Source: Eoetvoesiella caeni (GTDB taxonomy: Bacteria; Pseudomonadota; Gammaproteobacteria; Burkholderiales; Burkholderiaceae_B). From it: a stretch of 49,545 bases of DNA. How positions within the stretch are numbered: position 1 is the first letter of the stretch; the number at the start of each line of letters is the position of its first letter. The position numbers and the translations under genes are program-made. Positions 1 through 49,545 of the stretch are shown one piece after another. The DNA is taken from positions 1-49,545 of the forward strand of contig JBEBXF010000001.1 in the NCBI GenBank assembly GCA_040391725.1. Direction: 5' to 3'. The notes below the pieces were generated by a model that saw nothing but the letters and a program-made list of their open reading frames with translations, searched no databases and was not told where the DNA came from.

Positions 1-2
1 AG

Positions 3-524
3 CGCCATGGCTTGCGCCGCGCCATGGCGGCCGGCTATGGGCTCATTGGCGCCGCCCTGCTGGCGCTGGCGGCCATCGGCCGCTATGCATCGTATCCGCT
101 GGTCGGCGCCATCCTGGTCGTGCTGGGGGCAGGCATGGGCCTGGCCATTCCAGCCAGCGGGGCGGCCATTATGGCAACGGTTCCGAAGGAAAGATCGGGC
201 ATGGCTTCTTCCACCACCAATGCCTTACGCCAGACCGGCGTAGCCATAGGCGTCGCGCTGCTGGCCACCTTGATGACTGGTACGGCCAGCACGCGGCTGG
301 CGCAAGGACTCCGAGAAGCAGGCGTACCCGATGCGGCCCACGCCGCCTATATGGCTTTTTCCCAAAATCAGGCATTGCATGTCGCAGGCCTGGATCCCGT
401 GCAGACCATGGAGTTGTTCGTACAGGCCTACATGGGCGGCTTCCATGTCGTCATGGCCTGCACCGCAACCCCGGCGTTGATCGCCGCCGCACTGCTCATG
501 CGGATCCGGCTTGCGGAAGGCTGA
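3..524 (+). CDS. MFS drug/H+ antiporter (DHA2/EmrB-QacA-like), 3' part; 5' end lies outside the window
   Basis: Hydrophobic helices; motif VPKERSGMASSTTNALRQTGVAIGVA and the long TM13-14 loop typical of DHA2 C-termini. Confidence 0.8.
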   Translation, partial: RHGLRRAMAAGYGLIGAALLALAAIGRYASYPLVGAILVVLGAGMGLAIPASGAAIMATVPKERSGMASSTTNALRQTGVAIGVALLATLMTGTASTRLAQGLREAGVPDAAHAAYMAFSQNQALHVAGLDPVQTMELFVQAYMGGFHVVMACTATPALIAAALLMRIRLAEG

Positions 525-575
525 TCCGGCGGCACGGCGAAAAAACCCGCCCGCCCTCGCCGAAACCCGTATCCT

Positions 576-1892
576 CTAGGCCTCCAACTCCACGCCCGTG
601 ATCAGCGCCCTTTTGCCCGGATCGGGATAAGGCAGGAAGGCGCCCAGCAAGGCGGCCCCGACCACCGCGATGGCCAGCGCGTACAAGGACATGGTGAAAT
701 CCGGCGTATGTCCGCGTATTACGCCGATCAGCCATGGCGCGAAGAATCCCGCCAACCCGCTGATGGCATTGATCAGCGCCATGCCTCCGGCCGCACCCGC
801 CCCTGAGAGAAAGGTGGCGGGCAGCGTCCAGAACACGCCGAACGTGCCGATGATGCCGGCGGCCGCAACGCAGATGAAAATGAAGGACAGCAACGGCATC
901 GAAGAAGTCAGCCCGCTTGCCGCCAGGCTTATGGCGCCTATGCCCATCGGCACAGCCAGGTGCCAACGGCGTTCGCCTGTCTGATCGGAATGCTTGCCGT
1001 TCAGAATCATGGCAATGGCCCCCAGCAGGAACGGAATGGCGCCCGTCAGGCCGATCTCGATGATGGACATGTGCGTCATTTGCTTGAGCACCTGCGGCAG
1101 CCAGGTAGACACGCCGAAAAAGCCGACGCCCATGCAGAAGTACGTAATGCCGAGCATCCACACCAGAGGAGTCAGCAGGGCCTTCTTGAAGCTGGAGGTG
1201 CCCACCTTCTCGGCGGCCTTGTGCTCGGCCGCCAGGGCCTGGACCAGCCAGTCGCGCTCCGGCCCGGAAAGCCATTTCGCCTTGGCCGGCGTGTCGACGA
1301 TATAGAAGAACGCCACGACGCCGAGAACGACCGCCGGCGCGCCTTCGATAATCATCATCCAGCGCCAGCCCGAAAGGCCGGCGACCTCGTGCGAGACCGA
1401 CATGATCAGCCCCGAAACCGGAAACCCGATGACCAGGGCGATGATGTTGGCGCTGAATACCTGGCCAATGGCCTTGCCCAGATACTTGGCCGGAAACCAC
1501 GATGCCAGGTAATACAGCACCGAAGGGAAAAAGCCCGCCTCGACCACGCCAAGCAGAACCCGTCCCACAACCAGCTGGGTCGGTGTCCGGGCGAAGGCAA
1601 TGGCTATGGCGACCAGGCCCCACGTGAACATGATGCGCGCCAGCCATTTGCGCGCGCCGAAGCGATGCATCATCAGATTGCTGGGCACCTCGAACAGGAT
1701 GTACCCGAGATAGAAAATGCCCGCGGCAAAGCCGAACATTTCCGGCCCCATGCCCAGTTCCTGGTTCATCTGCAACGCCGCGAAACCGATATTCGCCCTA
1801 TCCAGATAATTGACGAACCATCCCGCAAAGAGCAGCGGGACGATGCTCCATGTCATTTTTCTTATGATTTTTTTCTCATCCATTGTGTCCAT
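576..1892 (-). CDS. MFS transporter, anion:cation symporter (ACS; TtuB/HpaX-like)
   Basis: NYLDRANIGFA, FEVPSN, GARKWLARIM, EAGFFP and GWRWM..IEG motifs; ATG at 1892 follows a GAGGTGG RBS. Confidence 0.88.
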   Translation of the reverse strand: MDTMDEKKIIRKMTWSIVPLLFAGWFVNYLDRANIGFAALQMNQELGMGPEMFGFAAGIFYLGYILFEVPSNLMMHRFGARKWLARIMFTWGLVAIAIAFARTPTQLVVGRVLLGVVEAGFFPSVLYYLASWFPAKYLGKAIGQVFSANIIALVIGFPVSGLIMSVSHEVAGLSGWRWMMIIEGAPAVVLGVVAFFYIVDTPAKAKWLSGPERDWLVQALAAEHKAAEKVGTSSFKKALLTPLVWMLGITYFCMGVGFFGVSTWLPQVLKQMTHMSIIEIGLTGAIPFLLGAIAMILNGKHSDQTGERRWHLAVPMGIGAISLAASGLTSSMPLLSFIFICVAAAGIIGTFGVFWTLPATFLSGAGAAGGMALINAISGLAGFFAPWLIGVIRGHTPDFTMSLYALAIAVVGAALLGAFLPYPDPGKRALITGVELEA

Positions 1893-2027
1893 ACCCACCT
1901 CGTTTGATTTCAAAAACAGGCCAAGCCGATCAGCGCCCGGCGCGAACGCCCGAATGCTTTTCCGCTGCCGTCATAAAGCCATGCAGAGCCCTCCCGCCCA
2001 CCGACATTCGGCAGGCATCGGCGGGCT

Positions 2028-2363
2028 TCAAGCGACTGACTCGTCCGCGACAAGATGCTGGGTAATATGAAACAGCCTGCCCTCGAACAAAGGCAGAATC
2101 TCCTGCATCTTGGCTTTCAGTTCCTGGCGCACAGGAAACGTAAAAGCATGGTTCATGGCCTCGACCGAGTCGTAGACCGACTCGAAGGTCATGTACAGCG
2201 GCGGGCCGCCGTCTTCGATTCCCTGCTCCCGCATTACGCGCACCGACTTCACGCCCGGGAAGCGCTTCATGATGGGCACGACCTCGGTTGCGATGAAGGT
2301 ATCGAATCGCTGGGCGTCCCGCGGCAAGACCTTGCCTTCCAGATATGCGGTTCTGACTATCAT
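2028..2363 (-). CDS. EthD-like dimeric alpha/beta-barrel protein
   Basis: 111 aa; P..KRFPGV and YDSVEAMNHAF patterns; AAGGA RBS. Confidence 0.65.
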   Translation of the reverse strand: MIVRTAYLEGKVLPRDAQRFDTFIATEVVPIMKRFPGVKSVRVMREQGIEDGGPPLYMTFESVYDSVEAMNHAFTFPVRQELKAKMQEILPLFEGRLFHITQHLVADESVA

Positions 2364-2390
2364 GATTTCATTTCCTTTCGGACTGCGCCG

Positions 2391-3317
2391 CTATGCGGCC
2401 GGACCCACTTGAACCGACAAGGCGCCGATGGCTTCGATTTGCGCGTCGATGCGGTCGCCGACTTTCAGGAACGTGCGCTTTGGAAAACCCACGCCGGCGG
2501 GAGTACCGGTGAGCACCACATCGCCCGGATCGAGCGTCATGATGTTCGACAACGTGACGAGCTGCTCGCGTATGTCGAACACCATGCCGCTGGTGCGCGC
2601 GTCCTGCTTGACCTGTCCGTTCACGCTCAGCTCGAGCGCGAGATTCTGCGGGTCGGGAATAAAGGCCGCCGGGATCAAGCGCGGGCCAAGGGGGCAGCAG
2701 GTATCCAGCGCCTTGCCGGCCACCCAGTCGAGTTTGTAGAACGTGTCGGGCGCGCTGTTGAAGTCGCGGGCGCAAAGATCGATGGCCACCGTGTAGGCCG
2801 CCACCGCATCCAAGGCGTTGTCCAGCGTCAGCCGCCGGCTGCGCTTGCCGATGACGACCGCCAGCTCGATCTCCCAGTCGAACATTTCCGTGCCCAGCGG
2901 ATACTCGACCGTGGATTCGTGCCCGACCACGGCATTGCGCGCAGGCTTGAAGAAGAAAAACAGCCGCTGCGCCTCCTTGCGCAGATCGGGCACGCCCATT
3001 TCGGCCAGATGGTCGTAATAGTTGGCGCCCGCGCACAGCACTTTGCCCGGATACAGCAGCGGCGCCAGCACTTTGACCTCGCCGCGCGCAAGTCCCGCCG
3101 CCGGATCGCACCGCGCGGCGGCTTTCTGCAAAACAGGAAAGTGCTTGTCCCACTCCGCAAACAGCGCCACGACGTCCCGGGGCAGGCCCGTATCGGCCGC
3201 CACGGACTCCAGAGGATGGAACCGGTCGTTGATTTCGATGCAGCCGAGCACCTTGCCGGCATGTTCTACGGTGGAAAGGGCAAAAGACATAGTGTTGCTT
3301 CCTTGGGAAATCGTCAT
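2391..3317 (-). CDS. Fumarylacetoacetate hydrolase family protein
   Basis: KVLCAGANYYDH, DWEIELAVVIG, DLCARD and TLDPGDVVLTGTPAGVG motifs; start could be the second Met at 3290. Confidence 0.9.
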   Translation of the reverse strand: MTISQGSNTMSFALSTVEHAGKVLGCIEINDRFHPLESVAADTGLPRDVVALFAEWDKHFPVLQKAAARCDPAAGLARGEVKVLAPLLYPGKVLCAGANYYDHLAEMGVPDLRKEAQRLFFFFKPARNAVVGHESTVEYPLGTEMFDWEIELAVVIGKRSRRLTLDNALDAVAAYTVAIDLCARDFNSAPDTFYKLDWVAGKALDTCCPLGPRLIPAAFIPDPQNLALELSVNGQVKQDARTSGMVFDIREQLVTLSNIMTLDPGDVVLTGTPAGVGFPKRTFLKVGDRIDAQIEAIGALSVQVGPAA

Positions 3318-3325
3318 TCGATGGT

Positions 3326-3397
3326 TAAATTTTATAAATTCAAATTAAATTTATAAATTATAGTTTTCCCTAAGAAATTCATTAAAATTTATATATC
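3326..3397. promoter_or_regulatory. AT-rich divergent promoter with three AATTTATA(A/T)AT-like boxes, likely GntR operators
   Basis: TAAATTTTATAAATT (3326-3340), palindrome AATTTATAAATT (3348-3359) and TAAAATTTATATATC (3383-3397), between the divergent FAH and GntR genes. Confidence 0.65.
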
Positions 3398-3423
3398 GAT
3401 TCCCGTAGAGCTATACTTTTCCC

Positions 3424-4149
3424 ATGAACTCCATAAGCGCCGATTCCCTCGCGAATTCCGCCGCCGCGTCGGAAAAGACGCGGGCCGAACTCGCCTACAA
3501 ATTGATCAGCAAAGACTTGCTGGCGGGCCGCTTCGAGCCTTCCTCGCGCCTGCGTCTCAACGAACTGAAACTGCGCTACGACCTGGGCCTGAGCCCTTTG
3601 CGCGAGGCGCTATTGCGCTTGGCCTCCGAGGGGCTGGTGGTTGCCGAAGGCCAAAGAGGATTCGCCGTGGCGCCCGTTTCCGCCGTGGAGCTGATCGACT
3701 TGACTCGCACACGACAGCAAATCGAGGCCATCGCCCTGTCCGCCGCCATCGCCCAGGGCAACGAAGAATGGGAGGCGAATATTCTTTCGGCGTTTCACCG
3801 CCTGTCGCGCACGCCGCTGCCGGACAGCATGGACGATTTCGACGCCGTCATGAACTGGGAATCGCGGCACCGCGCTTTCCACGACGCGCTGGTGGCCGCG
3901 TGCGATTCGCCATGGCTGCTGCGATTCCATTCGCAACTATTGGATCATTCCGAACGCTATCGCCGGCTGCGCATGATCAGCCCGCCCCCGGCCGCGGCAA
4001 ATCCTTCGCGCGACCGCGACACCGAGCATCGCGAAATCATGGAGGCGGTGTTGGAGCGCAATGCGCCCAAAGCCTGTGAGCTTATGAACAGGCATCTGCA
4101 GCGCACGGCGGACGCTGCATTTCCCAAGGCCGCAACGAAAGCCGCCTGA
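3424..4149 (+). CDS. GntR family transcriptional regulator (FCD domain)
   Basis: wHTH with SPLREALLRLASEG; FCD motifs HRAFH and EHREI. Confidence 0.92.
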   Translation: MNSISADSLANSAAASEKTRAELAYKLISKDLLAGRFEPSSRLRLNELKLRYDLGLSPLREALLRLASEGLVVAEGQRGFAVAPVSAVELIDLTRTRQQIEAIALSAAIAQGNEEWEANILSAFHRLSRTPLPDSMDDFDAVMNWESRHRAFHDALVAACDSPWLLRFHSQLLDHSERYRRLRMISPPPAAANPSRDRDTEHREIMEAVLERNAPKACELMNRHLQRTADAAFPKAATKAA

Positions 4150-4176
4150 TCGGCCAGGCATGACCGATCAGGCGGC
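4141..4176. terminator. Hairpin between convergent genes
   Basis: Perfect 13-bp stem GCCGCCTGATCGG / CCGATCAGGCGGC overlapping the GntR stop. Confidence 0.65.
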
Positions 4177-4292
4177 TTATTCCACGCAACCTCACCAAAC
4201 AGGGTAGAGAAAACGTGTCTTTGCAGCGCTGCCGGCATCGGCCCGCCCGGTTTCGAGCGTAATACGGATGTCGGCCGGTAAGGCGCTACAGC

Positions 4293-4514
4293 TTATTTGA
4301 CCTCTTCGATGCTCTTGACGTTGTTCGAGTTCACCTTGACTTCCTTGCCGTCCTTCTCGTAGGTGATGAAGCCGTCCTTGCTATCGATCTTGGGCTTATC
4401 CGCCGTCGTGGTCTTCTGACCGTCCTGGGTGGTTACCTCGGTTGGCGTGGAGCACGCCGCAATCCCCCCGCAACCCACAACCATCAACGCGAACAGGAAT
4501 TTCTTCAAGGTCAT
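4293..4514 (-). CDS. Small lipoprotein, YgdI/YgdR (DUF903)-like
   Basis: AGGAG RBS; signal peptide with lipobox IAAC; T.DG....T..KPKID...G...Y pattern. Confidence 0.8.
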   Translation of the reverse strand: MTLKKFLFALMVVGCGGIAACSTPTEVTTQDGQKTTTADKPKIDSKDGFITYEKDGKEVKVNSNNVKSIEEVK

Positions 4515-4697
4515 AATGAGGCTCCTTATTTGACTGGTAGCTGGAACTTTCAGGGTAACAAGGGCGTTGCGGCGGTATTGTGAAGTTTTGTCAGACCAAG
4601 CCACAAAACCCTACCCTGGAATCACGAGCCAGTCGGGCACCTGAACCCTCCTCGATTCTTTATAATGTTTCAAAATATTATGGGGTGGGGATTCACA

Positions 4698-5255
4698 GTG
4701 AACGGTAAACATAAACAACAACTCTTTACCTTGATGCGCGTGGCGGCGGTCTGCAGCCTGGCCAGCCTGTTCGCGGGATGCGCCAGCATGTCGGCCGAGG
4801 AATGCCGTACCGCCAATTGGCGCGAGCAAGGCATGCGGGACGGGCAGAACGGCCAGCCGCGCTCTTACTTGGAGGAGCATCGCGAAGCCTGCGGAAAAGT
4901 GGGCGTCGTTCCCAATGCCGGCCAATATGAAGCGGGCCGCGCCGTTGGCATCAAGTACTACTGCACGCCCGCCAACGGCCTGAACGAGGGGCGCCAGGGG
5001 CACAGCTACCGCAATGCCTGCCCGCCCGAACTGGAGCCCGCCTTCCTGGATCGCTACAAAGCAGGCTATCGCGTCTACCAGGCTCAGAAGCGCATCGATT
5101 CGCTGGTATCCGAACAGCGCAACAAGCAATACCAGCTGGACAAGGCCAAGGACGACAACACTCGCGATTCGCTGCGACGCCAATTGCGGGATCTGGACTA
5201 TAGCCTGCGCAGCGCGCGCGACAACCTGGCCTACGAAGAAAGCCGGCTGCGCTAG
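4698..5255 (+). CDS. DUF2799-like lipoprotein
   Basis: Lipobox LFAGC; ECRTANWREQG.RDG..G, YYCTPANG...G..G..Y..ACP motifs and a C-terminal coiled coil; start codon uncertain (4698 or 4734). Confidence 0.8.
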   Translation: MNGKHKQQLFTLMRVAAVCSLASLFAGCASMSAEECRTANWREQGMRDGQNGQPRSYLEEHREACGKVGVVPNAGQYEAGRAVGIKYYCTPANGLNEGRQGHSYRNACPPELEPAFLDRYKAGYRVYQAQKRIDSLVSEQRNKQYQLDKAKDDNTRDSLRRQLRDLDYSLRSARDNLAYEESRLR

Positions 5256-5269
5256 CGCCGGTAGCGCAT

Positions 5270-6421
5270 CTACTCCCGAAACCGCACAGGCATGGACGGA
5301 AAGCGGGACTCGCCTTCCTCCGTATCCACGTAGGTCTGCAGCATGCCGTCGTCCATGAACACAGGGTGGCTCATGGCTTCGCGCATGGTCAGCACCGGCG
5401 TCACGCAGCAATCGTGCGCATCAAAAATTTCCACCCATTGCGCCAGGGTCTTGCCGCTGAATATCCGGTCGAGCTCGGCGCACACTTCCCGGGCTTGCAG
5501 GCTGCCCGGGCTTTGCCCCAGGCTCCAGTGTTTGTCGGCCAGATCGGGGCGCCGCAGGACTTCGCACGTTTCGGCCCAATACCTGTGCTCCAGCGCCCCC
5601 ACCGCCATGAAGCGCGCGTCCGCCGTGCGATAGACGTTGTAGCAAGGCGCCCCGCCGGTCAGAAGGCCCTTGCCGGGGACATCTGACGTAGGGACTTGGG
5701 TGTTGGGAGCAACATCGCCCCATGCGTTCGCGTTGGAAACATTGGCCGCGGCTGCCGCCAGGATGTTGCCGGCGAACATGGCGCTTGTCATGGAAACGTC
5801 CACATGGCTTCCCCGGCCCGTCTGGCGGGCGGCAGACAAGGCCGCCAGCAGACCGATGACGGCCGTCTGCGCGCCGCCCATCAAATCGGCCACGGGCAAT
5901 CCTGACAACACGGGCCGGCCTTCACGGTCGGTCGACTGATCCAGGACGCCGGCGTACCCAAGGTAATTGATGTCGTGGCCCGCACGCTGCCGGTAGGGCC
6001 CCGCCTGCCCGTAGCCGGATATCGAACACAGCACCAGCCGCGGATTGCAGGCGCGCAGCGTCTCCCAGCCCAGGCCCAGCCGCTCCATGACGCCGGGGCG
6101 GAACCCTTCGACCAGCACATCCGCCTCGCCGGCCATTTCCAGCAGCCTGGCCTTGTCTTCCGGCTGTTTGAGATCGAGGGTGAGCAGATTCTTGCCGCGC
6201 TGCAGGGCCACGAAGACCTGGCTGCTGCGGCGGCGCCGTTCCCCCATATGCCGGGCCGGATCGCCCTGGGGCGGCTCGATCTTGACTATCTGCGCTCCCA
6301 ATTGGGCGAGCATCAGCGTAGCCGCCGGGCCGGGCAGATACTGCGAAAGATCCAGGACCCGCACGCCCGCCAGGGGCAAAGGCGGCGCGGGGTCCGCCGG
6401 GTCAGGCCGGGGCGACACCAA
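5270..6421 (-). CDS. Class III CoA-transferase (CaiB/BaiF family)
   Basis: LAGVRVLDLSQYLPGP, EGFRPGVMERLGLG, SISGYGQ.GP and GHDINY motifs. Confidence 0.92.
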   Translation of the reverse strand: MVSPRPDPADPAPPLPLAGVRVLDLSQYLPGPAATLMLAQLGAQIVKIEPPQGDPARHMGERRRRSSQVFVALQRGKNLLTLDLKQPEDKARLLEMAGEADVLVEGFRPGVMERLGLGWETLRACNPRLVLCSISGYGQAGPYRQRAGHDINYLGYAGVLDQSTDREGRPVLSGLPVADLMGGAQTAVIGLLAALSAARQTGRGSHVDVSMTSAMFAGNILAAAAANVSNANAWGDVAPNTQVPTSDVPGKGLLTGGAPCYNVYRTADARFMAVGALEHRYWAETCEVLRRPDLADKHWSLGQSPGSLQAREVCAELDRIFSGKTLAQWVEIFDAHDCCVTPVLTMREAMSHPVFMDDGMLQTYVDTEEGESRFPSMPVRFRE

Positions 6422-6827
6422 AGCACCCTCGCCCGACCGCCGTCAGGCGTCCTTGCTCATCGAAGACATCCACGTCCACGACGCCGACTGTCTTGCCGAC
6501 GCGGCGCACCAGCGCTTTCGCCAGCAAAAAGCCGCCGGTGCTGGGACGCAGGTAATCGACCCGGAAATTGATGGTGGGCACGGGCGCCTGGGTGCCCATG
6601 ACCACCGCGAAAGCGCCCGCCGTGTCGATCAGCGCGGCCACCGGGCCGCCGTGGAACTGCCCCGAGGACTCGATGCGCTCCAACTGGCTTCCCTTGGGCA
6701 TCTTCAGTTCCAGTGCGCCGGCCGCCACATCCATGTGCGTGCAGCTCAGCCCCAGGAACCGGATGAACGGCGAGCTGTCCAGCCATTGCTGCATCCGCTC
6801 CGGCGTCATCGTCGTTGATTCACTCAT
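6402..6827 (-). CDS. PaaI family hot-dog thioesterase
   Basis: HGG..AALID and TINFRVDYLRP motifs. Confidence 0.9.
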   Translation of the reverse strand: MSESTTMTPERMQQWLDSSPFIRFLGLSCTHMDVAAGALELKMPKGSQLERIESSGQFHGGPVAALIDTAGAFAVVMGTQAPVPTINFRVDYLRPSTGGFLLAKALVRRVGKTVGVVDVDVFDEQGRLTAVGRGCFGVAPA

Positions 6828-6871
6828 GCTTCATTCCTTTCATTGCTTGGCTTGAAAACCATCATGCCGGG

Positions 6872-8044
6872 TCAAGACCGGCCCAACGCCGTCTGCACCA
6901 GGCTGACCCAGTACGCGCTGCCCACGGGCAGGATGGCGTCGTTGAAATCGTAGCCGGGGTTGTGCACCATGCAGCCGCCCTCGGACCCCACGCCGTTGCC
7001 CAGCCATACATACGCGCCCGGCTTGGCCGCGAGCATGAAGGCAAAGTCCTCCGCCGCCATCAAGGCCTGGCCGTTGGTTCGCACCTTGTCCTCGCCGACC
7101 AGCCTGACCGCCGCCGCGCGCGCCGTCTCGGCTTCCGCCTCGGTATTGATGGTGGGCGGATAGCGGCGGTCGTAGCTCAGTTCGATCTGCGTGCCGCTGG
7201 CCAGCGCGATGCCCTCGCAGATGCGGCGCATCTCGGCCTGCACCGCATCGCGCACTTCGGGCTTGAAGGCGCGCACCGTCCCCGACAGGCGCGCCGTTTC
7301 GGGAATGACGTTGTGGGTATCGCCGGCCTGGAATACCGTAATCGATACGACCGCCGAATCCAGAGGCGCCACGCGGCGGCTGACGATGCTTTGCAGGGCC
7401 TCGATAAGACGCGCGCCGCACAGAACGGGATCCACCGCCGTCTGCGGAAACGCGGCATGGCCGCCCTTGCCGCGGATGACGATGTCGATCAGGTCGAACG
7501 ACGCCATCATGGGGCCGGGCATGACGCCAAAAGTGCCCGCCTCCATGCCCGGTATATTGTGCATGCCGTACACGGCCTGCATGGGAAAGCGTTCGAACAG
7601 ACCCTCTTCAACCATCAGGCGGCCGCCGCCTTCGCCCTCTTCCGCCGGCTGGAAGATCAAATAGACGGTTCCGTCGAAATCGCCGTGCTTCGCCAGATAG
7701 CGCGCGGCCCCCAGCAGCATGGTCGTATGTCCGTCGTGCCCACAACCATGCATCTTGCCGGGAATGGTCGAACGGTAAGGAAGCTGGGTGCTTTCCTGAA
7801 TGGGCAGCGCATCCATGTCGGCCCGCAGGCCGATGGCCCGATCGCTGCCGCCGCGGCGGATCACGCCGACCACGCCCGTCCTGGCCAAGCCTTCGTGCAC
7901 TTCCAGCCCCAACCGCCGAAGTTCTTGGGCCACGATGGCGGCGGTGCGATGCTCTTCGAAGGCGGTTTCGGGATGAGCGTGCAGATCGTGGCGGATACCC
8001 TCCAAGTCTTCCCGATACGCTGAAATAGCGTCGAGCACGCTCAT
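6872..8044 (-). CDS. M20D amidohydrolase (hippuricase/aminoacylase-like)
   Basis: LHAHPE, LRADMDAL, MHGCGHDGH, FQPAEEG, GMHN and AEDF motifs; ATG at 8044 overlaps the upstream stop. Confidence 0.92.
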   Translation of the reverse strand: MSVLDAISAYREDLEGIRHDLHAHPETAFEEHRTAAIVAQELRRLGLEVHEGLARTGVVGVIRRGGSDRAIGLRADMDALPIQESTQLPYRSTIPGKMHGCGHDGHTTMLLGAARYLAKHGDFDGTVYLIFQPAEEGEGGGRLMVEEGLFERFPMQAVYGMHNIPGMEAGTFGVMPGPMMASFDLIDIVIRGKGGHAAFPQTAVDPVLCGARLIEALQSIVSRRVAPLDSAVVSITVFQAGDTHNVIPETARLSGTVRAFKPEVRDAVQAEMRRICEGIALASGTQIELSYDRRYPPTINTEAEAETARAAAVRLVGEDKVRTNGQALMAAEDFAFMLAAKPGAYVWLGNGVGSEGGCMVHNPGYDFNDAILPVGSAYWVSLVQTALGRS

Positions 8045-8910
8045 GGCCGCGCCGCCACGAACTCGATGACGTTGCCGCAAGCCTGTTCGGGCCCGACGAC
8101 CACGCGCCCGGAGTGATCGGCGAAATCCACACCGTTGTCGCCCAGGCATTGTTTGAGCACGGACAAGTCCGCAACACCGACGCGCATTCCCGCATAGCTC
8201 ATCAGCCCTCGTTCCGCCGGCGCGCGGGGCGGCAGCCCGTAACGGGCGTCAAAGGCCGCGGGCGTATACACCTGCAGTTCGACCGCGGCGGGACTCACGC
8301 CCAGGCTGCCGTCGGGCGCAAGCCGGGCCTTGCGGCCGAACAGTTTCTCGAAATAGGCAATGCCCTCCGCGGGCTCGCCCGCGACGGCAAAGACGGCTTG
8401 CACGGAAAGAGCCGTATTGGGATGGCGCTGCCAATCCTTGCGCTGATAAAGCTCCAGGTTGTGGTACTGGCACACATTGAACGACAGCGGCGCCGGGATG
8501 GGAAGCAGCACGTCGAACTCGGGCCACACGGAGCCTTCGCCGGGCAGCACCCATTCGCGCTTGACGTGGGCGGGCGGCGAGAACGAATAGCCGGCCTGGC
8601 TGAGTTCAGCCTGGGCCTTGGCCGCGTCGGGCGCCGTCATGACCATGGACTTGATGCCCGGCTCGCCCGACAAGACGGCCTGCATGGCGGCGGGCAGCTT
8701 GCCGGCATCCTCGATGCCCATGAGCTCGATGAAGTTGGCCGCGCCCGAAGTGCCGGACTGCAGCAGCACCAGGTGGTTCACGATGCCCATGGTGGTAATG
8801 TGCGATATCGGCGTCAATGTGAAACCCATGCGCCGATAGCGGTTTGTGGCGTCGTCCATGTCCGCCACGTAAGTCAGAAGATGGTCGATTTCCAGTATGC
8901 CGTATTTCAT
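8041..8910 (-). CDS. VOC/glyoxalase-like (Glyoxalase_3-type) protein
   Basis: IDHLL..V.D, GF, NFIELMG, HPNTA motifs and C-terminal G.VIEF. Confidence 0.8.
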   Translation of the reverse strand: MKYGILEIDHLLTYVADMDDATNRYRRMGFTLTPISHITTMGIVNHLVLLQSGTSGAANFIELMGIEDAGKLPAAMQAVLSGEPGIKSMVMTAPDAAKAQAELSQAGYSFSPPAHVKREWVLPGEGSVWPEFDVLLPIPAPLSFNVCQYHNLELYQRKDWQRHPNTALSVQAVFAVAGEPAEGIAYFEKLFGRKARLAPDGSLGVSPAAVELQVYTPAAFDARYGLPPRAPAERGLMSYAGMRVGVADLSVLKQCLGDNGVDFADHSGRVVVGPEQACGNVIEFVAARP

Positions 8911-10745
8911 GGCTTTTGCTCTCCTAGTTCCAGCACTTGCGACGTAAAGGCGTAGCGTTCCAGAACGCCGCGCGCGATGTCCATGTGCACCGCCGGCACC
9001 CTGGCCGTCACCAGCGTGCCGAAGCGCGAATGCGCCGCCACGTCCAGTTCGAAACTGCCGGCAACCAAACCCTGGGCGCCGAGCGCATCGGCAAACGTGC
9101 GGCGGGCGGCGTCCAGCCTTAGCGCCTGCTTGTTGATCTTGCCTACGCCCGTCAACGGCAGCGCGGGCAGGATGAAAACTTCCTTGGGTATGGCGGCGCG
9201 CTCGTGGATGGCCGGCGCCGCCGCCTCCAGCAAGGCCTGTTCTGAAATGGCCGCGCCGGGTTTCAATTGAATATAAATCACGGGCAGTTCACCCGCATAG
9301 GCGTCGGGACGGCCGACCGCCGCCGCCAACGCCACTTCGGGGCGGGCATAGAATGCCGCTTCGACGACAGCCGGATCGATGCCGTGTCCGCCGCGCTTGA
9401 TCAGGTCTTTGGCACGTCCGGTGATCCAGACGAAGCCGTCCGCGTCCACCCTCCCAAGATCGCCGGTATTGAGCCAGCCGTCCTTGAACCAGGGCTGTTG
9501 CTCCAAAGGCCTGCCGGGGTATCCCGCAAACACGGTAGGCCCCTTGATGGCCAGCACGCCGACCTCGTCCACGCCGCAATCGCGGACTTCCTGGTCGGCG
9601 CCGTCCACCTTCACCGCCTTGACTCCGCAATAGGGCAGCGCCACGCCGACCGAGCCGGATCTCCGGCGGCCTGTGTGCGGCATGGACGTCACGGCAAGCG
9701 TGGCCTCGGTGAGCCCCCATGGCTCGGTCAGGACGACACCCAGGCCATCGGCCACCCTGTCGCCGATGGCCGTAGGCAGCGGCGCCGCGCCATTGACCAC
9801 CATGCGCAGCGCCGGCACGTCGGCGTGCCGCGGCATGGCCTGCGCCAGTTGCCCGATGACGGTGGGGGGGCCTATCAGGACGCTGACCGCTTCGCGTTGC
9901 GCCAGCAGCCACGTCGCGGCCACCGTGCCTTTGCCGCGATAGCCCTCTTCACCCAATAAAAGAACACGCGCCCCGCAAGCCAGCGGGAACAGCACGCTGG
10001 CCAGCAGGCCGCCCACATGGAACATCGGCATGGCGGCGAGCACGGTGTCTTGCGGCCCGTAGCCATAGGCATAGGCCGACATCAGAAACATCGCCGCAAG
10101 ATTGAAACCGCGCAAGGGCACCAGCTTGGGCAAACCCGTCGTGCCGCCGGTATGGAACAGCCCGACCGTCTCGTTGCGCCTGTCCCGACGGCCGGCAACG
10201 GCCTGGCCCGGCCTGTCTTGCACGCCCTCCTGATGCAGCTCGTCCAGGCTGAGCACACGCGGCGGGCGCGGGCACAGGGCCAATATCGCCGCCAGCTTCT
10301 GGCGCGCCTGCTCGCCGTCGGCCAGCAAATATCTGGCGGACATCGCCTCCAGCAAGCCGGCGATGTCCTTGGGCTCGAGATAGGCGTTGATGGGCGCGGC
10401 CACCCCAGTGGCCTGCGCGGCCAGCACGGCGGTGATGGTCAGGGGGTGATTGGGCAGCAGCATCGCAATGACGTCCCCAGGCTGAATCCCCAGCGCGTCC
10501 AGCGTGCCCACGGCACGACGGAAATTACGATGCAGTTGCGCGAAACTAAGATCCACCGGCGTGTCCGAAGGCAGGCCCCTGGGCAGAAAGCGCAAGGCAA
10601 GCGCCTCGCCGCGTTCGCGCGCGGCCAGTTCGAACAGGCCCGTCATGTCGAAGGCGCCCAGGCGCCGCTCCAAAGGCACCCGGGCATAGGCCCGCGCATC
10701 GTCGGCGCCGCCGAACACGGCGCTTATGGGGAAAGCGTCACTCAT
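8907..10745 (-). CDS. Acyl-CoA synthetase (AMP-forming)
   Basis: FHTGGTTGLPK, WGLTE, TGDLG, GRAKDLIKRGG and GVGK motifs; coupled start at 10745. Confidence 0.92.
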   Translation of the reverse strand: MSDAFPISAVFGGADDARAYARVPLERRLGAFDMTGLFELAARERGEALALRFLPRGLPSDTPVDLSFAQLHRNFRRAVGTLDALGIQPGDVIAMLLPNHPLTITAVLAAQATGVAAPINAYLEPKDIAGLLEAMSARYLLADGEQARQKLAAILALCPRPPRVLSLDELHQEGVQDRPGQAVAGRRDRRNETVGLFHTGGTTGLPKLVPLRGFNLAAMFLMSAYAYGYGPQDTVLAAMPMFHVGGLLASVLFPLACGARVLLLGEEGYRGKGTVAATWLLAQREAVSVLIGPPTVIGQLAQAMPRHADVPALRMVVNGAAPLPTAIGDRVADGLGVVLTEPWGLTEATLAVTSMPHTGRRRSGSVGVALPYCGVKAVKVDGADQEVRDCGVDEVGVLAIKGPTVFAGYPGRPLEQQPWFKDGWLNTGDLGRVDADGFVWITGRAKDLIKRGGHGIDPAVVEAAFYARPEVALAAAVGRPDAYAGELPVIYIQLKPGAAISEQALLEAAAPAIHERAAIPKEVFILPALPLTGVGKINKQALRLDAARRTFADALGAQGLVAGSFELDVAAHSRFGTLVTARVPAVHMDIARGVLERYAFTSQVLELGEQKP

Positions 10746-11749
10746 GGCTTCACGACAATTTTGCCGAAGAACTTGCGCTGTTCGAAATCGGCATAAGCGG
10801 CTATGGCCTGATCGAGCGGGATTACGCGGTCGATGACGGGCTTGAGCTTGCCCTGGGCGACGAGATCGACGCAAGCCTGCTGTTCGGCCATCGTCCAGCC
10901 GGTGGAACCGATTATCTTCATCTCGGACATGAACAGATAGGGAATATCGGTAATGGCCTTGTATCCGCCGGTGCCTCCGCAGCACAGCAGGCGGCCGAAA
11001 CGCTTGACGCAGCGCATGGACGGCTGCCAGGTTTCGCCCGCCGTGAAATTGACCACCACGTCGACGCCGCCGCCACGCAGCAGCGAGCCGGTTTTATCCT
11101 TGACCCAGCCGTCGACGGATTCGTCGTTGTAGTTGATGGTTTCGTCGGCCCCCAGGGCCTTGAGCTGCGCGCACTTCTCGTCGTCGCCCGCGGCGGCAAT
11201 GACATGCAGCCCCGCGATTTTCGCCAGCAGCACGCAGGCGTTGCCAACGCCCCCCGAAGCGCCCAGCACCAGTATGCTTTCACCGGCCTTGATCTCGCCG
11301 CGGGTATGCAGCATGCGGTAGGCCGTGCCATAGGCGCAGGGCAGGCAGGCGGCGTCTTCGTAGGAAACATTGTCCGGCAGGCGCATCAGCTGGCTGGCCC
11401 GGACGATGCAGAACTCGGCCAGGGCGCCGTTGCGGTTCTCTCCCAGCATGTCGAAGGTGCCCGAGCTCCAGTCGACTTCATGCGAGATGGGCAGCACGCG
11501 CTCGCCCACTTTCCAGCCCTGCACGCCCGGCCCCAGTTCGGCGATTTCGCCCGCGCAGTCCATGCCCGTTATGCCCGGCAATTGCACCTTGATGCCCGGC
11601 ATGCCGCGGCGCGCGAACAAATCGGCATGATTGAAGCTGGTGGCCCCGACCCGCAGCTTTACCCAGCCGGCCGGCACTTCCGGCTCGGGCCTGTCGCCGT
11701 ACCGGAGAACCGAAAGGTCTCCGTGCTCGTTGAAATATACAGCTTTCAT
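10742..11749 (-). CDS. MDR family NAD(P)H oxidoreductase (quinone/enoyl reductase-like, no obvious catalytic Zn ligands)
   Basis: SFNHADL, GMDCAG, LGASGGVG and GKIVV motifs. Confidence 0.88.
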   Translation of the reverse strand: MKAVYFNEHGDLSVLRYGDRPEPEVPAGWVKLRVGATSFNHADLFARRGMPGIKVQLPGITGMDCAGEIAELGPGVQGWKVGERVLPISHEVDWSSGTFDMLGENRNGALAEFCIVRASQLMRLPDNVSYEDAACLPCAYGTAYRMLHTRGEIKAGESILVLGASGGVGNACVLLAKIAGLHVIAAAGDDEKCAQLKALGADETINYNDESVDGWVKDKTGSLLRGGGVDVVVNFTAGETWQPSMRCVKRFGRLLCCGGTGGYKAITDIPYLFMSEMKIIGSTGWTMAEQQACVDLVAQGKLKPVIDRVIPLDQAIAAYADFEQRKFFGKIVVKP

Positions 11750-11851
11750 TCACCACTCCTCGTTGATTTTCGGGGTCGGAGCGAAGAGCGCATGCAAGGC
11801 CCAGCCCATGTCTCCGATCAAATCGTCGATATCTTCCAGGCCCGCGTTCAT
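11750..11851 (-). pseudogene. 33-codon remnant resembling the C-terminus of a Cys/Met metabolism PLP enzyme (MetC/MetB-like)
   Basis: Translated by hand as MNAGLEDIDDLIGDMGWALHALFAPTPKINEEW*; AGGAG RBS 7 nt upstream; matches the family terminal motif GLED.DDLI.D...AL. Confidence 0.6.
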
Positions 11852-11924
11852 CCACCAGCTCCTGTTGCTCCGCTCACGGGAATGGCCGTTTTCAAACTAT
11901 CGATTTTTGTATAATAGACAATTC

Positions 11925-11943
11925 ATTGCACATAAAGCAATAA
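11925..11943. promoter_or_regulatory. Palindromic operator ATTGCACATAAAGCAATAA (copy 1)
   Basis: 17/19 identical to 16565-16583; lies upstream of the CoA operon. Confidence 0.65.
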
Positions 11944-12259
11944 ATTCCTGGATTTTTTTATTGAAAGATATGCATCCAAGACATTAAGCCAAGGTGCATG
12001 GCTCGAAAGTCTTCGACAGTGACACCGGTGCGATGTGAAGAAACAGCGCGCCATGCGCCGCGCGGCGATGCCTCCTTGCCAGGCCTCTCGCCAAGGACAA
12101 AGGCGGCAAAAACACAATGATGAATCCGAGCATGGGAACACGAACGGAACTGGCGCGCGGCCGCTCGCCGCGGCCGCCGGTTCAGGACAAAACGGAGGGA
12201 GAGTTTAGAAGAGGGCTACGCGCCGCCCACGCACCATGCGGCGGCAATGCCGCAAGCGC

Positions 12260-13102
12260 TCAGTCGTCCGACGAGCGAGTCTCGCCGCGCCAGCCCAGCG
12301 CCTCGGAAACCGCCGAGGTCGTGGCCAGCAAAGCTTCGGCCAGAGGCTGGTGGTTGGTGGCCATGCCCAGTTCGCGCCGGAACAAAAGCGTCATGACCAC
12401 CACAATGTCGCCTTGATAATCGAAGACGGGCGCCGCCAGGGCCGAGACGGAATTGACGTAGTGCCCCTGTTCCTGCGCCAGGCCCGCCCGGCGTATGTCC
12501 GCGCATATGGCCTTGATCTGCTTCGGGTCGATTTCCCGCCCTTGGCGCCGCATGGTGGCGTTTTCCAGCCGCACAAGCTCGCCGGTCATGCTTTTGGGCA
12601 GATGCGTCAGGAACACCCGGCCCGTTGCCGAAGTCAGGACGGGAAAGATCGACCCCAGGCCCAGATCCGTGCCCAGCATCAGCTTGCTGCGCTTGAGCCG
12701 TACACAGGTCGGGCCGCGATCGCCCCATACACAGAAAATACCGGTAAGATCCAGCCGCTCGCACAGTTCAGTCAGGCCCTGGGACGAGACCTCGAACACG
12801 TCGGTCTTGGACATGGCGGAGATACCCCACCGCAAAGCCTGGGGCCCTAGGCCATATCGGCCGGTGGCGGCGTCCTGATAGATCAGGTCGGACTTGCCGA
12901 AGCTGGTCAGATAGCGATGCGCCTGGCTGGCGGATATGCCCGCCAGCCTGCCCACTTCGCTAAGCGGCAACGGCTCGGTGGCCTTGGCCAGCACGTCCAC
13001 CACCCGAACTCCGACCTCGACCGACTGGATGCCCTTGCGCGCGCGCGGCGCGGCGCCTGAAGCCGGTGTTTTCGATGCTGGACGGTTTTTTTCAGTGGAC
13101 AC
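12260..13102 (-). CDS. IclR family transcriptional regulator
   Basis: IQSVE.G..V, HTH QAHRYL, YGLGP, SATGRVFL and ALAAPVFD motifs; GTG start inferred. Confidence 0.9.
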   Translation of the reverse strand: MSTEKNRPASKTPASGAAPRARKGIQSVEVGVRVVDVLAKATEPLPLSEVGRLAGISASQAHRYLTSFGKSDLIYQDAATGRYGLGPQALRWGISAMSKTDVFEVSSQGLTELCERLDLTGIFCVWGDRGPTCVRLKRSKLMLGTDLGLGSIFPVLTSATGRVFLTHLPKSMTGELVRLENATMRRQGREIDPKQIKAICADIRRAGLAQEQGHYVNSVSALAAPVFDYQGDIVVVMTLLFRRELGMATNHQPLAEALLATTSAVSEALGWRGETRSSDD

Positions 13103-13146
13103 GCAAGCAGCCTTGAAGTGATCGGAACTAGGGCCTGTTATCCATA

Positions 13147-13863
13147 TTAAGGAGATCGCGAAGCCGCCATATCGACAGCGGCCGTCGCGTGCAGGCGGGT
13201 TGTATCGTAACATGGCAAAGCAAGGCTGCGCCCTTGTTCCAGCAGCAAGGGCAGCTCGGTGCAGCCCACAATAACCCCCTCGAGACCGCGATCGCGCATG
13301 CGCTGCACAACCCCTTCGACCGCCTGGCGCGACGACTCCCGTACAAGCCCGTGCGTCAATTCATCAAGGATGATGCCGTGCAGTAGATCGCGATCGGAGG
13401 CATCGGGCGATACGACCTCGATATCGAAATGCCGGCGCAGCCAATCGGCGTACATGCCGTCTTCCGTAACGTAGCGCGTGCCGATAAGGCCCACCCGCCG
13501 CAAGCCGTCGCGCCGCAGGGCCTGGCCGGTGGCCTGGCCGATATGCAATAGTGGCAGCCCCACCGCGCTTTGCACTTCTTCGGCCACTCGATGCGCGGTA
13601 TTGGCCGTCAACAGGAAAAAGCCGGCGCCCGCCGCGGCAAGCCGCTTGCCCGCATCACTCAACGCCTGGGCCACTTCCCGCCACTGCCCAGCCTGGGCGG
13701 CCATGAGCAGCGGTTCGAAATCCAGCGAGTACAGCACGCACTCGGCGCTGTGATGCCCGCTGTAGCGCTCCTGGGTGATCTGGTTGATATGGCGGTAGTA
13801 CAAAGCCGTGGACTCCCAACTGGTTCCACCAATCAACCCCATGATCCTGGTCGGGGGCTTCAT
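13147..13863 (-). CDS. Aspartate/glutamate racemase family (YgeA-like)
   Basis: GLIGGTSWEST..YY, TANTAH, GLIGT and GCTELP motifs. Confidence 0.9.
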   Translation of the reverse strand: MKPPTRIMGLIGGTSWESTALYYRHINQITQERYSGHHSAECVLYSLDFEPLLMAAQAGQWREVAQALSDAGKRLAAAGAGFFLLTANTAHRVAEEVQSAVGLPLLHIGQATGQALRRDGLRRVGLIGTRYVTEDGMYADWLRRHFDIEVVSPDASDRDLLHGIILDELTHGLVRESSRQAVEGVVQRMRDRGLEGVIVGCTELPLLLEQGRSLALPCYDTTRLHATAAVDMAASRSP

Positions 13864-14759
13864 AGGCTTAGCGACGAACCCGACCGCCTGGACTTCCTGG
13901 GCAAAGCCAGGGCGGCCACCACGAAAAGGCCCGTCATCAGTTTCAGGTCGGACGGCGGCAGGCCGGTTGCCAGCGCCAGCGACACCAACTGGTAATAGCC
14001 CAGCGACCCGACGACCGGCGCGCATATCTGCCGCGCCACGGTATGCCGGCCTACGATGGCTTCGCCAAGAATGAGCGAAGCCAGGCCGTTGACGACCACG
14101 CCGAACCCCATCGTGACGTCGGCATAGCCCTGCTGCTGGACGATAAGCGCGCCGCCCGCCGCCACAATGGCATTGGCCAGGGCGAACCCGCCGACAATGT
14201 ACGTGCGCGAACGAATGGCCAGGGCGGGCGCCAGCTTGTCGTTGGCCCCCACGCAGCGCAGCGACAAGCCGATTTCGGTGCGGAAGAAACCGATCAACGC
14301 CAGAACCAGCAACAGTATCAATACCGCAAGCACCGCCACCTGGATGCCGTTGGACTGCAGTATGCCTGTCCATATCTGATCGAAAACATTGAAGCCCGGC
14401 ACAGTGGGCGCATTGGGCTTGCCCATGACGCGCAGGTCCACGCTCCAGAGCATGGTGGAAACCAGAATCCCGGCCAGCAAGGAATGAATGCGCAGACGAA
14501 GATGCAGCCATGCCGTGGCCGCTCCTGCCAGCGCGCCCGCCACGATCGCCAGCGCCGTGGCGGCGAACGGGCTTATGCCGGCCGTGGTGACCGCCGCAAC
14601 CACGCAGGCGCCCAGAGGGAAACTGCCTTCGCAAGTCATGTCGGGCAGCGACAATATGCGAAACGGAATCATGATGCCCATGGCCACCGACGCATACAGC
14701 AGGCTTTGAACCAGGGTAATGGGAACCAAGTACCAGAAGCTGGCAACGATTTCTATCAT
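13860..14759 (-). CDS. ABC transporter permease (COG4120-like)
   Basis: PDMTCEGSFPLG, LLAGIL and QQQGYADVTMG.G....GLAS.ILGE motifs. Confidence 0.88.
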   Translation of the reverse strand: MIEIVASFWYLVPITLVQSLLYASVAMGIMIPFRILSLPDMTCEGSFPLGACVVAAVTTAGISPFAATALAIVAGALAGAATAWLHLRLRIHSLLAGILVSTMLWSVDLRVMGKPNAPTVPGFNVFDQIWTGILQSNGIQVAVLAVLILLLVLALIGFFRTEIGLSLRCVGANDKLAPALAIRSRTYIVGGFALANAIVAAGGALIVQQQGYADVTMGFGVVVNGLASLILGEAIVGRHTVARQICAPVVGSLGYYQLVSLALATGLPPSDLKLMTGLFVVAALALPRKSRRSGSSLSL

Positions 14760-14761
14760 GG

Positions 14762-15556
14762 TCAACTCAGCATGATGCGGTCGTCCGCAATGTGGAAGCG
14801 CTCGACAAGGCCGGCAACCGTCATGCCCTGCTTGTCGGCGGAGGAAAGATCGGCGCGCACGCGGCCGGCCATCATCATGACGATGCGCGACCCGTACTCC
14901 AAGGCATGCTCCATATTGTGAGTCACCATCAAGGTGGTCAGCTTCTTGGACGCCACCAGCCGGGCCGTGGCGTCCATGACGATGGCCGATGTTTTGGGGT
15001 CGAGCGCGGCGGTGTGCTCGTCCAGCAGCAGCACGCGCGGCGCTTCCAGCGTTGCCATGACCAGGGCCAGCGCCTGGCGCTGGCCCCCGGACAAAGTACC
15101 TGCCTGAGCCGTAAGGCGCGACTCCAGGCCCAGGCCCAGTTCGGCCAGCACGTCGCGGTAGCGCTGCCTTCGCCCCGGCGTAAGAGCCCTGCGCCAACCA
15201 CGCCCCTTGGCACGCATTTCCGACAACGCCAGGTTTTCCTCGACGGTAAGCAGGGGCGCCGTGCCGACCATGGGATCCTGGAACACGCGGGCCACGTCCA
15301 GCGCGCGCTCGTCCTCGCGCAGCCGGGTAACATCGCGCCCCTGGATGGAGATGGTGCCGGAGTCGACGCCAAGCGCCCCGCTGATGAGATTCAACAAGGT
15401 GCTTTTGCCGGCGCCGTTGCCGCCAATGACCGCGACGAACTCGCCAACGCCGATGGAAAGGCTTACGCCGTCGGTGGCGACCTTCTCGTCGATGGTGCCG
15501 ACATTGAACGACTTGCGAAGATTCTCCAGCCCAATGGCAGCGTGTTCAACACTCAT
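14762..15556 (-). CDS. ABC transporter ATP-binding protein (COG1101-like)
   Basis: Walker A GGNGAGKS, LSGGQRQ and LLLDEHTAALDP motifs. Confidence 0.93.
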   Translation of the reverse strand: MSVEHAAIGLENLRKSFNVGTIDEKVATDGVSLSIGVGEFVAVIGGNGAGKSTLLNLISGALGVDSGTISIQGRDVTRLREDERALDVARVFQDPMVGTAPLLTVEENLALSEMRAKGRGWRRALTPGRRQRYRDVLAELGLGLESRLTAQAGTLSGGQRQALALVMATLEAPRVLLLDEHTAALDPKTSAIVMDATARLVASKKLTTLMVTHNMEHALEYGSRIVMMMAGRVRADLSSADKQGMTVAGLVERFHIADDRIMLS

Positions 15557-16527
15557 TTGACGACGCAATTGCAGTCTTTGAGCGCGGCCGGCAGCGTCCA
15601 CCCCAATGTTTTCATGCGCGAGGCGCTGATCATGGGCACGTGGTCGGCCTCACTCGGCCGCCAGGCAGGAATGCTTTGCGGGTCGGCACCCTTGAGGATG
15701 CGCGCCGCAATGCGTCCCGCCGCCTCGCCCGACTGCTTGAACGATACCGCCAGCGCGGCCACCGCCTGGCCCTGCTGCACCATTTGAGGAATGGTGGTCA
15801 GCACGGGCATTTTCATGCGCTCGGCCGTGGAGGAAATGACGGCCGCCCCCTGCTGGATGCGCCCCGAAGCGACCGGATAGATGGCGTCCGCCCGGCCCAT
15901 GGCCGACTGGACGCGCTGAGGAAGCTCGGAGGGATTGTCGACGCCGATCTTGACGATGGAAATGCCGTGCTTGCCGGCCACCTGCTGGATGCTTTCCAGG
16001 GCCGTGGTGGAGCTGTCGTCGCCCGTGTCATACAGCACGGCCAGCCGCTTGAGCTTGGGCATGACCTTCTGGAAGAAATTGAGCACCGCATCGTAATCCA
16101 GGGCCACCGACGAGCCCGTCATGAGCGGGCTGCCGGTTTTCCAGTCCGGCACCAGATGCGCATGCACCGGATCGGCAATGGGCGTGAAGACAATGGGGAA
16201 CTTCCTGGACTTGAGCTGCTGGCTCGCCATGACCGACACCGGAGTGGCGATGGTGACCATCACGTCGGGCGATGCCGCGGCAAGCTTGTTGAGCATCTGG
16301 GGAATGAGCGCCTGGTCGAAGTTGACATTGGTTTCGTCGTACTCGACGTTCTTTCCCGCCGTGAACCCGCCCTCGGCCATGCCCTCCTTGAACCCTTCGA
16401 TGGTCGCATCCAGCGAGGGATGCGGCCCCCAGCCGGCGATGGCGACTTTTTTCATCTGGGCATGCGCGGGAATGGCGAATGCCATGGCAACCGTCGATAC
16501 AGCAACGAATCTATAAAAAAATCGCAT
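15553..16527 (-). CDS. ABC substrate-binding protein (COG2984-like, aromatic amino-acid-binding type)
   Basis: Signal peptide ending AHA; HPSLD, IATP, PIVF....DPV and G..A..ILKG motifs. Confidence 0.88.
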   Translation of the reverse strand: MRFFYRFVAVSTVAMAFAIPAHAQMKKVAIAGWGPHPSLDATIEGFKEGMAEGGFTAGKNVEYDETNVNFDQALIPQMLNKLAAASPDVMVTIATPVSVMASQQLKSRKFPIVFTPIADPVHAHLVPDWKTGSPLMTGSSVALDYDAVLNFFQKVMPKLKRLAVLYDTGDDSSTTALESIQQVAGKHGISIVKIGVDNPSELPQRVQSAMGRADAIYPVASGRIQQGAAVISSTAERMKMPVLTTIPQMVQQGQAVAALAVSFKQSGEAAGRIAARILKGADPQSIPAWRPSEADHVPMISASRMKTLGWTLPAALKDCNCVVK

Positions 16528-16563
16528 CGCTACTCTCCTTGGAAAATTGGACTATACAGAATG

Positions 16564-16583
16564 TATTGCACATCATGCAATAA
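16564..16583. promoter_or_regulatory. Palindromic operator TATTGCA-N5-TGCAATA (copy 2)
   Basis: Perfect inverted repeat upstream of the ABC operon; near-identical to 11925-11943. Confidence 0.7.
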
Positions 16584-16753
16584 GATTAAACCCGCGAGCA
16601 AGTATTTCCCAACTCCTGCGATGCTGGCTCAAATTAAATGACGGCGGCCCTGGTTTCACGACGCGAGTCGTCCAGGGCCTGTCCAAAGGAATAATGATCA
16701 ATACCATTCCGCCTGGCGCAGACGGAATCGAAGCCGCTAAAGCCGAAAGACGG

Positions 16754-17464
16754 CTACCGCCCGTCCAGCTCTGGATAATGGCGGAACATGCCGTCGCCGA
16801 ACGGCAGGCGGCGGTCGCTGGCGAAATAGTCTTGCAGCTCGGGCAGATTGGCCACCCTTTGATGCAGACCCGCCAAAAGCGGATAGCTGTGCATGATGGC
16901 CGCCATGCGCTTTGGAAACGCAAACAGCAAGCCATCCATCAATTGGTACAGCGACAGGTCGGCATACGACCAGCGCGCACTGCTGGTAAGCCAGCCGTCG
17001 TAATGCGAAAGCACCTTCTCGAAATAAGCCAGGTACTTCGGCAGCCGCGCCTGGCGAAAGTCTTGTGCGCGGCGCAAGGCCTCCACCTTTTGCTCTTCGT
17101 AGTACATGCCCGAAGCAATGGGGTGATGAACATCGTGCGCCTCCACCACCATGTCGGCGATGGTCAGCTGCAACTGGTTCACCCAAAGCCGCCCGGCTGT
17201 GTCGGACGGCGCCAAGCCATGCTTTTCCCCAAGGAACAACAGGATATTGGCGGTCTGGGAAATGGTCATGCCGTCGGCAATCAGATACGGCGGCGCAAAC
17301 GGCGGGCAGGCGCGATCGCTCAGCATATCGTCGATCAGCCGCCGGCTGTCGCCATCGCCTTCCCGGGCGCAATCCCGATAGGCAATGCCCGCCGCCTCAA
17401 GCGCCAACCGAACGAATTCGCCACGGCCGGGAATGCCGTTCCAATACCAGAGTTCATAGATCAT
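16754..17464 (-). CDS. Glutathione S-transferase
   Basis: LWYW.GIPGRGEFVRLALE, FAPPYL, ISQTANIL and SYADLSL motifs. Confidence 0.88.
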   Translation of the reverse strand: MIYELWYWNGIPGRGEFVRLALEAAGIAYRDCAREGDGDSRRLIDDMLSDRACPPFAPPYLIADGMTISQTANILLFLGEKHGLAPSDTAGRLWVNQLQLTIADMVVEAHDVHHPIASGMYYEEQKVEALRRAQDFRQARLPKYLAYFEKVLSHYDGWLTSSARWSYADLSLYQLMDGLLFAFPKRMAAIMHSYPLLAGLHQRVANLPELQDYFASDRRLPFGDGMFRHYPELDGR

Positions 17465-17495
17465 GCCGGTTCCTTGGAGAAAATTACGCCATCAG

Positions 17496-18866
17496 TTAAT
17501 CAACCACCTTGTCCCGCATGGTTACGAACTCTTCGGCGGCGGTGGGGTGTATGCCGACGGTGCGGTCGAATTGCCGTTTGGTGGCGCCGCATTGCAGGGC
17601 TATGGCCAGGCCCTGCATGATTTCGGCGGCATCGGGGCCGACCATGTGGCAGCCGAGCACGCGGTCGCTTTCGCGGTCGACCACCAGTTTCATCAGCGTT
17701 TTATCCTGGCGGCCGCTCAAGGTGTTGCGCATGGGGCGGAATTTGCTGCGGTAGATGTCCACCTGCTTGCCCGCTTCGCGCGCCTGCTGTTCGCTCAAAC
17801 CTACGGTGGCGACGGGCGGCTGGCTGAATACGGCCGTGGGGATATTGCTTGGGTCGAACGAAGTGGGATTACCGTTGTATAGGGTTTCGACTAGGGCGCG
17901 CGCTTCGGCGATGGCAACGGGGGTCAGGTTGTGCTTGTTGGTGACGTCGCCCACGGCGTAGATATTGGGCACCGAGGTCACCGACCACTCGTCGACCAGC
18001 ACAGCGCCAGCCTTGTCCGTTTTGACGCCCACTTCCTCCAGCCCCAAAGTGCTTGTATTGGGCGCGCGACCGGTGGCGTAAAGGATCTGGTCGCAAGGCA
18101 GAACCTGGCCGTTGTCCAGCTTGGCCTCCAGCCCGCCCGCCACTTTTTCGATACGCTCGACCAAAGCCCCGCTAACGATATGCATGCCTCGCGCGGTCAA
18201 TTCTTCTGCGAGGTGCGTGCGGACGTCCTGGTCGAAGCCGCGCAGCGGAATATCGCGGCGCACCACCAGGGTCACGTCCGCCCCCAGGGCCTGGAAGATG
18301 CCGGCAAACTCAACGGCAATATAGCCCGCGCCGACGATCACGATGCGCTTGGGCAGCTCGGCCAGTTCAAGCGCTTCGTTCGACGTGATGGCATGCTCGA
18401 TGCCCGGCGTGTCCGGCAAGGTCGGATAGCCGCCGGTGGCGATCAGGATGCGTTCGGCGGTGATCCGGCGTCCGCCGATATCCACGGTATGCGCATCGAC
18501 AAGGCGGCCCCTGCCTTCGATCAGGGCGACGCCGGCATCGGCCAGCATCTTGAGATAGATGCCGTTGAGGCGGTCGATTTCGCGGTTCTTGGCCTGGATG
18601 AGGGTTGGCCAGTCGAACGTGGCCTGCGGGATGTCCCAGCCATAGCCCCGCGCGTCGGCGATGTCGTCGGCCACGTGCGCGCCGTACACCAGCAGCTTCT
18701 TCGGAACGCAGCCCCGGATGACGCAAGTTCCCCCCACCCGGCTGTCTTCGCAGATGCCGACTTTTGCGCCATAGGAAGCGGCGCGCCGCGAACCCGCAAC
18801 GCCGCCCGAGCCGGCGCCTATGGTGAAGAGGTCGAACTCGTAGTCGCTATTCCTTGCCTGAGCCAT
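17496..18866 (-). CDS. gor: Glutathione-disulfide reductase
   Basis: GAGSGG, GGTCVIRGCVPKK, GAGYIAVE and HPTAAEEFVTM motifs. Confidence 0.93.
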   Translation of the reverse strand: MAQARNSDYEFDLFTIGAGSGGVAGSRRAASYGAKVGICEDSRVGGTCVIRGCVPKKLLVYGAHVADDIADARGYGWDIPQATFDWPTLIQAKNREIDRLNGIYLKMLADAGVALIEGRGRLVDAHTVDIGGRRITAERILIATGGYPTLPDTPGIEHAITSNEALELAELPKRIVIVGAGYIAVEFAGIFQALGADVTLVVRRDIPLRGFDQDVRTHLAEELTARGMHIVSGALVERIEKVAGGLEAKLDNGQVLPCDQILYATGRAPNTSTLGLEEVGVKTDKAGAVLVDEWSVTSVPNIYAVGDVTNKHNLTPVAIAEARALVETLYNGNPTSFDPSNIPTAVFSQPPVATVGLSEQQAREAGKQVDIYRSKFRPMRNTLSGRQDKTLMKLVVDRESDRVLGCHMVGPDAAEIMQGLAIALQCGATKRQFDRTVGIHPTAAEEFVTMRDKVVD

Positions 18867-19033
18867 GCTGTTGTTCCGTCCTTATCCTTGTATGAAAACC
18901 TCGCCTAGTGTGCAACAAGCCCGGCTCGCATGCAAACCAGAAGTATGAAGCCCTGCGAGACGGCGGCGGCAAGAGACACCGGCAAATCCGGCCGCCGCTC
19001 GCGCCCCGTTGACCGCAGTGAGCGAACCGCAAG

Positions 19034-20242
19034 CTACTTGCCAATAGGGAAAAACTTGCCGCCGATCAATGCCATGAACGCCAGCACGATAAGCGCCGCG
19101 CCGTAATAGTCGCTGGCGTTAGTCAGGCCGATGATATTGGTGAGGACGCCGGCCAGCACCGCGGGCAGGCAAAACGCCAGATAGTTCATGATGTAGAAGG
19201 CCGCCATCAGGCCTGCGCGCTCGTGAGGCTGCGCAACGGGCAGCAAGGTGCGCAATGCGCCCAGAAACCCAAGCCCGAAACCCAGGCCCGACAAAGCGGT
19301 TCCTAAAAAGAACAGCCACATGGCGCTGCCATGCACGCCGCCCAAGGTTATGGCCACACCCAACGCCAGGGACGACGCGCCCGCCACTAGCATGCGCTGC
19401 GGCGGCCAGGCGCGCAGCAACAGCACGACAACCGCCGCGCTCAACGTGAGGATGGCCACCATGACGCCGCCGACGACGGGGTCGTGCACACCCGTCACCT
19501 GCGCGATCAGGGTCGGGCCCAACGAGAAATAGAAACCACCCAGCGCCCACCCCGCCACGTCCATGGGCGCGATAAGCAGCAGCACACGCCAGGCATGGCG
19601 CGGCACGGCCACGGTGGGCAGCATGGCTGCCAGCACCCCCGGCCGCCTGACGACCGTCTCGGGCATGAAGCACGCGGCCAGGGCCTGCAAGACCAGCACC
19701 ACAAGCAATACAGCATATACAAGCTGCATGGGCGCCGGCACGAACTGGACCAGGATGCTGGCCCCGAACGCCCCCACGGCCAGGCCTATCATGGGCGCCA
19801 CGCTGTTGATCATGGGACTGCGTCTGCTGTCCAGATCCATCAGGCCCGCCGCCAGCGCACTGGTCGCCGCGCCCGTGGCCACCCCTTGCACGATGCGCGC
19901 GGCCATCAGCATGGGAACGGCGCTGGCCGTCATGAACACCACCATGGAGACGGCGTCCAGCGCCAGCGCGCCGACAATCACGGGCCGGCGGCCAATATGA
20001 TCGGACACCGACCCCAGCACCAGCAAAGCCAGCAGCAGGAAGATGGCGTACACCCCGAAGATGATGGTGAGGGTGCTGGCCGAGAACCCCCAATGCTCAC
20101 GGTAAATGCTGTACAAGGGCGTGGGTGCGCTGGACGCCGCCATGAAAGTCAGCAAGGCCAGCGCTTGCAGCCACAAGGCGGCGGGCTGCCCCATCAGCCA
20201 GGGGGGTCGCGATGCCGCCAAAGTGGTTTGCCGTATGCCCAT
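19034..20242 (-). CDS. MFS transporter
   Basis: PTPLYSIY and SDHIGRRP motifs; about 12 TM helices. Confidence 0.88.
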   Translation of the reverse strand: MGIRQTTLAASRPPWLMGQPAALWLQALALLTFMAASSAPTPLYSIYREHWGFSASTLTIIFGVYAIFLLLALLVLGSVSDHIGRRPVIVGALALDAVSMVVFMTASAVPMLMAARIVQGVATGAATSALAAGLMDLDSRRSPMINSVAPMIGLAVGAFGASILVQFVPAPMQLVYAVLLVVLVLQALAACFMPETVVRRPGVLAAMLPTVAVPRHAWRVLLLIAPMDVAGWALGGFYFSLGPTLIAQVTGVHDPVVGGVMVAILTLSAAVVVLLLRAWPPQRMLVAGASSLALGVAITLGGVHGSAMWLFFLGTALSGLGFGLGFLGALRTLLPVAQPHERAGLMAAFYIMNYLAFCLPAVLAGVLTNIIGLTNASDYYGAALIVLAFMALIGGKFFPIGK

Positions 20243-20271
20243 GTCAGTCCATTCCAGATCGATTTATGTCA

Positions 20272-20341
20272 ATTAACGCAAAAAATTTGCGTTAATGTAT
20301 TCTGCACCGATACCGCTCTTAAAGCAAATAATTTGTGTTAA
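20272..20341. promoter_or_regulatory. Two TetR operator palindromes in a divergent promoter
   Basis: ATTAACGCAAA-AAA-TTTGCGTTAAT (20272-20296) and TTAAAGCAAA-TAA-TTTGTGTTAA (20319-20341). Confidence 0.8.
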
Positions 20342-20350
20342 CGTTGCAAC

Positions 20351-20932
20351 ATGAGCATTCGAGAAGGCATTCGTCCAGGCGGCCGCAGCGCCCGCGTTCA
20401 GGAATCCGTGCACAAGGCCGTGCGCGAACTGATCGCCGAGCTTGGACGCCCCAATGTTACCGTGCCCTTGATCGCGGCCCGGGCTGGCGTTACGCCGTCG
20501 ACCATCTACCGGCGTTGGGGCGATCTTTCCGAACTGCTGGCCGACGTGGCCCTGGAGCGCCTGCGGCCGGATGCGGAGCCGGCCGATACCGGAAATGTCG
20601 GCACCGACCTTCTTGCCTGGGGCGAACAATTCTTCGACGAGATGACGTCCGAGCCCGGCAAAGCCATGGTGCGCGCCGTGCTCGCCTGCGCCGTCAATAA
20701 CAACTGGCAGGCGCAATGTTCCGTCTATACGCGCTCGCAAATAGAGATTATTCTGAACCGCGCGCGCCAGCGCGGCGAAGCAGCGCCGGACGCCGATACG
20801 GTCATGGATCGTTTTGTGGCGCCCATCATGTACAGGAACGTGTTCTCCGGCAGCCAAATGAGCTCCGAGCAAGCCCGGGCGCTGATGCAATCCTGCCTGG
20901 ACGACACCACGGCAAACAGGCCTTCAATCTAG
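20351..20932 (+). CDS. TetR/AcrR family regulator
   Basis: RPGGRSARV and IAARAGVTPSTIYRRWG HTH. Confidence 0.92.
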   Translation: MSIREGIRPGGRSARVQESVHKAVRELIAELGRPNVTVPLIAARAGVTPSTIYRRWGDLSELLADVALERLRPDAEPADTGNVGTDLLAWGEQFFDEMTSEPGKAMVRAVLACAVNNNWQAQCSVYTRSQIEIILNRARQRGEAAPDADTVMDRFVAPIMYRNVFSGSQMSSEQARALMQSCLDDTTANRPSI

Positions 20933-21016
20933 ATCGACATAGGCAGTGGCCCGCCACACCAGCCAATCCGTGAATGCCTGTGCAGGTTTTTTTCCGTAAC
21001 CGAACGAGGTCACACC

Positions 21017-21493
21017 ATGTCGTCTACCGAAGCCCGCCCACCCTTTCCCCCTTTCACGCGGGAAACCGCCATCCAGAAAGTACGCCAAGGCGAAGACGGC
21101 TGGAACAATCGCAACCCCGATAAAGTCGCACTGGCCTACAGCCTGGATACACGCTGGCGCAACCGCTCGGAATTCATCCATAACCGGGACGAAGCCCGGG
21201 AGTTCCTCGCCCGAAAATGGGCCAAGGAACTGGAATACCGGCTCATCAAGGAAATGTGGGCCTTTACGGACAATCGCATTGCCGTGCGCTACGCCTACGA
21301 ATGGCACGACGACTCGGGCAACTGGTTTCGTTCGTACGGCAACGAAAACTGGGAATTCGACACCGACGGCCTGATGAAAATCCGCCACTCAAGCATCAAC
21401 GATTTGCCGATCAAGGAATCCGAGCGCAAATTCCACTGGCCTTTGGGACGCCGGCCCGACGATCACCCCGGGCTTTCCGAGCTGGGGCTTTAA
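21017..21493 (+). CDS. DUF1348 / NTF2-like protein
   Basis: [25 protein letters not shown] and [12 protein letters not shown] motifs. Confidence 0.88.
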
Positions 21494-21538
21494 GAAAATA
21501 CGCTGAACACCCGCCATGCAGCGGCTCCCAGGCGAGGC

Positions 21539-22447
21539 TCAAGAGCCTATTCCCGTATAGGGTGCGACCAGTTCCGCCAGCCAGTCCATGAAGACTTGCA
21601 CCCGCGCGGGAACCTGCCTGCGGTTCTGGTACAGAATGGAAACAGGCATGGGCGCCGGCGTGTAGCTTGGCAGGACTTCGATGAGTTCGCCCTGCTCCAG
21701 CAAATGGCGCATGCCCATGACCGGCGCCTGGATAAGCCCCAGGCCGGCTACGCAGCCGGCCTCATAGGTTTCCGTGTTGTTGACGGTCAATGCCGCCGGC
21801 ATGGGCCAGTATCGCGTGCGCTTGCCATCGAACCATTCCCAGCCCAGGGGCTTGGCACCCAGCATCGGGTCGTACTCGATCAACCAGTGATCGGCCAGGT
21901 CTTCCAATGTTCTGGGATAGCCATTGCGCTCGACATAGGCCGGACTGGCGCAATTGACCACCCTTACCGAGCCCAGCGAACGGGCCACCAACGACGACTC
22001 CTGCAGCCGGCCGATGCGCAGCACGCAGTCGAAGCCCTCTTTCACCAGATCCACATGCCTGTCCGCGCTGCCCAGATCGATTTGCAGCAAAGGATGTTTT
22101 TGCAGGAACTCCGGCAGCCGCGGCACCACCACATTCCGCGCCATTCCCGCCGGCATGTCGACGCGCAGGCGGCCTTGCAAGCCTTCCGCCTTGTTGCGGA
22201 ACATGGTTCGCAGCTCGTCGACGTCCATCAACACGTTCTTGCTGCGCTCGTAAAACTGCTGGCCGTCCGGCGTCAGCTGAACCCGACGCGTGGTTCGATG
22301 CAAAAGGCGCGTGCCCAGCATGCTCTCCAGTTCTTGCACCGCCGTCGAAACACTGCCATTGGGCAAGCCCATATGGCGGGCAGCCTGCGTAAAACTGGAA
22401 AGCTCCGCCACCCGCAGGAAGATTCCCATGGCCTGGATTTCATTCAT
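21539..22447 (-). CDS. LysR family regulator (CrgA-like)
   Basis: SSFTQAA, RLLHRTTRRVQLT and DLVKEGFDCVLR motifs. Confidence 0.93.
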   Translation of the reverse strand: MNEIQAMGIFLRVAELSSFTQAARHMGLPNGSVSTAVQELESMLGTRLLHRTTRRVQLTPDGQQFYERSKNVLMDVDELRTMFRNKAEGLQGRLRVDMPAGMARNVVVPRLPEFLQKHPLLQIDLGSADRHVDLVKEGFDCVLRIGRLQESSLVARSLGSVRVVNCASPAYVERNGYPRTLEDLADHWLIEYDPMLGAKPLGWEWFDGKRTRYWPMPAALTVNNTETYEAGCVAGLGLIQAPVMGMRHLLEQGELIEVLPSYTPAPMPVSILYQNRRQVPARVQVFMDWLAELVAPYTGIGS

Positions 22448-22566
22448 CGCGCCATTCCTGATTATGCTGAAATTATGAAAAGTTTAATCCAATTATCGGC
22501 CTTTATCTCTATTTTTCCAGACAATACACTAGCGTCCATCCACTCCCCCTTTACGAGGAAAAACCC

Positions 22567-23328
22567 ATGAATACAGGAAAAATAGCGCTCGTCACCGGCG
22601 GCACGCGCGGGCTGGGCCTGAACACCGCCTTGAAGCTGGCGGAAAGCGGCGCCGACATCATTCTTACCTACCGCTCCAATGCGGCCGACGGCGCCGCCGC
22701 CGTGGCCAGGATACAAAAGCTGGGCCGCAAAGCAGTGGCCCTGCCGCTGGACGTGGCCGACAGCCGCAGCTTCGCGGCCTTCGCGCAAGAAGTGAAATCG
22801 GCACTGGCCGCGAACTGGCAGCGCGACACCTTCGACTACCTCGTCAACAACGCCGGCATCGGCATCAATGCCAGCGTGGCGGAGACCACCGAAGAACAGT
22901 TCGACACCCTGGTGAACATCCACCTGAAGGGCCCCTTCTTCCTTACCCAGAATCTGCTTGGCCTTATCGCCGACGGCGGACGCATCGTCAATATATCCAG
23001 CGGACTCGCCCGCTTCGCCTTGCCCGGCTTCGCGGCCTACGCCGCAGCCAAGGGCGGCGTGGAAGTCCTGACCCGCTATATGGCGAAAGAACTCGGCCCG
23101 CGCGGTATCGCCGTCAATACCGTAGCGCCCGGCGCCATCGAAACGGATTTCGGCGGCGGCGTGGTGCGGGACAACGCCAACATGAACAAAGCCATCGCCA
23201 GCCAGACCGCCATGGGCCGCGTCGGCCTGCCCGACGACATCGGCGACGCCATCGCAGCGCTGCTTACTCCCGGAAACCGCTGGATCACCGCGCAGCGCAT
23301 CGAGGTTTCGGGCGGCATGTTTATTTGA
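22567..23328 (+). CDS. SDR family oxidoreductase
   Basis: TGGTRGLG, NNAG and YAAAK motifs. Confidence 0.93.
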   Translation: MNTGKIALVTGGTRGLGLNTALKLAESGADIILTYRSNAADGAAAVARIQKLGRKAVALPLDVADSRSFAAFAQEVKSALAANWQRDTFDYLVNNAGIGINASVAETTEEQFDTLVNIHLKGPFFLTQNLLGLIADGGRIVNISSGLARFALPGFAAYAAAKGGVEVLTRYMAKELGPRGIAVNTVAPGAIETDFGGGVVRDNANMNKAIASQTAMGRVGLPDDIGDAIAALLTPGNRWITAQRIEVSGGMFI

Positions 23329-23449
23329 GGGAGCTTTGCAATACCGCCCCACCCTTTCAATAACATGGCTATGCTCCCCACCTACCCAGGAACAGTGGTA
23401 TGAATAGTTCTTCGACCCAACAACACAGTTTCACAGTCAAGGAGCAGCC

Positions 23450-23875
23450 ATGAGCAAGAAAGCATCGGCGGTATGGAAAGGCGGGATCAAGGATGGCGGC
23501 GGCACGATCTCTACGGAAACAGGCGTGTTGAACAATGCGCCGTACGGGTTCAAGTCGCGGTTCGAGGACGGCAAGGGAACCAATCCCGAGGAACTGATCG
23601 CGGCCGCGCATGCGGGCTGCTTTTCGATGGCGCTTTCGTTGATGCTGGGCAATGCCGGCTTCACCCCCGACAAGATCGATACGCAGGCGGCGGTCACCCT
23701 GGTCTCGAATGCCGGCGGCTTCGAAATCACGGAAAGCCATCTGACCGTGACGGCCAGGATTCCCGGCATCGACAACGCCAAGTTCCAGGAGATCGCCGGG
23801 CAGGCCAAGGCCGGCTGCCCGGTCTCCAAGGTGCTGAATGCCAAGATCAGCATGGATGCCAAGCTGGAATCCTGA
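23450..23875 (+). CDS. osmC: OsmC peroxiredoxin
   Basis: GTNPEELIAAAHAGCF and AKAGCPVS motifs. Confidence 0.92.
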   Translation: MSKKASAVWKGGIKDGGGTISTETGVLNNAPYGFKSRFEDGKGTNPEELIAAAHAGCFSMALSLMLGNAGFTPDKIDTQAAVTLVSNAGGFEITESHLTVTARIPGIDNAKFQEIAGQAKAGCPVSKVLNAKISMDAKLES

Positions 23876-23897
23876 TCTCGGGGTTGCCCGACTCCGG

Positions 23898-23949
23898 AAA
23901 AAAAGTCGCCGCGCATCTCTTTCGAAAGCGATGCGCGGCGGTTTCATTT
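23898..23949. terminator. Likely bidirectional intrinsic terminator after osmC
   Basis: Stem CGCCGCGCATC / GATGCGCGGCG flanked by an A-tract and TTTCATTT. Confidence 0.7.
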
Positions 23950-23989
23950 GCCTGCGCTATATCACGGCGGCGCAAGGTATAGTTGATTC

Positions 23990-24640
23990 ATGAACCTGGA
24001 TCTCTTTCCTTGCGAAAGCCCCGCCGCCCATAGCGAAGCCATCGGGCCTTGCGCCTATGTGCTGCGTGGCTTCGCGCTGCCGGACGCGGAAGCGCTGGTC
24101 GCCGCCATCGGCGAGTTGGAGCGCCGCGCGCCGTTTCGGCATATGACGACGCCGGGCGGCTTTGCCATGTCGGCGGCCTTGACCAATTGCGGCCGGCTGG
24201 GCTGGACGACCGACAGGCGCGGCTATCGCTACACCACCGACGACCCCGATACGGGGCTGCCCTGGCCCGCGATGCCGGAAATATTTACCCGCCTCGCGCA
24301 CGAGGCGGCAGCACGGGCGGGATTTGCGGATTTCACGCCCGATGCCTGCCTGCTCAACCGCTATGAGCCCGGCGCGCGCATGTCCCTGCATCAAGACAAG
24401 AACGAACGCGATTTCACCGCGCCCAGTGTTTCGGTGTCGCTGGGCATGTCAGTGGTCTTCCTGTTCGGCGGCCACGCCCGCGGCGACAAGGCGGCCCGCG
24501 TCCCGCTGCTGCACGGCGACGTGGTGGTCTGGGGCGGCGAAGACCGCCTGCGCTATCACGGCGTGCTGCCGCTCAAGGACGCGCCGCATCCGCTGCTGGG
24601 CAGCCGGCGCATCAATTTCACGTTCCGCAAAGCGGGCTGA
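23990..24640 (+). CDS. alkB: Fe(II)/2OG DNA oxidative demethylase AlkB
   Basis: TPGG..MS...TNCG.LGW, ACLLNRY, HQD, HGV and RINFTFR motifs. Confidence 0.93.
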   Translation: MNLDLFPCESPAAHSEAIGPCAYVLRGFALPDAEALVAAIGELERRAPFRHMTTPGGFAMSAALTNCGRLGWTTDRRGYRYTTDDPDTGLPWPAMPEIFTRLAHEAAARAGFADFTPDACLLNRYEPGARMSLHQDKNERDFTAPSVSVSLGMSVVFLFGGHARGDKAARVPLLHGDVVVWGGEDRLRYHGVLPLKDAPHPLLGSRRINFTFRKAG

Positions 24641-24672
24641 GCTCAGAGGATGAGACCAACGCATTGCCCCAG

Positions 24673-24685
24673 TCCCAATTTGGGA
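24673..24685. promoter_or_regulatory. HigBA autoregulatory operator palindrome
   Basis: TCCCAA-T-TTGGGA just upstream of the toxin ATG. Confidence 0.7.
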
Positions 24686-24699
24686 TTAACATATACCCT

Positions 24700-25002
24700 A
24701 TGCGAATCATAGCGATCAGCGTACTACGTCAATTCTGGGAAAAACATCCTGACTCAGAACAGTCCATCAAAGCTTGGGTAGACGAAGCTCGTAAAGCTCA
24801 ATGGGCCCAACCCTCCGAGATCAAGGCGCTTTACCGTAGCGCCAGCATTCTAAAAAACCGACGTGTCGTGTTCAATATCAAAGGCAATGACTACCGTCTA
24901 GTAGCGGCTGTGGCATTCAAATTGAGTGTTGTCTATGTGAAATTCATCGGCACCCATGCCCAATACGACAAAATCGACGCCGAAACAGTGGAAATGGAGT
25001 AA
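24700..25002 (+). CDS. higB: Type II TA toxin HigB (RelE-like mRNase)
   Basis: MRIIA...LRQFWEKHPD, RVVFNIKGNDYRL and FIGTHAQYDKID motifs. Confidence 0.92.
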   Translation: MRIIAISVLRQFWEKHPDSEQSIKAWVDEARKAQWAQPSEIKALYRSASILKNRRVVFNIKGNDYRLVAAVAFKLSVVYVKFIGTHAQYDKIDAETVEME

Positions 25003-25004
25003 AC

Positions 25005-25385
25005 ATGGAAATCCGCCCCATACATACCAAAGCCGATTACAAATCGGCTCTCAAGGAAATTTCCCGGCTCATGGAGTCGGACCCCGACATAGGTACCCCC
25101 GATGGAGATCGCCTGGATATTCTGGTTACACTGGTGCAAGCCTACGAAGCCAAGCACTATCCGATAGATCTGCCCGACCCGATAGAAGCCATCAAGTTCC
25201 GGATGGAGCAAGCTGACCTGACCCCTAAGGATCTAGAACCAATGATCGGTCGCATGAATCGAGTCTATGAAATACTGAATCGCAAACGGTCGCTGACTCT
25301 TCCCATGATCCGAAAGCTACACCAGGAACTTGGTATCCCCGCGGAAAGCTTGATCCAGCCTTCGAAATACACCTCAGCAGCCTGA
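25005..25385 (+). CDS. higA: Type II TA antitoxin HigA
   Basis: I.T.ADY..AL, DPIEAIKFRMEQ and HTH EILNRKRSLTL.MIR.LH motifs; toxin-first gene order. Confidence 0.92.
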   Translation: MEIRPIHTKADYKSALKEISRLMESDPDIGTPDGDRLDILVTLVQAYEAKHYPIDLPDPIEAIKFRMEQADLTPKDLEPMIGRMNRVYEILNRKRSLTLPMIRKLHQELGIPAESLIQPSKYTSAA

Positions 25386-25388
25386 CTC

Positions 25389-26279
25389 TCAATCTTCAGC
25401 CGAAAACTGCCTGACCTGGGTCAGAAACGCCTGGAGTATGGGCGAGGTGTCGTGGCGGCGGTACATGCAGCACAGCTCGATGTCGCGCAAGGCCCGGGAT
25501 TTCAGCGGCTTGTAGACGAGGTTGGGCAGGCGCAGCGTTTCGGCCGACTGGGTGGTAATGCAGACGCCGAAGTTGCTGGCCACCAGGGCGAGACAGGTGA
25601 CAATGTCCTCGCTGTCCTGCTCGACGCGGAACCGCACGCCTTCGGCGCGAAAGGCCGCGGCGATTTCCTGGCCCAGTCCGTACAAGGGCGCGTTGGGGTA
25701 GACCACCATGGGCTCGTCGTCCAGATCCTGCAGGGAAACCGAGTCCTGGGCGCAAAGCCGATGGCCTTTGTACAGCGCCACCAGAAAGGGCTCGCGCAGC
25801 ACGACCTCGACGGCCAGGTCTTCTTCGTCCGGCACCAGGCGGTTGAAGCCGATGGAAATGCGCCGTTCGCGCAGGGCCACTATCTGCTGGGCCTTGGTCA
25901 TGTTGTACAGGCCGATCTTGACCTTGGGACTGCGCTTGTGAAAGCCGCCCAGGATGCGGGGGATGGCATTGAGGACGCCCGAGCTGAAGAAGCCCACGTC
26001 GAGCCGCCCGATGAAGCCTTCCTGCGCCAGTTGGGCTCTTTCCTCGGCCCGCTGGGTCAAGGCCAGGATATTGGGAACTTCCTCCAGCAGCGCCCGGCCC
26101 GACTCGGTCAGTTCGGCGCCCTTGGGCGTGCGCACGAAAAGCGGCACGCCCAGCTCGTCCTCGAGCGCCTTGATGTGGCGGGTCAGCGGCGGCTGGGTAA
26201 TGTGCAGTTTTTCCGCGGCCCGGCCGAAATTCAATTCCTGCGCCAGCATCAGGAAATAGCGCATCTGCTTGATGTCCAT
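25389..26279 (-). CDS. LysR family regulator (CatR/BenM-like)
   Basis: YF...A.ELNFGRAAEKLHITQPPLTR HTH; divergent from the dioxygenase. Confidence 0.9.
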   Translation of the reverse strand: MDIKQMRYFLMLAQELNFGRAAEKLHITQPPLTRHIKALEDELGVPLFVRTPKGAELTESGRALLEEVPNILALTQRAEERAQLAQEGFIGRLDVGFFSSGVLNAIPRILGGFHKRSPKVKIGLYNMTKAQQIVALRERRISIGFNRLVPDEEDLAVEVVLREPFLVALYKGHRLCAQDSVSLQDLDDEPMVVYPNAPLYGLGQEIAAAFRAEGVRFRVEQDSEDIVTCLALVASNFGVCITTQSAETLRLPNLVYKPLKSRALRDIELCCMYRRHDTSPILQAFLTQVRQFSAED

Positions 26280-26314
26280 GCATCCCTCGACTTCCAAAAA
26301 GTATCGCTTAGATA

Positions 26315-26350
26315 ATACCGATTCGGTATCGAGTTATCAAAATTCAGTAT
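26315..26350. promoter_or_regulatory. CatR/BenM-type LysR binding sites
   Basis: ATAC-N7-GTAT at 26315-26329 and degenerate ATCA-N7-GTAT at 26336-26350. Confidence 0.75.
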
Positions 26351-26487
26351 TGGACGACATAGCTTCGCCGGTGCCATCATAGACGACGCGGTGTACTTCC
26401 CCCCCTCCAGACCAAAGCATCCGCCGGGGCATGGAACGGCGGAAATCGCCAGCCGCAAACATACTACAGACACGCGAAGAGGCAGTC

Positions 26488-27438
26488 ATGATCATTACCC
26501 GCCAACAAGACGTCACCGAAGCCGTGCTCGGCGAACTCGAACGTGCGCCCGACGAACGCTTCCGCGAAATCATGTCGGCGGCGGTGCGCCACCTGCACGA
26601 CTTCGCCCGCGAAGTGAATCTCACCGAGGCGGAATTCCACAAGGCGTGCACCTATATTGCCAAGCTGGGCCAGATGACCACCGACTCGCACAACGAAGTC
26701 GTGCTGGCCGCAGGCTCGCTGGGCCTTTCCTCGCTGGTCTGTCTGCTGAACAACGGCGACAACGGGCAAACCGACACCACCGCCAACCTCATGGGGCCGT
26801 TCTGGCGCCTGGATTCGCCCCGCGTCCAGAACGGCGAATCCATCGTTCGCGGGCCGACTCCGGGGGAACCCATTTTCGTGCAGGCCTGGGTTCACGACCG
26901 CGAAGGCCGGCCCGTGGCCGACGCGGAAGTCGACGTCTGGCACACCTCGGCCGAAGGGTTTTATGAAAACCAGGATCCGGGGCAGGCCAATATGAATCTG
27001 CGCGGCAAGTTCACCACCGACGAAAACGGCCATATTGCGTTCCGCAGCGTCAAGCCCGCGGGCTATCCCATCCCCATCGGCGGTCCCGTCGGCGAGCTGC
27101 TGCGCGCTCAGGGGCGGCACAATATGCGCCCGGCCCACATCCACTTCATGATCTACAAGCCGGGCTACAAAACGCAGTTCTCGCAGGTGTATTCCAGCGA
27201 CGACCCCAACCTGGACACCGACGTGCAGTTCGGCGTCACCCGCGCCCTGGTGGGCGAATACGTGCTGCACGAGAACCAGCCCGCGCCCTACGGCGACGTA
27301 CAGGGGCCGTGGTATTCGCTGGACTACCACTTCACCATCGAGCCCGGCCAGGCCACCCTGCCCAAGCCGCCCATCACCGGCAAGGCGGAAGGCCCGCGCC
27401 CGCAACTCCAGATCCTCAAGCGCACGGAACCGGCCTGA
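26488..27438 (+). CDS. Intradiol ring-cleavage dioxygenase (catechol/hydroxyquinol 1,2-dioxygenase family)
   Basis: N-terminal helical dimerisation domain; VDVWH; Fe(III) ligands in GFY, GYPIP and RPAHIH. Confidence 0.9.
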   Translation: MIITRQQDVTEAVLGELERAPDERFREIMSAAVRHLHDFAREVNLTEAEFHKACTYIAKLGQMTTDSHNEVVLAAGSLGLSSLVCLLNNGDNGQTDTTANLMGPFWRLDSPRVQNGESIVRGPTPGEPIFVQAWVHDREGRPVADAEVDVWHTSAEGFYENQDPGQANMNLRGKFTTDENGHIAFRSVKPAGYPIPIGGPVGELLRAQGRHNMRPAHIHFMIYKPGYKTQFSQVYSSDDPNLDTDVQFGVTRALVGEYVLHENQPAPYGDVQGPWYSLDYHFTIEPGQATLPKPPITGKAEGPRPQLQILKRTEPA

Positions 27439-27483
27439 AGGCCCCAAACCCGCAGCTCGTCACTGCTTACAAGGAAACCATGC

Positions 27484-28293
27484 ATGAATCACGATGAAAT
27501 CGAAGCGGCGGCCGCCGCGCTGCGCGAAGCGGCGCGCACGCGGCAATGCATCGCGCCGCTGCGCACCACCTACCCGTCATTGGCCATAGACTCGGCCTAC
27601 GCCATCCAGGCTCTCAACACGCAGCTGCGCCTCAAGGAAGAAGGCCGGCGCATCGTCGGCCGCAAGATCGGCCTGACCTCGCTGGCCGTCCAGAAGCAGT
27701 TGGGCGTGGATCAGCCCGATTTCGGCGTGCTGTTCGACGACATGGGCTACGGCGACCGCGAACCCATTCCCGCCTCGGCGCTGCTGCAGCCCAAGGTCGA
27801 AGCGGAAATCGCCTTCGTCATGGGCGCCGACCTGAACGTCGCCAATCCCGGCCAGCTCGACGTGCTCAACGCCATCGACTATGCCCTGCCCGCCATTGAA
27901 ATCGTGGGCAGCCGTATCGCCAACTGGGACATCCGCATCACCGACACCATTGCCGACAATGCGTCTTCAGGCGCCTTCGTGCTGGGCGGCACACCGCGCA
28001 AGCTGTCGGAGTTCGACCTGCACCTGTGCGGCATGGTCATGGAACATAACGGCGAGCCCGTCTCGGTGGGCGCCGGCGCGGCCTGCCTGGGCCATCCGCT
28101 GAATGCGGTCGTATGGCTGGCCCGCACCCTGGCCAGGCTCGATACCCCCTTGCGCAAGGGCGACCTGGTGCTGTCGGGCGCCCTGGGACCCATGGCGGCG
28201 GTCAAGCCTGGCGACGTCTTCGAGGCCCGCATCAATGGGCTGGGCTCGGTCGCGGCTGTTTTTGAACACGATACCAACGAGGCGCAATCATGA
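27484..28293 (+). CDS. 2-oxopent-4-enoate hydratase (DmpE/MhpD-like)
   Basis: [29 protein letters not shown] and DTIADNAS motifs. Confidence 0.88.
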
Positions 28294-29057
28294 AGGCCCT
28301 GAACGACTACGCCGTCCTGCTCGACGATGCCGCGCACCATGCCCGGGAAGTTGCCCAGTTCGACACCGAAAGCCGGCTGTCGCTGGATGACGCCTATGCC
28401 ATCCAGGCCGCCTCGATCCAGCGGCGCCTGGCGCGGGGCGAACGCCGCGTCGGCGTCAAGATGGGCTTCACCAGCCGCGCCAAGATGCTGCAGATGGGGC
28501 TTTCCGACGTTATCTGGGGCCGGCTGACCGACGCCATGCAAATCGAGGAAGGCACGTCCATCGACCTGTCGCACTATGTCCATCCGCGCGTCGAGCCCGA
28601 GCTGGCGTTCTTCCTGAAAAAGCCGCTGGCCGGCAAGGTGACCGGCCCCGAGGCGCTGGCCGCCGTCGAGGCCATCGCCCCCGCGCTGGAAATCATCGAC
28701 TCGCGCTACAAGGATTTCAAGTTCACCCTGCCCGAAGTCATTGCCGACAACGCCTCGTCCAGCAGTTTCGTCATCGGCGCCTGGCGCGATCCGGCCATCG
28801 ACTTCGGCAATCTGGGGCTTACCTTGAACATCGGCGGACGCGCCGTCCAGGTCGGTTCCACCGCCGCCCTGCTGGGCCATCCCCTGCGCTCGCTCATCGC
28901 CGCGGCACGCGTGGCGGCGCAGGCGGGCGAGCCGCTGCAGGCCGGCTGGATCGTCATGGCCGGCGGAGCCACCCCCGCCGAATGGATCAAGCCGGGGCAA
29001 TACATCTCCATCGACATGGAGCAACTGGGCCGGGCGGGTTTCCACACCCTGGACTGA
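28290..29057 (+). CDS. 4-oxalocrotonate decarboxylase (DmpH/XylI-like)
   Basis: [22 protein letters not shown] and [18 protein letters not shown] motifs. Confidence 0.88.
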
Positions 29058-29104
29058 ACAGCCCGCGCACACGGAATCACCGCGACCCAATTCTGGAGCA
29101 TTCA

Positions 29105-30064
29105 ATGAACGACAAAGTAAAGGTAGCCATCATCGGCCCCGGCAATATCGGCACCGACCTCATGATCAAGGTCATGCGCAACAGCAAGCACCTGGAAATG
29201 GGCGCCATGGTGGGCGTCGACCCCGCCTCGGACGGCCTGGCGCGCGCGCAGCGGCTGGGCGTCGCAACCACGGCCGAAGGCCTGGACGGCCTGCTCAAGC
29301 TCGACGTCTTTCCGGACATCGACATTGTGTTCGATGCCACGTCGGCGGGCGCGCATGCCCGCCACAACCAGGTGCTGCAGGAGCACGGCGTCCAGGTCAT
29401 CGACCTGACCCCCGCCGCCATCGGCCCCTACGTCATCCCGGCCATCAACCTCGAGGCCGAAAACGCCAGCAATATGAATATGGTCACCTGCGGCGGGCAG
29501 GCCACCATTCCCATGGTGGCGGCCGTATCGCGCGTGGCCAAAGTGCACTACGCCGAAATCGTCGCCTCCATCTCCAGCAAGTCGGCCGGCCCCGGCACGC
29601 GCGCCAACATCGACGAATTCACCGAAACCACGCGCAGCGCCATCGAGAAGCTGGGCGGCGCCGAACGCGGCAAGGCCGTCATCATCCTCAATCCGGCCGA
29701 ACCTCCGCTCATCATGCGCGACACGGTCTTCGTGCTGTCCGAGCTGGCAGACCAGGCCAAGGTGGAAGAAAGCATAGAGAAAATGGTGGCCACCGTGCAG
29801 GCCTACGTTCCGGGCTACCGCCTGAAGCAGCAGGTTCAATTCGACGTCATCGATCCGGCCAAGCCTCTCAATGTGCCGGGCATAGGTCTGCGCCACGGGC
29901 TGAAAACCTCGATCTACCTGGAAGTCGAAGGCGCCGCCCACTATCTGCCCTCGTACGCCGGCAACCTCGACATCATGACTTCCGCCGCCCTGGCCTGCGG
30001 CGACCTGATGGCACGCCGACGCCAGGACTCCGGCCTTTCACGCACACGCAAGGAGGCCGTGTAA
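29105..30064 (+). CDS. dmpF: Acetaldehyde dehydrogenase (acylating)
   Basis: [27 protein letters not shown] and YAGNLDIMT motifs. Confidence 0.93.
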
Positions 30065-31107
30065 TGGCCGCGAACAAAAAACTCTATATCTCCGACGTCA
30101 CCCTGCGCGACGGCAGCCACGCCATCCGTCATCAATACAGCATCGCCAACGTCGAGGCCATCGCCACCGCGCTCGACCTGGCCGGCGTCGACAGCCTGGA
30201 AGTCGCCCATGGCGACGGGCTCGAAGGCTCGAGCTTCAATTACGGCTTCGGCGCGCACAGCGACGTGGAATGGATCGAGGCCGCCGCCGAATGCGTCAAG
30301 CAGGCGAAAATCGCCACCCTGCTGCTGCCCGGCATCGGCACCACGCACGACCTGCGCCGCGCCTACGACGCGGGCGCGCGCGTCGTGCGGGTTGCCACGC
30401 ACTGCACCGAAGCGGACGTCTCGCGCCAGCATCTCGAATATGCCCGCGAACTGGGCATGGACCCGGTGGGCTTCCTGATGATGAGCCACATGACCACGCC
30501 CGCCAACCTCGCCAGACAGGCCAAGCTCATGGAAGACTACGGCGCCACCTGCGTATACGTGGTCGATTCGGGCGGCGCGCTGGGCATGAACGACGTGCGC
30601 GACCGCTTCCGCGCCTTCAAGGACGTACTCAAGCCCGAAACCCAGACCGGCATGCACGCCCACCACAACCTGAGCCTGGGCGTGGCCAACTCCATCGTGG
30701 CCGTCGAGGAAGGCTGCGACCGCATCGACGCCAGCCTGGCCGGCATGGGCGCCGGCGCCGGCAATGCACCGCTGGAAGTCTTCATTGCCGCGGCCGAACG
30801 CCTGGGCTGGAACCATGGCTGCGATCTTTACAAACTCATGGACGCCGCCGACGACCTGGTGCGCCCGCTGCAGGACAGGCCGGTGCGGGTCGATCGCGAA
30901 ACCCTGGCCCTGGGCTATGCCGGCGTGTACTCCAGCTTCTTGCGCCACGCCGAAGTCGCCGCCGCCAAATACGGCCTGAAAACCGTCGACATCCTGGTGG
31001 AACTGGGCCGGCGCAAGATGGTGGGCGGCCAGGAAGACATGATCGTCGACGTCGCGCTCGACCTGCTTGCCGCCCAACCTCCCGCAACCCAATTGAAAAC
31101 CGCATAA
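30064..31107 (+). CDS. dmpG: 4-hydroxy-2-oxovalerate aldolase
   Basis: [27 protein letters not shown] and GGQEDMI motifs. Confidence 0.93.
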
Positions 31108-31202
31108 GGAGAGCCGCCTGCCATTCAACTTTCTTTGCGACATGCTCACGGTCGATCCATCGACCATTGCAACCTAAAAATAATCGTTCCCTGGAGAAGA
31201 CA

Positions 31203-32378
31203 TTGAAAAAAGCATTACTGACGGCATTGGCCACCGCGTGCCTGGCCACGACAACCATGGCGAGCCATGCCGCCGAACCGTTCAAGATCGGCCTGATCAT
31301 CCCCATGACAGGCCCCTTCGCCTCGACCGGCAAGCAGGTCGAAGCCGGCGCCCGGCTGTACATGCAGCAGAACGGCGACAACGTGGACGGCCGCCAGATA
31401 CAGCTCATCGTCAAGGACGATGGTGGCATCCAGCCTGAAACCACCAAGCGCCTGGCTCAAGAGCTCGTCGTGCAGGAAAAGGTCAATGTGATCGCCGGCT
31501 TCGGCCTGACGCCGCTCGCCTTCGCCGCGGCGCCCATCGCCACGCAATCCAAGACGCCCATGATCGTCATGGCGGCCGGCACGTCGTCCATCATGCAGAA
31601 GTCGCCGTACATCGTCCGCACGTCCATGACACTGCCCCAGACCACCGCGCCCCTGGCCGACTGGGCCGCCAAGAACCCCAACTCCCACATCAAGTCGGTC
31701 GTGACGCTGGTGTCCGACTTCGGCCCGGGCCACGATGCCGAGAAGGTCTTCACCAAGCGCTTTACGGAAGGCGGCGGCAAGATCCTGGGCAATCTGCGCA
31801 TCCCGCAGCAGAACCCCGACTTCTCGCCGTTTCTGCAGCGCGTCAAAGACCTGAAGCCCGATGCCGTCTTCGTCTTCGTTCCCTCGGGCCAGGGCAGCAC
31901 GCTGATGAAGCAGTTCGCGCAGCGCGGGCTGGCCGCCGCGGGCATCAAGCTGATCGCCACAGGCGACGTGCTGGACGACGACCTGCTGCCCAGCATGGGC
32001 GACGAGGTGCTGGGCAGCATCACCTCCCAGCATTACTCGGCCGCCCACGACTCGCCTGAGAACAAGGCTTATGTCGCCGCACTCAGGAAGCTCACCAACA
32101 ACAGCATGCGCCCCAACTTCATGTCGGTGGGCGGCTACGACGGCATGCATCTGATCTATGCGGCGCTGAAAAAAGCCGGCCCCAATGCCACGGGCGACCA
32201 GCTTCTGGCCGCCATGAAGGGCGCCAGTTGGATGAGCCCGCGCGGCCCGGTCAGCATCGATCCTGAAACCCGCGACATCATCCAGAACGTGTATATCCGC
32301 AAAGCCGAAAGGGTCAACGGCGAAATCTACAACGTGGAATTCGACAAGATCGAGCACTTCAAGGATCCAGGCGTCTAA
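31203..32378 (+). CDS. Periplasmic substrate-binding protein (branched-chain/aromatic-acid type)
   Basis: TTG start after GGAGAAG; signal peptide; FKIGLIIPMTGPFA and SPRGP motifs. Confidence 0.88.
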   Translation: MKKALLTALATACLATTTMASHAAEPFKIGLIIPMTGPFASTGKQVEAGARLYMQQNGDNVDGRQIQLIVKDDGGIQPETTKRLAQELVVQEKVNVIAGFGLTPLAFAAAPIATQSKTPMIVMAAGTSSIMQKSPYIVRTSMTLPQTTAPLADWAAKNPNSHIKSVVTLVSDFGPGHDAEKVFTKRFTEGGGKILGNLRIPQQNPDFSPFLQRVKDLKPDAVFVFVPSGQGSTLMKQFAQRGLAAAGIKLIATGDVLDDDLLPSMGDEVLGSITSQHYSAAHDSPENKAYVAALRKLTNNSMRPNFMSVGGYDGMHLIYAALKKAGPNATGDQLLAAMKGASWMSPRGPVSIDPETRDIIQNVYIRKAERVNGEIYNVEFDKIEHFKDPGV

Positions 32379-32404
32379 ACCTGCTTCCCATCGCGTCCCG
32401 CCGG

Positions 32405-33094
32405 CTATTTATTGCCTTTGCGGGACGCGCCGAGCGCCGCCTGCGGCAGGGCGCGCCGGCCGGTCACATGCACGACGTCATCGTCAGGCGCCGCGCCTTC
32501 GGCATTCACGAAGCCGCGCAAAAGGCGCAGGAATGGCTCCTGCTCGTCCGGCGCAAGGCGGGCAAGCAACTGGTTCTTCATGTTCTGGATGCCGCTTTGC
32601 ATGCCTTGCAGCACCTCTTTGCCAGTACGGGTCAGGGACAAACGCCGCTGACGGCGTTTTTCTATATAAAGCTCGCGCACGATCAGGCCCTTGGCCTCGA
32701 GCCGAACCGCGGTTTCGGCCGTGGTCGAGTTGTCCAGAGCCACCAGTTTGGCCAGCGTTACCTGGTCGATACCGGGGTTTTCATCCAGCGCCACCAGCAA
32801 GGCGTATTGCAGCGGCGTCAGGCTGTCGCGGCCGACATTGTCGTAGAACGACGCCACCACGATCTGCTGGGCGCGGCGCAGCAAATGCCCCGGATGGTCA
32901 TTCAATTCATGGGGGATCCGCTGCGCGGCGGCTTCGGGCGCCCCCGCGTCCGACTGGCCGGTCGTTCCCGGCGCCATCGGCAGCCCCCGGCGGCTCTTGG
33001 ACTGCTTGCCTGCCTCACCGGTTGCCTTGCCCTTGCCCGCGCCGCCGCGACTGTCTTCTTTTGCTGTATTCCTGGATCGGGCGGTCATGGGCAT
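32405..33094 (-). CDS. MarR family regulator (PcaV/MobR-like) with an N-terminal extension
   Basis: PGHLLRRAQQ, LTPLQYA and IDQ.TLA..VALD.ST....RLE.KGL motifs; start uncertain. Confidence 0.85.
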   Translation of the reverse strand: MPMTARSRNTAKEDSRGGAGKGKATGEAGKQSKSRRGLPMAPGTTGQSDAGAPEAAAQRIPHELNDHPGHLLRRAQQIVVASFYDNVGRDSLTPLQYALLVALDENPGIDQVTLAKLVALDNSTTAETAVRLEAKGLIVRELYIEKRRQRRLSLTRTGKEVLQGMQSGIQNMKNQLLARLAPDEQEPFLRLLRGFVNAEGAAPDDDVVHVTGRRALPQAALGASRKGNK

Positions 33095-33125
33095 AGGACG
33101 GCTTGCTTGTGAAATGACGAGGTTG

Positions 33126-34160
33126 CTATGACATGGCGGGAGCGCGCTCGCGCTGTTCATCAGCCACCATGGCCTGCAGCACGCGCCGCCCGCGTATGGG
33201 GCCGCTATCGACGGTAATGGCGGTCTGGACGGGATTATCGCATTCATCGGGGGTCAGCGCCGACTGCTGCAGTTCGACCACCACCTTGTCCTCGTTGTGC
33301 GTGGCGCCCACGGCTTCCTGGATATAGCGTGTCAGGAATTCGTCGTCCTGGCGGAAATTGCGCACGAAGGCCCAGAAATAATGCGTGGAACTCGCGGTTT
33401 CGGGCGTGGCCAGATGCATGACGCAGCCCGTGATCTCGCCCAGGCCGTCGCCCTCGTGCAGCGCCCGGCAGCCGACCTCGATCACGCAGATCGACGGCGC
33501 ATGGTAATTGACCGTATGCCAGCGATGGATGGGCTTGGTGTATTTGCCCAGGTAGGTGTAGAACGGCGGCGCCATGGCGCCCACGACGTCCCGATGCACG
33601 CGAACGACACTGCCCTGCTGGGACACTTCGATGGGCGACTCGGCCACCGCCGCATTGCCGATGGTGCGGCCATGCACAAAGGCCACATGCGAAAGATCGA
33701 GCAGGTTGTCGTTGAGCAGGCGGTAGTCGGCCTGCAAATGGCAATAACCCTGGCTGGGGATCCACTCGGGGTTATCCAGCCGGCTCATGTCCGGCACAAG
33801 AGCGGGATCGGCCTGCTCGGGATCGCCCATCCATATCCATAACAGCCGGTCGCGCTCGATAACGGGAAACGACCGGACACAGGCGGAAGCGGGGATTTTT
33901 TCCTGGCCCGGGATGCGCGTGCACTGCCCTTGCCCATTGAACGCCATGCCGTGGTACCCGCAAACGACCTGGTCGTTTTCCACGTAGCCGAAGGAAAGCG
34001 GCAGCCGCCGGTGGGCGCAGCGGTCTTCCAGCGCGGCGACGGTATCGTCGCCGCGGCGATACAGCACAACGGCTTTTCCCAGGAATTTGCGGGCCAGCAG
34101 CCCGCCTTGGACTTCGGAAGAAAAAGCCGCCACATACCAAGCATTTTCAGGCCACATCAT
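33126..34160 (-). CDS. Rieske non-heme iron oxygenase (VanA/TsaM/DdmC-like monooxygenase or O-demethylase)
   Basis: CAH...CGYHG Rieske motif; DNLLDLSHVAFVH and NED mononuclear Fe ligands. Confidence 0.9.
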   Translation of the reverse strand: MMWPENAWYVAAFSSEVQGGLLARKFLGKAVVLYRRGDDTVAALEDRCAHRRLPLSFGYVENDQVVCGYHGMAFNGQGQCTRIPGQEKIPASACVRSFPVIERDRLLWIWMGDPEQADPALVPDMSRLDNPEWIPSQGYCHLQADYRLLNDNLLDLSHVAFVHGRTIGNAAVAESPIEVSQQGSVVRVHRDVVGAMAPPFYTYLGKYTKPIHRWHTVNYHAPSICVIEVGCRALHEGDGLGEITGCVMHLATPETASSTHYFWAFVRNFRQDDEFLTRYIQEAVGATHNEDKVVVELQQSALTPDECDNPVQTAITVDSGPIRGRRVLQAMVADEQRERAPAMS

Positions 34161-34194
34161 TCATTCTCCAGAGTGTGATTATTAATGGCGAATA

Positions 34195-34216
34195 TCCATT
34201 ACGTATACTTAATGGA
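34195..34216. promoter_or_regulatory. Putative MarR operator palindrome
   Basis: TCCATTA-c-GTATAC-t-TAATGGA upstream of the Rieske gene. Confidence 0.7.
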
Positions 34217-34465
34217 AAGTGTAGACAAGGGCGGGCATTCGGGCAAGCCCGACCGCCCCCGCGTTTACCCTTACGAAACCCGCGGGCTGGTCGCCGCATC
34301 GCCCGCTTGCCACGCGGCTCGGCCGGAAAAGAGTGGAAAATTTACGTGGCGTTCATGTGCCGAATGCGGGATGATGTGGTTGCGCAAGGATGCGCGATAC
34401 GGCACAAAGGCGCGGGCAGATGCGGGCGAATGCGCGCGGCGCGCCCAGGCTCAAGGAAACCCGCT

Positions 34466-34693
34466 ATGGAAATGACACCCATCTACACGCCGCAATCGCA
34501 AAGCGAAGCAACGGTGATTGCGGCGCTCATGGATGCGCACGATATCCGGTATGTCATGCAGGGACAGGCTTTCGGGTCGATGTATCCAGGCCCGCTGTCG
34601 GTCAGCCTGAACGAAAGCATATTGCTGGTGGCCCATGAAGATGCCGAGCTGGCGCGTGAACTGCTGGAACCCTTCATGCGTGACGGCGTCTAG
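34466..34693 (+). CDS. DUF2007-like small protein
   Basis: AAGGA RBS; EA.VI..LM.AH.I...LLV..EDAELARELL pattern. Confidence 0.7.
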   Translation: MEMTPIYTPQSQSEATVIAALMDAHDIRYVMQGQAFGSMYPGPLSVSLNESILLVAHEDAELARELLEPFMRDGV

Positions 34694-34711
34694 CCCTGAC
34701 CGGCGACCCTG

Positions 34712-35038
34712 CTAGAAGGCGTCGACCTTCCATTCGTAATCGACGGCCACTTCGCCCAGAATGCGCAGGCGTTCGTCGGCGCCCTTTTCCAGCGCTTCCT
34801 GCAGCCGCTTGTTGAAGCCTTCCAATGTAGACTTGGCGCGATCCGCGAAGTCGGGATCGACGGCCTGGTCTTCGTACTTGATGACGTAGGTCTGCGCCGC
34901 CACGCCCACCACGAAATACAGGCCGGCGTTTTGCGGATCGGACTTCATGAGGTTGAACGCTTCTTTGTAGAAGACCTTGAATGAGTCGCTCCCCGACTCT
35001 GAACGCTCAAAACGTTGCGCGATTTCTTTAAACGTCAT
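34712..35038 (-). CDS. Hypothetical alpha-helical protein
   Basis: 108 aa with host-like codon usage and normal composition; no family recognised. Confidence 0.7.
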   Translation of the reverse strand: MTFKEIAQRFERSESGSDSFKVFYKEAFNLMKSDPQNAGLYFVVGVAAQTYVIKYEDQAVDPDFADRAKSTLEGFNKRLQEALEKGADERLRILGEVAVDYEWKVDAF

Positions 35039-35219
35039 TTCGTGACAGCTCCACATCAAAACAGGATCGGAATGCCGGCAGGATCACCCACTTGGGGCCT
35101 GGCTGGCGCAAACGCCGGACGGCATCGAAAAACCAAAAAAATTACAGTAACACAAGCGGCCGGCGCCACCAAACACGCGGCCGCCGCCCGGCAACAGCCC
35201 GGCCGGACGCGCGGCGGAA

Positions 35220-36122
35220 TCAAAGCCTGGCCAGCAGTTGACGCAGGTGGGCGGCGCCCGTCTTGCCTTTGTACGCTCCTTTCCAAAGCCTGGAAATCAT
35301 TCCCTCGTACACTTTCAGCGCCTCGGGCGCCGCGGTGATCGTGGCGATGCCATTGCGCACATTGGGCAACGCCCCCATGTGAAAAGGGCTGACCGCCAAT
35401 ATCTTGTGCTTCGCTCCGACGAAGATCTGGTAGGTCGAGGACGGCATGGAATCGTCGACCAGGCCGATCTGCACGTTCAAAGGCTCGCTTTCCATGAGGT
35501 CGGCCATGCGGCTCACCTCGTGGCGCGCGGCTTTGCGGCGTTCGGTGCGTACGCTCGCAGGCAGGTTGGTGCGCCCCACCAGGCCGATTTGCATGAAATG
35601 CTCGAGCTCTTGCAGACCGATCAGGCTCAGTACGTGGGGATGGCGTTCTTCGAATGAATGCTTGCGCTCGATGATGAGCCGGATGACCTCATCGACCTCT
35701 TTGGACTTGAGCACCCCGCCGACCTGGGCCGGCGTGGCTTCAAGCAGCATGGTGCGCAGATGCTCCAGATAGCTGTCGGACGTGAGCAGCAGGGAGATGG
35801 GCTCGAAATGCGCGAAAATACGCTCCGATGCCCGCTCGATTTGATGCATGCGCTCGAAAAAGCCCCAGGCGTTGGCGTAGTATTCGACCTCGACGCCCAG
35901 CAGCGAGGCAATGGAGGTGCCCAGCAAATGGGCCAGCCGCTCGAGCATTTCGATCTTGACGATCTCGCCCTTTTCCATGCGATAGACCGCCGCGCGCGAA
36001 ACGCCAAGGCGCTCGGCGACGTCTTCGGCCTGCAGCGACGCGCCGATGCGGTAGGCGCGCAGGCGGTCGCCCAAAGACACATAGTCCACCGACGACTTGA
36101 ATCTTTTGATACTGGCGTCCAT
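35220..36122 (-). CDS. XRE family HTH regulator with a large C-terminal domain
   Basis: LGDRLRAYR...VAERLGVSRAAVYRMEKG HTH. Confidence 0.88.
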   Translation of the reverse strand: MDASIKRFKSSVDYVSLGDRLRAYRIGASLQAEDVAERLGVSRAAVYRMEKGEIVKIEMLERLAHLLGTSIASLLGVEVEYYANAWGFFERMHQIERASERIFAHFEPISLLLTSDSYLEHLRTMLLEATPAQVGGVLKSKEVDEVIRLIIERKHSFEERHPHVLSLIGLQELEHFMQIGLVGRTNLPASVRTERRKAARHEVSRMADLMESEPLNVQIGLVDDSMPSSTYQIFVGAKHKILAVSPFHMGALPNVRNGIATITAAPEALKVYEGMISRLWKGAYKGKTGAAHLRQLLARL

Positions 36123-36171
36123 TTTCCCTTACCACCCTTCTTTCTTGTTTGACCGCACAGGCGCCAGGCCG

Positions 36172-36855
36172 CTATTTATCGTAATGGTATGCCGTGATGC
36201 CGCCATGGGCTTGCGACCAGCCGGCCGGATCATCCAGGAATTCGGACAATTCCTTCAGTGCCGCGCCATCCAGGCGGCCCTGCTCGCGCGCCACGGCAAG
36301 CACGTCGCGCCAGGTGGCCAGCGCATGCACGCGCAGCTTCAAGGCGTCCAGAATATGGCGGTTGGGAAATGCCGCATAATCGAAAACCACGAATAAATCT
36401 TCCACGATCGCGCCGGCGGCGGCAAGCGCCTTGCAGAACGCCACCTTGGACTGGCCCGCGGCCATCAGGTCGTCCACCATCAGCACCTTGTCGCCCGGCT
36501 TGACCACACCCACGATGCGGGTCTGCCCCGCCTGCTTCTTGCGCACGTACTCCAGCGGCAGATCGAGCGCCTCGGCCATCCAGGCCGCCAGCGCAATACC
36601 GCTGGCCTCGCCGCCTGCCACCGAAACCACGCCCTGCAGGGCGCCCTGCTCTCGCAGCAGGCGCAGGCCTCGGGAAACCAGGTCGCGGCGCACCGCGGGA
36701 AAGGAAATGAGGCGGCGGCAATCCATATACACGGGACTGGCCCATCCGGACGGCAGCCGGAAGGGTTCGTCCCGGCGCGCCATGACGCAACCGGTATCGA
36801 ACAGCGCCGCGGCAACCGCGCGGCCGCATTCACTCGGCGAGTAGGCGTCTGTCAT
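36172..36855 (-). CDS. pyrE: Orotate phosphoribosyltransferase-like protein with divergent active-site loops
   Basis: F.LPSGWASPVYMDCR, AGGE..GI and YVRK motifs; PRPP loop reads VDDLMAAGQS. Confidence 0.8.
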   Translation of the reverse strand: MTDAYSPSECGRAVAAALFDTGCVMARRDEPFRLPSGWASPVYMDCRRLISFPAVRRDLVSRGLRLLREQGALQGVVSVAGGEASGIALAAWMAEALDLPLEYVRKKQAGQTRIVGVVKPGDKVLMVDDLMAAGQSKVAFCKALAAAGAIVEDLFVVFDYAAFPNRHILDALKLRVHALATWRDVLAVAREQGRLDGAALKELSEFLDDPAGWSQAHGGITAYHYDK

Positions 36856-36857
36856 GA

Positions 36858-38309
36858 TCAGGAGTTCTCCTTGGGCGCGGCGGCGGGAAGCTCGGCGCCG
36901 GCATGTTTGTCGTAGGCCCAGGGCTGGGTCAGGACTTCATGACGCAAGGCCTGGTCGAGCTGAACCTGCGTCATCAGCTTGCGCGCCAGCACCACCTCGC
37001 GCACGCTCGTGCCCTTGGCGTAGGCCTCGGCCGCCACCGACGTCGCCGCCTCATAGCCGATGTAGGGGTTCAAGGCCGTGACCAGGGAAATCGAGTTTTC
37101 CATGTTGGAAAGCAGCTTCTCGCGATTGGCCGTAATGCCCTTGATGCACAGATCGGCCAGGGTGTAGCAGCCGCTGGTCAGGTACTTGAAGCTGCGGAAC
37201 AGGGCGTGGGTGATGATGGGCTCGAAGGCATTGAGCTGCAATTGCCCGCCCTCGGCGGCGAAGGTGACGGTCAGGTCGTTGCCGAACACTTCGAAGGCTA
37301 TCTGGTTGACCACTTCGGGGATGACCGGGTTGACCTTGCCCGGCATGATCGATGAGCCGGCCTGCATGGGCGGCAGGTTGATTTCGCCGAAGCCCGCTCG
37401 CGGGCCGCTGGACAGCAGGCGCAAGTCGTTGCATATTTTGGACAGCTTGACGGCAATGCGCTTGAGCACCCCCGACAACTGCACGAAGGCGCCGCAGTCC
37501 TGCGTGGCCTCGATCAGGTTCGGCGCCGTGATCAGCTCGATGCCCGTAATGCGTTTCAGGGCTTCCAGCGCCTTGGCCGCGTAGGCGGGGTGCGCGGTAA
37601 TGCCGGTGCCGATGGCCGTCGCGCCAAGATTGATTTCGTGGATGAGCAGCTCGGCCTCGCGCAGGCGGGCCATGTCTTCTTCCAGCATCAAGGCATACGT
37701 GGAAAACTCCTGTCCCAGCGTCATGGGCACGGCGTCCTGCAACTGCGTGCGGCCTATCTTGAGCATGTCGGCGAACTCCAGGGCCTTGGCCGCGAACTCG
37801 CCGCGCAAATGCTCCATGGCTTCCAGCAGGCGGTGAATGCCCAGGCAGGTGGCGATGCGTATGGCCGTGGGATACACGTCGTTCGTGCTTTGCGCCATGT
37901 TCACATCCTCGTTCGGATGCAGGTATTGATATTCGCCGCGCTGATGGCCCATGATTTCCAGCGCCCGGTTGCAGATGACCTCGTTGGCATTCATATTGGT
38001 GGAAGTTCCCGCCCCGCCCTGAATGACGTCGACCACGAACTGGTCTTCCAGGGCGCCCTGGCGGATTTCCTCGCAGGCCGCCACAATGGCCTTGTATTTG
38101 TCGGCCGGCAGCAGCCCCAGGCCGTAATTGGCCTCGGCCGCGGCCTCTTTGACGGCGGCCAGCGCGAAAACCAGTTGCGGATACGCCGATACCGGAATGC
38201 CCGAGATCTGGAAGTTCTCTTTGGCTCGTAGCGTATGCACCCCGTAATACACATCGGCGGGAACCTCACGGTTTCCGAGTAAATCGTGTTCGGTACGAAA
38301 CAGCTTCAT
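36858..38309 (-). CDS. aspA: Aspartate ammonia-lyase
   Basis: YYGVHTLRA.ENF, QGGAGTSTNMN, GRTQLQDA and GSSIMPGKVNPV motifs. Confidence 0.93.
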   Translation of the reverse strand: MKLFRTEHDLLGNREVPADVYYGVHTLRAKENFQISGIPVSAYPQLVFALAAVKEAAAEANYGLGLLPADKYKAIVAACEEIRQGALEDQFVVDVIQGGAGTSTNMNANEVICNRALEIMGHQRGEYQYLHPNEDVNMAQSTNDVYPTAIRIATCLGIHRLLEAMEHLRGEFAAKALEFADMLKIGRTQLQDAVPMTLGQEFSTYALMLEEDMARLREAELLIHEINLGATAIGTGITAHPAYAAKALEALKRITGIELITAPNLIEATQDCGAFVQLSGVLKRIAVKLSKICNDLRLLSSGPRAGFGEINLPPMQAGSSIMPGKVNPVIPEVVNQIAFEVFGNDLTVTFAAEGGQLQLNAFEPIITHALFRSFKYLTSGCYTLADLCIKGITANREKLLSNMENSISLVTALNPYIGYEAATSVAAEAYAKGTSVREVVLARKLMTQVQLDQALRHEVLTQPWAYDKHAGAELPAAAPKENS

Positions 38310-38366
38310 ATATCCTCTTGTCCGATTAGGGCCTGTCAATGTTGAAAAGGGCCGCATGAACCGGCC

Positions 38367-39662
38367 CTATCCGCCTTTCGCGCTGGCTGGCGCCGCCGCC
38401 TTGGCCTGCGGCAGCTCGTCGAGCGCATCGCTCAAAACTTGAACCCCCAGCATGAAGTCATCGATTTCCATGGCTTCCTGGGGATTATGCGACCCGTTCT
38501 GGTTGCGCACAAACAGCATGCCGCTTGGAATGCCGGCATTGGCGAACAGCGACGCGTCGTGGCCGGCCCCGCTGGGAATCACCTCGAAAGGAACGTTCTC
38601 TTGGGAGCAGGCGTTCGACAACACCTTGCAGATGCCGTCGTCCATGGTCGCCGGTTCGCTGAGCAGGCGGCGATCGAACTCGAAGCGCACACCGCGTTCA
38701 CGGCTGATTGCCGTGCACTCGGCGCGCATCAGTTGATAAAACGCCTCCAGCGTATCGGTGCTTTTGCTACGGGCCTCGATACTGAAGTTTACTCGCCCCG
38801 GAATGCGGGAAATGGAATGCTCGGCCGGATCGGTATTGACCACGCCGGCGGTCACCACCAGATCGGTGCCCCGCTCGAGCAAGACACGCCAGTGCTCGTC
38901 CAGGCGCATGATGAGATCGGCCACCGCGAACATGGCGTCGTGCCGCAGCCAGCGCGGCACCACGCCCGAATGCTGGGCATCGCCCAGGCAGACGATATGA
39001 TTGTGGCGGATATTGCCGCGTATGCCCGAAACCACGGCCAAGGGCAATTCGCGCGCCACCATCACCGGCCCCTGCTCGATGTGCACTTCCAGATAGGCCT
39101 TGACGCGGGACGTGTCGAACAGCACCTCGCCGGCGCGCACGGCGGCCACGTCGGCCCCGGCCTTTTCCATGTACTCGGCCAGCGTGGCCCCCGTGGCGCG
39201 TTGAGTCAGGGCCAGGTCGGCCTCGCTCAATTTGCCCAGCAAGGCGCTGGAACCCATATAGGCCTTGCCGAACCAGGCGCTTTCTTCGCCCCGGAACGCC
39301 ACGGTTTCCAACGGCAATGCATCGTCGCGGCCTTCGCGCTGGCGCGCGATGAGGCACAGCAGCCCGGCCACGACACCAGCCAGGCCATCGTAATTGCCGC
39401 CCTGGGGCACCGAATCGATGTGCGAGCCCACCCAGGCCACGGCGTCGGCGTCCTTGGTGCCGGGGCGGCGGAACACCAGATTGGCGGCGCGGTCGGCCTC
39501 GACTTCCAGCCCCTCGGAAAGCGCCAGCTCGCGCAGGTAGTCGCCGGCGGCGGATTCGCCTTTGCCAAAGCTTTCACGCGTGACGCCCACACCGTCGAAC
39601 GTCAGTTCGCGCACGTCGGCGAAGATTTTTTCCGCCAGAGACCGAAACTGAAGAAGATCCAT
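38367..39662 (-). CDS. N-carbamoyl-amino-acid amidohydrolase (hydantoinase/carbamoylase, M20 Zn-hydrolase)
   Basis: GSHIDSVPQGGNYDG.AGV, GEES, EVHIEQGP, SGAGHDA and SHNP.E motifs. Confidence 0.9.
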   Translation of the reverse strand: MDLLQFRSLAEKIFADVRELTFDGVGVTRESFGKGESAAGDYLRELALSEGLEVEADRAANLVFRRPGTKDADAVAWVGSHIDSVPQGGNYDGLAGVVAGLLCLIARQREGRDDALPLETVAFRGEESAWFGKAYMGSSALLGKLSEADLALTQRATGATLAEYMEKAGADVAAVRAGEVLFDTSRVKAYLEVHIEQGPVMVARELPLAVVSGIRGNIRHNHIVCLGDAQHSGVVPRWLRHDAMFAVADLIMRLDEHWRVLLERGTDLVVTAGVVNTDPAEHSISRIPGRVNFSIEARSKSTDTLEAFYQLMRAECTAISRERGVRFEFDRRLLSEPATMDDGICKVLSNACSQENVPFEVIPSGAGHDASLFANAGIPSGMLFVRNQNGSHNPQEAMEIDDFMLGVQVLSDALDELPQAKAAAPASAKGG

Positions 39663-39674
39663 GATGACGGTTCC

Positions 39675-40625
39675 CTAACCCGACTGCTGGGCAAAGCGGA
39701 GCCAGCGATCCGACAATTGACGATCCAGCTTGACCTGGCCGGTCAGGGCGTGGATGTCCTCGACACCCATTTCCTGGCACAAGCCGTGCAGGCCGTCGAT
39801 GATCTTCTGCATGATGCCCGGATCGATGAACGACGCCGTGCCGACCTGAACCGCGCTGGCGCCCGCCAGCATGAACTCCATCACGTCCTCGGCCGTGCGG
39901 ATGCCGCCGCAGCCGATGATGGGAATGCGCACGCTGCGATAGCATTGATGCACCATCCGCACGGCAATCGGCTTGATGGCCGGGCCCGAAAGGCCGCCCA
40001 TGACATTGCCCAGCTTGGGCTTGCGGGTGCGCACGTCGATCGACATGCCCAGCATGGTGTTGCCCATGACGATGGCGTCGGCGCCCGCTTCCTCGGCGGC
40101 CTTGGCCACCGCCGCCACATTCGAGGCATTGGGCGTCAGCTTGGCCCAGAACGGATGATGGGTGCTGCGGCGTATGGCGCTGACCACCCTGTAGGTGGAA
40201 TCCACGTCCATGGCGAAGGCCATGCCGTCCGCCTCCAGGTTAGGGCAGGAAATATTGGCCTCGATCACCGCCACTTCGGGCAGCGACATGGTCGCCACGG
40301 CCTCGGCGAATTCATCGACCGTATCGGCCGAAATGGAAACGACGACCGGGGTGCCGAACTTGGTATAGGGCGGCAGCACCTTGCTGCGGTAGTAATCCAG
40401 CCCTTTGCTGGGAATGCCTATGGAATTGAGCATGCCGCTGGGCGTTTCCGCCACGCGCGGCGTGGGGTTGCCGGCGCGGCTTTTGGGGGAGACGCTTTTG
40501 ATGACCAAGGCGCCCAGATTGCCGAAATCCAGCGCCTCGCTGTATTCGATGGCAAAGCAGCCCGACGCGGGCATGACGGGGTTGCGCAAGCATAGGTCGC
40601 CCACCCTGACTTTAAGATTAGCCAA
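39675..40625 (-). CDS. pyrD: Dihydroorotate dehydrogenase family 1B, catalytic subunit
   Basis: NPVMPASG, GNPTPR, NISCPN (catalytic Cys), KLTPN and GGLSGPAIKP motifs; TTG start overlaps the pyrK stop region. Confidence 0.9.
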   Translation of the reverse strand: MANLKVRVGDLCLRNPVMPASGCFAIEYSEALDFGNLGALVIKSVSPKSRAGNPTPRVAETPSGMLNSIGIPSKGLDYYRSKVLPPYTKFGTPVVVSISADTVDEFAEAVATMSLPEVAVIEANISCPNLEADGMAFAMDVDSTYRVVSAIRRSTHHPFWAKLTPNASNVAAVAKAAEEAGADAIVMGNTMLGMSIDVRTRKPKLGNVMGGLSGPAIKPIAVRMVHQCYRSVRIPIIGCGGIRTAEDVMEFMLAGASAVQVGTASFIDPGIMQKIIDGLHGLCQEMGVEDIHALTGQVKLDRQLSDRWLRFAQQSG

Positions 40626-41466
40626 ACTCCACCTCCCCAACCACGTCGCGTATGGAAAACACCGGGCCTTCGCGGCATACGCGCAGAAACTGCTTGTCGC
40701 CCTCGATATCGAACATGCGGACACAGGACAGGCACACGCCCATGCCGCAAGCCATGCGCTGTTCCATGGCCACCTCGCCCCGCGTTTGCGGGTAGTCCTG
40801 CAGCACGCGCTGCAACAGCATGAGCAGCCGGTGCGAACCACAGGTGTAGACGACGTCATGGGGGTTTTCGTCGAGCAGGCGGCGCACCAGCGCTTCCACG
40901 GCTTCGACCGACGACGTGCCGTCGCTGTCGTAGACGCAATGCACCTGGGCGGGCGCGCCCCGCAGGAATTCGTCGCGCATCAAGTCCTTGGGCTCGCGGG
41001 CCGACATGATGGCGGTGATCTCGATGCCCGCGCCGGCCGCGTATTGCAGCAACGGGGCCATGGTGGCCAACCCGACGCCGCGCGCCAGAACCAGGATGCG
41101 CTTGAACTGAGGCTCCAGGACGAAGGTGTTGCCCAGCGGGCCGACGATTTCCATGGAATCGCCCACCCCTAGGGAGGACATGGCCAGGGTGCCCACGCCC
41201 GTTACGTTGTACAGGAATTCGATGGTGCCGGGCTCGGGGCCGACCCCATACACGCTCATGGGGCGCAGCAGAAACGGCTGCTGCGTATCGGTAACCGGGC
41301 ACTTAAGCTGATAAAACTGACCCGGGCGGGTAGCCGCCGCCAGGTCGGACTGCGCCGAAAGACGCAAATACTTGTATCTATCATTCACCCAGCGATGCTC
41401 GACGACCTCGCACCGATGGGATGCCACGTTCTCCGCGTTCCGATGAAAACAAGCCTTATCGGTCAT
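40618..41466 (-). CDS. pyrK: Dihydroorotate dehydrogenase electron-transfer subunit (FAD/[2Fe-2S])
   Basis: PGQF, RPMS, GPLGN.F and EQRMACGMGVCLSC...VCREGPVF motifs. Confidence 0.9.
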   Translation of the reverse strand: MTDKACFHRNAENVASHRCEVVEHRWVNDRYKYLRLSAQSDLAAATRPGQFYQLKCPVTDTQQPFLLRPMSVYGVGPEPGTIEFLYNVTGVGTLAMSSLGVGDSMEIVGPLGNTFVLEPQFKRILVLARGVGLATMAPLLQYAAGAGIEITAIMSAREPKDLMRDEFLRGAPAQVHCVYDSDGTSSVEAVEALVRRLLDENPHDVVYTCGSHRLLMLLQRVLQDYPQTRGEVAMEQRMACGMGVCLSCVRMFDIEGDKQFLRVCREGPVFSIRDVVGEVEFG

Positions 41467-41533
41467 GGAGTTTCCTCACTCAAAAATACAGCCGCCGGAA
41501 GGCGGAAGCCCTCCGGCATTGGACAAGACAGCT

Positions 41534-42775
41534 TTACTCCAGTTCCACGCCCTTGAGCTCGGGAATCAGGAATATGGTTGCAATCATGTCGATGACATAG
41601 ATGGCGGCCAGCAGGGCGATGGCCGTGTGGAACGAATACATGGCAGCCAGTCCGCCCACCACGACGGGCCCGAAGCCGCCGACGGCCCGGCCGATATTGA
41701 ACAGCGTGTTTTGCGCCGTGCCGCGTGCTTCGGTGGGATAGGCTTCGGACATCAATGCGCCGTAGCCGCCCAGCATGCCGTTCACGAACACGCCCATCAA
41801 GGCGCCGCACCACAGCATGGTGATGGGGTCGGTCAGGCGCGAGTAGACCAGCACCATGATGACCGCGCCGGCCTGGAACAGCAGGAAGCTGGGCTTGCGG
41901 CCGATACGGTCGGCCAGTTGGCCGAACACCCAGATGCCGATGGCCATGCCGATGATGGTCACCGATGTCCAGACCGCCGATTTGGTCAGGTTGAAGCCCA
42001 TTTGCTTGGCCAGGTAGCTGGGCATCCAGATCATGATGCCGTAATAGCCGAAGTTCTGCACCGAGCACAAAATGGCGATGCCGATGCTGACCTTGGTGGT
42101 CTTGGCATCTTTGACCAGCAGCTTGAATGCACGGCTATTGCCCTTTTTCTCGACGCTGCGCACGAAGACTTCGGGCTCATGCAGGCGGCTGCGGACAAAC
42201 CAGGCAACCAGCGCGGGCAGGACACCCACGATGAACATGCCGCGCCAGCCAATGTGCGGCAGCAGCAGCGGCGTGACGATGGCGGCGGCCAGCACGCCCG
42301 CTTGCCAGCCCAGGGCCACATACGACGACACGCGGCCGCGCTGCTTGGCGGGCCAGGCTTCGGCGGCCAGCGCCATGCCGATGCCGAACTCGCCGCCCAG
42401 GCCGATACCGGCGATGGTCCGGTACACCAGCAGATCCCAGTAGCCCTGCGCGAACGCGCACAAGCCGGTGAAGACGGCAAACAGGACGATGGTCCAGGTC
42501 AGAACCCGCACCCGGCCGTAGTAATCGCTGAGCGCCCCGAAGACGAGGCCGCCGACGACGGCGCCGATGAGAGTCCAGGTAACCAGCGAACCCGCCTGGC
42601 CCGGCCCCAAGTGCAGGTCGGCCGAAATGGCGGCCAGCATGAAACCGAGGATCAGCAGGTCGAAACCATCCATGGCATAGCCAAGGGTGGAGCCCGCCAG
42701 CGCTTTCCAGCCGTAGCTGGTGACTTTATCGGGATTGGCGGTCATGCTTGCCGCCGAAGTTGTTCTAGCTTCCAC
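41534..42775 (-). CDS. MFS transporter (aromatic acid/sialate:H+ symporter-like)
   Basis: GYAMDGFD, SDYYGR, GIGLGGEFG, ADRIGRK and EAYPT.ARG motifs. Confidence 0.88.
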   Translation of the reverse strand: MEARTTSAASMTANPDKVTSYGWKALAGSTLGYAMDGFDLLILGFMLAAISADLHLGPGQAGSLVTWTLIGAVVGGLVFGALSDYYGRVRVLTWTIVLFAVFTGLCAFAQGYWDLLVYRTIAGIGLGGEFGIGMALAAEAWPAKQRGRVSSYVALGWQAGVLAAAIVTPLLLPHIGWRGMFIVGVLPALVAWFVRSRLHEPEVFVRSVEKKGNSRAFKLLVKDAKTTKVSIGIAILCSVQNFGYYGIMIWMPSYLAKQMGFNLTKSAVWTSVTIIGMAIGIWVFGQLADRIGRKPSFLLFQAGAVIMVLVYSRLTDPITMLWCGALMGVFVNGMLGGYGALMSEAYPTEARGTAQNTLFNIGRAVGGFGPVVVGGLAAMYSFHTAIALLAAIYVIDMIATIFLIPELKGVELE

Positions 42776-42866
42776 TTTTTATTGCTCCTGTGATAGATGC
42801 TTGTTTAGCCGCCGCACGCCCGGCAGACAGAGACTTCCGGAACAGCTTTGTATATATTTCGATCTT

Positions 42867-42884
42867 AATCTTATTTTTGAGATT
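42867..42884. promoter_or_regulatory. Imperfect palindrome in the AT-rich promoter of the pyr-like operon
   Basis: AATCTTA-TTTT-TGAGATT. Confidence 0.4.
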
Positions 42885-43048
42885 TTCGCACAAAAAAATA
42901 ATAAGTGGAAACCCTAGGTTACGGATTCAGCAGGCTTCGCCATCCACTTAAAATCACCGAACGTTGCTCAACATGCATTGATTTTCCTCCATTATTGGAC
43001 TTCTTCGGGCAACGCCACCCCGAAGGTCGGCACCTGCGTCGAAGCGGC

Positions 43049-44269
43049 TTATGCCAGGTTTCGCCGCGCATGGCGGCGTCCAGCCAACGCTCCCAGCAAC
43101 AGCAGCAGGCAGCCGATAAGCACGGCGTACACATAAATAGCCATTTCCAGGCCCACGCGGTCGGCCAGCAAACCGACCGCCACGATGGGCGCGGTGGCGC
43201 CAATGTAGGCGCACAGGAAATACGTGGACATATTCGCGGTACGCCGGTTTTCGTCGACGCTGATCCCCGCGATCACGGCCGAGCTCATGAACGAAAACCC
43301 CTGGCCCACGCCCCCGGCAATCATGCCGACCGCCAGCACGACGACGTTGTGCGTTGCCACGCCCACGGAAAGCAGGGTGACCGCCGCCGCGAACCCCAGC
43401 ATGCCCAGCACCATGCCTTTGAACGGCGCGATGTTGCGCTGGGTCAACTGGATGACGGTGCACGCCAAAGCCATCAGGAAAAACGCCGCCCCCACCACCA
43501 GCGGCCCCTTCCAGGGCAGAACTTCCCGCAACAAAGACGGCACCATCGAGGCGAACAGACTGCCGACGGCAAAGGTGGCGAAGCCCGCGCCGCAGGCCAG
43601 GAAAAACGTGGGTCGTTTGGAAGGGTTGGGCAGAGCCAGTTGAGGCCGGATGGAAAGCGGCGCGCGCGCGCCGAAGGGCCCCAGCAAGTGGGCCCGGTAC
43701 CGCACGGCCAGGGCGATATTGCACCCCGCGGCCACGAAGATCACCAGGTACGGCAGCACCAGGGGCTGCACGCCCGTCTGGGCCAGCGCGCCGCCGACGA
43801 CCGGACCCAGACCGAAAGCCACGCTGATGCCCATCGAGGTGGTCACCGACGCCACGTGCCTGTCGCGTTGCGGGTGGGCTTCGGCCAGGGCCACGGCGCT
43901 GGCCGTGGTCAGCAAGCCATTGCCGAAACCGATGATGAACCGCGCCACGATCAGCACCCCGACCCCCGGCGCGATGGCCGACAGGAACAGGCCCACCATG
44001 AGCAGCGACAGCGAGGTAAGGACGACGCGAAACCGGCCCAAAGCGTCAGACAGACGCCCAAAGCAGATCAGCGAGGGCAGCACGCCCACCATATACGCGG
44101 TAAAGATATAACTTAGCGCGCTGGGCGGAATGTTCCAGGCTGTCTGGTACAACGGGTACAAAGGCGTAGGCAGCGAGCTGACCGAAAAGCACAAGCTGAG
44201 CGCCACCGCCACTGCAATAAAACCGCCCCAGCGATCAAGCTTGCCCGGCATCGCACCTGTCATGTACAC
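43049..44269 (-). CDS. MFS transporter (same subfamily as 19034-20242)
   Basis: PTPLYPLY and SDALGR motifs; about 12 TM helices. Confidence 0.87.
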   Translation of the reverse strand: MYMTGAMPGKLDRWGGFIAVAVALSLCFSVSSLPTPLYPLYQTAWNIPPSALSYIFTAYMVGVLPSLICFGRLSDALGRFRVVLTSLSLLMVGLFLSAIAPGVGVLIVARFIIGFGNGLLTTASAVALAEAHPQRDRHVASVTTSMGISVAFGLGPVVGGALAQTGVQPLVLPYLVIFVAAGCNIALAVRYRAHLLGPFGARAPLSIRPQLALPNPSKRPTFFLACGAGFATFAVGSLFASMVPSLLREVLPWKGPLVVGAAFFLMALACTVIQLTQRNIAPFKGMVLGMLGFAAAVTLLSVGVATHNVVVLAVGMIAGGVGQGFSFMSSAVIAGISVDENRRTANMSTYFLCAYIGATAPIVAVGLLADRVGLEMAIYVYAVLIGCLLLLLGALAGRRHARRNLA

Positions 44270-44334
44270 GTCCCATTAAACACAAGGCGTAATTATATAT
44301 GCCCCATGCTGGGAGCGCGGGCGGTGCAAGGCCT

Positions 44335-45225
44335 CTAAGCGCCATGTGTACGCTCGAATTCCTGCTTGCCCTCGGCATCCAGCGCGGCGAACTCGCCGTC
44401 CGACAGCGCCAGGCCCGCGGCGGAAATGTTTTCCCGCAGATGGGCCACGCTGGACGTGCCCGGAATCGGCAGAATGACCGGGCTGCGCCTGAGCACCCAG
44501 GCCAGCGCCACCTGGCTGGCGGAAACGCCCCGCTTCTTGGCGATGCCGTCCAGCAGCGATCCCGATTTGGCCAGGGCGCCCGCCGCCAGAGGGTGCCAGG
44601 GAATGAAGCCTATGCCCTGCTGTTCGCAATAGTCCAGCACCGCCTCGCTGCTGCGGTCGATGAGGTTGTAGCGGTTTTGCACCGTGGCGACCTTGAAATG
44701 CGCGGACGCCGCCTGGATGTCGTCGACGCTTACCTCGCTCAGGCCCGCATGGCGGATAAGGCCTTCTTTTTGCATCTGCGCAATGCAATCGAACTGCTCG
44801 TCGCGCGGCACTTTGGCATCGACCCGGTGCAGTTGCCACAGGTCGATCCGCTCGAGTCCAAGACGGCGCAAGCTCATCAATACGCACTGGCGCAAATACT
44901 CGGGCCTGCCCAGCGGCGCCCAGATATCGGGGCCATGGCGGGTCAGCCCGCCCTTGGTCGCCACGACGATGCCGGTATACGGATGCAAGGCCTCGCGGAT
45001 AAGGTCTTCGCTGACATACGGGCCATAGCTGTCGGCGGTATCGATGAAATTCACGCCCAGTCCCGGCAGGGCCTCCAGCGTGCGCAGCGCCTCGGGGCGA
45101 TTGGCCGGCTCGCCCCATATGCCTTTGCCGGTTATGCGCATGGCGCCAAAGCCAAGACGGTGGACGGGCAAATCGCCGCCCACTTCAAACAGACCGCTGG
45201 AAGTTGCTGAAATAGCGCTATTCAT
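44335..45225 (-). CDS. Aldo/keto reductase
   Basis: [29 protein letters not shown] and PIPGT motifs. Confidence 0.92.
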
Positions 45226-45398
45226 GGGGTATGCTCCACGTTGAGACCGGCAGCGGCGCGCATCGCAAACCGCAACGCTGGCTGCTGCCGGAAAAATCTG
45301 ACATTGCACGGGAAATGCCTGGTTCCAAAGAAGTACAGCCGGGAAGCTCCCGTGTCAACTTCAACCCGCCATACTCATAACAACACCAGGAGATCGCC

Positions 45399-46850
45399 AT
45401 GACCACCATTTCAATGCTCATCAACGGCCAAAAAAAGCAGGCCGGCAACGGCGCCACGTTCGAACGAAAAAACCCGCTTGACGGCAGCGTCGCCACCGTC
45501 GCTCCGGCCGCGACCATCGAAGACGCCATTGCCGCGGTGGAAGCCGCCGGCAAGGCCTTTCCCGCCTGGTCGGCCATAGGCCCCAACGAGCGCCGGGCGC
45601 TGCTTTCCAAAGCCGCCAGCGCCCTGGAAGCCAAGACCGACGCGTTCATCGCCGCCATGGCCGGCGAAACCGGCTCGTCCGCCATGTGGGCGGGCTTCAA
45701 CGCCCATCTGGCCGCCAGCATGCTGCACGAGGCCGCCGCGCTGACCACTCAGATCAGCGGCGAGGTCATCCCCTCCGACGTTCCCGGCAACCTGGCGATG
45801 GGGCTGCGCCAGCCGGCGGGCGTCGTGCTGGGCATGGCCCCCTGGAACGCCCCCGTCATTCTTGGCGTGCGGGCCATCGCCACGCCTCTGGCCTGCGGCA
45901 ATACCGTCGTGCTGAAAGGCTCTGAAATCTGCCCCGCCACCCACGGCCTCATCATCGAAGCCATACAAGAAGCCGGTCTGCCCGACGGCGTCGTCAACTT
46001 CATCACCAACGCCCCGGCCGACGCGGGCCCGCTGGTCGAAGCCATGGTCGCCCATCCTGCCGTGCGCCGCGTGAACTTCACCGGCTCCACCCGCGTGGGC
46101 AAGGTCATTGCCGCCGTCTGCGCCAAATACCTCAAGCCGGTGGTCCTGGAGCTGGGCGGCAAGGCGCCTCTGGTCATCCTGGACGACGCCGACATCGGCC
46201 AGGCCGTCGACGCCGCCGCCTTCGGCGCCTTTGCCAATTCGGGGCAAATCTGCATGTCCACCGAACGCATCATCGTCGACGAAAAAATCGCCGATGCGTT
46301 CATCGGGCAGCTCACCAAAAAAGCCGTCGGCCTGCCCCTGGGCGATCCGCGCAAAGGCCCGGTGGTCCTGGGTTCGGTCGTCGACATGAGCACGGTGACC
46401 CGCTGCAACGAAATCATCGACGACGCCCTCGCCAAAGGCGCCAAGCTGCTGTGCGGCGGCAAGGCCGAAAACACGCTCATGCCGGCCACGCTCATCGACC
46501 ACGTCACACCGGCCATGCGGATCTACAGCGAAGAAACCTTCGCGCCCGTCAAGGGCATCGTGCGGGCCAAGGGTGTGGAAGAAGCCATTGCCATCGCCAA
46601 CGACAACCCCTATGGCCTGTCATCGGCGGTCTTCGGCAAAGACGTGGGCCGGGCCTTGCAGGTAGCCAAGCGCATCGAAACGGGTATCTGCCACGTCAAC
46701 GGCCCGACCGTCCACGACGAAGCGCAAATGCCGTTCGGCGGCGTCAAGGACAGCGGCATCGGACGCTTCGGCGGCAAGGCCGGCATCGAAGCCTTCACCG
46801 ACCTGCGCTGGGTATCCGTGCAAACCACGCCACGCCAATACCCGTTCTAA
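45399..46850 (+). CDS. Aldehyde dehydrogenase (vanillin/salicylaldehyde dehydrogenase-like)
   Basis: APWNAP, FTGST, LELGGK, GQICMSTER and HVNGPTVHDE motifs. Confidence 0.9.
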   Translation: MTTISMLINGQKKQAGNGATFERKNPLDGSVATVAPAATIEDAIAAVEAAGKAFPAWSAIGPNERRALLSKAASALEAKTDAFIAAMAGETGSSAMWAGFNAHLAASMLHEAAALTTQISGEVIPSDVPGNLAMGLRQPAGVVLGMAPWNAPVILGVRAIATPLACGNTVVLKGSEICPATHGLIIEAIQEAGLPDGVVNFITNAPADAGPLVEAMVAHPAVRRVNFTGSTRVGKVIAAVCAKYLKPVVLELGGKAPLVILDDADIGQAVDAAAFGAFANSGQICMSTERIIVDEKIADAFIGQLTKKAVGLPLGDPRKGPVVLGSVVDMSTVTRCNEIIDDALAKGAKLLCGGKAENTLMPATLIDHVTPAMRIYSEETFAPVKGIVRAKGVEEAIAIANDNPYGLSSAVFGKDVGRALQVAKRIETGICHVNGPTVHDEAQMPFGGVKDSGIGRFGGKAGIEAFTDLRWVSVQTTPRQYPF

Positions 46851-46934
46851 ACCCATGCCAACACAGGCCTCCCGCGCCGTCGCGGAAGGCCTGCGCCGAA
46901 TTCGACCAGCCACGCCGCACCATCAAGCCTCACC

Positions 46935-48206
46935 ATGACAACCGCTGCACCCGCTCCGCTTCCCGATTCAACCTATGCCGTCTTCCGGCTTGTCATTACG
47001 CTGATCCTCATCACACTGGGCAGCAGCGCCATGTACGTCATTGCCGTGGTGCTGCCCTCGGTGCAGGCCGACTTCGGCGTGGATCGGGCCGCCGCCTCCT
47101 TGCCCTACACCTTGCTGATGATAGGCTTCGGCCTGGGCGGCATGGTCATGGGCTGGCTGGCCGACCGCTACGGCGTCATGGTTCCGCTGCTTATCGGCGC
47201 CGTCGGCGTGGGCCTGGGCTATGCCCTGGCCGCCACGGCCGGCAACATCTGGGTCTTCGCCCTGGTGCACGGCGCGCTCATGGGTTTTGCGGGCTGCTCG
47301 GCATCGTTCGCGCCCCTTATCGCCGACACCTCGCTGTGGTTCGCGCGCCGGCGCGGCATCGCGGTGGCCGTATGCGCCAGCGGCAACTACTTGAGCGGCG
47401 CCATCTGGCCTCCCATCGTCCAGCACTTCATCTACGATCTCGGGTGGCGCCAGACCTATATCTACATGGGCCTGTTCAGCTTCGTTACCATGGCGGGCCT
47501 GGCCCTGCTGATGCATCGCAGGCCGCCTTCCGTTTCGGTGGCTCTCGCCACGCCCCGCGCCGGCCAGGCCGCTGCCGGGGCTCATGCCGCGCCCTCCCAG
47601 CGCCCGTTCGGGCTAAGCCCGGGCACGGCGCAATTCTTGTTGTGCGTAGCCGGCGTGGGCTGCTGCGTGGCCATGGCCATGCCGCAAGTCCATATCGTTG
47701 CGTACTGTTCCGACCTGGGCTATGGCGCGGCGCGCGGCGCCGAAATGCTGTCGCTCATGCTGGTCTGCGGCATCGTCAGCCGCCTTGTCTCAGGGGCCAT
47801 CTGCGACCGCATCGGCGGCCTGCGCACCCTGCTGCTGGGCTCGGCCCTGCAAACCGTGGCCCTGCTGTTGTTCCTGCCGTTCGACGGCCTGGTTTCGCTG
47901 TACGTCATTGCGGCGCTGTTCGGCCTGTTCCAGGGCGGCATCGTCCCCGCCTACGCCATTATCGTGCGCGAGCATTTCCGGCCCGAAGAAGCCGGCACCC
48001 GCACCGGCACCGTCATTTCGGCCACCTTGCTGGGCATGGCCCTGGGCGGATGGATGTCGGGCAAGGTCTTCGACCTGACGGGGTCGTATCAGGCCGCCTT
48101 TCTGAACGGCATAGGCTGGAACCTGCTCAACCTGATCATCGTCGGAACGCTGCTATGGCGAACCCTGCGGCCGGGGCCGAACGGCCCGCTGGTCGCCACG
48201 GCGTAG
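46935..48206 (+). CDS. MFS transporter (OFA/MCT-like)
   Basis: LADRYG, WFARRRGIA and GKVFDLTGSY motifs. Confidence 0.87.
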   Translation: MTTAAPAPLPDSTYAVFRLVITLILITLGSSAMYVIAVVLPSVQADFGVDRAAASLPYTLLMIGFGLGGMVMGWLADRYGVMVPLLIGAVGVGLGYALAATAGNIWVFALVHGALMGFAGCSASFAPLIADTSLWFARRRGIAVAVCASGNYLSGAIWPPIVQHFIYDLGWRQTYIYMGLFSFVTMAGLALLMHRRPPSVSVALATPRAGQAAAGAHAAPSQRPFGLSPGTAQFLLCVAGVGCCVAMAMPQVHIVAYCSDLGYGAARGAEMLSLMLVCGIVSRLVSGAICDRIGGLRTLLLGSALQTVALLLFLPFDGLVSLYVIAALFGLFQGGIVPAYAIIVREHFRPEEAGTRTGTVISATLLGMALGGWMSGKVFDLTGSYQAAFLNGIGWNLLNLIIVGTLLWRTLRPGPNGPLVATA

Positions 48207-48223
48207 CCACAAGCACCATACAT

Positions 48224-49545
48224 CTAGAAATTGTCCAGCACCGCGCCCGTACTGGCCGTTGAGCAGTTATGCGCGAACTTGGCCTGCACGCCCCGCGTAT
48301 AGCGCGGCGCCGGCGCTTTCCAGGCCGCCCTGCGCCTGGCGATTTCCGCGTCGGGCACATTGAGCTGGAGCAGGTGCTGGTGCGCATCGATGGTAATGGA
48401 GTCGCCTTCGTGCACCAGGGCAATGCAGCCGCCCACGGCCGCCTCGGGCGCCACGTGCCCCACCACCATGCCCCAGGTCCCCCCCCGAGAAGCGGCCATC
48501 GGTGATGAGGCCGACCGAATCGCCCAGGCCGTTGCCGATAAGCGCGCTGGTGGGCGCGAGCATTTCAGGCATGCCCGGCCCGCCCTTGGGGCCCAGGTAG
48601 CGCAGCACCATGACGTCGCCCGGCTTGATGCGGCCTTCGAGAATGGCGGCCAGCGCGCTTTGCTCGTCGTCGAAGACCCTGGCTGGCCCGGTCATGACGG
48701 GATTCTTGAGCCCGGTGATCTTGGCCACGCAGCCCTCGGTGGAAAGATTGCCCTTCAGGATGGCCAGATGGCCTTGAGGATAGAGCGGCTTGTCGAGCGG
48801 GCGGATGACGGTCTGGTCGGCCGACGGCGCGTCGGGAACGCCGGCCAGCAATTCGGCCATGGTCTTGCCGGTGATGGTCATGCATTCGCCATGGATGAGC
48901 CCCGCATTGAGCAGCATCTTCATGACTTGGGGCACGCCGCCCGCTTTGTGGAAATCGACCGCCAGGTAGTGGCCGCTGGGCTTGAGGTCGCAGATGACCG
49001 GCACGCGCAGGCGCACGCGCTCGAAATCGTCGATGGTCCACTCCACCCCGGCGGCGTGCGCAATGGCCAGGATGTGCAGCACCGCATTGGTCGAACCGCC
49101 GATGGCCATGACCACGGCCACGGCGTTTTCAATGGATTTGCGGGTAACGATGTCGCGCGGCTTGAGGTCGAGCTCGAGGGCCTTGAGCAGCACCCGCGCC
49201 GATTCGGCCGCCGACTCCACTTTTTCGTCGTACACATTGGCCATGGTGGACGAGTACGGCAGGCTCATGCCCAGCGCCTCGAACGCCGAGCTCATGGTGT
49301 TGGCGGTATACATGCCGCCGCAGGAACCCGGCCCCGGAATGGCGTGCAGCTCGATCTGCTTGAGGCCCGCGTCGCTGAGGCGGCCCGCGGCGTTTTCGCC
49401 CACAGCCTCGAACACGCTGACGATGTTCAGATCCTGGCCGTTGAGCCGGCCCGGCAATATGGTGCCGCCATACACGTAAATGGAAGGGACGTTGGCGCGC
49501 AGCATGCCCATCATGCCGCCCGGCATGTTCTTGTCGCAGCCGCCG
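48224..49545 (-). pseudogene. ilvD: Dihydroxy-acid dehydratase, 5' end outside the window, apparent +1 frameshift in a G8 run
   Basis: [37 protein letters not shown] and TDGRFSGG motifs; [15 protein letters not shown] continues in another frame. Confidence 0.88.

Follow-up and report, generated by a model that had tools for sequence, protein, structure and literature searches.

A candidate pyrogallol 1,2-dioxygenase at the head of a lower meta-cleavage operon in Eoetvoesiella caeni

We consider it somewhat probable, judging from gene content and conservation, that an operon of Eoetvoesiella caeni degrades pyrogallol, a plant phenol, to pyruvate and acetyl-CoA by way of 2-hydroxymuconate made directly by an intradiol dioxygenase. 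Pyrogallol is, on balance, the best single substrate that we can propose for this operon. The dioxygenase would cut pyrogallol between two hydroxyl-bearing carbons, giving 2-hydroxymuconate with no semialdehyde step. This acid would then become 4-oxalocrotonate, either by spontaneous ketonisation or through a tautomerase, which is encoded elsewhere in this genome and within the operon of most relatives. Finally, the decarboxylase, the hydratase, the aldolase and the acylating dehydrogenase would carry 4-oxalocrotonate to CO2, pyruvate and acetyl-CoA. What the sequences show are the identities of the genes, their order, how far both are conserved, and the signature of the clade; the substrate, product, inducer, feeder and co-transcription are predictions.

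Organisation and regulation of the locus

The window, that is, the whole stretch analysed, covers 49,545 nucleotides of contig JBEBXF010000001.1 and holds the following features.

25389..26279, minus strand: LysR-type regulator, divergent (Pfam HTH_1 and LysR_substrate)
26315..26329, no strand: predicted LysR recognition box, ATACC-N5-GGTAT, overlapping the predicted lysR promoter
26488..27438, plus strand: intradiol dioxygenase, candidate pyrogallol 1,2-dioxygenase (Pfam Dioxygenase_N and C, PF04444 and PF00775)
27484..28293, plus strand: 2-hydroxypenta-2,4-dienoate hydratase, MhpD type (PRK11342, 357.7 bits, above the cut-off of 350)
28290..29057, plus strand: 4-oxalocrotonate decarboxylase (nearest PDB entry 8IH6 chain F; TIGR03218 best family, under its cut-off)
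29105..30064, plus strand: acetaldehyde dehydrogenase (acylating), DmpF type (TIGR03215, 472.8 bits, over cut-off)
30064..31107, plus strand: 4-hydroxy-2-oxovalerate aldolase, DmpG type (TIGR03217, 594.6 bits; gapless alignment to 1NVM, 615.8 bits)
31203..32378, plus strand: ABC solute-binding protein (Pfam Peripla_BP_6; TTG start after GGAGAAG)
32405..32977, minus strand: MarR regulator, start uncertain (Pfam)
33126..34160, minus strand: VanA-like Rieske oxygenase (Pfam VanA_C and Rieske)

A sequence-only reading of this DNA had listed the genes between 25389 and 32378, and every one of them was confirmed in place and intact; it had overlooked two genes immediately downstream, which encode the MarR and VanA-like proteins. 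The catabolic genes on the plus strand are separated by successive gaps of 45, −4, about 45 and −1 nt and are presumably co-transcribed. A chance mosaic or a misassembly is ruled out: loci L007 and L163 keep the same order without a tautomerase, and GC3 is uniform (0.84-0.87) from lysR through the solute-binding protein gene. The decarboxylase scores 293 bits against chain F of 8IH6 and 163 bits against NahK, and we take the 8IH6-type enzyme to be AmnE. The likely substrate of the solute-binding protein, whose cluster is also present in loci L007, L023, L066, L068 and L077, is the aromatic compound.

The LysR protein likely activates the operon from its box in answer to a putative inducer. Within the window, ATAC-N7-GTAT matches only once, at this box (ATACCGATTCGGTAT, 26315-26329). 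Of the 22 loci whose LysR gene is directly divergent, 21 have the same motif, as against 2 of 46 stand-alone loci, and a LysR orthologue (at least 45%) is present in 26 of the 80 closest loci. A promoter-like site on the minus strand (26340-26312, a consensus match only) overlaps the box; match counts in the promoter and terminator scan were no better than chance. The box and the divergent regulator had thus been rightly recognised, but the description "CatR-like" was too loose: the best NCBIfam matches are AlsR, PRK09986 and HcaR, and CatM and BenM reach 128 and 125 bits, far below their cut-offs.

The genes called in the window include no annotated extradiol dioxygenase, semialdehyde dehydrogenase or hydrolase, cycloisomerase, maleylacetate reductase or tautomerase, and neither a pattern search nor tblastn found a tautomerase there. 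Queries for semialdehyde dehydrogenase and 3-hydroxyanthranilate dioxygenase each matched 0 of 178 loci, as did, at 40% or more, a maleylacetate-reductase-like query (an iron-alcohol dehydrogenase from beside an Asp83-type paralogue, its own function being predicted). VOC dioxygenases occur in 4 of the 178 loci, one of which has the E. caeni operon architecture. No muconate cycloisomerase exceeded the cut-off in the four Alcaligenaceae-type genomes searched, the E. caeni assembly being 58.8% complete, and a distinct meta cluster on contig C225 includes a true semialdehyde dehydrogenase as well as its own lower enzymes. Because of this incompleteness and this second cluster, the absences hold for the locus and not for the cell; the earlier claim that no standard meta or ortho route is complete stands for the locus, on the window annotation and the 178 loci, and fails for the cell. 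An aldehyde dehydrogenase gene at 45399-46850 was rejected as the missing semialdehyde dehydrogenase (292 bits against a cut-off of 693; 35% to a true one).

The dioxygenase clade and its conserved neighbours

The dioxygenase consists of an N-terminal helical dimerisation domain and a catalytic domain (PF04444 and PF00775; AlphaFold model; Foldseek). Its model (pLDDT 94) gives TM 0.83-0.89 to 1TMX, and the nearest solved structures are hydroxyquinol dioxygenases (34-38% identity, TM 0.78-0.84 by query). The two tyrosines and two histidines described earlier as intact were all found (Y159, Y193, H217, H219) and, like R214, are invariant across the clade. The protein falls under all NCBIfam catechol and chlorocatechol equivalog cut-offs (147.5 vs 392, 141.8 vs 359 and 116.1 vs 404) and belongs to an uncharacterised clade of its own (SH-aLRT 98). 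A search with a sister-clade protein as query found no characterised member, and for both the dioxygenase and an SBP3-like protein the names returned by the ESM Atlas were merely those of broad families. Automatic annotation calls the family members catechol or hydroxyquinol dioxygenases.

The clade signature is Gly76/Ser77/Gln247, the hydroxyquinol dioxygenase counterparts being Asp83/Val84/Val251; overall, Asp83, Val84, His237 and Val251 are replaced by Gly, Ser, Gln and Gln. Asp83, His237 and Val251, given in 1TMX numbering as counted off the sequence alignment, are what we take to be pocket residues of hydroxyquinol dioxygenases. Asp83 is lost clade-wide, whereas all 21 outgroups and the genome's three other intradiol enzymes retain it. 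None of the pocket positions checked carries Arg or Lys. The fixed changes presumably face the ring from its distal side, a possible site for a carboxylate, and this placement counts against the pyrogallol reading. A hydroxyquinol route through a beta-keto-acid cleavage enzyme was rejected, as the dioxygenase-SDR-BKACE loci L117, L118 and L120 keep Asp83/Val251 and lie outside the clade.

Downstream of the dioxygenase, the 80 closest loci hold orthologues of the decarboxylase (24), the hydratase (25), the aldolase (21) and the dehydrogenase (20), a linkage that, on this comparison of sequences, is not chance. The check proposed earlier, on the synteny and phylogeny of intradiol enzymes linked to dmpEHFG, thus found the linkage conserved (24/80) and the enzymes in a separate clade. 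The pairwise identities of dioxygenase and decarboxylase are correlated (rho 0.89), which shows co-inheritance only, because kin share history. A 4-oxalocrotonate tautomerase carrying Pro1, Arg11 and Arg39 is linked in 20 of the 25 hydratase/decarboxylase-type loci and in four loci without the decarboxylase; in L050 and L159 its gene lies directly behind that of the dioxygenase. Unlike the 178 loci, two extradiol clusters, L221 and L228, combine the 8IH6-type decarboxylase with a true semialdehyde dehydrogenase. Several observations count against the proposed association: 48 of the 80 close loci are classed as stand-alone, only 5 of 80 metagenome loci have a tautomerase or hydratase, and in three genomes the clade gene lies between pcaF and pcaHG. 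Among the 48 stand-alone genomes, many of them incomplete assemblies, 28 are without a decarboxylase match and only two have an HpaH orthologue. The dioxygenase is apart from the lower module in L027 and L067.

In rhizobia and some Burkholderiales, the clade dioxygenase adjoins a different dienol-processing pair, HpaH/HpaI, which follows or flanks it in all seven plasmid loci read, in three of the 13 phylum matches and in seven of the 80 close loci. The starred branches of the clade tree force at least five changes for each of the two module labels. Behind hpaI of Methylobacterium nodulans lies a malonate-semialdehyde dehydrogenase gene, split in two frames, which fits a six-carbon product. 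Moreover, a LigW2-like decarboxylase accompanies hpaH-hpaI in L023, L077, L224 and L225, which counts in favour. Both modules would predict a 2-hydroxymuconate straight from a three-hydroxyl ring. The proposed semialdehyde bypass is supported by the conserved linkage, the tautomerase of relatives, the lack of semialdehyde dehydrogenase in all 178 loci and this second, independent dienol module.

Supply of the ring and choice of substrate

A VanA-like orthologue is found in 6 of 80 dioxygenase-bearing genomes as against 0 of 201 control genomes, and near the clade dioxygenase in 5 of 5 examined. No reductase gene adjoins it; it is probably an O-demethylase feeding the pathway, supplying the ring from a syringyl-type compound. 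The MarR regulator likely controls this O-demethylase; two Pigmentiphaga loci, as well as L007 and L023, have a homologue of it next to the dioxygenase. The linked feeders comprise LigM (over cut-off in L101), a DesA-best protein (L122), the VanA-like enzyme and AroE/AroQ/TIM-barrel proteins; canonically, their products are protocatechuate or gallate, which counts against pyrogallol. Neither a recognised gallate decarboxylase among the linked genes nor a resorcinol hydroxylase beside the clade recurs. According to the accessible part of PMC6644310, the site of action of LigW-type enzymes is ortho to a hydroxyl, and a LigW2 orthologue was found neither in the E. caeni genome nor in its closest relative (best 44% and 41%). 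Gallate and 2,3,4-trihydroxybenzoate stay candidates, because benzoates are the products of the linked feeders and no gallate decarboxylase came to light. Canonical DmpG and DmpF, however, lead us to expect acetaldehyde, so that a ring-fission acid with no extra carboxyl would be needed. Intradiol cleavage to 2-hydroxymuconate has come through the synteny tests run, and pyrogallol stands only as the best candidate.

More tentatively, the clade may be the missing pyrogallol 1,2-dioxygenase family of a widespread proteobacterial pathway, fed by O-demethylation of syringyl lignin and by quinate, possibly through an unrecognised gallate decarboxylase. This pathway would have two interchangeable lower branches, one of tautomerase and decarboxylase, the other an undescribed HpaH/HpaI branch to pyruvate and malonate semialdehyde. 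The gallate decarboxylase could be among the signal-peptide-less SBP3-like or TIM-barrel proteins, which accompany both lower branches.

It is unlikely, in our view, that the enzyme is instead an intradiol-family gallate dioxygenase forming 4-carboxy-2-hydroxymuconate, with CHMI-, HpaH- and HpaI-like proteins replacing GalD, GalB and GalC and, in E. caeni, decarboxylation and hydration of the acid yielding a branched keto acid. In favour of this reading, the linked genes include three kinds of O-demethylase and quinate/shikimate genes, a CHMI-like gene occurs in seven rhizobial loci and an RraA-family gene lies behind hpaI in L104. The loss of Asp83 could also make room for a carboxylate, an argument resting on the pocket role that we assume for this residue. 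Against gallate stand the acetaldehyde implied by canonical DmpFG, the absence of both Arg and Lys from the checked pocket positions and the malonate-semialdehyde dehydrogenase of locus L102. Carriers show no enrichment of LigJ, the oxalomesaconate hydratase (6/9 vs 113/192), and its distribution is not complementary (8/8 HpaH-type genomes, 14/24 decarboxylase-type genomes, 0/7 genomes of family f56). It occurs in 40 of the 48 stand-alone genomes against a background of 119/201; because there is no enrichment over background, the LigJ profile is uninformative for gallate.

2,3,4-Trihydroxybenzoate is an improbable substrate, whose carboxylated 2-hydroxymuconate would readily lose CO2 and join the same lower route. 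With this substrate, a pocket perhaps suited to a carboxylate and a lower pathway for six carbons would no longer conflict, a LigW2-like enzyme could use it, and a VOC dioxygenase and a class II aldolase-like gene lie upstream of the dioxygenase in L079, L083 and L086. However, known chemistry does not make it from quinate genes or LigM/DesA, and a linked ortho-decarboxylase could equally turn it into pyrogallol first.

We also doubt that the substrate of this intradiol-fold enzyme is a 3-substituted catechol (3-methoxy, 3-amino), or catechol cut in extradiol mode, with genes elsewhere encoding the enzymes that hydrolyse, deaminate or oxidise the product. Both cleavage modes have been published for one hydroxyquinol dioxygenase (Murakami 1999, cited in the accessible text of PMC11634970). 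The VanA-like neighbour could yield 3-methoxycatechol, C225 offers a semialdehyde dehydrogenase, and the decarboxylase type also serves amino-aromatic clusters. However, C225 has its own lower enzymes and the 178 loci show no semialdehyde dehydrogenase. A RidA-type deaminase homologue is found in only one of them and no esterase among the recurring conserved neighbours, which weakens the 3-amino- and 3-methoxycatechol of the sequence-only reading. Lastly, an ordinary catechol or hydroxyquinol 1,2-dioxygenase landed beside a functionally unrelated, leftover meta module would agree with the automatic annotations, the mostly stand-alone family and the separated genes of L027 and L067, but is made very improbable by the conserved order, the shared LysR box, the matched divergence, the clade-wide loss of Asp83 and the lack of a muconate cycloisomerase over cut-off in the four genomes searched.

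Comparison with known systems

In Azotobacter vinelandii, a pyrogallol 1,2-oxygenase (EC 1.13.11.35) is reported to convert pyrogallol to oxalocrotonate, from which a tautomerase, a decarboxylase and a hydratase lead on to pyruvate and acetaldehyde. This chemistry matches the E. caeni gene set, with decarboxylase and hydratase in the operon and the tautomerase elsewhere in the genome; the likeness is one of chemistry. In the yeast Blastobotrys raffinosifermentans, assays showed intradiol cleavage of pyrogallol to 2-hydroxymuconate by Acdo1p, and a proposed tannin route includes co-induced genes that carry the annotations oxalocrotonate decarboxylase, hydratase and aldolase (accessible text of PMC9204233). 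Acdo1p, however, is a catechol 1,2-dioxygenase with a 33-fold lower efficiency on pyrogallol than on catechol, and the tannin route is described there as unclustered, with its downstream enzymes not identified, whereas E. caeni has a member of a dedicated bacterial clade in one operon. The literature searched, most subscription papers lying outside it, assigns no bacterial gene to the step from pyrogallol to 2-hydroxymuconate. The chemistry itself is already known, from yeast and from Azotobacter; what E. caeni would add is a bacterial operon uniting it with lower meta enzymes.

A dioxygenase cleaving pyrogallol cleanly to 2-hydroxymuconate is wanted for full syringol assimilation (PMC6628648), and this step was still presented as an engineering target in 2025 (PMC12455638), as the accessible parts of these sources put it. 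If the pyrogallol reading is true, the clade would offer natural candidates for lignin bioconversion, together with a regulator and a lower pathway. An orphan activity would also gain its gene, meta-type pathways would prove able to start with ortho-type enzymes, and the present labels of a common family of soil proteins would be corrected.

Hydroxyquinol 1,2-dioxygenases (1TMX, PnpC 3N9T, TsdC 8R2X) have the same iron ligands and are closest in solved fold and sequence, but the clade has replaced their pocket residues and its loci lack a maleylacetate-reductase-like gene (0/178). The gallate and syringate routes (GalA/DesB, MgaAB, GalD/B/C, LigU/J/K) also open a three-oxygen ring without a semialdehyde step and share an O-demethylase and a formaldehyde dehydrogenase with the linked clusters; they rely, however, on different families of dioxygenase, tautomerase, hydratase and aldolase, and end in pyruvate and oxaloacetate (accessible text of PMC12314914). 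With the dmp/xyl/amn lower pathway (DmpE/F/G/H/I; 8IH6, 8IH7), the operon has in common the hydratase, the decarboxylase and the aldolase-dehydrogenase pair, and its relatives also the tautomerase. Where those systems have an extradiol dioxygenase and a semialdehyde dehydrogenase or hydrolase, E. caeni has one intradiol enzyme instead.

The operon in the window

The gene set and order put forward in the sequence-only reading are present: a minus-strand LysR gene, then dioxygenase, hydratase, decarboxylase, acylating dehydrogenase, aldolase and solute-binding protein, with intergenic gaps from the dioxygenase onward of 45, -4, about 45, -1 and about 100 nt. The contig (C1) belongs to a 3.2 Mb assembly of 58.8% completeness. 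According to NCBIfam, the hydratase scores above the MhpD cut-off, the acylating dehydrogenase and the aldolase each score above their family cut-offs, and the decarboxylase falls below the DmpH cut-off. The decarboxylase gave 293 bits to the 4-oxalocrotonate decarboxylase of PDB 8IH6 versus 163 bits to NahK, and the aldolase aligns without gaps with DmpG (1NVM). The iron ligands proposed for the dioxygenase (two Tyr, two His) are intact as Y159, Y193, H217 and H219, R214 is also kept, and the structures nearest to its model (pLDDT 94) are hydroxyquinol dioxygenases at 34-38% identity. The predicted ATAC-N7-GTAT box is the sole match in the window. The regulator had been called CatR-like; by NCBIfam it is not an orthologue of CatR, CatM or BenM.

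Features of the window
24700-25385 (+): HigB-type toxin gene and adjoining antitoxin-like gene, abutting the lysR stop
26315-26329: ATAC-N7-GTAT box
26488-27438 (+): dioxygenase
33126-34160: VanA-like gene
35220-41466 (-): XRE regulator, orotate phosphoribosyltransferase-like protein, aspartase, amidohydrolase, dihydroorotate dehydrogenase subunits
45399-46850 (+): 483-aa aldehyde dehydrogenase, 13 kb from the operon

The toxin and antitoxin-like genes have low GC3 (0.51 and 0.58) and are absent at the same place in two compared loci (L007, L163); the pair is therefore a recent insertion. The minus-strand cluster, which also occurs in Pusillimonas loci, has the look of a unit for breaking down pyrimidines or ureido compounds. 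Aldehyde dehydrogenases of the same protein cluster as the 483-aa enzyme are encoded close to the operon in four relatives (L024, L028, L066, L068). The enzyme is not a semialdehyde dehydrogenase; it resembles vanillin dehydrogenases.

A dioxygenase clade with two downstream modules

Among 185,579 species genomes scanned, 525 stretches encode a relative of the dioxygenase, and the best 80 of these were compared, a sample skewed toward close kin. Linkage to the decarboxylase proved to be conserved, the orthologue lying downstream in 24 of these best 80 of 525 loci. In the same set, the hydratase orthologue was downstream in 25 (once within an unrelated opposite-strand cluster), and orthologues of the aldolase, the dehydrogenase and LysR were found in 21, 20 and 26, respectively. 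Where LysR is directly divergent, 21 of 22 loci have the box, a count that excludes four LysR loci with an intervening frame; among stand-alone loci, 2 of 46 have it. Both box-positive stand-alone genomes carry lysR-tautomerase-hydratase-decarboxylase-dmpFG elsewhere, without a dioxygenase there. In pairwise comparisons, dioxygenase identity correlates with the identity of the decarboxylase, of LysR and of the hydratase (rho 0.87-0.89); this shows long co-inheritance and not independent co-evolution.

In a 145-row tree that took in every fourth metagenome row, 117 rows form one branch (SH-aLRT 98), and in a whole-library search full-length matches stood at 64-65% before dropping to 51% and below. 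By alignment to 1TMX, the residues Asp83, Val84 and Val251, which presumably line the substrate pocket, are replaced in the family by Gly, Ser and Gln. The Gly is found in 177 of 178 rows from loci, the exception belonging to the sister group; Asp is found in all 21 outgroups, in three loci linked to a beta-keto-acid cleavage enzyme (BKACE) and in the three other intradiol enzymes of the window's genome. These changes speak against the enzyme being an ordinary hydroxyquinol or catechol dioxygenase, but offer no choice between pyrogallol and a carboxylated pyrogallol. Loci L117, L118 and L120 combine a sister-clade dioxygenase that keeps Asp83 with an SDR, a beta-keto-acid cleavage enzyme, a Zn-dependent reductase and a cupin.

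Family members at about 60% identity turned up both on plasmids (29 of 265 matching records) and in genomes of the phylum (13 of 400). Behind the dioxygenase lie hpaH and hpaI in each of the 7 plasmid regions read and in 3 of these 13 genomes; the hpaH type was also found in 7 of the best 80 of 525 loci and in one of the 80 metagenome loci. HpaH hydrates 2-hydroxy-2,4-dienoates, and this architecture points to the same type of product as the decarboxylase architecture. In this branch, 2-hydroxymuconate would be hydrated and then cleaved to pyruvate and malonate semialdehyde. A CoA-acylating malonate/methylmalonate-semialdehyde dehydrogenase behind hpaI in Methylobacterium nodulans (L102, a single case) fits because malonate semialdehyde would arise in that way; its gene, on pMNOD01 (L102:11846-13255), is in two frames and unannotated in the record. 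In Microvirga, also a single case, an RraA-family gene lies behind hpaI instead, which would suit an intradiol-family gallate dioxygenase forming 4-carboxy-2-hydroxymuconate.

In both architectures, an SBP_bac_3-fold protein without an evident signal peptide can come next after the dioxygenase or hpaI; tblastn found it in 16 of 178 loci. Its top solved-structure matches are cyclohexadienyl-dehydratase ancestors, and it is possibly an enzyme of the pathway.

Examples of the SBP_bac_3-fold protein
L019:10942-11697
L145
L101, L103, L105-L107, L110: after hpaI

Product and substrate

A 4-oxalocrotonate tautomerase, with Pro1, Arg11 and Arg39 kept (presumably the functional residues), is encoded in 20 of the 25 loci of the decarboxylase architecture (24 close loci plus the window), and is also found in three stand-alone loci and one metagenome locus. 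None was found at the window locus or in L007, L056, L066 and L068; the window's genome has a two-domain tautomerase on contig C335. Queries for a true semialdehyde dehydrogenase, a maleylacetate reductase-like protein and 3-hydroxyanthranilate dioxygenase each matched in 0 of 178 loci, read up to 10 kb on each side and many shorter. As an internal control, extradiol clusters with the same decarboxylase type (L221, L228) carry a semialdehyde dehydrogenase above cut-off. The window's genome also has such an enzyme, on contig C225, where it belongs to a distinct cluster that brings its own extradiol dioxygenase, a hydratase and a decarboxylase. Two unrelated downstream modules, a tautomerase immediately after the dioxygenase gene and the lack of a semialdehyde enzyme in these loci make it likely that a ring bearing three neighbouring hydroxyls is turned into a 2-hydroxymuconate-type product; this takes pyrogallol, gallate and 2,3,4-trihydroxybenzoate together.

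The C225 cluster (581-5918) encodes a VOC dioxygenase, a class II aldolase-like protein, a semialdehyde dehydrogenase, a hydratase, a decarboxylase and an acylating dehydrogenase, a set similar to the 2,3-dihydroxybenzoate (dhb) route. In L226 and L227, a VOC extradiol dioxygenase, a hydratase and the same decarboxylase type are clustered, and no semialdehyde dehydrogenase was called within the 17 kb read; another semialdehyde-bypass route is possible there.

Since canonical DmpFG needs an unsubstituted acid, pyrogallol is predicted, by a modest preference, as the best single substrate of the window operon. The linked genes bear on the choice between pyrogallol and gallate. Among the matches listed, at least 6 of the 80 genomes with a dioxygenase had an orthologue of the VanA-like gene (68-96%), against 0 of 201 in a control family; in 5 of 5 cases examined the orthologue lay near a clade dioxygenase. 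Two Pigmentiphaga-type loci combine this orthologue with a second Rieske oxygenase and formaldehyde dehydrogenase, which fits O-demethylation. An Agrobacterium plasmid carries a LigM above cut-off behind the operon, and in L122 the protein nearby is DesA-best; LigM-type matches occur in 3 of 80 metagenome loci, and in four loci hpaH-hpaI is accompanied by a decarboxylase of LigW2-like type (E 4e-125 to 4INF). Also recurring in both architectures are shikimate dehydrogenase, type II dehydroquinase and a TIM-barrel protein; among solved structures the last is closest to Lmo2234, presumably a dehydroshikimate dehydratase. Such feeders canonically yield protocatechuate or gallate, which favours a gallate dioxygenase; from gallate, decarboxylation would be required to reach pyrogallol. 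No known gallate decarboxylase recurs among the loci examined, the main gap of the pyrogallol reading, and LigW-type enzymes act ortho to a hydroxyl, as stated in a passage of PMC6644310. The LigJ profile matched 40 of 48 stand-alone, 8 of 8 HpaH-type, 14 of 24 decarboxylase-type and 0 of 7 family f56 genomes, compared with 119 of 201 in the background, where 6 of 9 dioxygenase carriers had it; because of this background frequency and distribution, LigJ neither supports nor excludes gallate. We consider gallate cleavage less likely than pyrogallol cleavage for this operon. The window's genome, in its 58.8% complete assembly, is well stocked for aromatic catabolism, with about 20 matches to VanA-like Rieske oxygenases, 4 intradiol dioxygenases and 29 FAA-hydrolase-family matches.

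Other observations weigh against pyrogallol. Most family members stand alone among housekeeping genes; 28 of 48 stand-alone genomes, many incomplete, gave no decarboxylase match, and an HpaH orthologue was found in only 2 of those searched. In such genomes the enzyme may have a part in detoxification or supply enzymes encoded at a distance. In three genomes (L109, L111, L114), which gave no LigJ match, the dioxygenase lies between pcaF and pcaH-pcaG, a placement that none of the readings considered explains well. Published work also states that 2-pyrone-6-carboxylate can be the end product when pyrogallol undergoes intradiol attack (PMC6628648) and that pyrogallol is a poorer substrate for the hydroxyquinol dioxygenases characterised so far (PMC3727088).

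Relation to known pyrogallol chemistry

A pyrogallol-cleaving enzyme of this kind is named as wanted in passages of PMC6628648 and PMC12455638. In the open-access literature searched, this chemistry had not been linked to any bacterial gene or operon. The conversion of pyrogallol to 2-hydroxymuconate is itself already known, and the Azotobacter route reportedly uses the same pyrogallol chemistry. In yeast, according to PMC9204233, Acdo1p forms 2-hydroxymuconate from pyrogallol at 119 per mM per s, compared with 3950 for catechol, and there is co-induction of genes that carry lower-enzyme annotations.

What the first reader, a model, noticed from the sequence alone, without database searches (positions are those of the whole stretch)
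35220..42775. Candidate reductive orotate catabolic operon built from repurposed pyrimidine biosynthesis genes
Seen: seven co-directional, closely spaced genes: MFS, pyrK, pyrD (family 1B), carbamoylase, aspA, pyrE-like, XRE. There is no pyrB, carAB or pyrF. Known: family 1B PyrDK is NAD-linked and can reduce orotate, whereas betaproteobacteria normally biosynthesise with the quinone-linked family 2 PyrD. Reductive orotate degradation (orotate to dihydroorotate to N-carbamoyl-aspartate to aspartate + NH3 + CO2) was described biochemically in Clostridium (Zymobacterium) oroticum. AspA converts aspartate to fumarate + NH3. Inference: this is an uptake-plus-degradation module that runs pyrimidine biosynthesis backwards, releasing both ring nitrogens and feeding fumarate into the TCA cycle. 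It would be distinct from the rut and pyd uracil pathways, and I know of no genetic description of it in an aerobic proteobacterium.
Basis: partly seen in the sequence, partly recalled or inferred. Interest (0 to 1): 0.88.

Follow-up and report, generated by a model that had tools for sequence, protein, structure and literature searches.

The report
Orotate uptake and breakdown operon
A row of eight genes that stays together across many proteobacteria, and sits beside lactose genes on Klebsiella plasmids, likely imports the pyrimidine precursor orotate and likely breaks it down to aspartate, ammonia and CO2, which would supply genes for a pathway known mainly from old enzyme work.

Summary
The seven genes are real and intact. 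An eighth (108 aa) and a tandem palindromic operator belong with them. The genome keeps separate housekeeping pyrD (family 2), pyrE and pyrC. Among 39 close loci, pyrK and the carbamoylase occur in 38, the XRE regulator in 36, dihydroorotase in 12 and aspA in only 15, so the core ends at aspartate. The best substrate evidence: where a TRAP importer replaces the MFS, its binding protein's best PDB match by far is 4NN3, which was solved with orotic acid. 27 of 31 loci anchored on that protein carry pyrK-pyrD-carbamoylase. The PyrE-like protein lacks the catalytic Lys103 equivalent in 34 of 34 betaproteobacterial-type loci yet is under purifying selection, so it is probably not an ordinary salvage enzyme. 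The cluster lies beside lacYZ in 49 of 53 Klebsiella plasmid records (one inherited block). Reductive orotate catabolism: about 80%, untested at the bench. Ten literature searches found no genetic description, but the key 2015 TRAP paper was not readable. This scan noted the same pathway before on other DNA.

The parts
42849..42884 (-). Tandem palindromic operator (two ~18-bp sites, consensus AGT(A/C)TC-N6-GA(T/G)ACT); predicted binding site of the XRE regulator
   Evidence: Leave-one-out PWM score 22.6-48.4 in 29 of 31 upstream regions, against shuffle maxima of at most 10.6. Weak in L049, absent in L038 (left out of training), which lacks XRE. Only clear site in G000. Also found in Klebsiella L167 and absent from XRE-less L168.
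41534..42775 (-). MFS transporter (aromatic acid:H+ symport-like), likely orotate importer
   Evidence: Present in 32 of 39 close loci; replaced by a 4NN3-like TRAP system in L045 and L070.
40618..41466 (-). PyrK, FAD/[2Fe-2S] electron-transfer subunit
   Evidence: PF10418. Cys240, 245, 248 and 264 invariant in 84 of 84 homologue hits.
39675..40625 (-). PyrD family 1B, likely working as NADH-dependent orotate reductase
   Evidence: TIGR01037 and PRK07259 above cut-off. Best PDB matches are class 1B enzymes 5ue9 and 1ep1. K43, N124, C127, K162 and N189 in 81 of 81; N67 and N129 in 77 of 81.
38367..39662 (-). M20 carbamoylase, candidate ureidosuccinase (N-carbamoyl-L-aspartate amidohydrolase, EC 3.5.1.7)
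   Evidence: TIGR01879 above cut-off, every characterised equivalog below. H81, D92, E126, E127, H194 and H392 in 70 of 70; R215, R219 and R298 in 70 of 70; R286 in 68 of 70.
36858..38309 (-). Aspartate ammonia-lyase AspA (accessory)
   Evidence: TIGR00839 above cut-off. Present in 15 of 39 close loci.
36172..36855 (-). PyrE-like protein of the alphaproteobacterial type, lacking the Lys103 equivalent and with a shortened catalytic loop; likely a weak or dead enzyme with a binding or regulatory role
   Evidence: Alignment to 4ohc. No Lys at that position in 34 of 34 loci, loop 3 residues short in 27 of 34. dN/dS 0.06-0.32 against 5 relatives.
35220..36122 (-). XRE helix-turn-helix regulator with a predicted PLD/TrmB-like C-terminal domain, likely the effector-binding domain
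   Evidence: HTH_3 and HTH_31. Model pLDDT 85.5. Match to the TrmB sugar-binding domain 2f5t: Z 11.1, rmsd 3.1, 129 aligned; nucleases of the same fold score as high or higher. Present in 36 of 39 loci.
34712..35038 (-). Conserved 108-aa helical protein of unknown family, eighth member of the cluster
   Evidence: In 34 of 39 close loci and on the Klebsiella plasmids. dN/dS 0.03-0.10. No Pfam or NCBIfam match. Only generic helical-bundle matches.

Best explanation
The cluster is likely an inducible unit for using orotate: the MFS likely imports orotate, PyrK-PyrD(1B) would reduce it with NADH to dihydroorotate, a dihydroorotase would open the ring, and the M20 carbamoylase would likely release aspartate, NH3 and CO2. 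The dihydroorotase is the housekeeping PyrC here (G000:C170) and a cluster-borne copy in 12 of 39 relatives. AspA, where present, would take aspartate on to fumarate and a second NH3. The irreversible carbamoylase step would pull the reversible steps in the catabolic direction. It would also destroy biosynthetic carbamoyl-aspartate, so the XRE protein is predicted to repress the operon at the tandem operator until orotate or an intermediate is present. Shown: gene identities, catalytic residues, synteny, separate housekeeping copies, operator conservation, and homology of the alternative importer to an orotate-bound protein. Inferred: substrate of the MFS and the carbamoylase, direction of flux, induction, and the roles of the PyrE-like and 108-aa proteins.
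For: (1) Housekeeping family-2 pyrD, pyrE and pyrC lie elsewhere in G000. Family-2 pyrD is also found in 5 of 5 further genomes, a second pyrE in 5 of 5 relatives, and pyrC outside the cluster in 3 of 3 relatives whose cluster lacks it. (2) Synteny in 39 close loci: pyrK 38, carbamoylase 38, XRE 36, PyrE-like 35, small gene 34, MFS 32, aspA 15, pyrC 12 (loci chosen by pyrD; two contigs truncated). 3 of 3 gap ORFs scanned pass TIGR00856. (3) The TRAP binding proteins of L070 and L045 match 4NN3 at 2e-132 and 1.5e-115, with the next hits at 3e-51 and 2e-46; 4NN3 is bound to orotic acid (PMC11668362, passages). 27 of 31 loci anchored on this protein, each with at least 6 kb downstream, hold pyrK, pyrD and the carbamoylase. 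(4) PyrD keeps the class-1B orotate site and fails the PreA model, 126 against 335 bits. (5) The carbamoylase has extra invariant arginines near the substrate site, compatible with a dicarboxylate (inference). (6) The operator tracks the XRE gene in two natural losses, L038 and L168. (7) The cluster is linked to lacYZ on Klebsiella plasmids, 9 of 53 listed from milk; orotate is abundant in ruminant milk (own knowledge).
Against: No growth, induction or enzyme data. The window's own cluster has no dihydroorotase, nor do 27 of 39 close loci. The orotate evidence comes from the TRAP protein of relatives, not from this MFS, whose PDB matches are uninformative. The same PyrDK clade occurs without the carbamoylase in 5 of 12 fetched regions (L078, L080-L082, L084), several beside Mo-hydroxylase-like or hydantoinase-like genes (names read from the translations). 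DHODH-like proteins have turned out to act on other substrates, such as fungal dihydrouracil oxidases (PMC10395836, passages). 4 of 31 TRAP-anchored loci lack the enzymes. No carbamoylase homologue was found at E <= 1e-70 in 300 genomes of the class of G102, so nothing ties this enzyme to the C. oroticum one. The resident family-2 PyrD would re-oxidise dihydroorotate and compete with the pathway (inference). The Klebsiella records are at least 98.9% identical, so they count as one event, and the background share of milk isolates was not measured.
Confidence: 0.8

Rival explanations
1. The cluster is the lower half of a pathway for another heterocycle or nucleoside (orotidine, or a pyrimidine carboxylate oxidised by a Mo-hydroxylase). 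The MFS would import that compound, with orotate only an intermediate or a close analogue the true substrate.
For: PyrDK and XRE relatives sit beside Mo-hydroxylase-like genes (L077, L080, L081, L084) or hydantoinase-like genes (L078). An Agrobacterium plasmid pairs the enzymes with an ABC importer and a nucleoside phosphorylase.
Against: No such upstream enzyme recurs in the clustering of ORFs from the 42 loci. The alternative importer is of the orotate-bound type.
Confidence: 0.1
2. Salvage or backup biosynthesis: the MFS imports orotate for PyrE, and NAD-linked PyrDK replaces the quinone-linked enzyme at low oxygen. The carbamoylase would only dispose of excess carbamoyl-aspartate.
For: In three alphaproteobacterial genomes the cluster's pyrE keeps Lys103 and is the only pyrE found. 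Orotate salvage through DctA and PyrE is known in enterobacteria (PMC13328217, passages).
Against: The betaproteobacterial PyrE-like protein lacks Lys103 in 34 of 34 loci, a residue essential in E. coli (PMC10087573, passages). The Klebsiella block has no pyrE at all. The carbamoylase is the most constant partner (38 of 39) and would work against synthesis.
Confidence: 0.06
3. Overflow or detoxification valve: the genes remove excess internal orotate, dihydroorotate or carbamoyl-aspartate, and the MFS exports rather than imports.
For: MFS direction is not readable from sequence. The resident pathway supplies these intermediates.
Against: Relatives use TRAP or ABC systems with binding proteins, which are importers. 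The patchy distribution (10 of 101 relatives) fits a nutrient module.
Confidence: 0.04

Closest known systems
Reductive orotate degradation of Clostridium (Zymobacterium) oroticum: orotate reductase (NADH) EC 1.3.1.14, dihydroorotase, ureidosuccinase EC 3.5.1.7 (pathway and EC numbers recalled; class 1B status of the C. oroticum enzyme from Table 1 of PMC10395836)
   Same: Class 1B PyrDK, dihydroorotase and a carbamoyl-removing hydrolase in the order needed to reach aspartate, NH3 and CO2.
   Different: Here it is a gene cluster with importer, regulator and operator in aerobic proteobacteria. No sequence link to the clostridial enzymes could be made: no carbamoylase hit in 300 genomes of the class of G102.
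Reductive uracil/thymine pathway (PydA/PreA-PreT, dihydropyrimidinase, beta-ureidopropionase PydC)
   Same: Same three chemical steps (reduce, open the ring, decarbamoylate) and an M20 carbamoylase.
   Different: The reductase is a PyrK-partnered DHODH with the orotate site, not PreA (126 against 335 bits). The ring-opener is a type II dihydroorotase. The product would be aspartate, not beta-alanine.
De novo pyr operon with class 1B pyrK-pyrD (Bacillus/Lactococcus type; L072 as example)
   Same: pyrK-pyrD pair, and often pyrC and pyrE.
   Different: No pyrB, carAB or pyrF. It has an importer, a carbamoylase and AspA. Separate housekeeping genes exist. PyrD falls in its own clade of 84 rows (SH-aLRT 99, quick tree, long branches flagged).
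Orotate-binding TRAP solute-binding protein 4NN3 of Maridesulfovibrio salexigens (PMC11668362; from Vetting et al. 2015, not read)
   Same: Close homologues head the same cluster in 27 of 31 loci.
   Different: The window uses an MFS instead. Whether Vetting et al. discussed the neighbouring enzymes could not be checked.
PyrR/PurR-type phosphoribosyltransferase-fold regulators (recalled)
   Same: A PRT fold kept without normal catalysis, next to pyrimidine genes.
   Different: Derived from alphaproteobacterial PyrE, with no DNA- or RNA-binding part seen. A regulatory role is not shown.

Membership tests
Dihydroorotate dehydrogenase class 1B | Family-1 PyrD sequence above the curated cut-off | tested here: met
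   TIGR01037 326 against 270; PRK07259 366 against 269
Dihydroorotate dehydrogenase class 1B | Catalytic Cys, orotate-binding Asn residues and FMN-binding Lys (roles recalled) | tested here: met
   Aligned to 1ep1 and 5ue9; C127, N124, N189, K43 and K162 in 81 of 81; N67 and N129 in 77 of 81
Dihydroorotate dehydrogenase class 1B | Adjacent PyrK with four [2Fe-2S] cysteines | tested here: met
   PF10418; four Cys in 84 of 84. The PyrK equivalog cut-offs are not reached, 121 against 219.
Dihydroorotate dehydrogenase class 1B | NAD(H)-linked orotate/dihydroorotate turnover | not testable with these tools
   Needs purified enzyme
Dihydropyrimidine dehydrogenase PreA/PydA | PreA model score, C-terminal ferredoxin extension, PreT partner | tested here: not met
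   NF006183 126 against 335 bits; 316-aa protein; partner is PyrK
M20 hydantoinase/carbamoylase family | Family score and di-zinc ligands with catalytic Glu | tested here: met
   TIGR01879 279.5 against 204; ligands in 70 of 70
Characterised carbamoylases (AllC, ErtE and other equivalogs) | Equivalog cut-off | tested here: not met
   AllC 208 against 598; ErtE 288 against 520; best PDB match 3n5f at 1e-54
Ureidosuccinase EC 3.5.1.7 | Hydrolyses N-carbamoyl-L-aspartate to aspartate, NH3 and CO2 | not testable with these tools
   No reference sequence found; defined by activity only
Orotate phosphoribosyltransferase PyrE | Catalytic loop with Lys103 (E. coli numbering) | tested here: not met
   Ala in the window; no Lys in 34 of 34 loci; role of Lys103 from PMC10087573
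Orotate phosphoribosyltransferase PyrE | PRT fold, orotate hood and acidic pair of the PRPP motif | tested here: met
   1e-49 to 4ohc; SGWASPVY hood, R105-K106 and D129-D130 kept
Aspartate ammonia-lyase AspA | TIGR00839 above cut-off and better than FumC | tested here: met
   684.1 against 681.2; FumC model 489 against 665
De novo pyrimidine operon | Holds the cell's only pyrD/pyrE, with pyrB, carAB and pyrF | tested here: not met
   Housekeeping copies on C154, C45 and C170; pyrB, carAB and pyrF not seen among the ORFs
TrmB-type effector-binding domain | PLD-like fold used for ligand binding | tested here: inconclusive
   Z 11.1 to 2f5t, but nucleases of the same fold score 11.3-12.5

The most novel reading that the evidence does not exclude
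This is the missing genetic definition of reductive orotate catabolism. The carbamoylase is the gene for ureidosuccinase, the MFS is a new orotate permease family, and the XRE-TrmB-like protein is an orotate-responsive repressor with a defined operator. A catalytically dead PyrE serves as a sensor or a brake on salvage. The Klebsiella copy beside lacYZ is a milk-nutrient island (lactose plus orotate).
Probability: 0.45. Interest if true: 0.85.

Novelty: new variant of a known kind. Interest (0 to 1): 0.7.

Why it matters
If true, it assigns genes to a pyrimidine degradation route known from mid-century enzymology and names a candidate sequence for ureidosuccinase. It adds a third bacterial route beside the rut and pyd uracil pathways. 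It also corrects the annotation of many accessory pyrD, pyrC and pyrE copies as biosynthetic. It is directly testable in cultured non-pathogenic strains (Eoetvoesiella caeni DSM 25520, Pusillimonas noertemannii DSM 10065, Variovorax defluvii JCM 17804). The lac linkage offers a concrete hypothesis for what some Klebsiella plasmids contribute in milk.

Tried and rejected
Complex prediction of XRE with the PyrE-like protein: no answer, score 0.00, no evidence either way. The 108-aa protein: no Pfam or NCBIfam family; only hypothetical clusters in the Atlas; 52 unnamed or hypothetical homologues; a single-sequence model at pLDDT 67 matched only generic helical bundles, best Z 9.7. It is tied to neither neighbour: it is kept without XRE in L038 and without PyrE-like in L062 and L071. 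The MFS has no informative PDB relative. The sigma-70 scan found no promoter-like site on the operon strand, and terminator-like sites were not above chance, 6 against 7.4 expected. Four activated-sludge RNA runs of one study hold contigs of a related strain (mostly 90-95% alike) over most of the cluster; contigs cannot show transcription or level, so I draw nothing from them. No carbamoylase homologue at E <= 1e-70 in 300 genomes of the class of G102, with one genome not scored. No match to the Klebsiella block in 5,426 E. coli genomes. Vetting et al. 2015 is not held. Literature searches gave no genetic description of bacterial orotate catabolism. I considered the Thr-to-Ala change in the PRPP loop as proof of inactivity and rejected it, because active xanthine PRTases have a similar motif (recalled). 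The careful tree did not finish; only the quick tree was used.
Full report
Observation. The seven genes are present, intact and co-directional on the minus strand: MFS 42775-41534, pyrK 41466-40618, pyrD 40625-39675, carbamoylase 39662-38367, aspA 38309-36858, pyrE-like 36855-36172 and XRE 36122-35220. PyrD, AspA and the carbamoylase pass curated cut-offs; PyrK and the PyrE-like protein match their models below cut-off. GC content is like the flanks, 0.59-0.66. The genome is a 58.8% complete assembly. Its PyrD is 98% identical to that of a record titled Eoetvoesiella sp., which points to the Alcaligenaceae.

The cluster is accessory. G000 has a quinone-linked family-2 pyrD on C154 and a standard pyrE on C45, and a type II pyrC on C170. 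Family-2 pyrD was found in 5 of 5 further genomes tested, a second pyrE in 5 of 5 relatives, and pyrC outside the cluster in 3 of 3 relatives tested. The class 1B PyrD is patchy: 10 of 101 relatives including G000, and 8 of 351 genomes of the class of G101 at E <= 1e-55.

Synteny. Of 42 loci found with PyrD, three distant ones (41-45% identity, L072-L074) lie in other contexts and were left out of the count. In the other 39, two on truncated contigs, pyrK and the carbamoylase occur in 38, XRE in 36, PyrE-like in 35, a 108-aa gene in 34, the MFS in 32, aspA in 15 and a dihydroorotase in 12. The three dihydroorotases scanned, two from these loci and one from a Klebsiella plasmid, all pass TIGR00856. 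So the step missing in the window is supplied in the cluster by many relatives, and aspA is an add-on. The 108-aa gene at 35038-34712 is an eighth member of unknown function.

Substrate. In L070 and L045 a TRAP system stands where the MFS stands here. Both binding proteins match PDB 4NN3 far better than anything else (2e-132 against 3e-51; 1.5e-115 against 2e-46). PMC11668362 (passages) states that 4NN3 is bound to orotic acid, and PMC5812351 (passages) lists orotic acid among the TRAP ligands found by Vetting et al. 2015. Starting from that binding protein gave 80 metagenome loci. Of these, 31 had at least 6 kb downstream, and 27 of the 31 carry pyrK, pyrD and the carbamoylase, 17 pyrC and 1 aspA; 4 carry none of the enzymes. 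PyrD keeps the class 1B active site and fails the uracil-type PreA model. The carbamoylase keeps its metal ligands in 70 of 70 homologue hits and has invariant R215, R219 and R298 and near-invariant R286. Against the L-carbamoylase 3n5f, R215, R219 and R286 are additions, which fits a second carboxylate such as that of carbamoyl-aspartate; this is inference.

Regulation. Upstream of the MFS, 29 of 31 regions carry a tandem palindrome with leave-one-out scores of 22.6-48.4 against shuffle maxima of at most 10.6. L049 is weak. L038, which I left out of training, has none, and its cluster and genome (G753, completeness not given) lack the XRE gene. L168 likewise lacks both XRE and motif within 15 kb, while the Klebsiella locus has both. 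The window's site (42884-42849) is the only clear one in G000. The XRE model (pLDDT 85.5) has a C-terminal PLD-like fold shared with TrmB effector domains and with nucleases. Effector binding is inferred.

The PyrE-like protein. It descends from the alphaproteobacterial PyrE type. It lacks the Lys103 equivalent in 34 of 34 betaproteobacterial-type loci, and the loop is three residues short in 27 of them. Lys103 is essential in E. coli (PMC10087573, passages). In three genomes where the cluster copy is the only pyrE found (G101, G431, G249; completeness not given) the lysine is kept. In G053 and G333, where it is lost, a second match exists, weak in G333. dN/dS of 0.06-0.32 against five relatives shows the gene is still selected. 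The simplest history is that the module sat next to housekeeping pyrC-pyrE, and the pyrE copy lost catalysis once redundant. Its present role is open, and it is dispensable (absent in L062, L071 and Klebsiella).

Plasmids. The carbamoylase matches 74 plasmid records, 53 of them Klebsiella. In the four Klebsiella records opened the order is MFS, pyrK, pyrD, carbamoylase, pyrC, XRE, small gene, then lacY-lacZ. 49 records hold at least 80% of that 13-kb block, at 98.9% identity or more, and 9 of the 53 are labelled as from milk. Orotate is abundant in ruminant milk (own knowledge), so the link is suggestive. It is one inherited block, most records are clinical, and no background rate was measured.

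Mechanism. Orotate enters by the MFS. PyrDK reduces it with NADH, the favoured direction on redox potentials (own knowledge). PyrC opens the ring. The carbamoylase irreversibly gives aspartate, NH3 and CO2, and AspA gives fumarate and a second NH3. XRE keeps the operon off, which would protect de novo synthesis. Confidence 0.8.

Against this reading: there are no bench data. The same PyrDK clade occurs without the carbamoylase in 5 of 12 fetched regions. DHODH-like proteins can have other substrates (PMC10395836, passages). No homologue was found in 300 genomes of the class of G102. The resident family-2 PyrD would compete for dihydroorotate.

Novelty. The chemistry is known from C. oroticum and, as I recall without having read the papers, from aerobic soil bacteria in the 1950s-60s. 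Ten searches found no genetic description. Section 5 of PMC4016543 on dehydrogenase families does not describe this cluster, and the passages of a 2026 review mention only salvage of orotate. The library lacks most subscription papers, and Vetting et al. 2015 with its supplements could not be read and may bear on priority. Five earlier notes of this scan describe the same or related clusters on other DNA; they are not independent support. Verdict: new variant of a known kind, interest 0.7.

Noticed in passing
L167:8561-21555 (NZ_CP050823.1) and 48 further plasmid records: The Klebsiella plasmid copy of the cluster lies directly beside lacYZ; 9 of 53 records are from milk. A 421-aa hypothetical protein without a Pfam match follows the MFS.
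   Followed up: partly
L077, L078, L080, L081, L084: PyrK-PyrD of the same clade, mostly with the same XRE, beside Mo-hydroxylase-like or hydantoinase-like genes and mostly without the carbamoylase; possibly pathways that feed other heterocycles into orotate (names read from the translations).
   Followed up: no
L085:9405-14121 and L086:3948-7617: A second, distinct class 1B pyrK-pyrD pair in two Alcaligenaceae relatives, with an M20-like gene, a GntR-like regulator and, in L085, an asparaginase-like gene (names recalled from motifs).
   Followed up: no
G000:C22:2866-3936 (L003:1447-2517): A further DHODH-like protein in the same genome, closest to family 2 but below all cut-offs, with Cys in the active-site loop.
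   Followed up: no
L172:3603-11608 (Agrobacterium plasmid pAt1): pyrK-pyrD-carbamoylase divergent from an ABC importer and a nucleoside phosphorylase, which suggests an orotidine-using variant.
   Followed up: no
window 41493-41518: GC-rich hairpin with a T-rich tail between the MFS and pyrK (z -2.4; 5 of 200 shuffles as good); possible partial terminator or RNA-stabilising element.
   Followed up: partly
window 27484-34160: Aromatic catabolism genes next door: meta-cleavage lower-pathway enzymes (names recalled from the translations), a binding protein, a MarR-like regulator and a VanA-type Rieske oxygenase. Not conserved with the cluster.
   Followed up: no
L071:7530-14343: The Leclercia copy has frameshifts in several genes, perhaps sequencing errors.
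   Followed up: no
L063:6993-9039: A Polaromonas locus has, in place of the MFS, a gene resembling 4,5-dihydroxyphthalate decarboxylase (recalled) and a tricarboxylate-type binding protein before pyrK.
   Followed up: no
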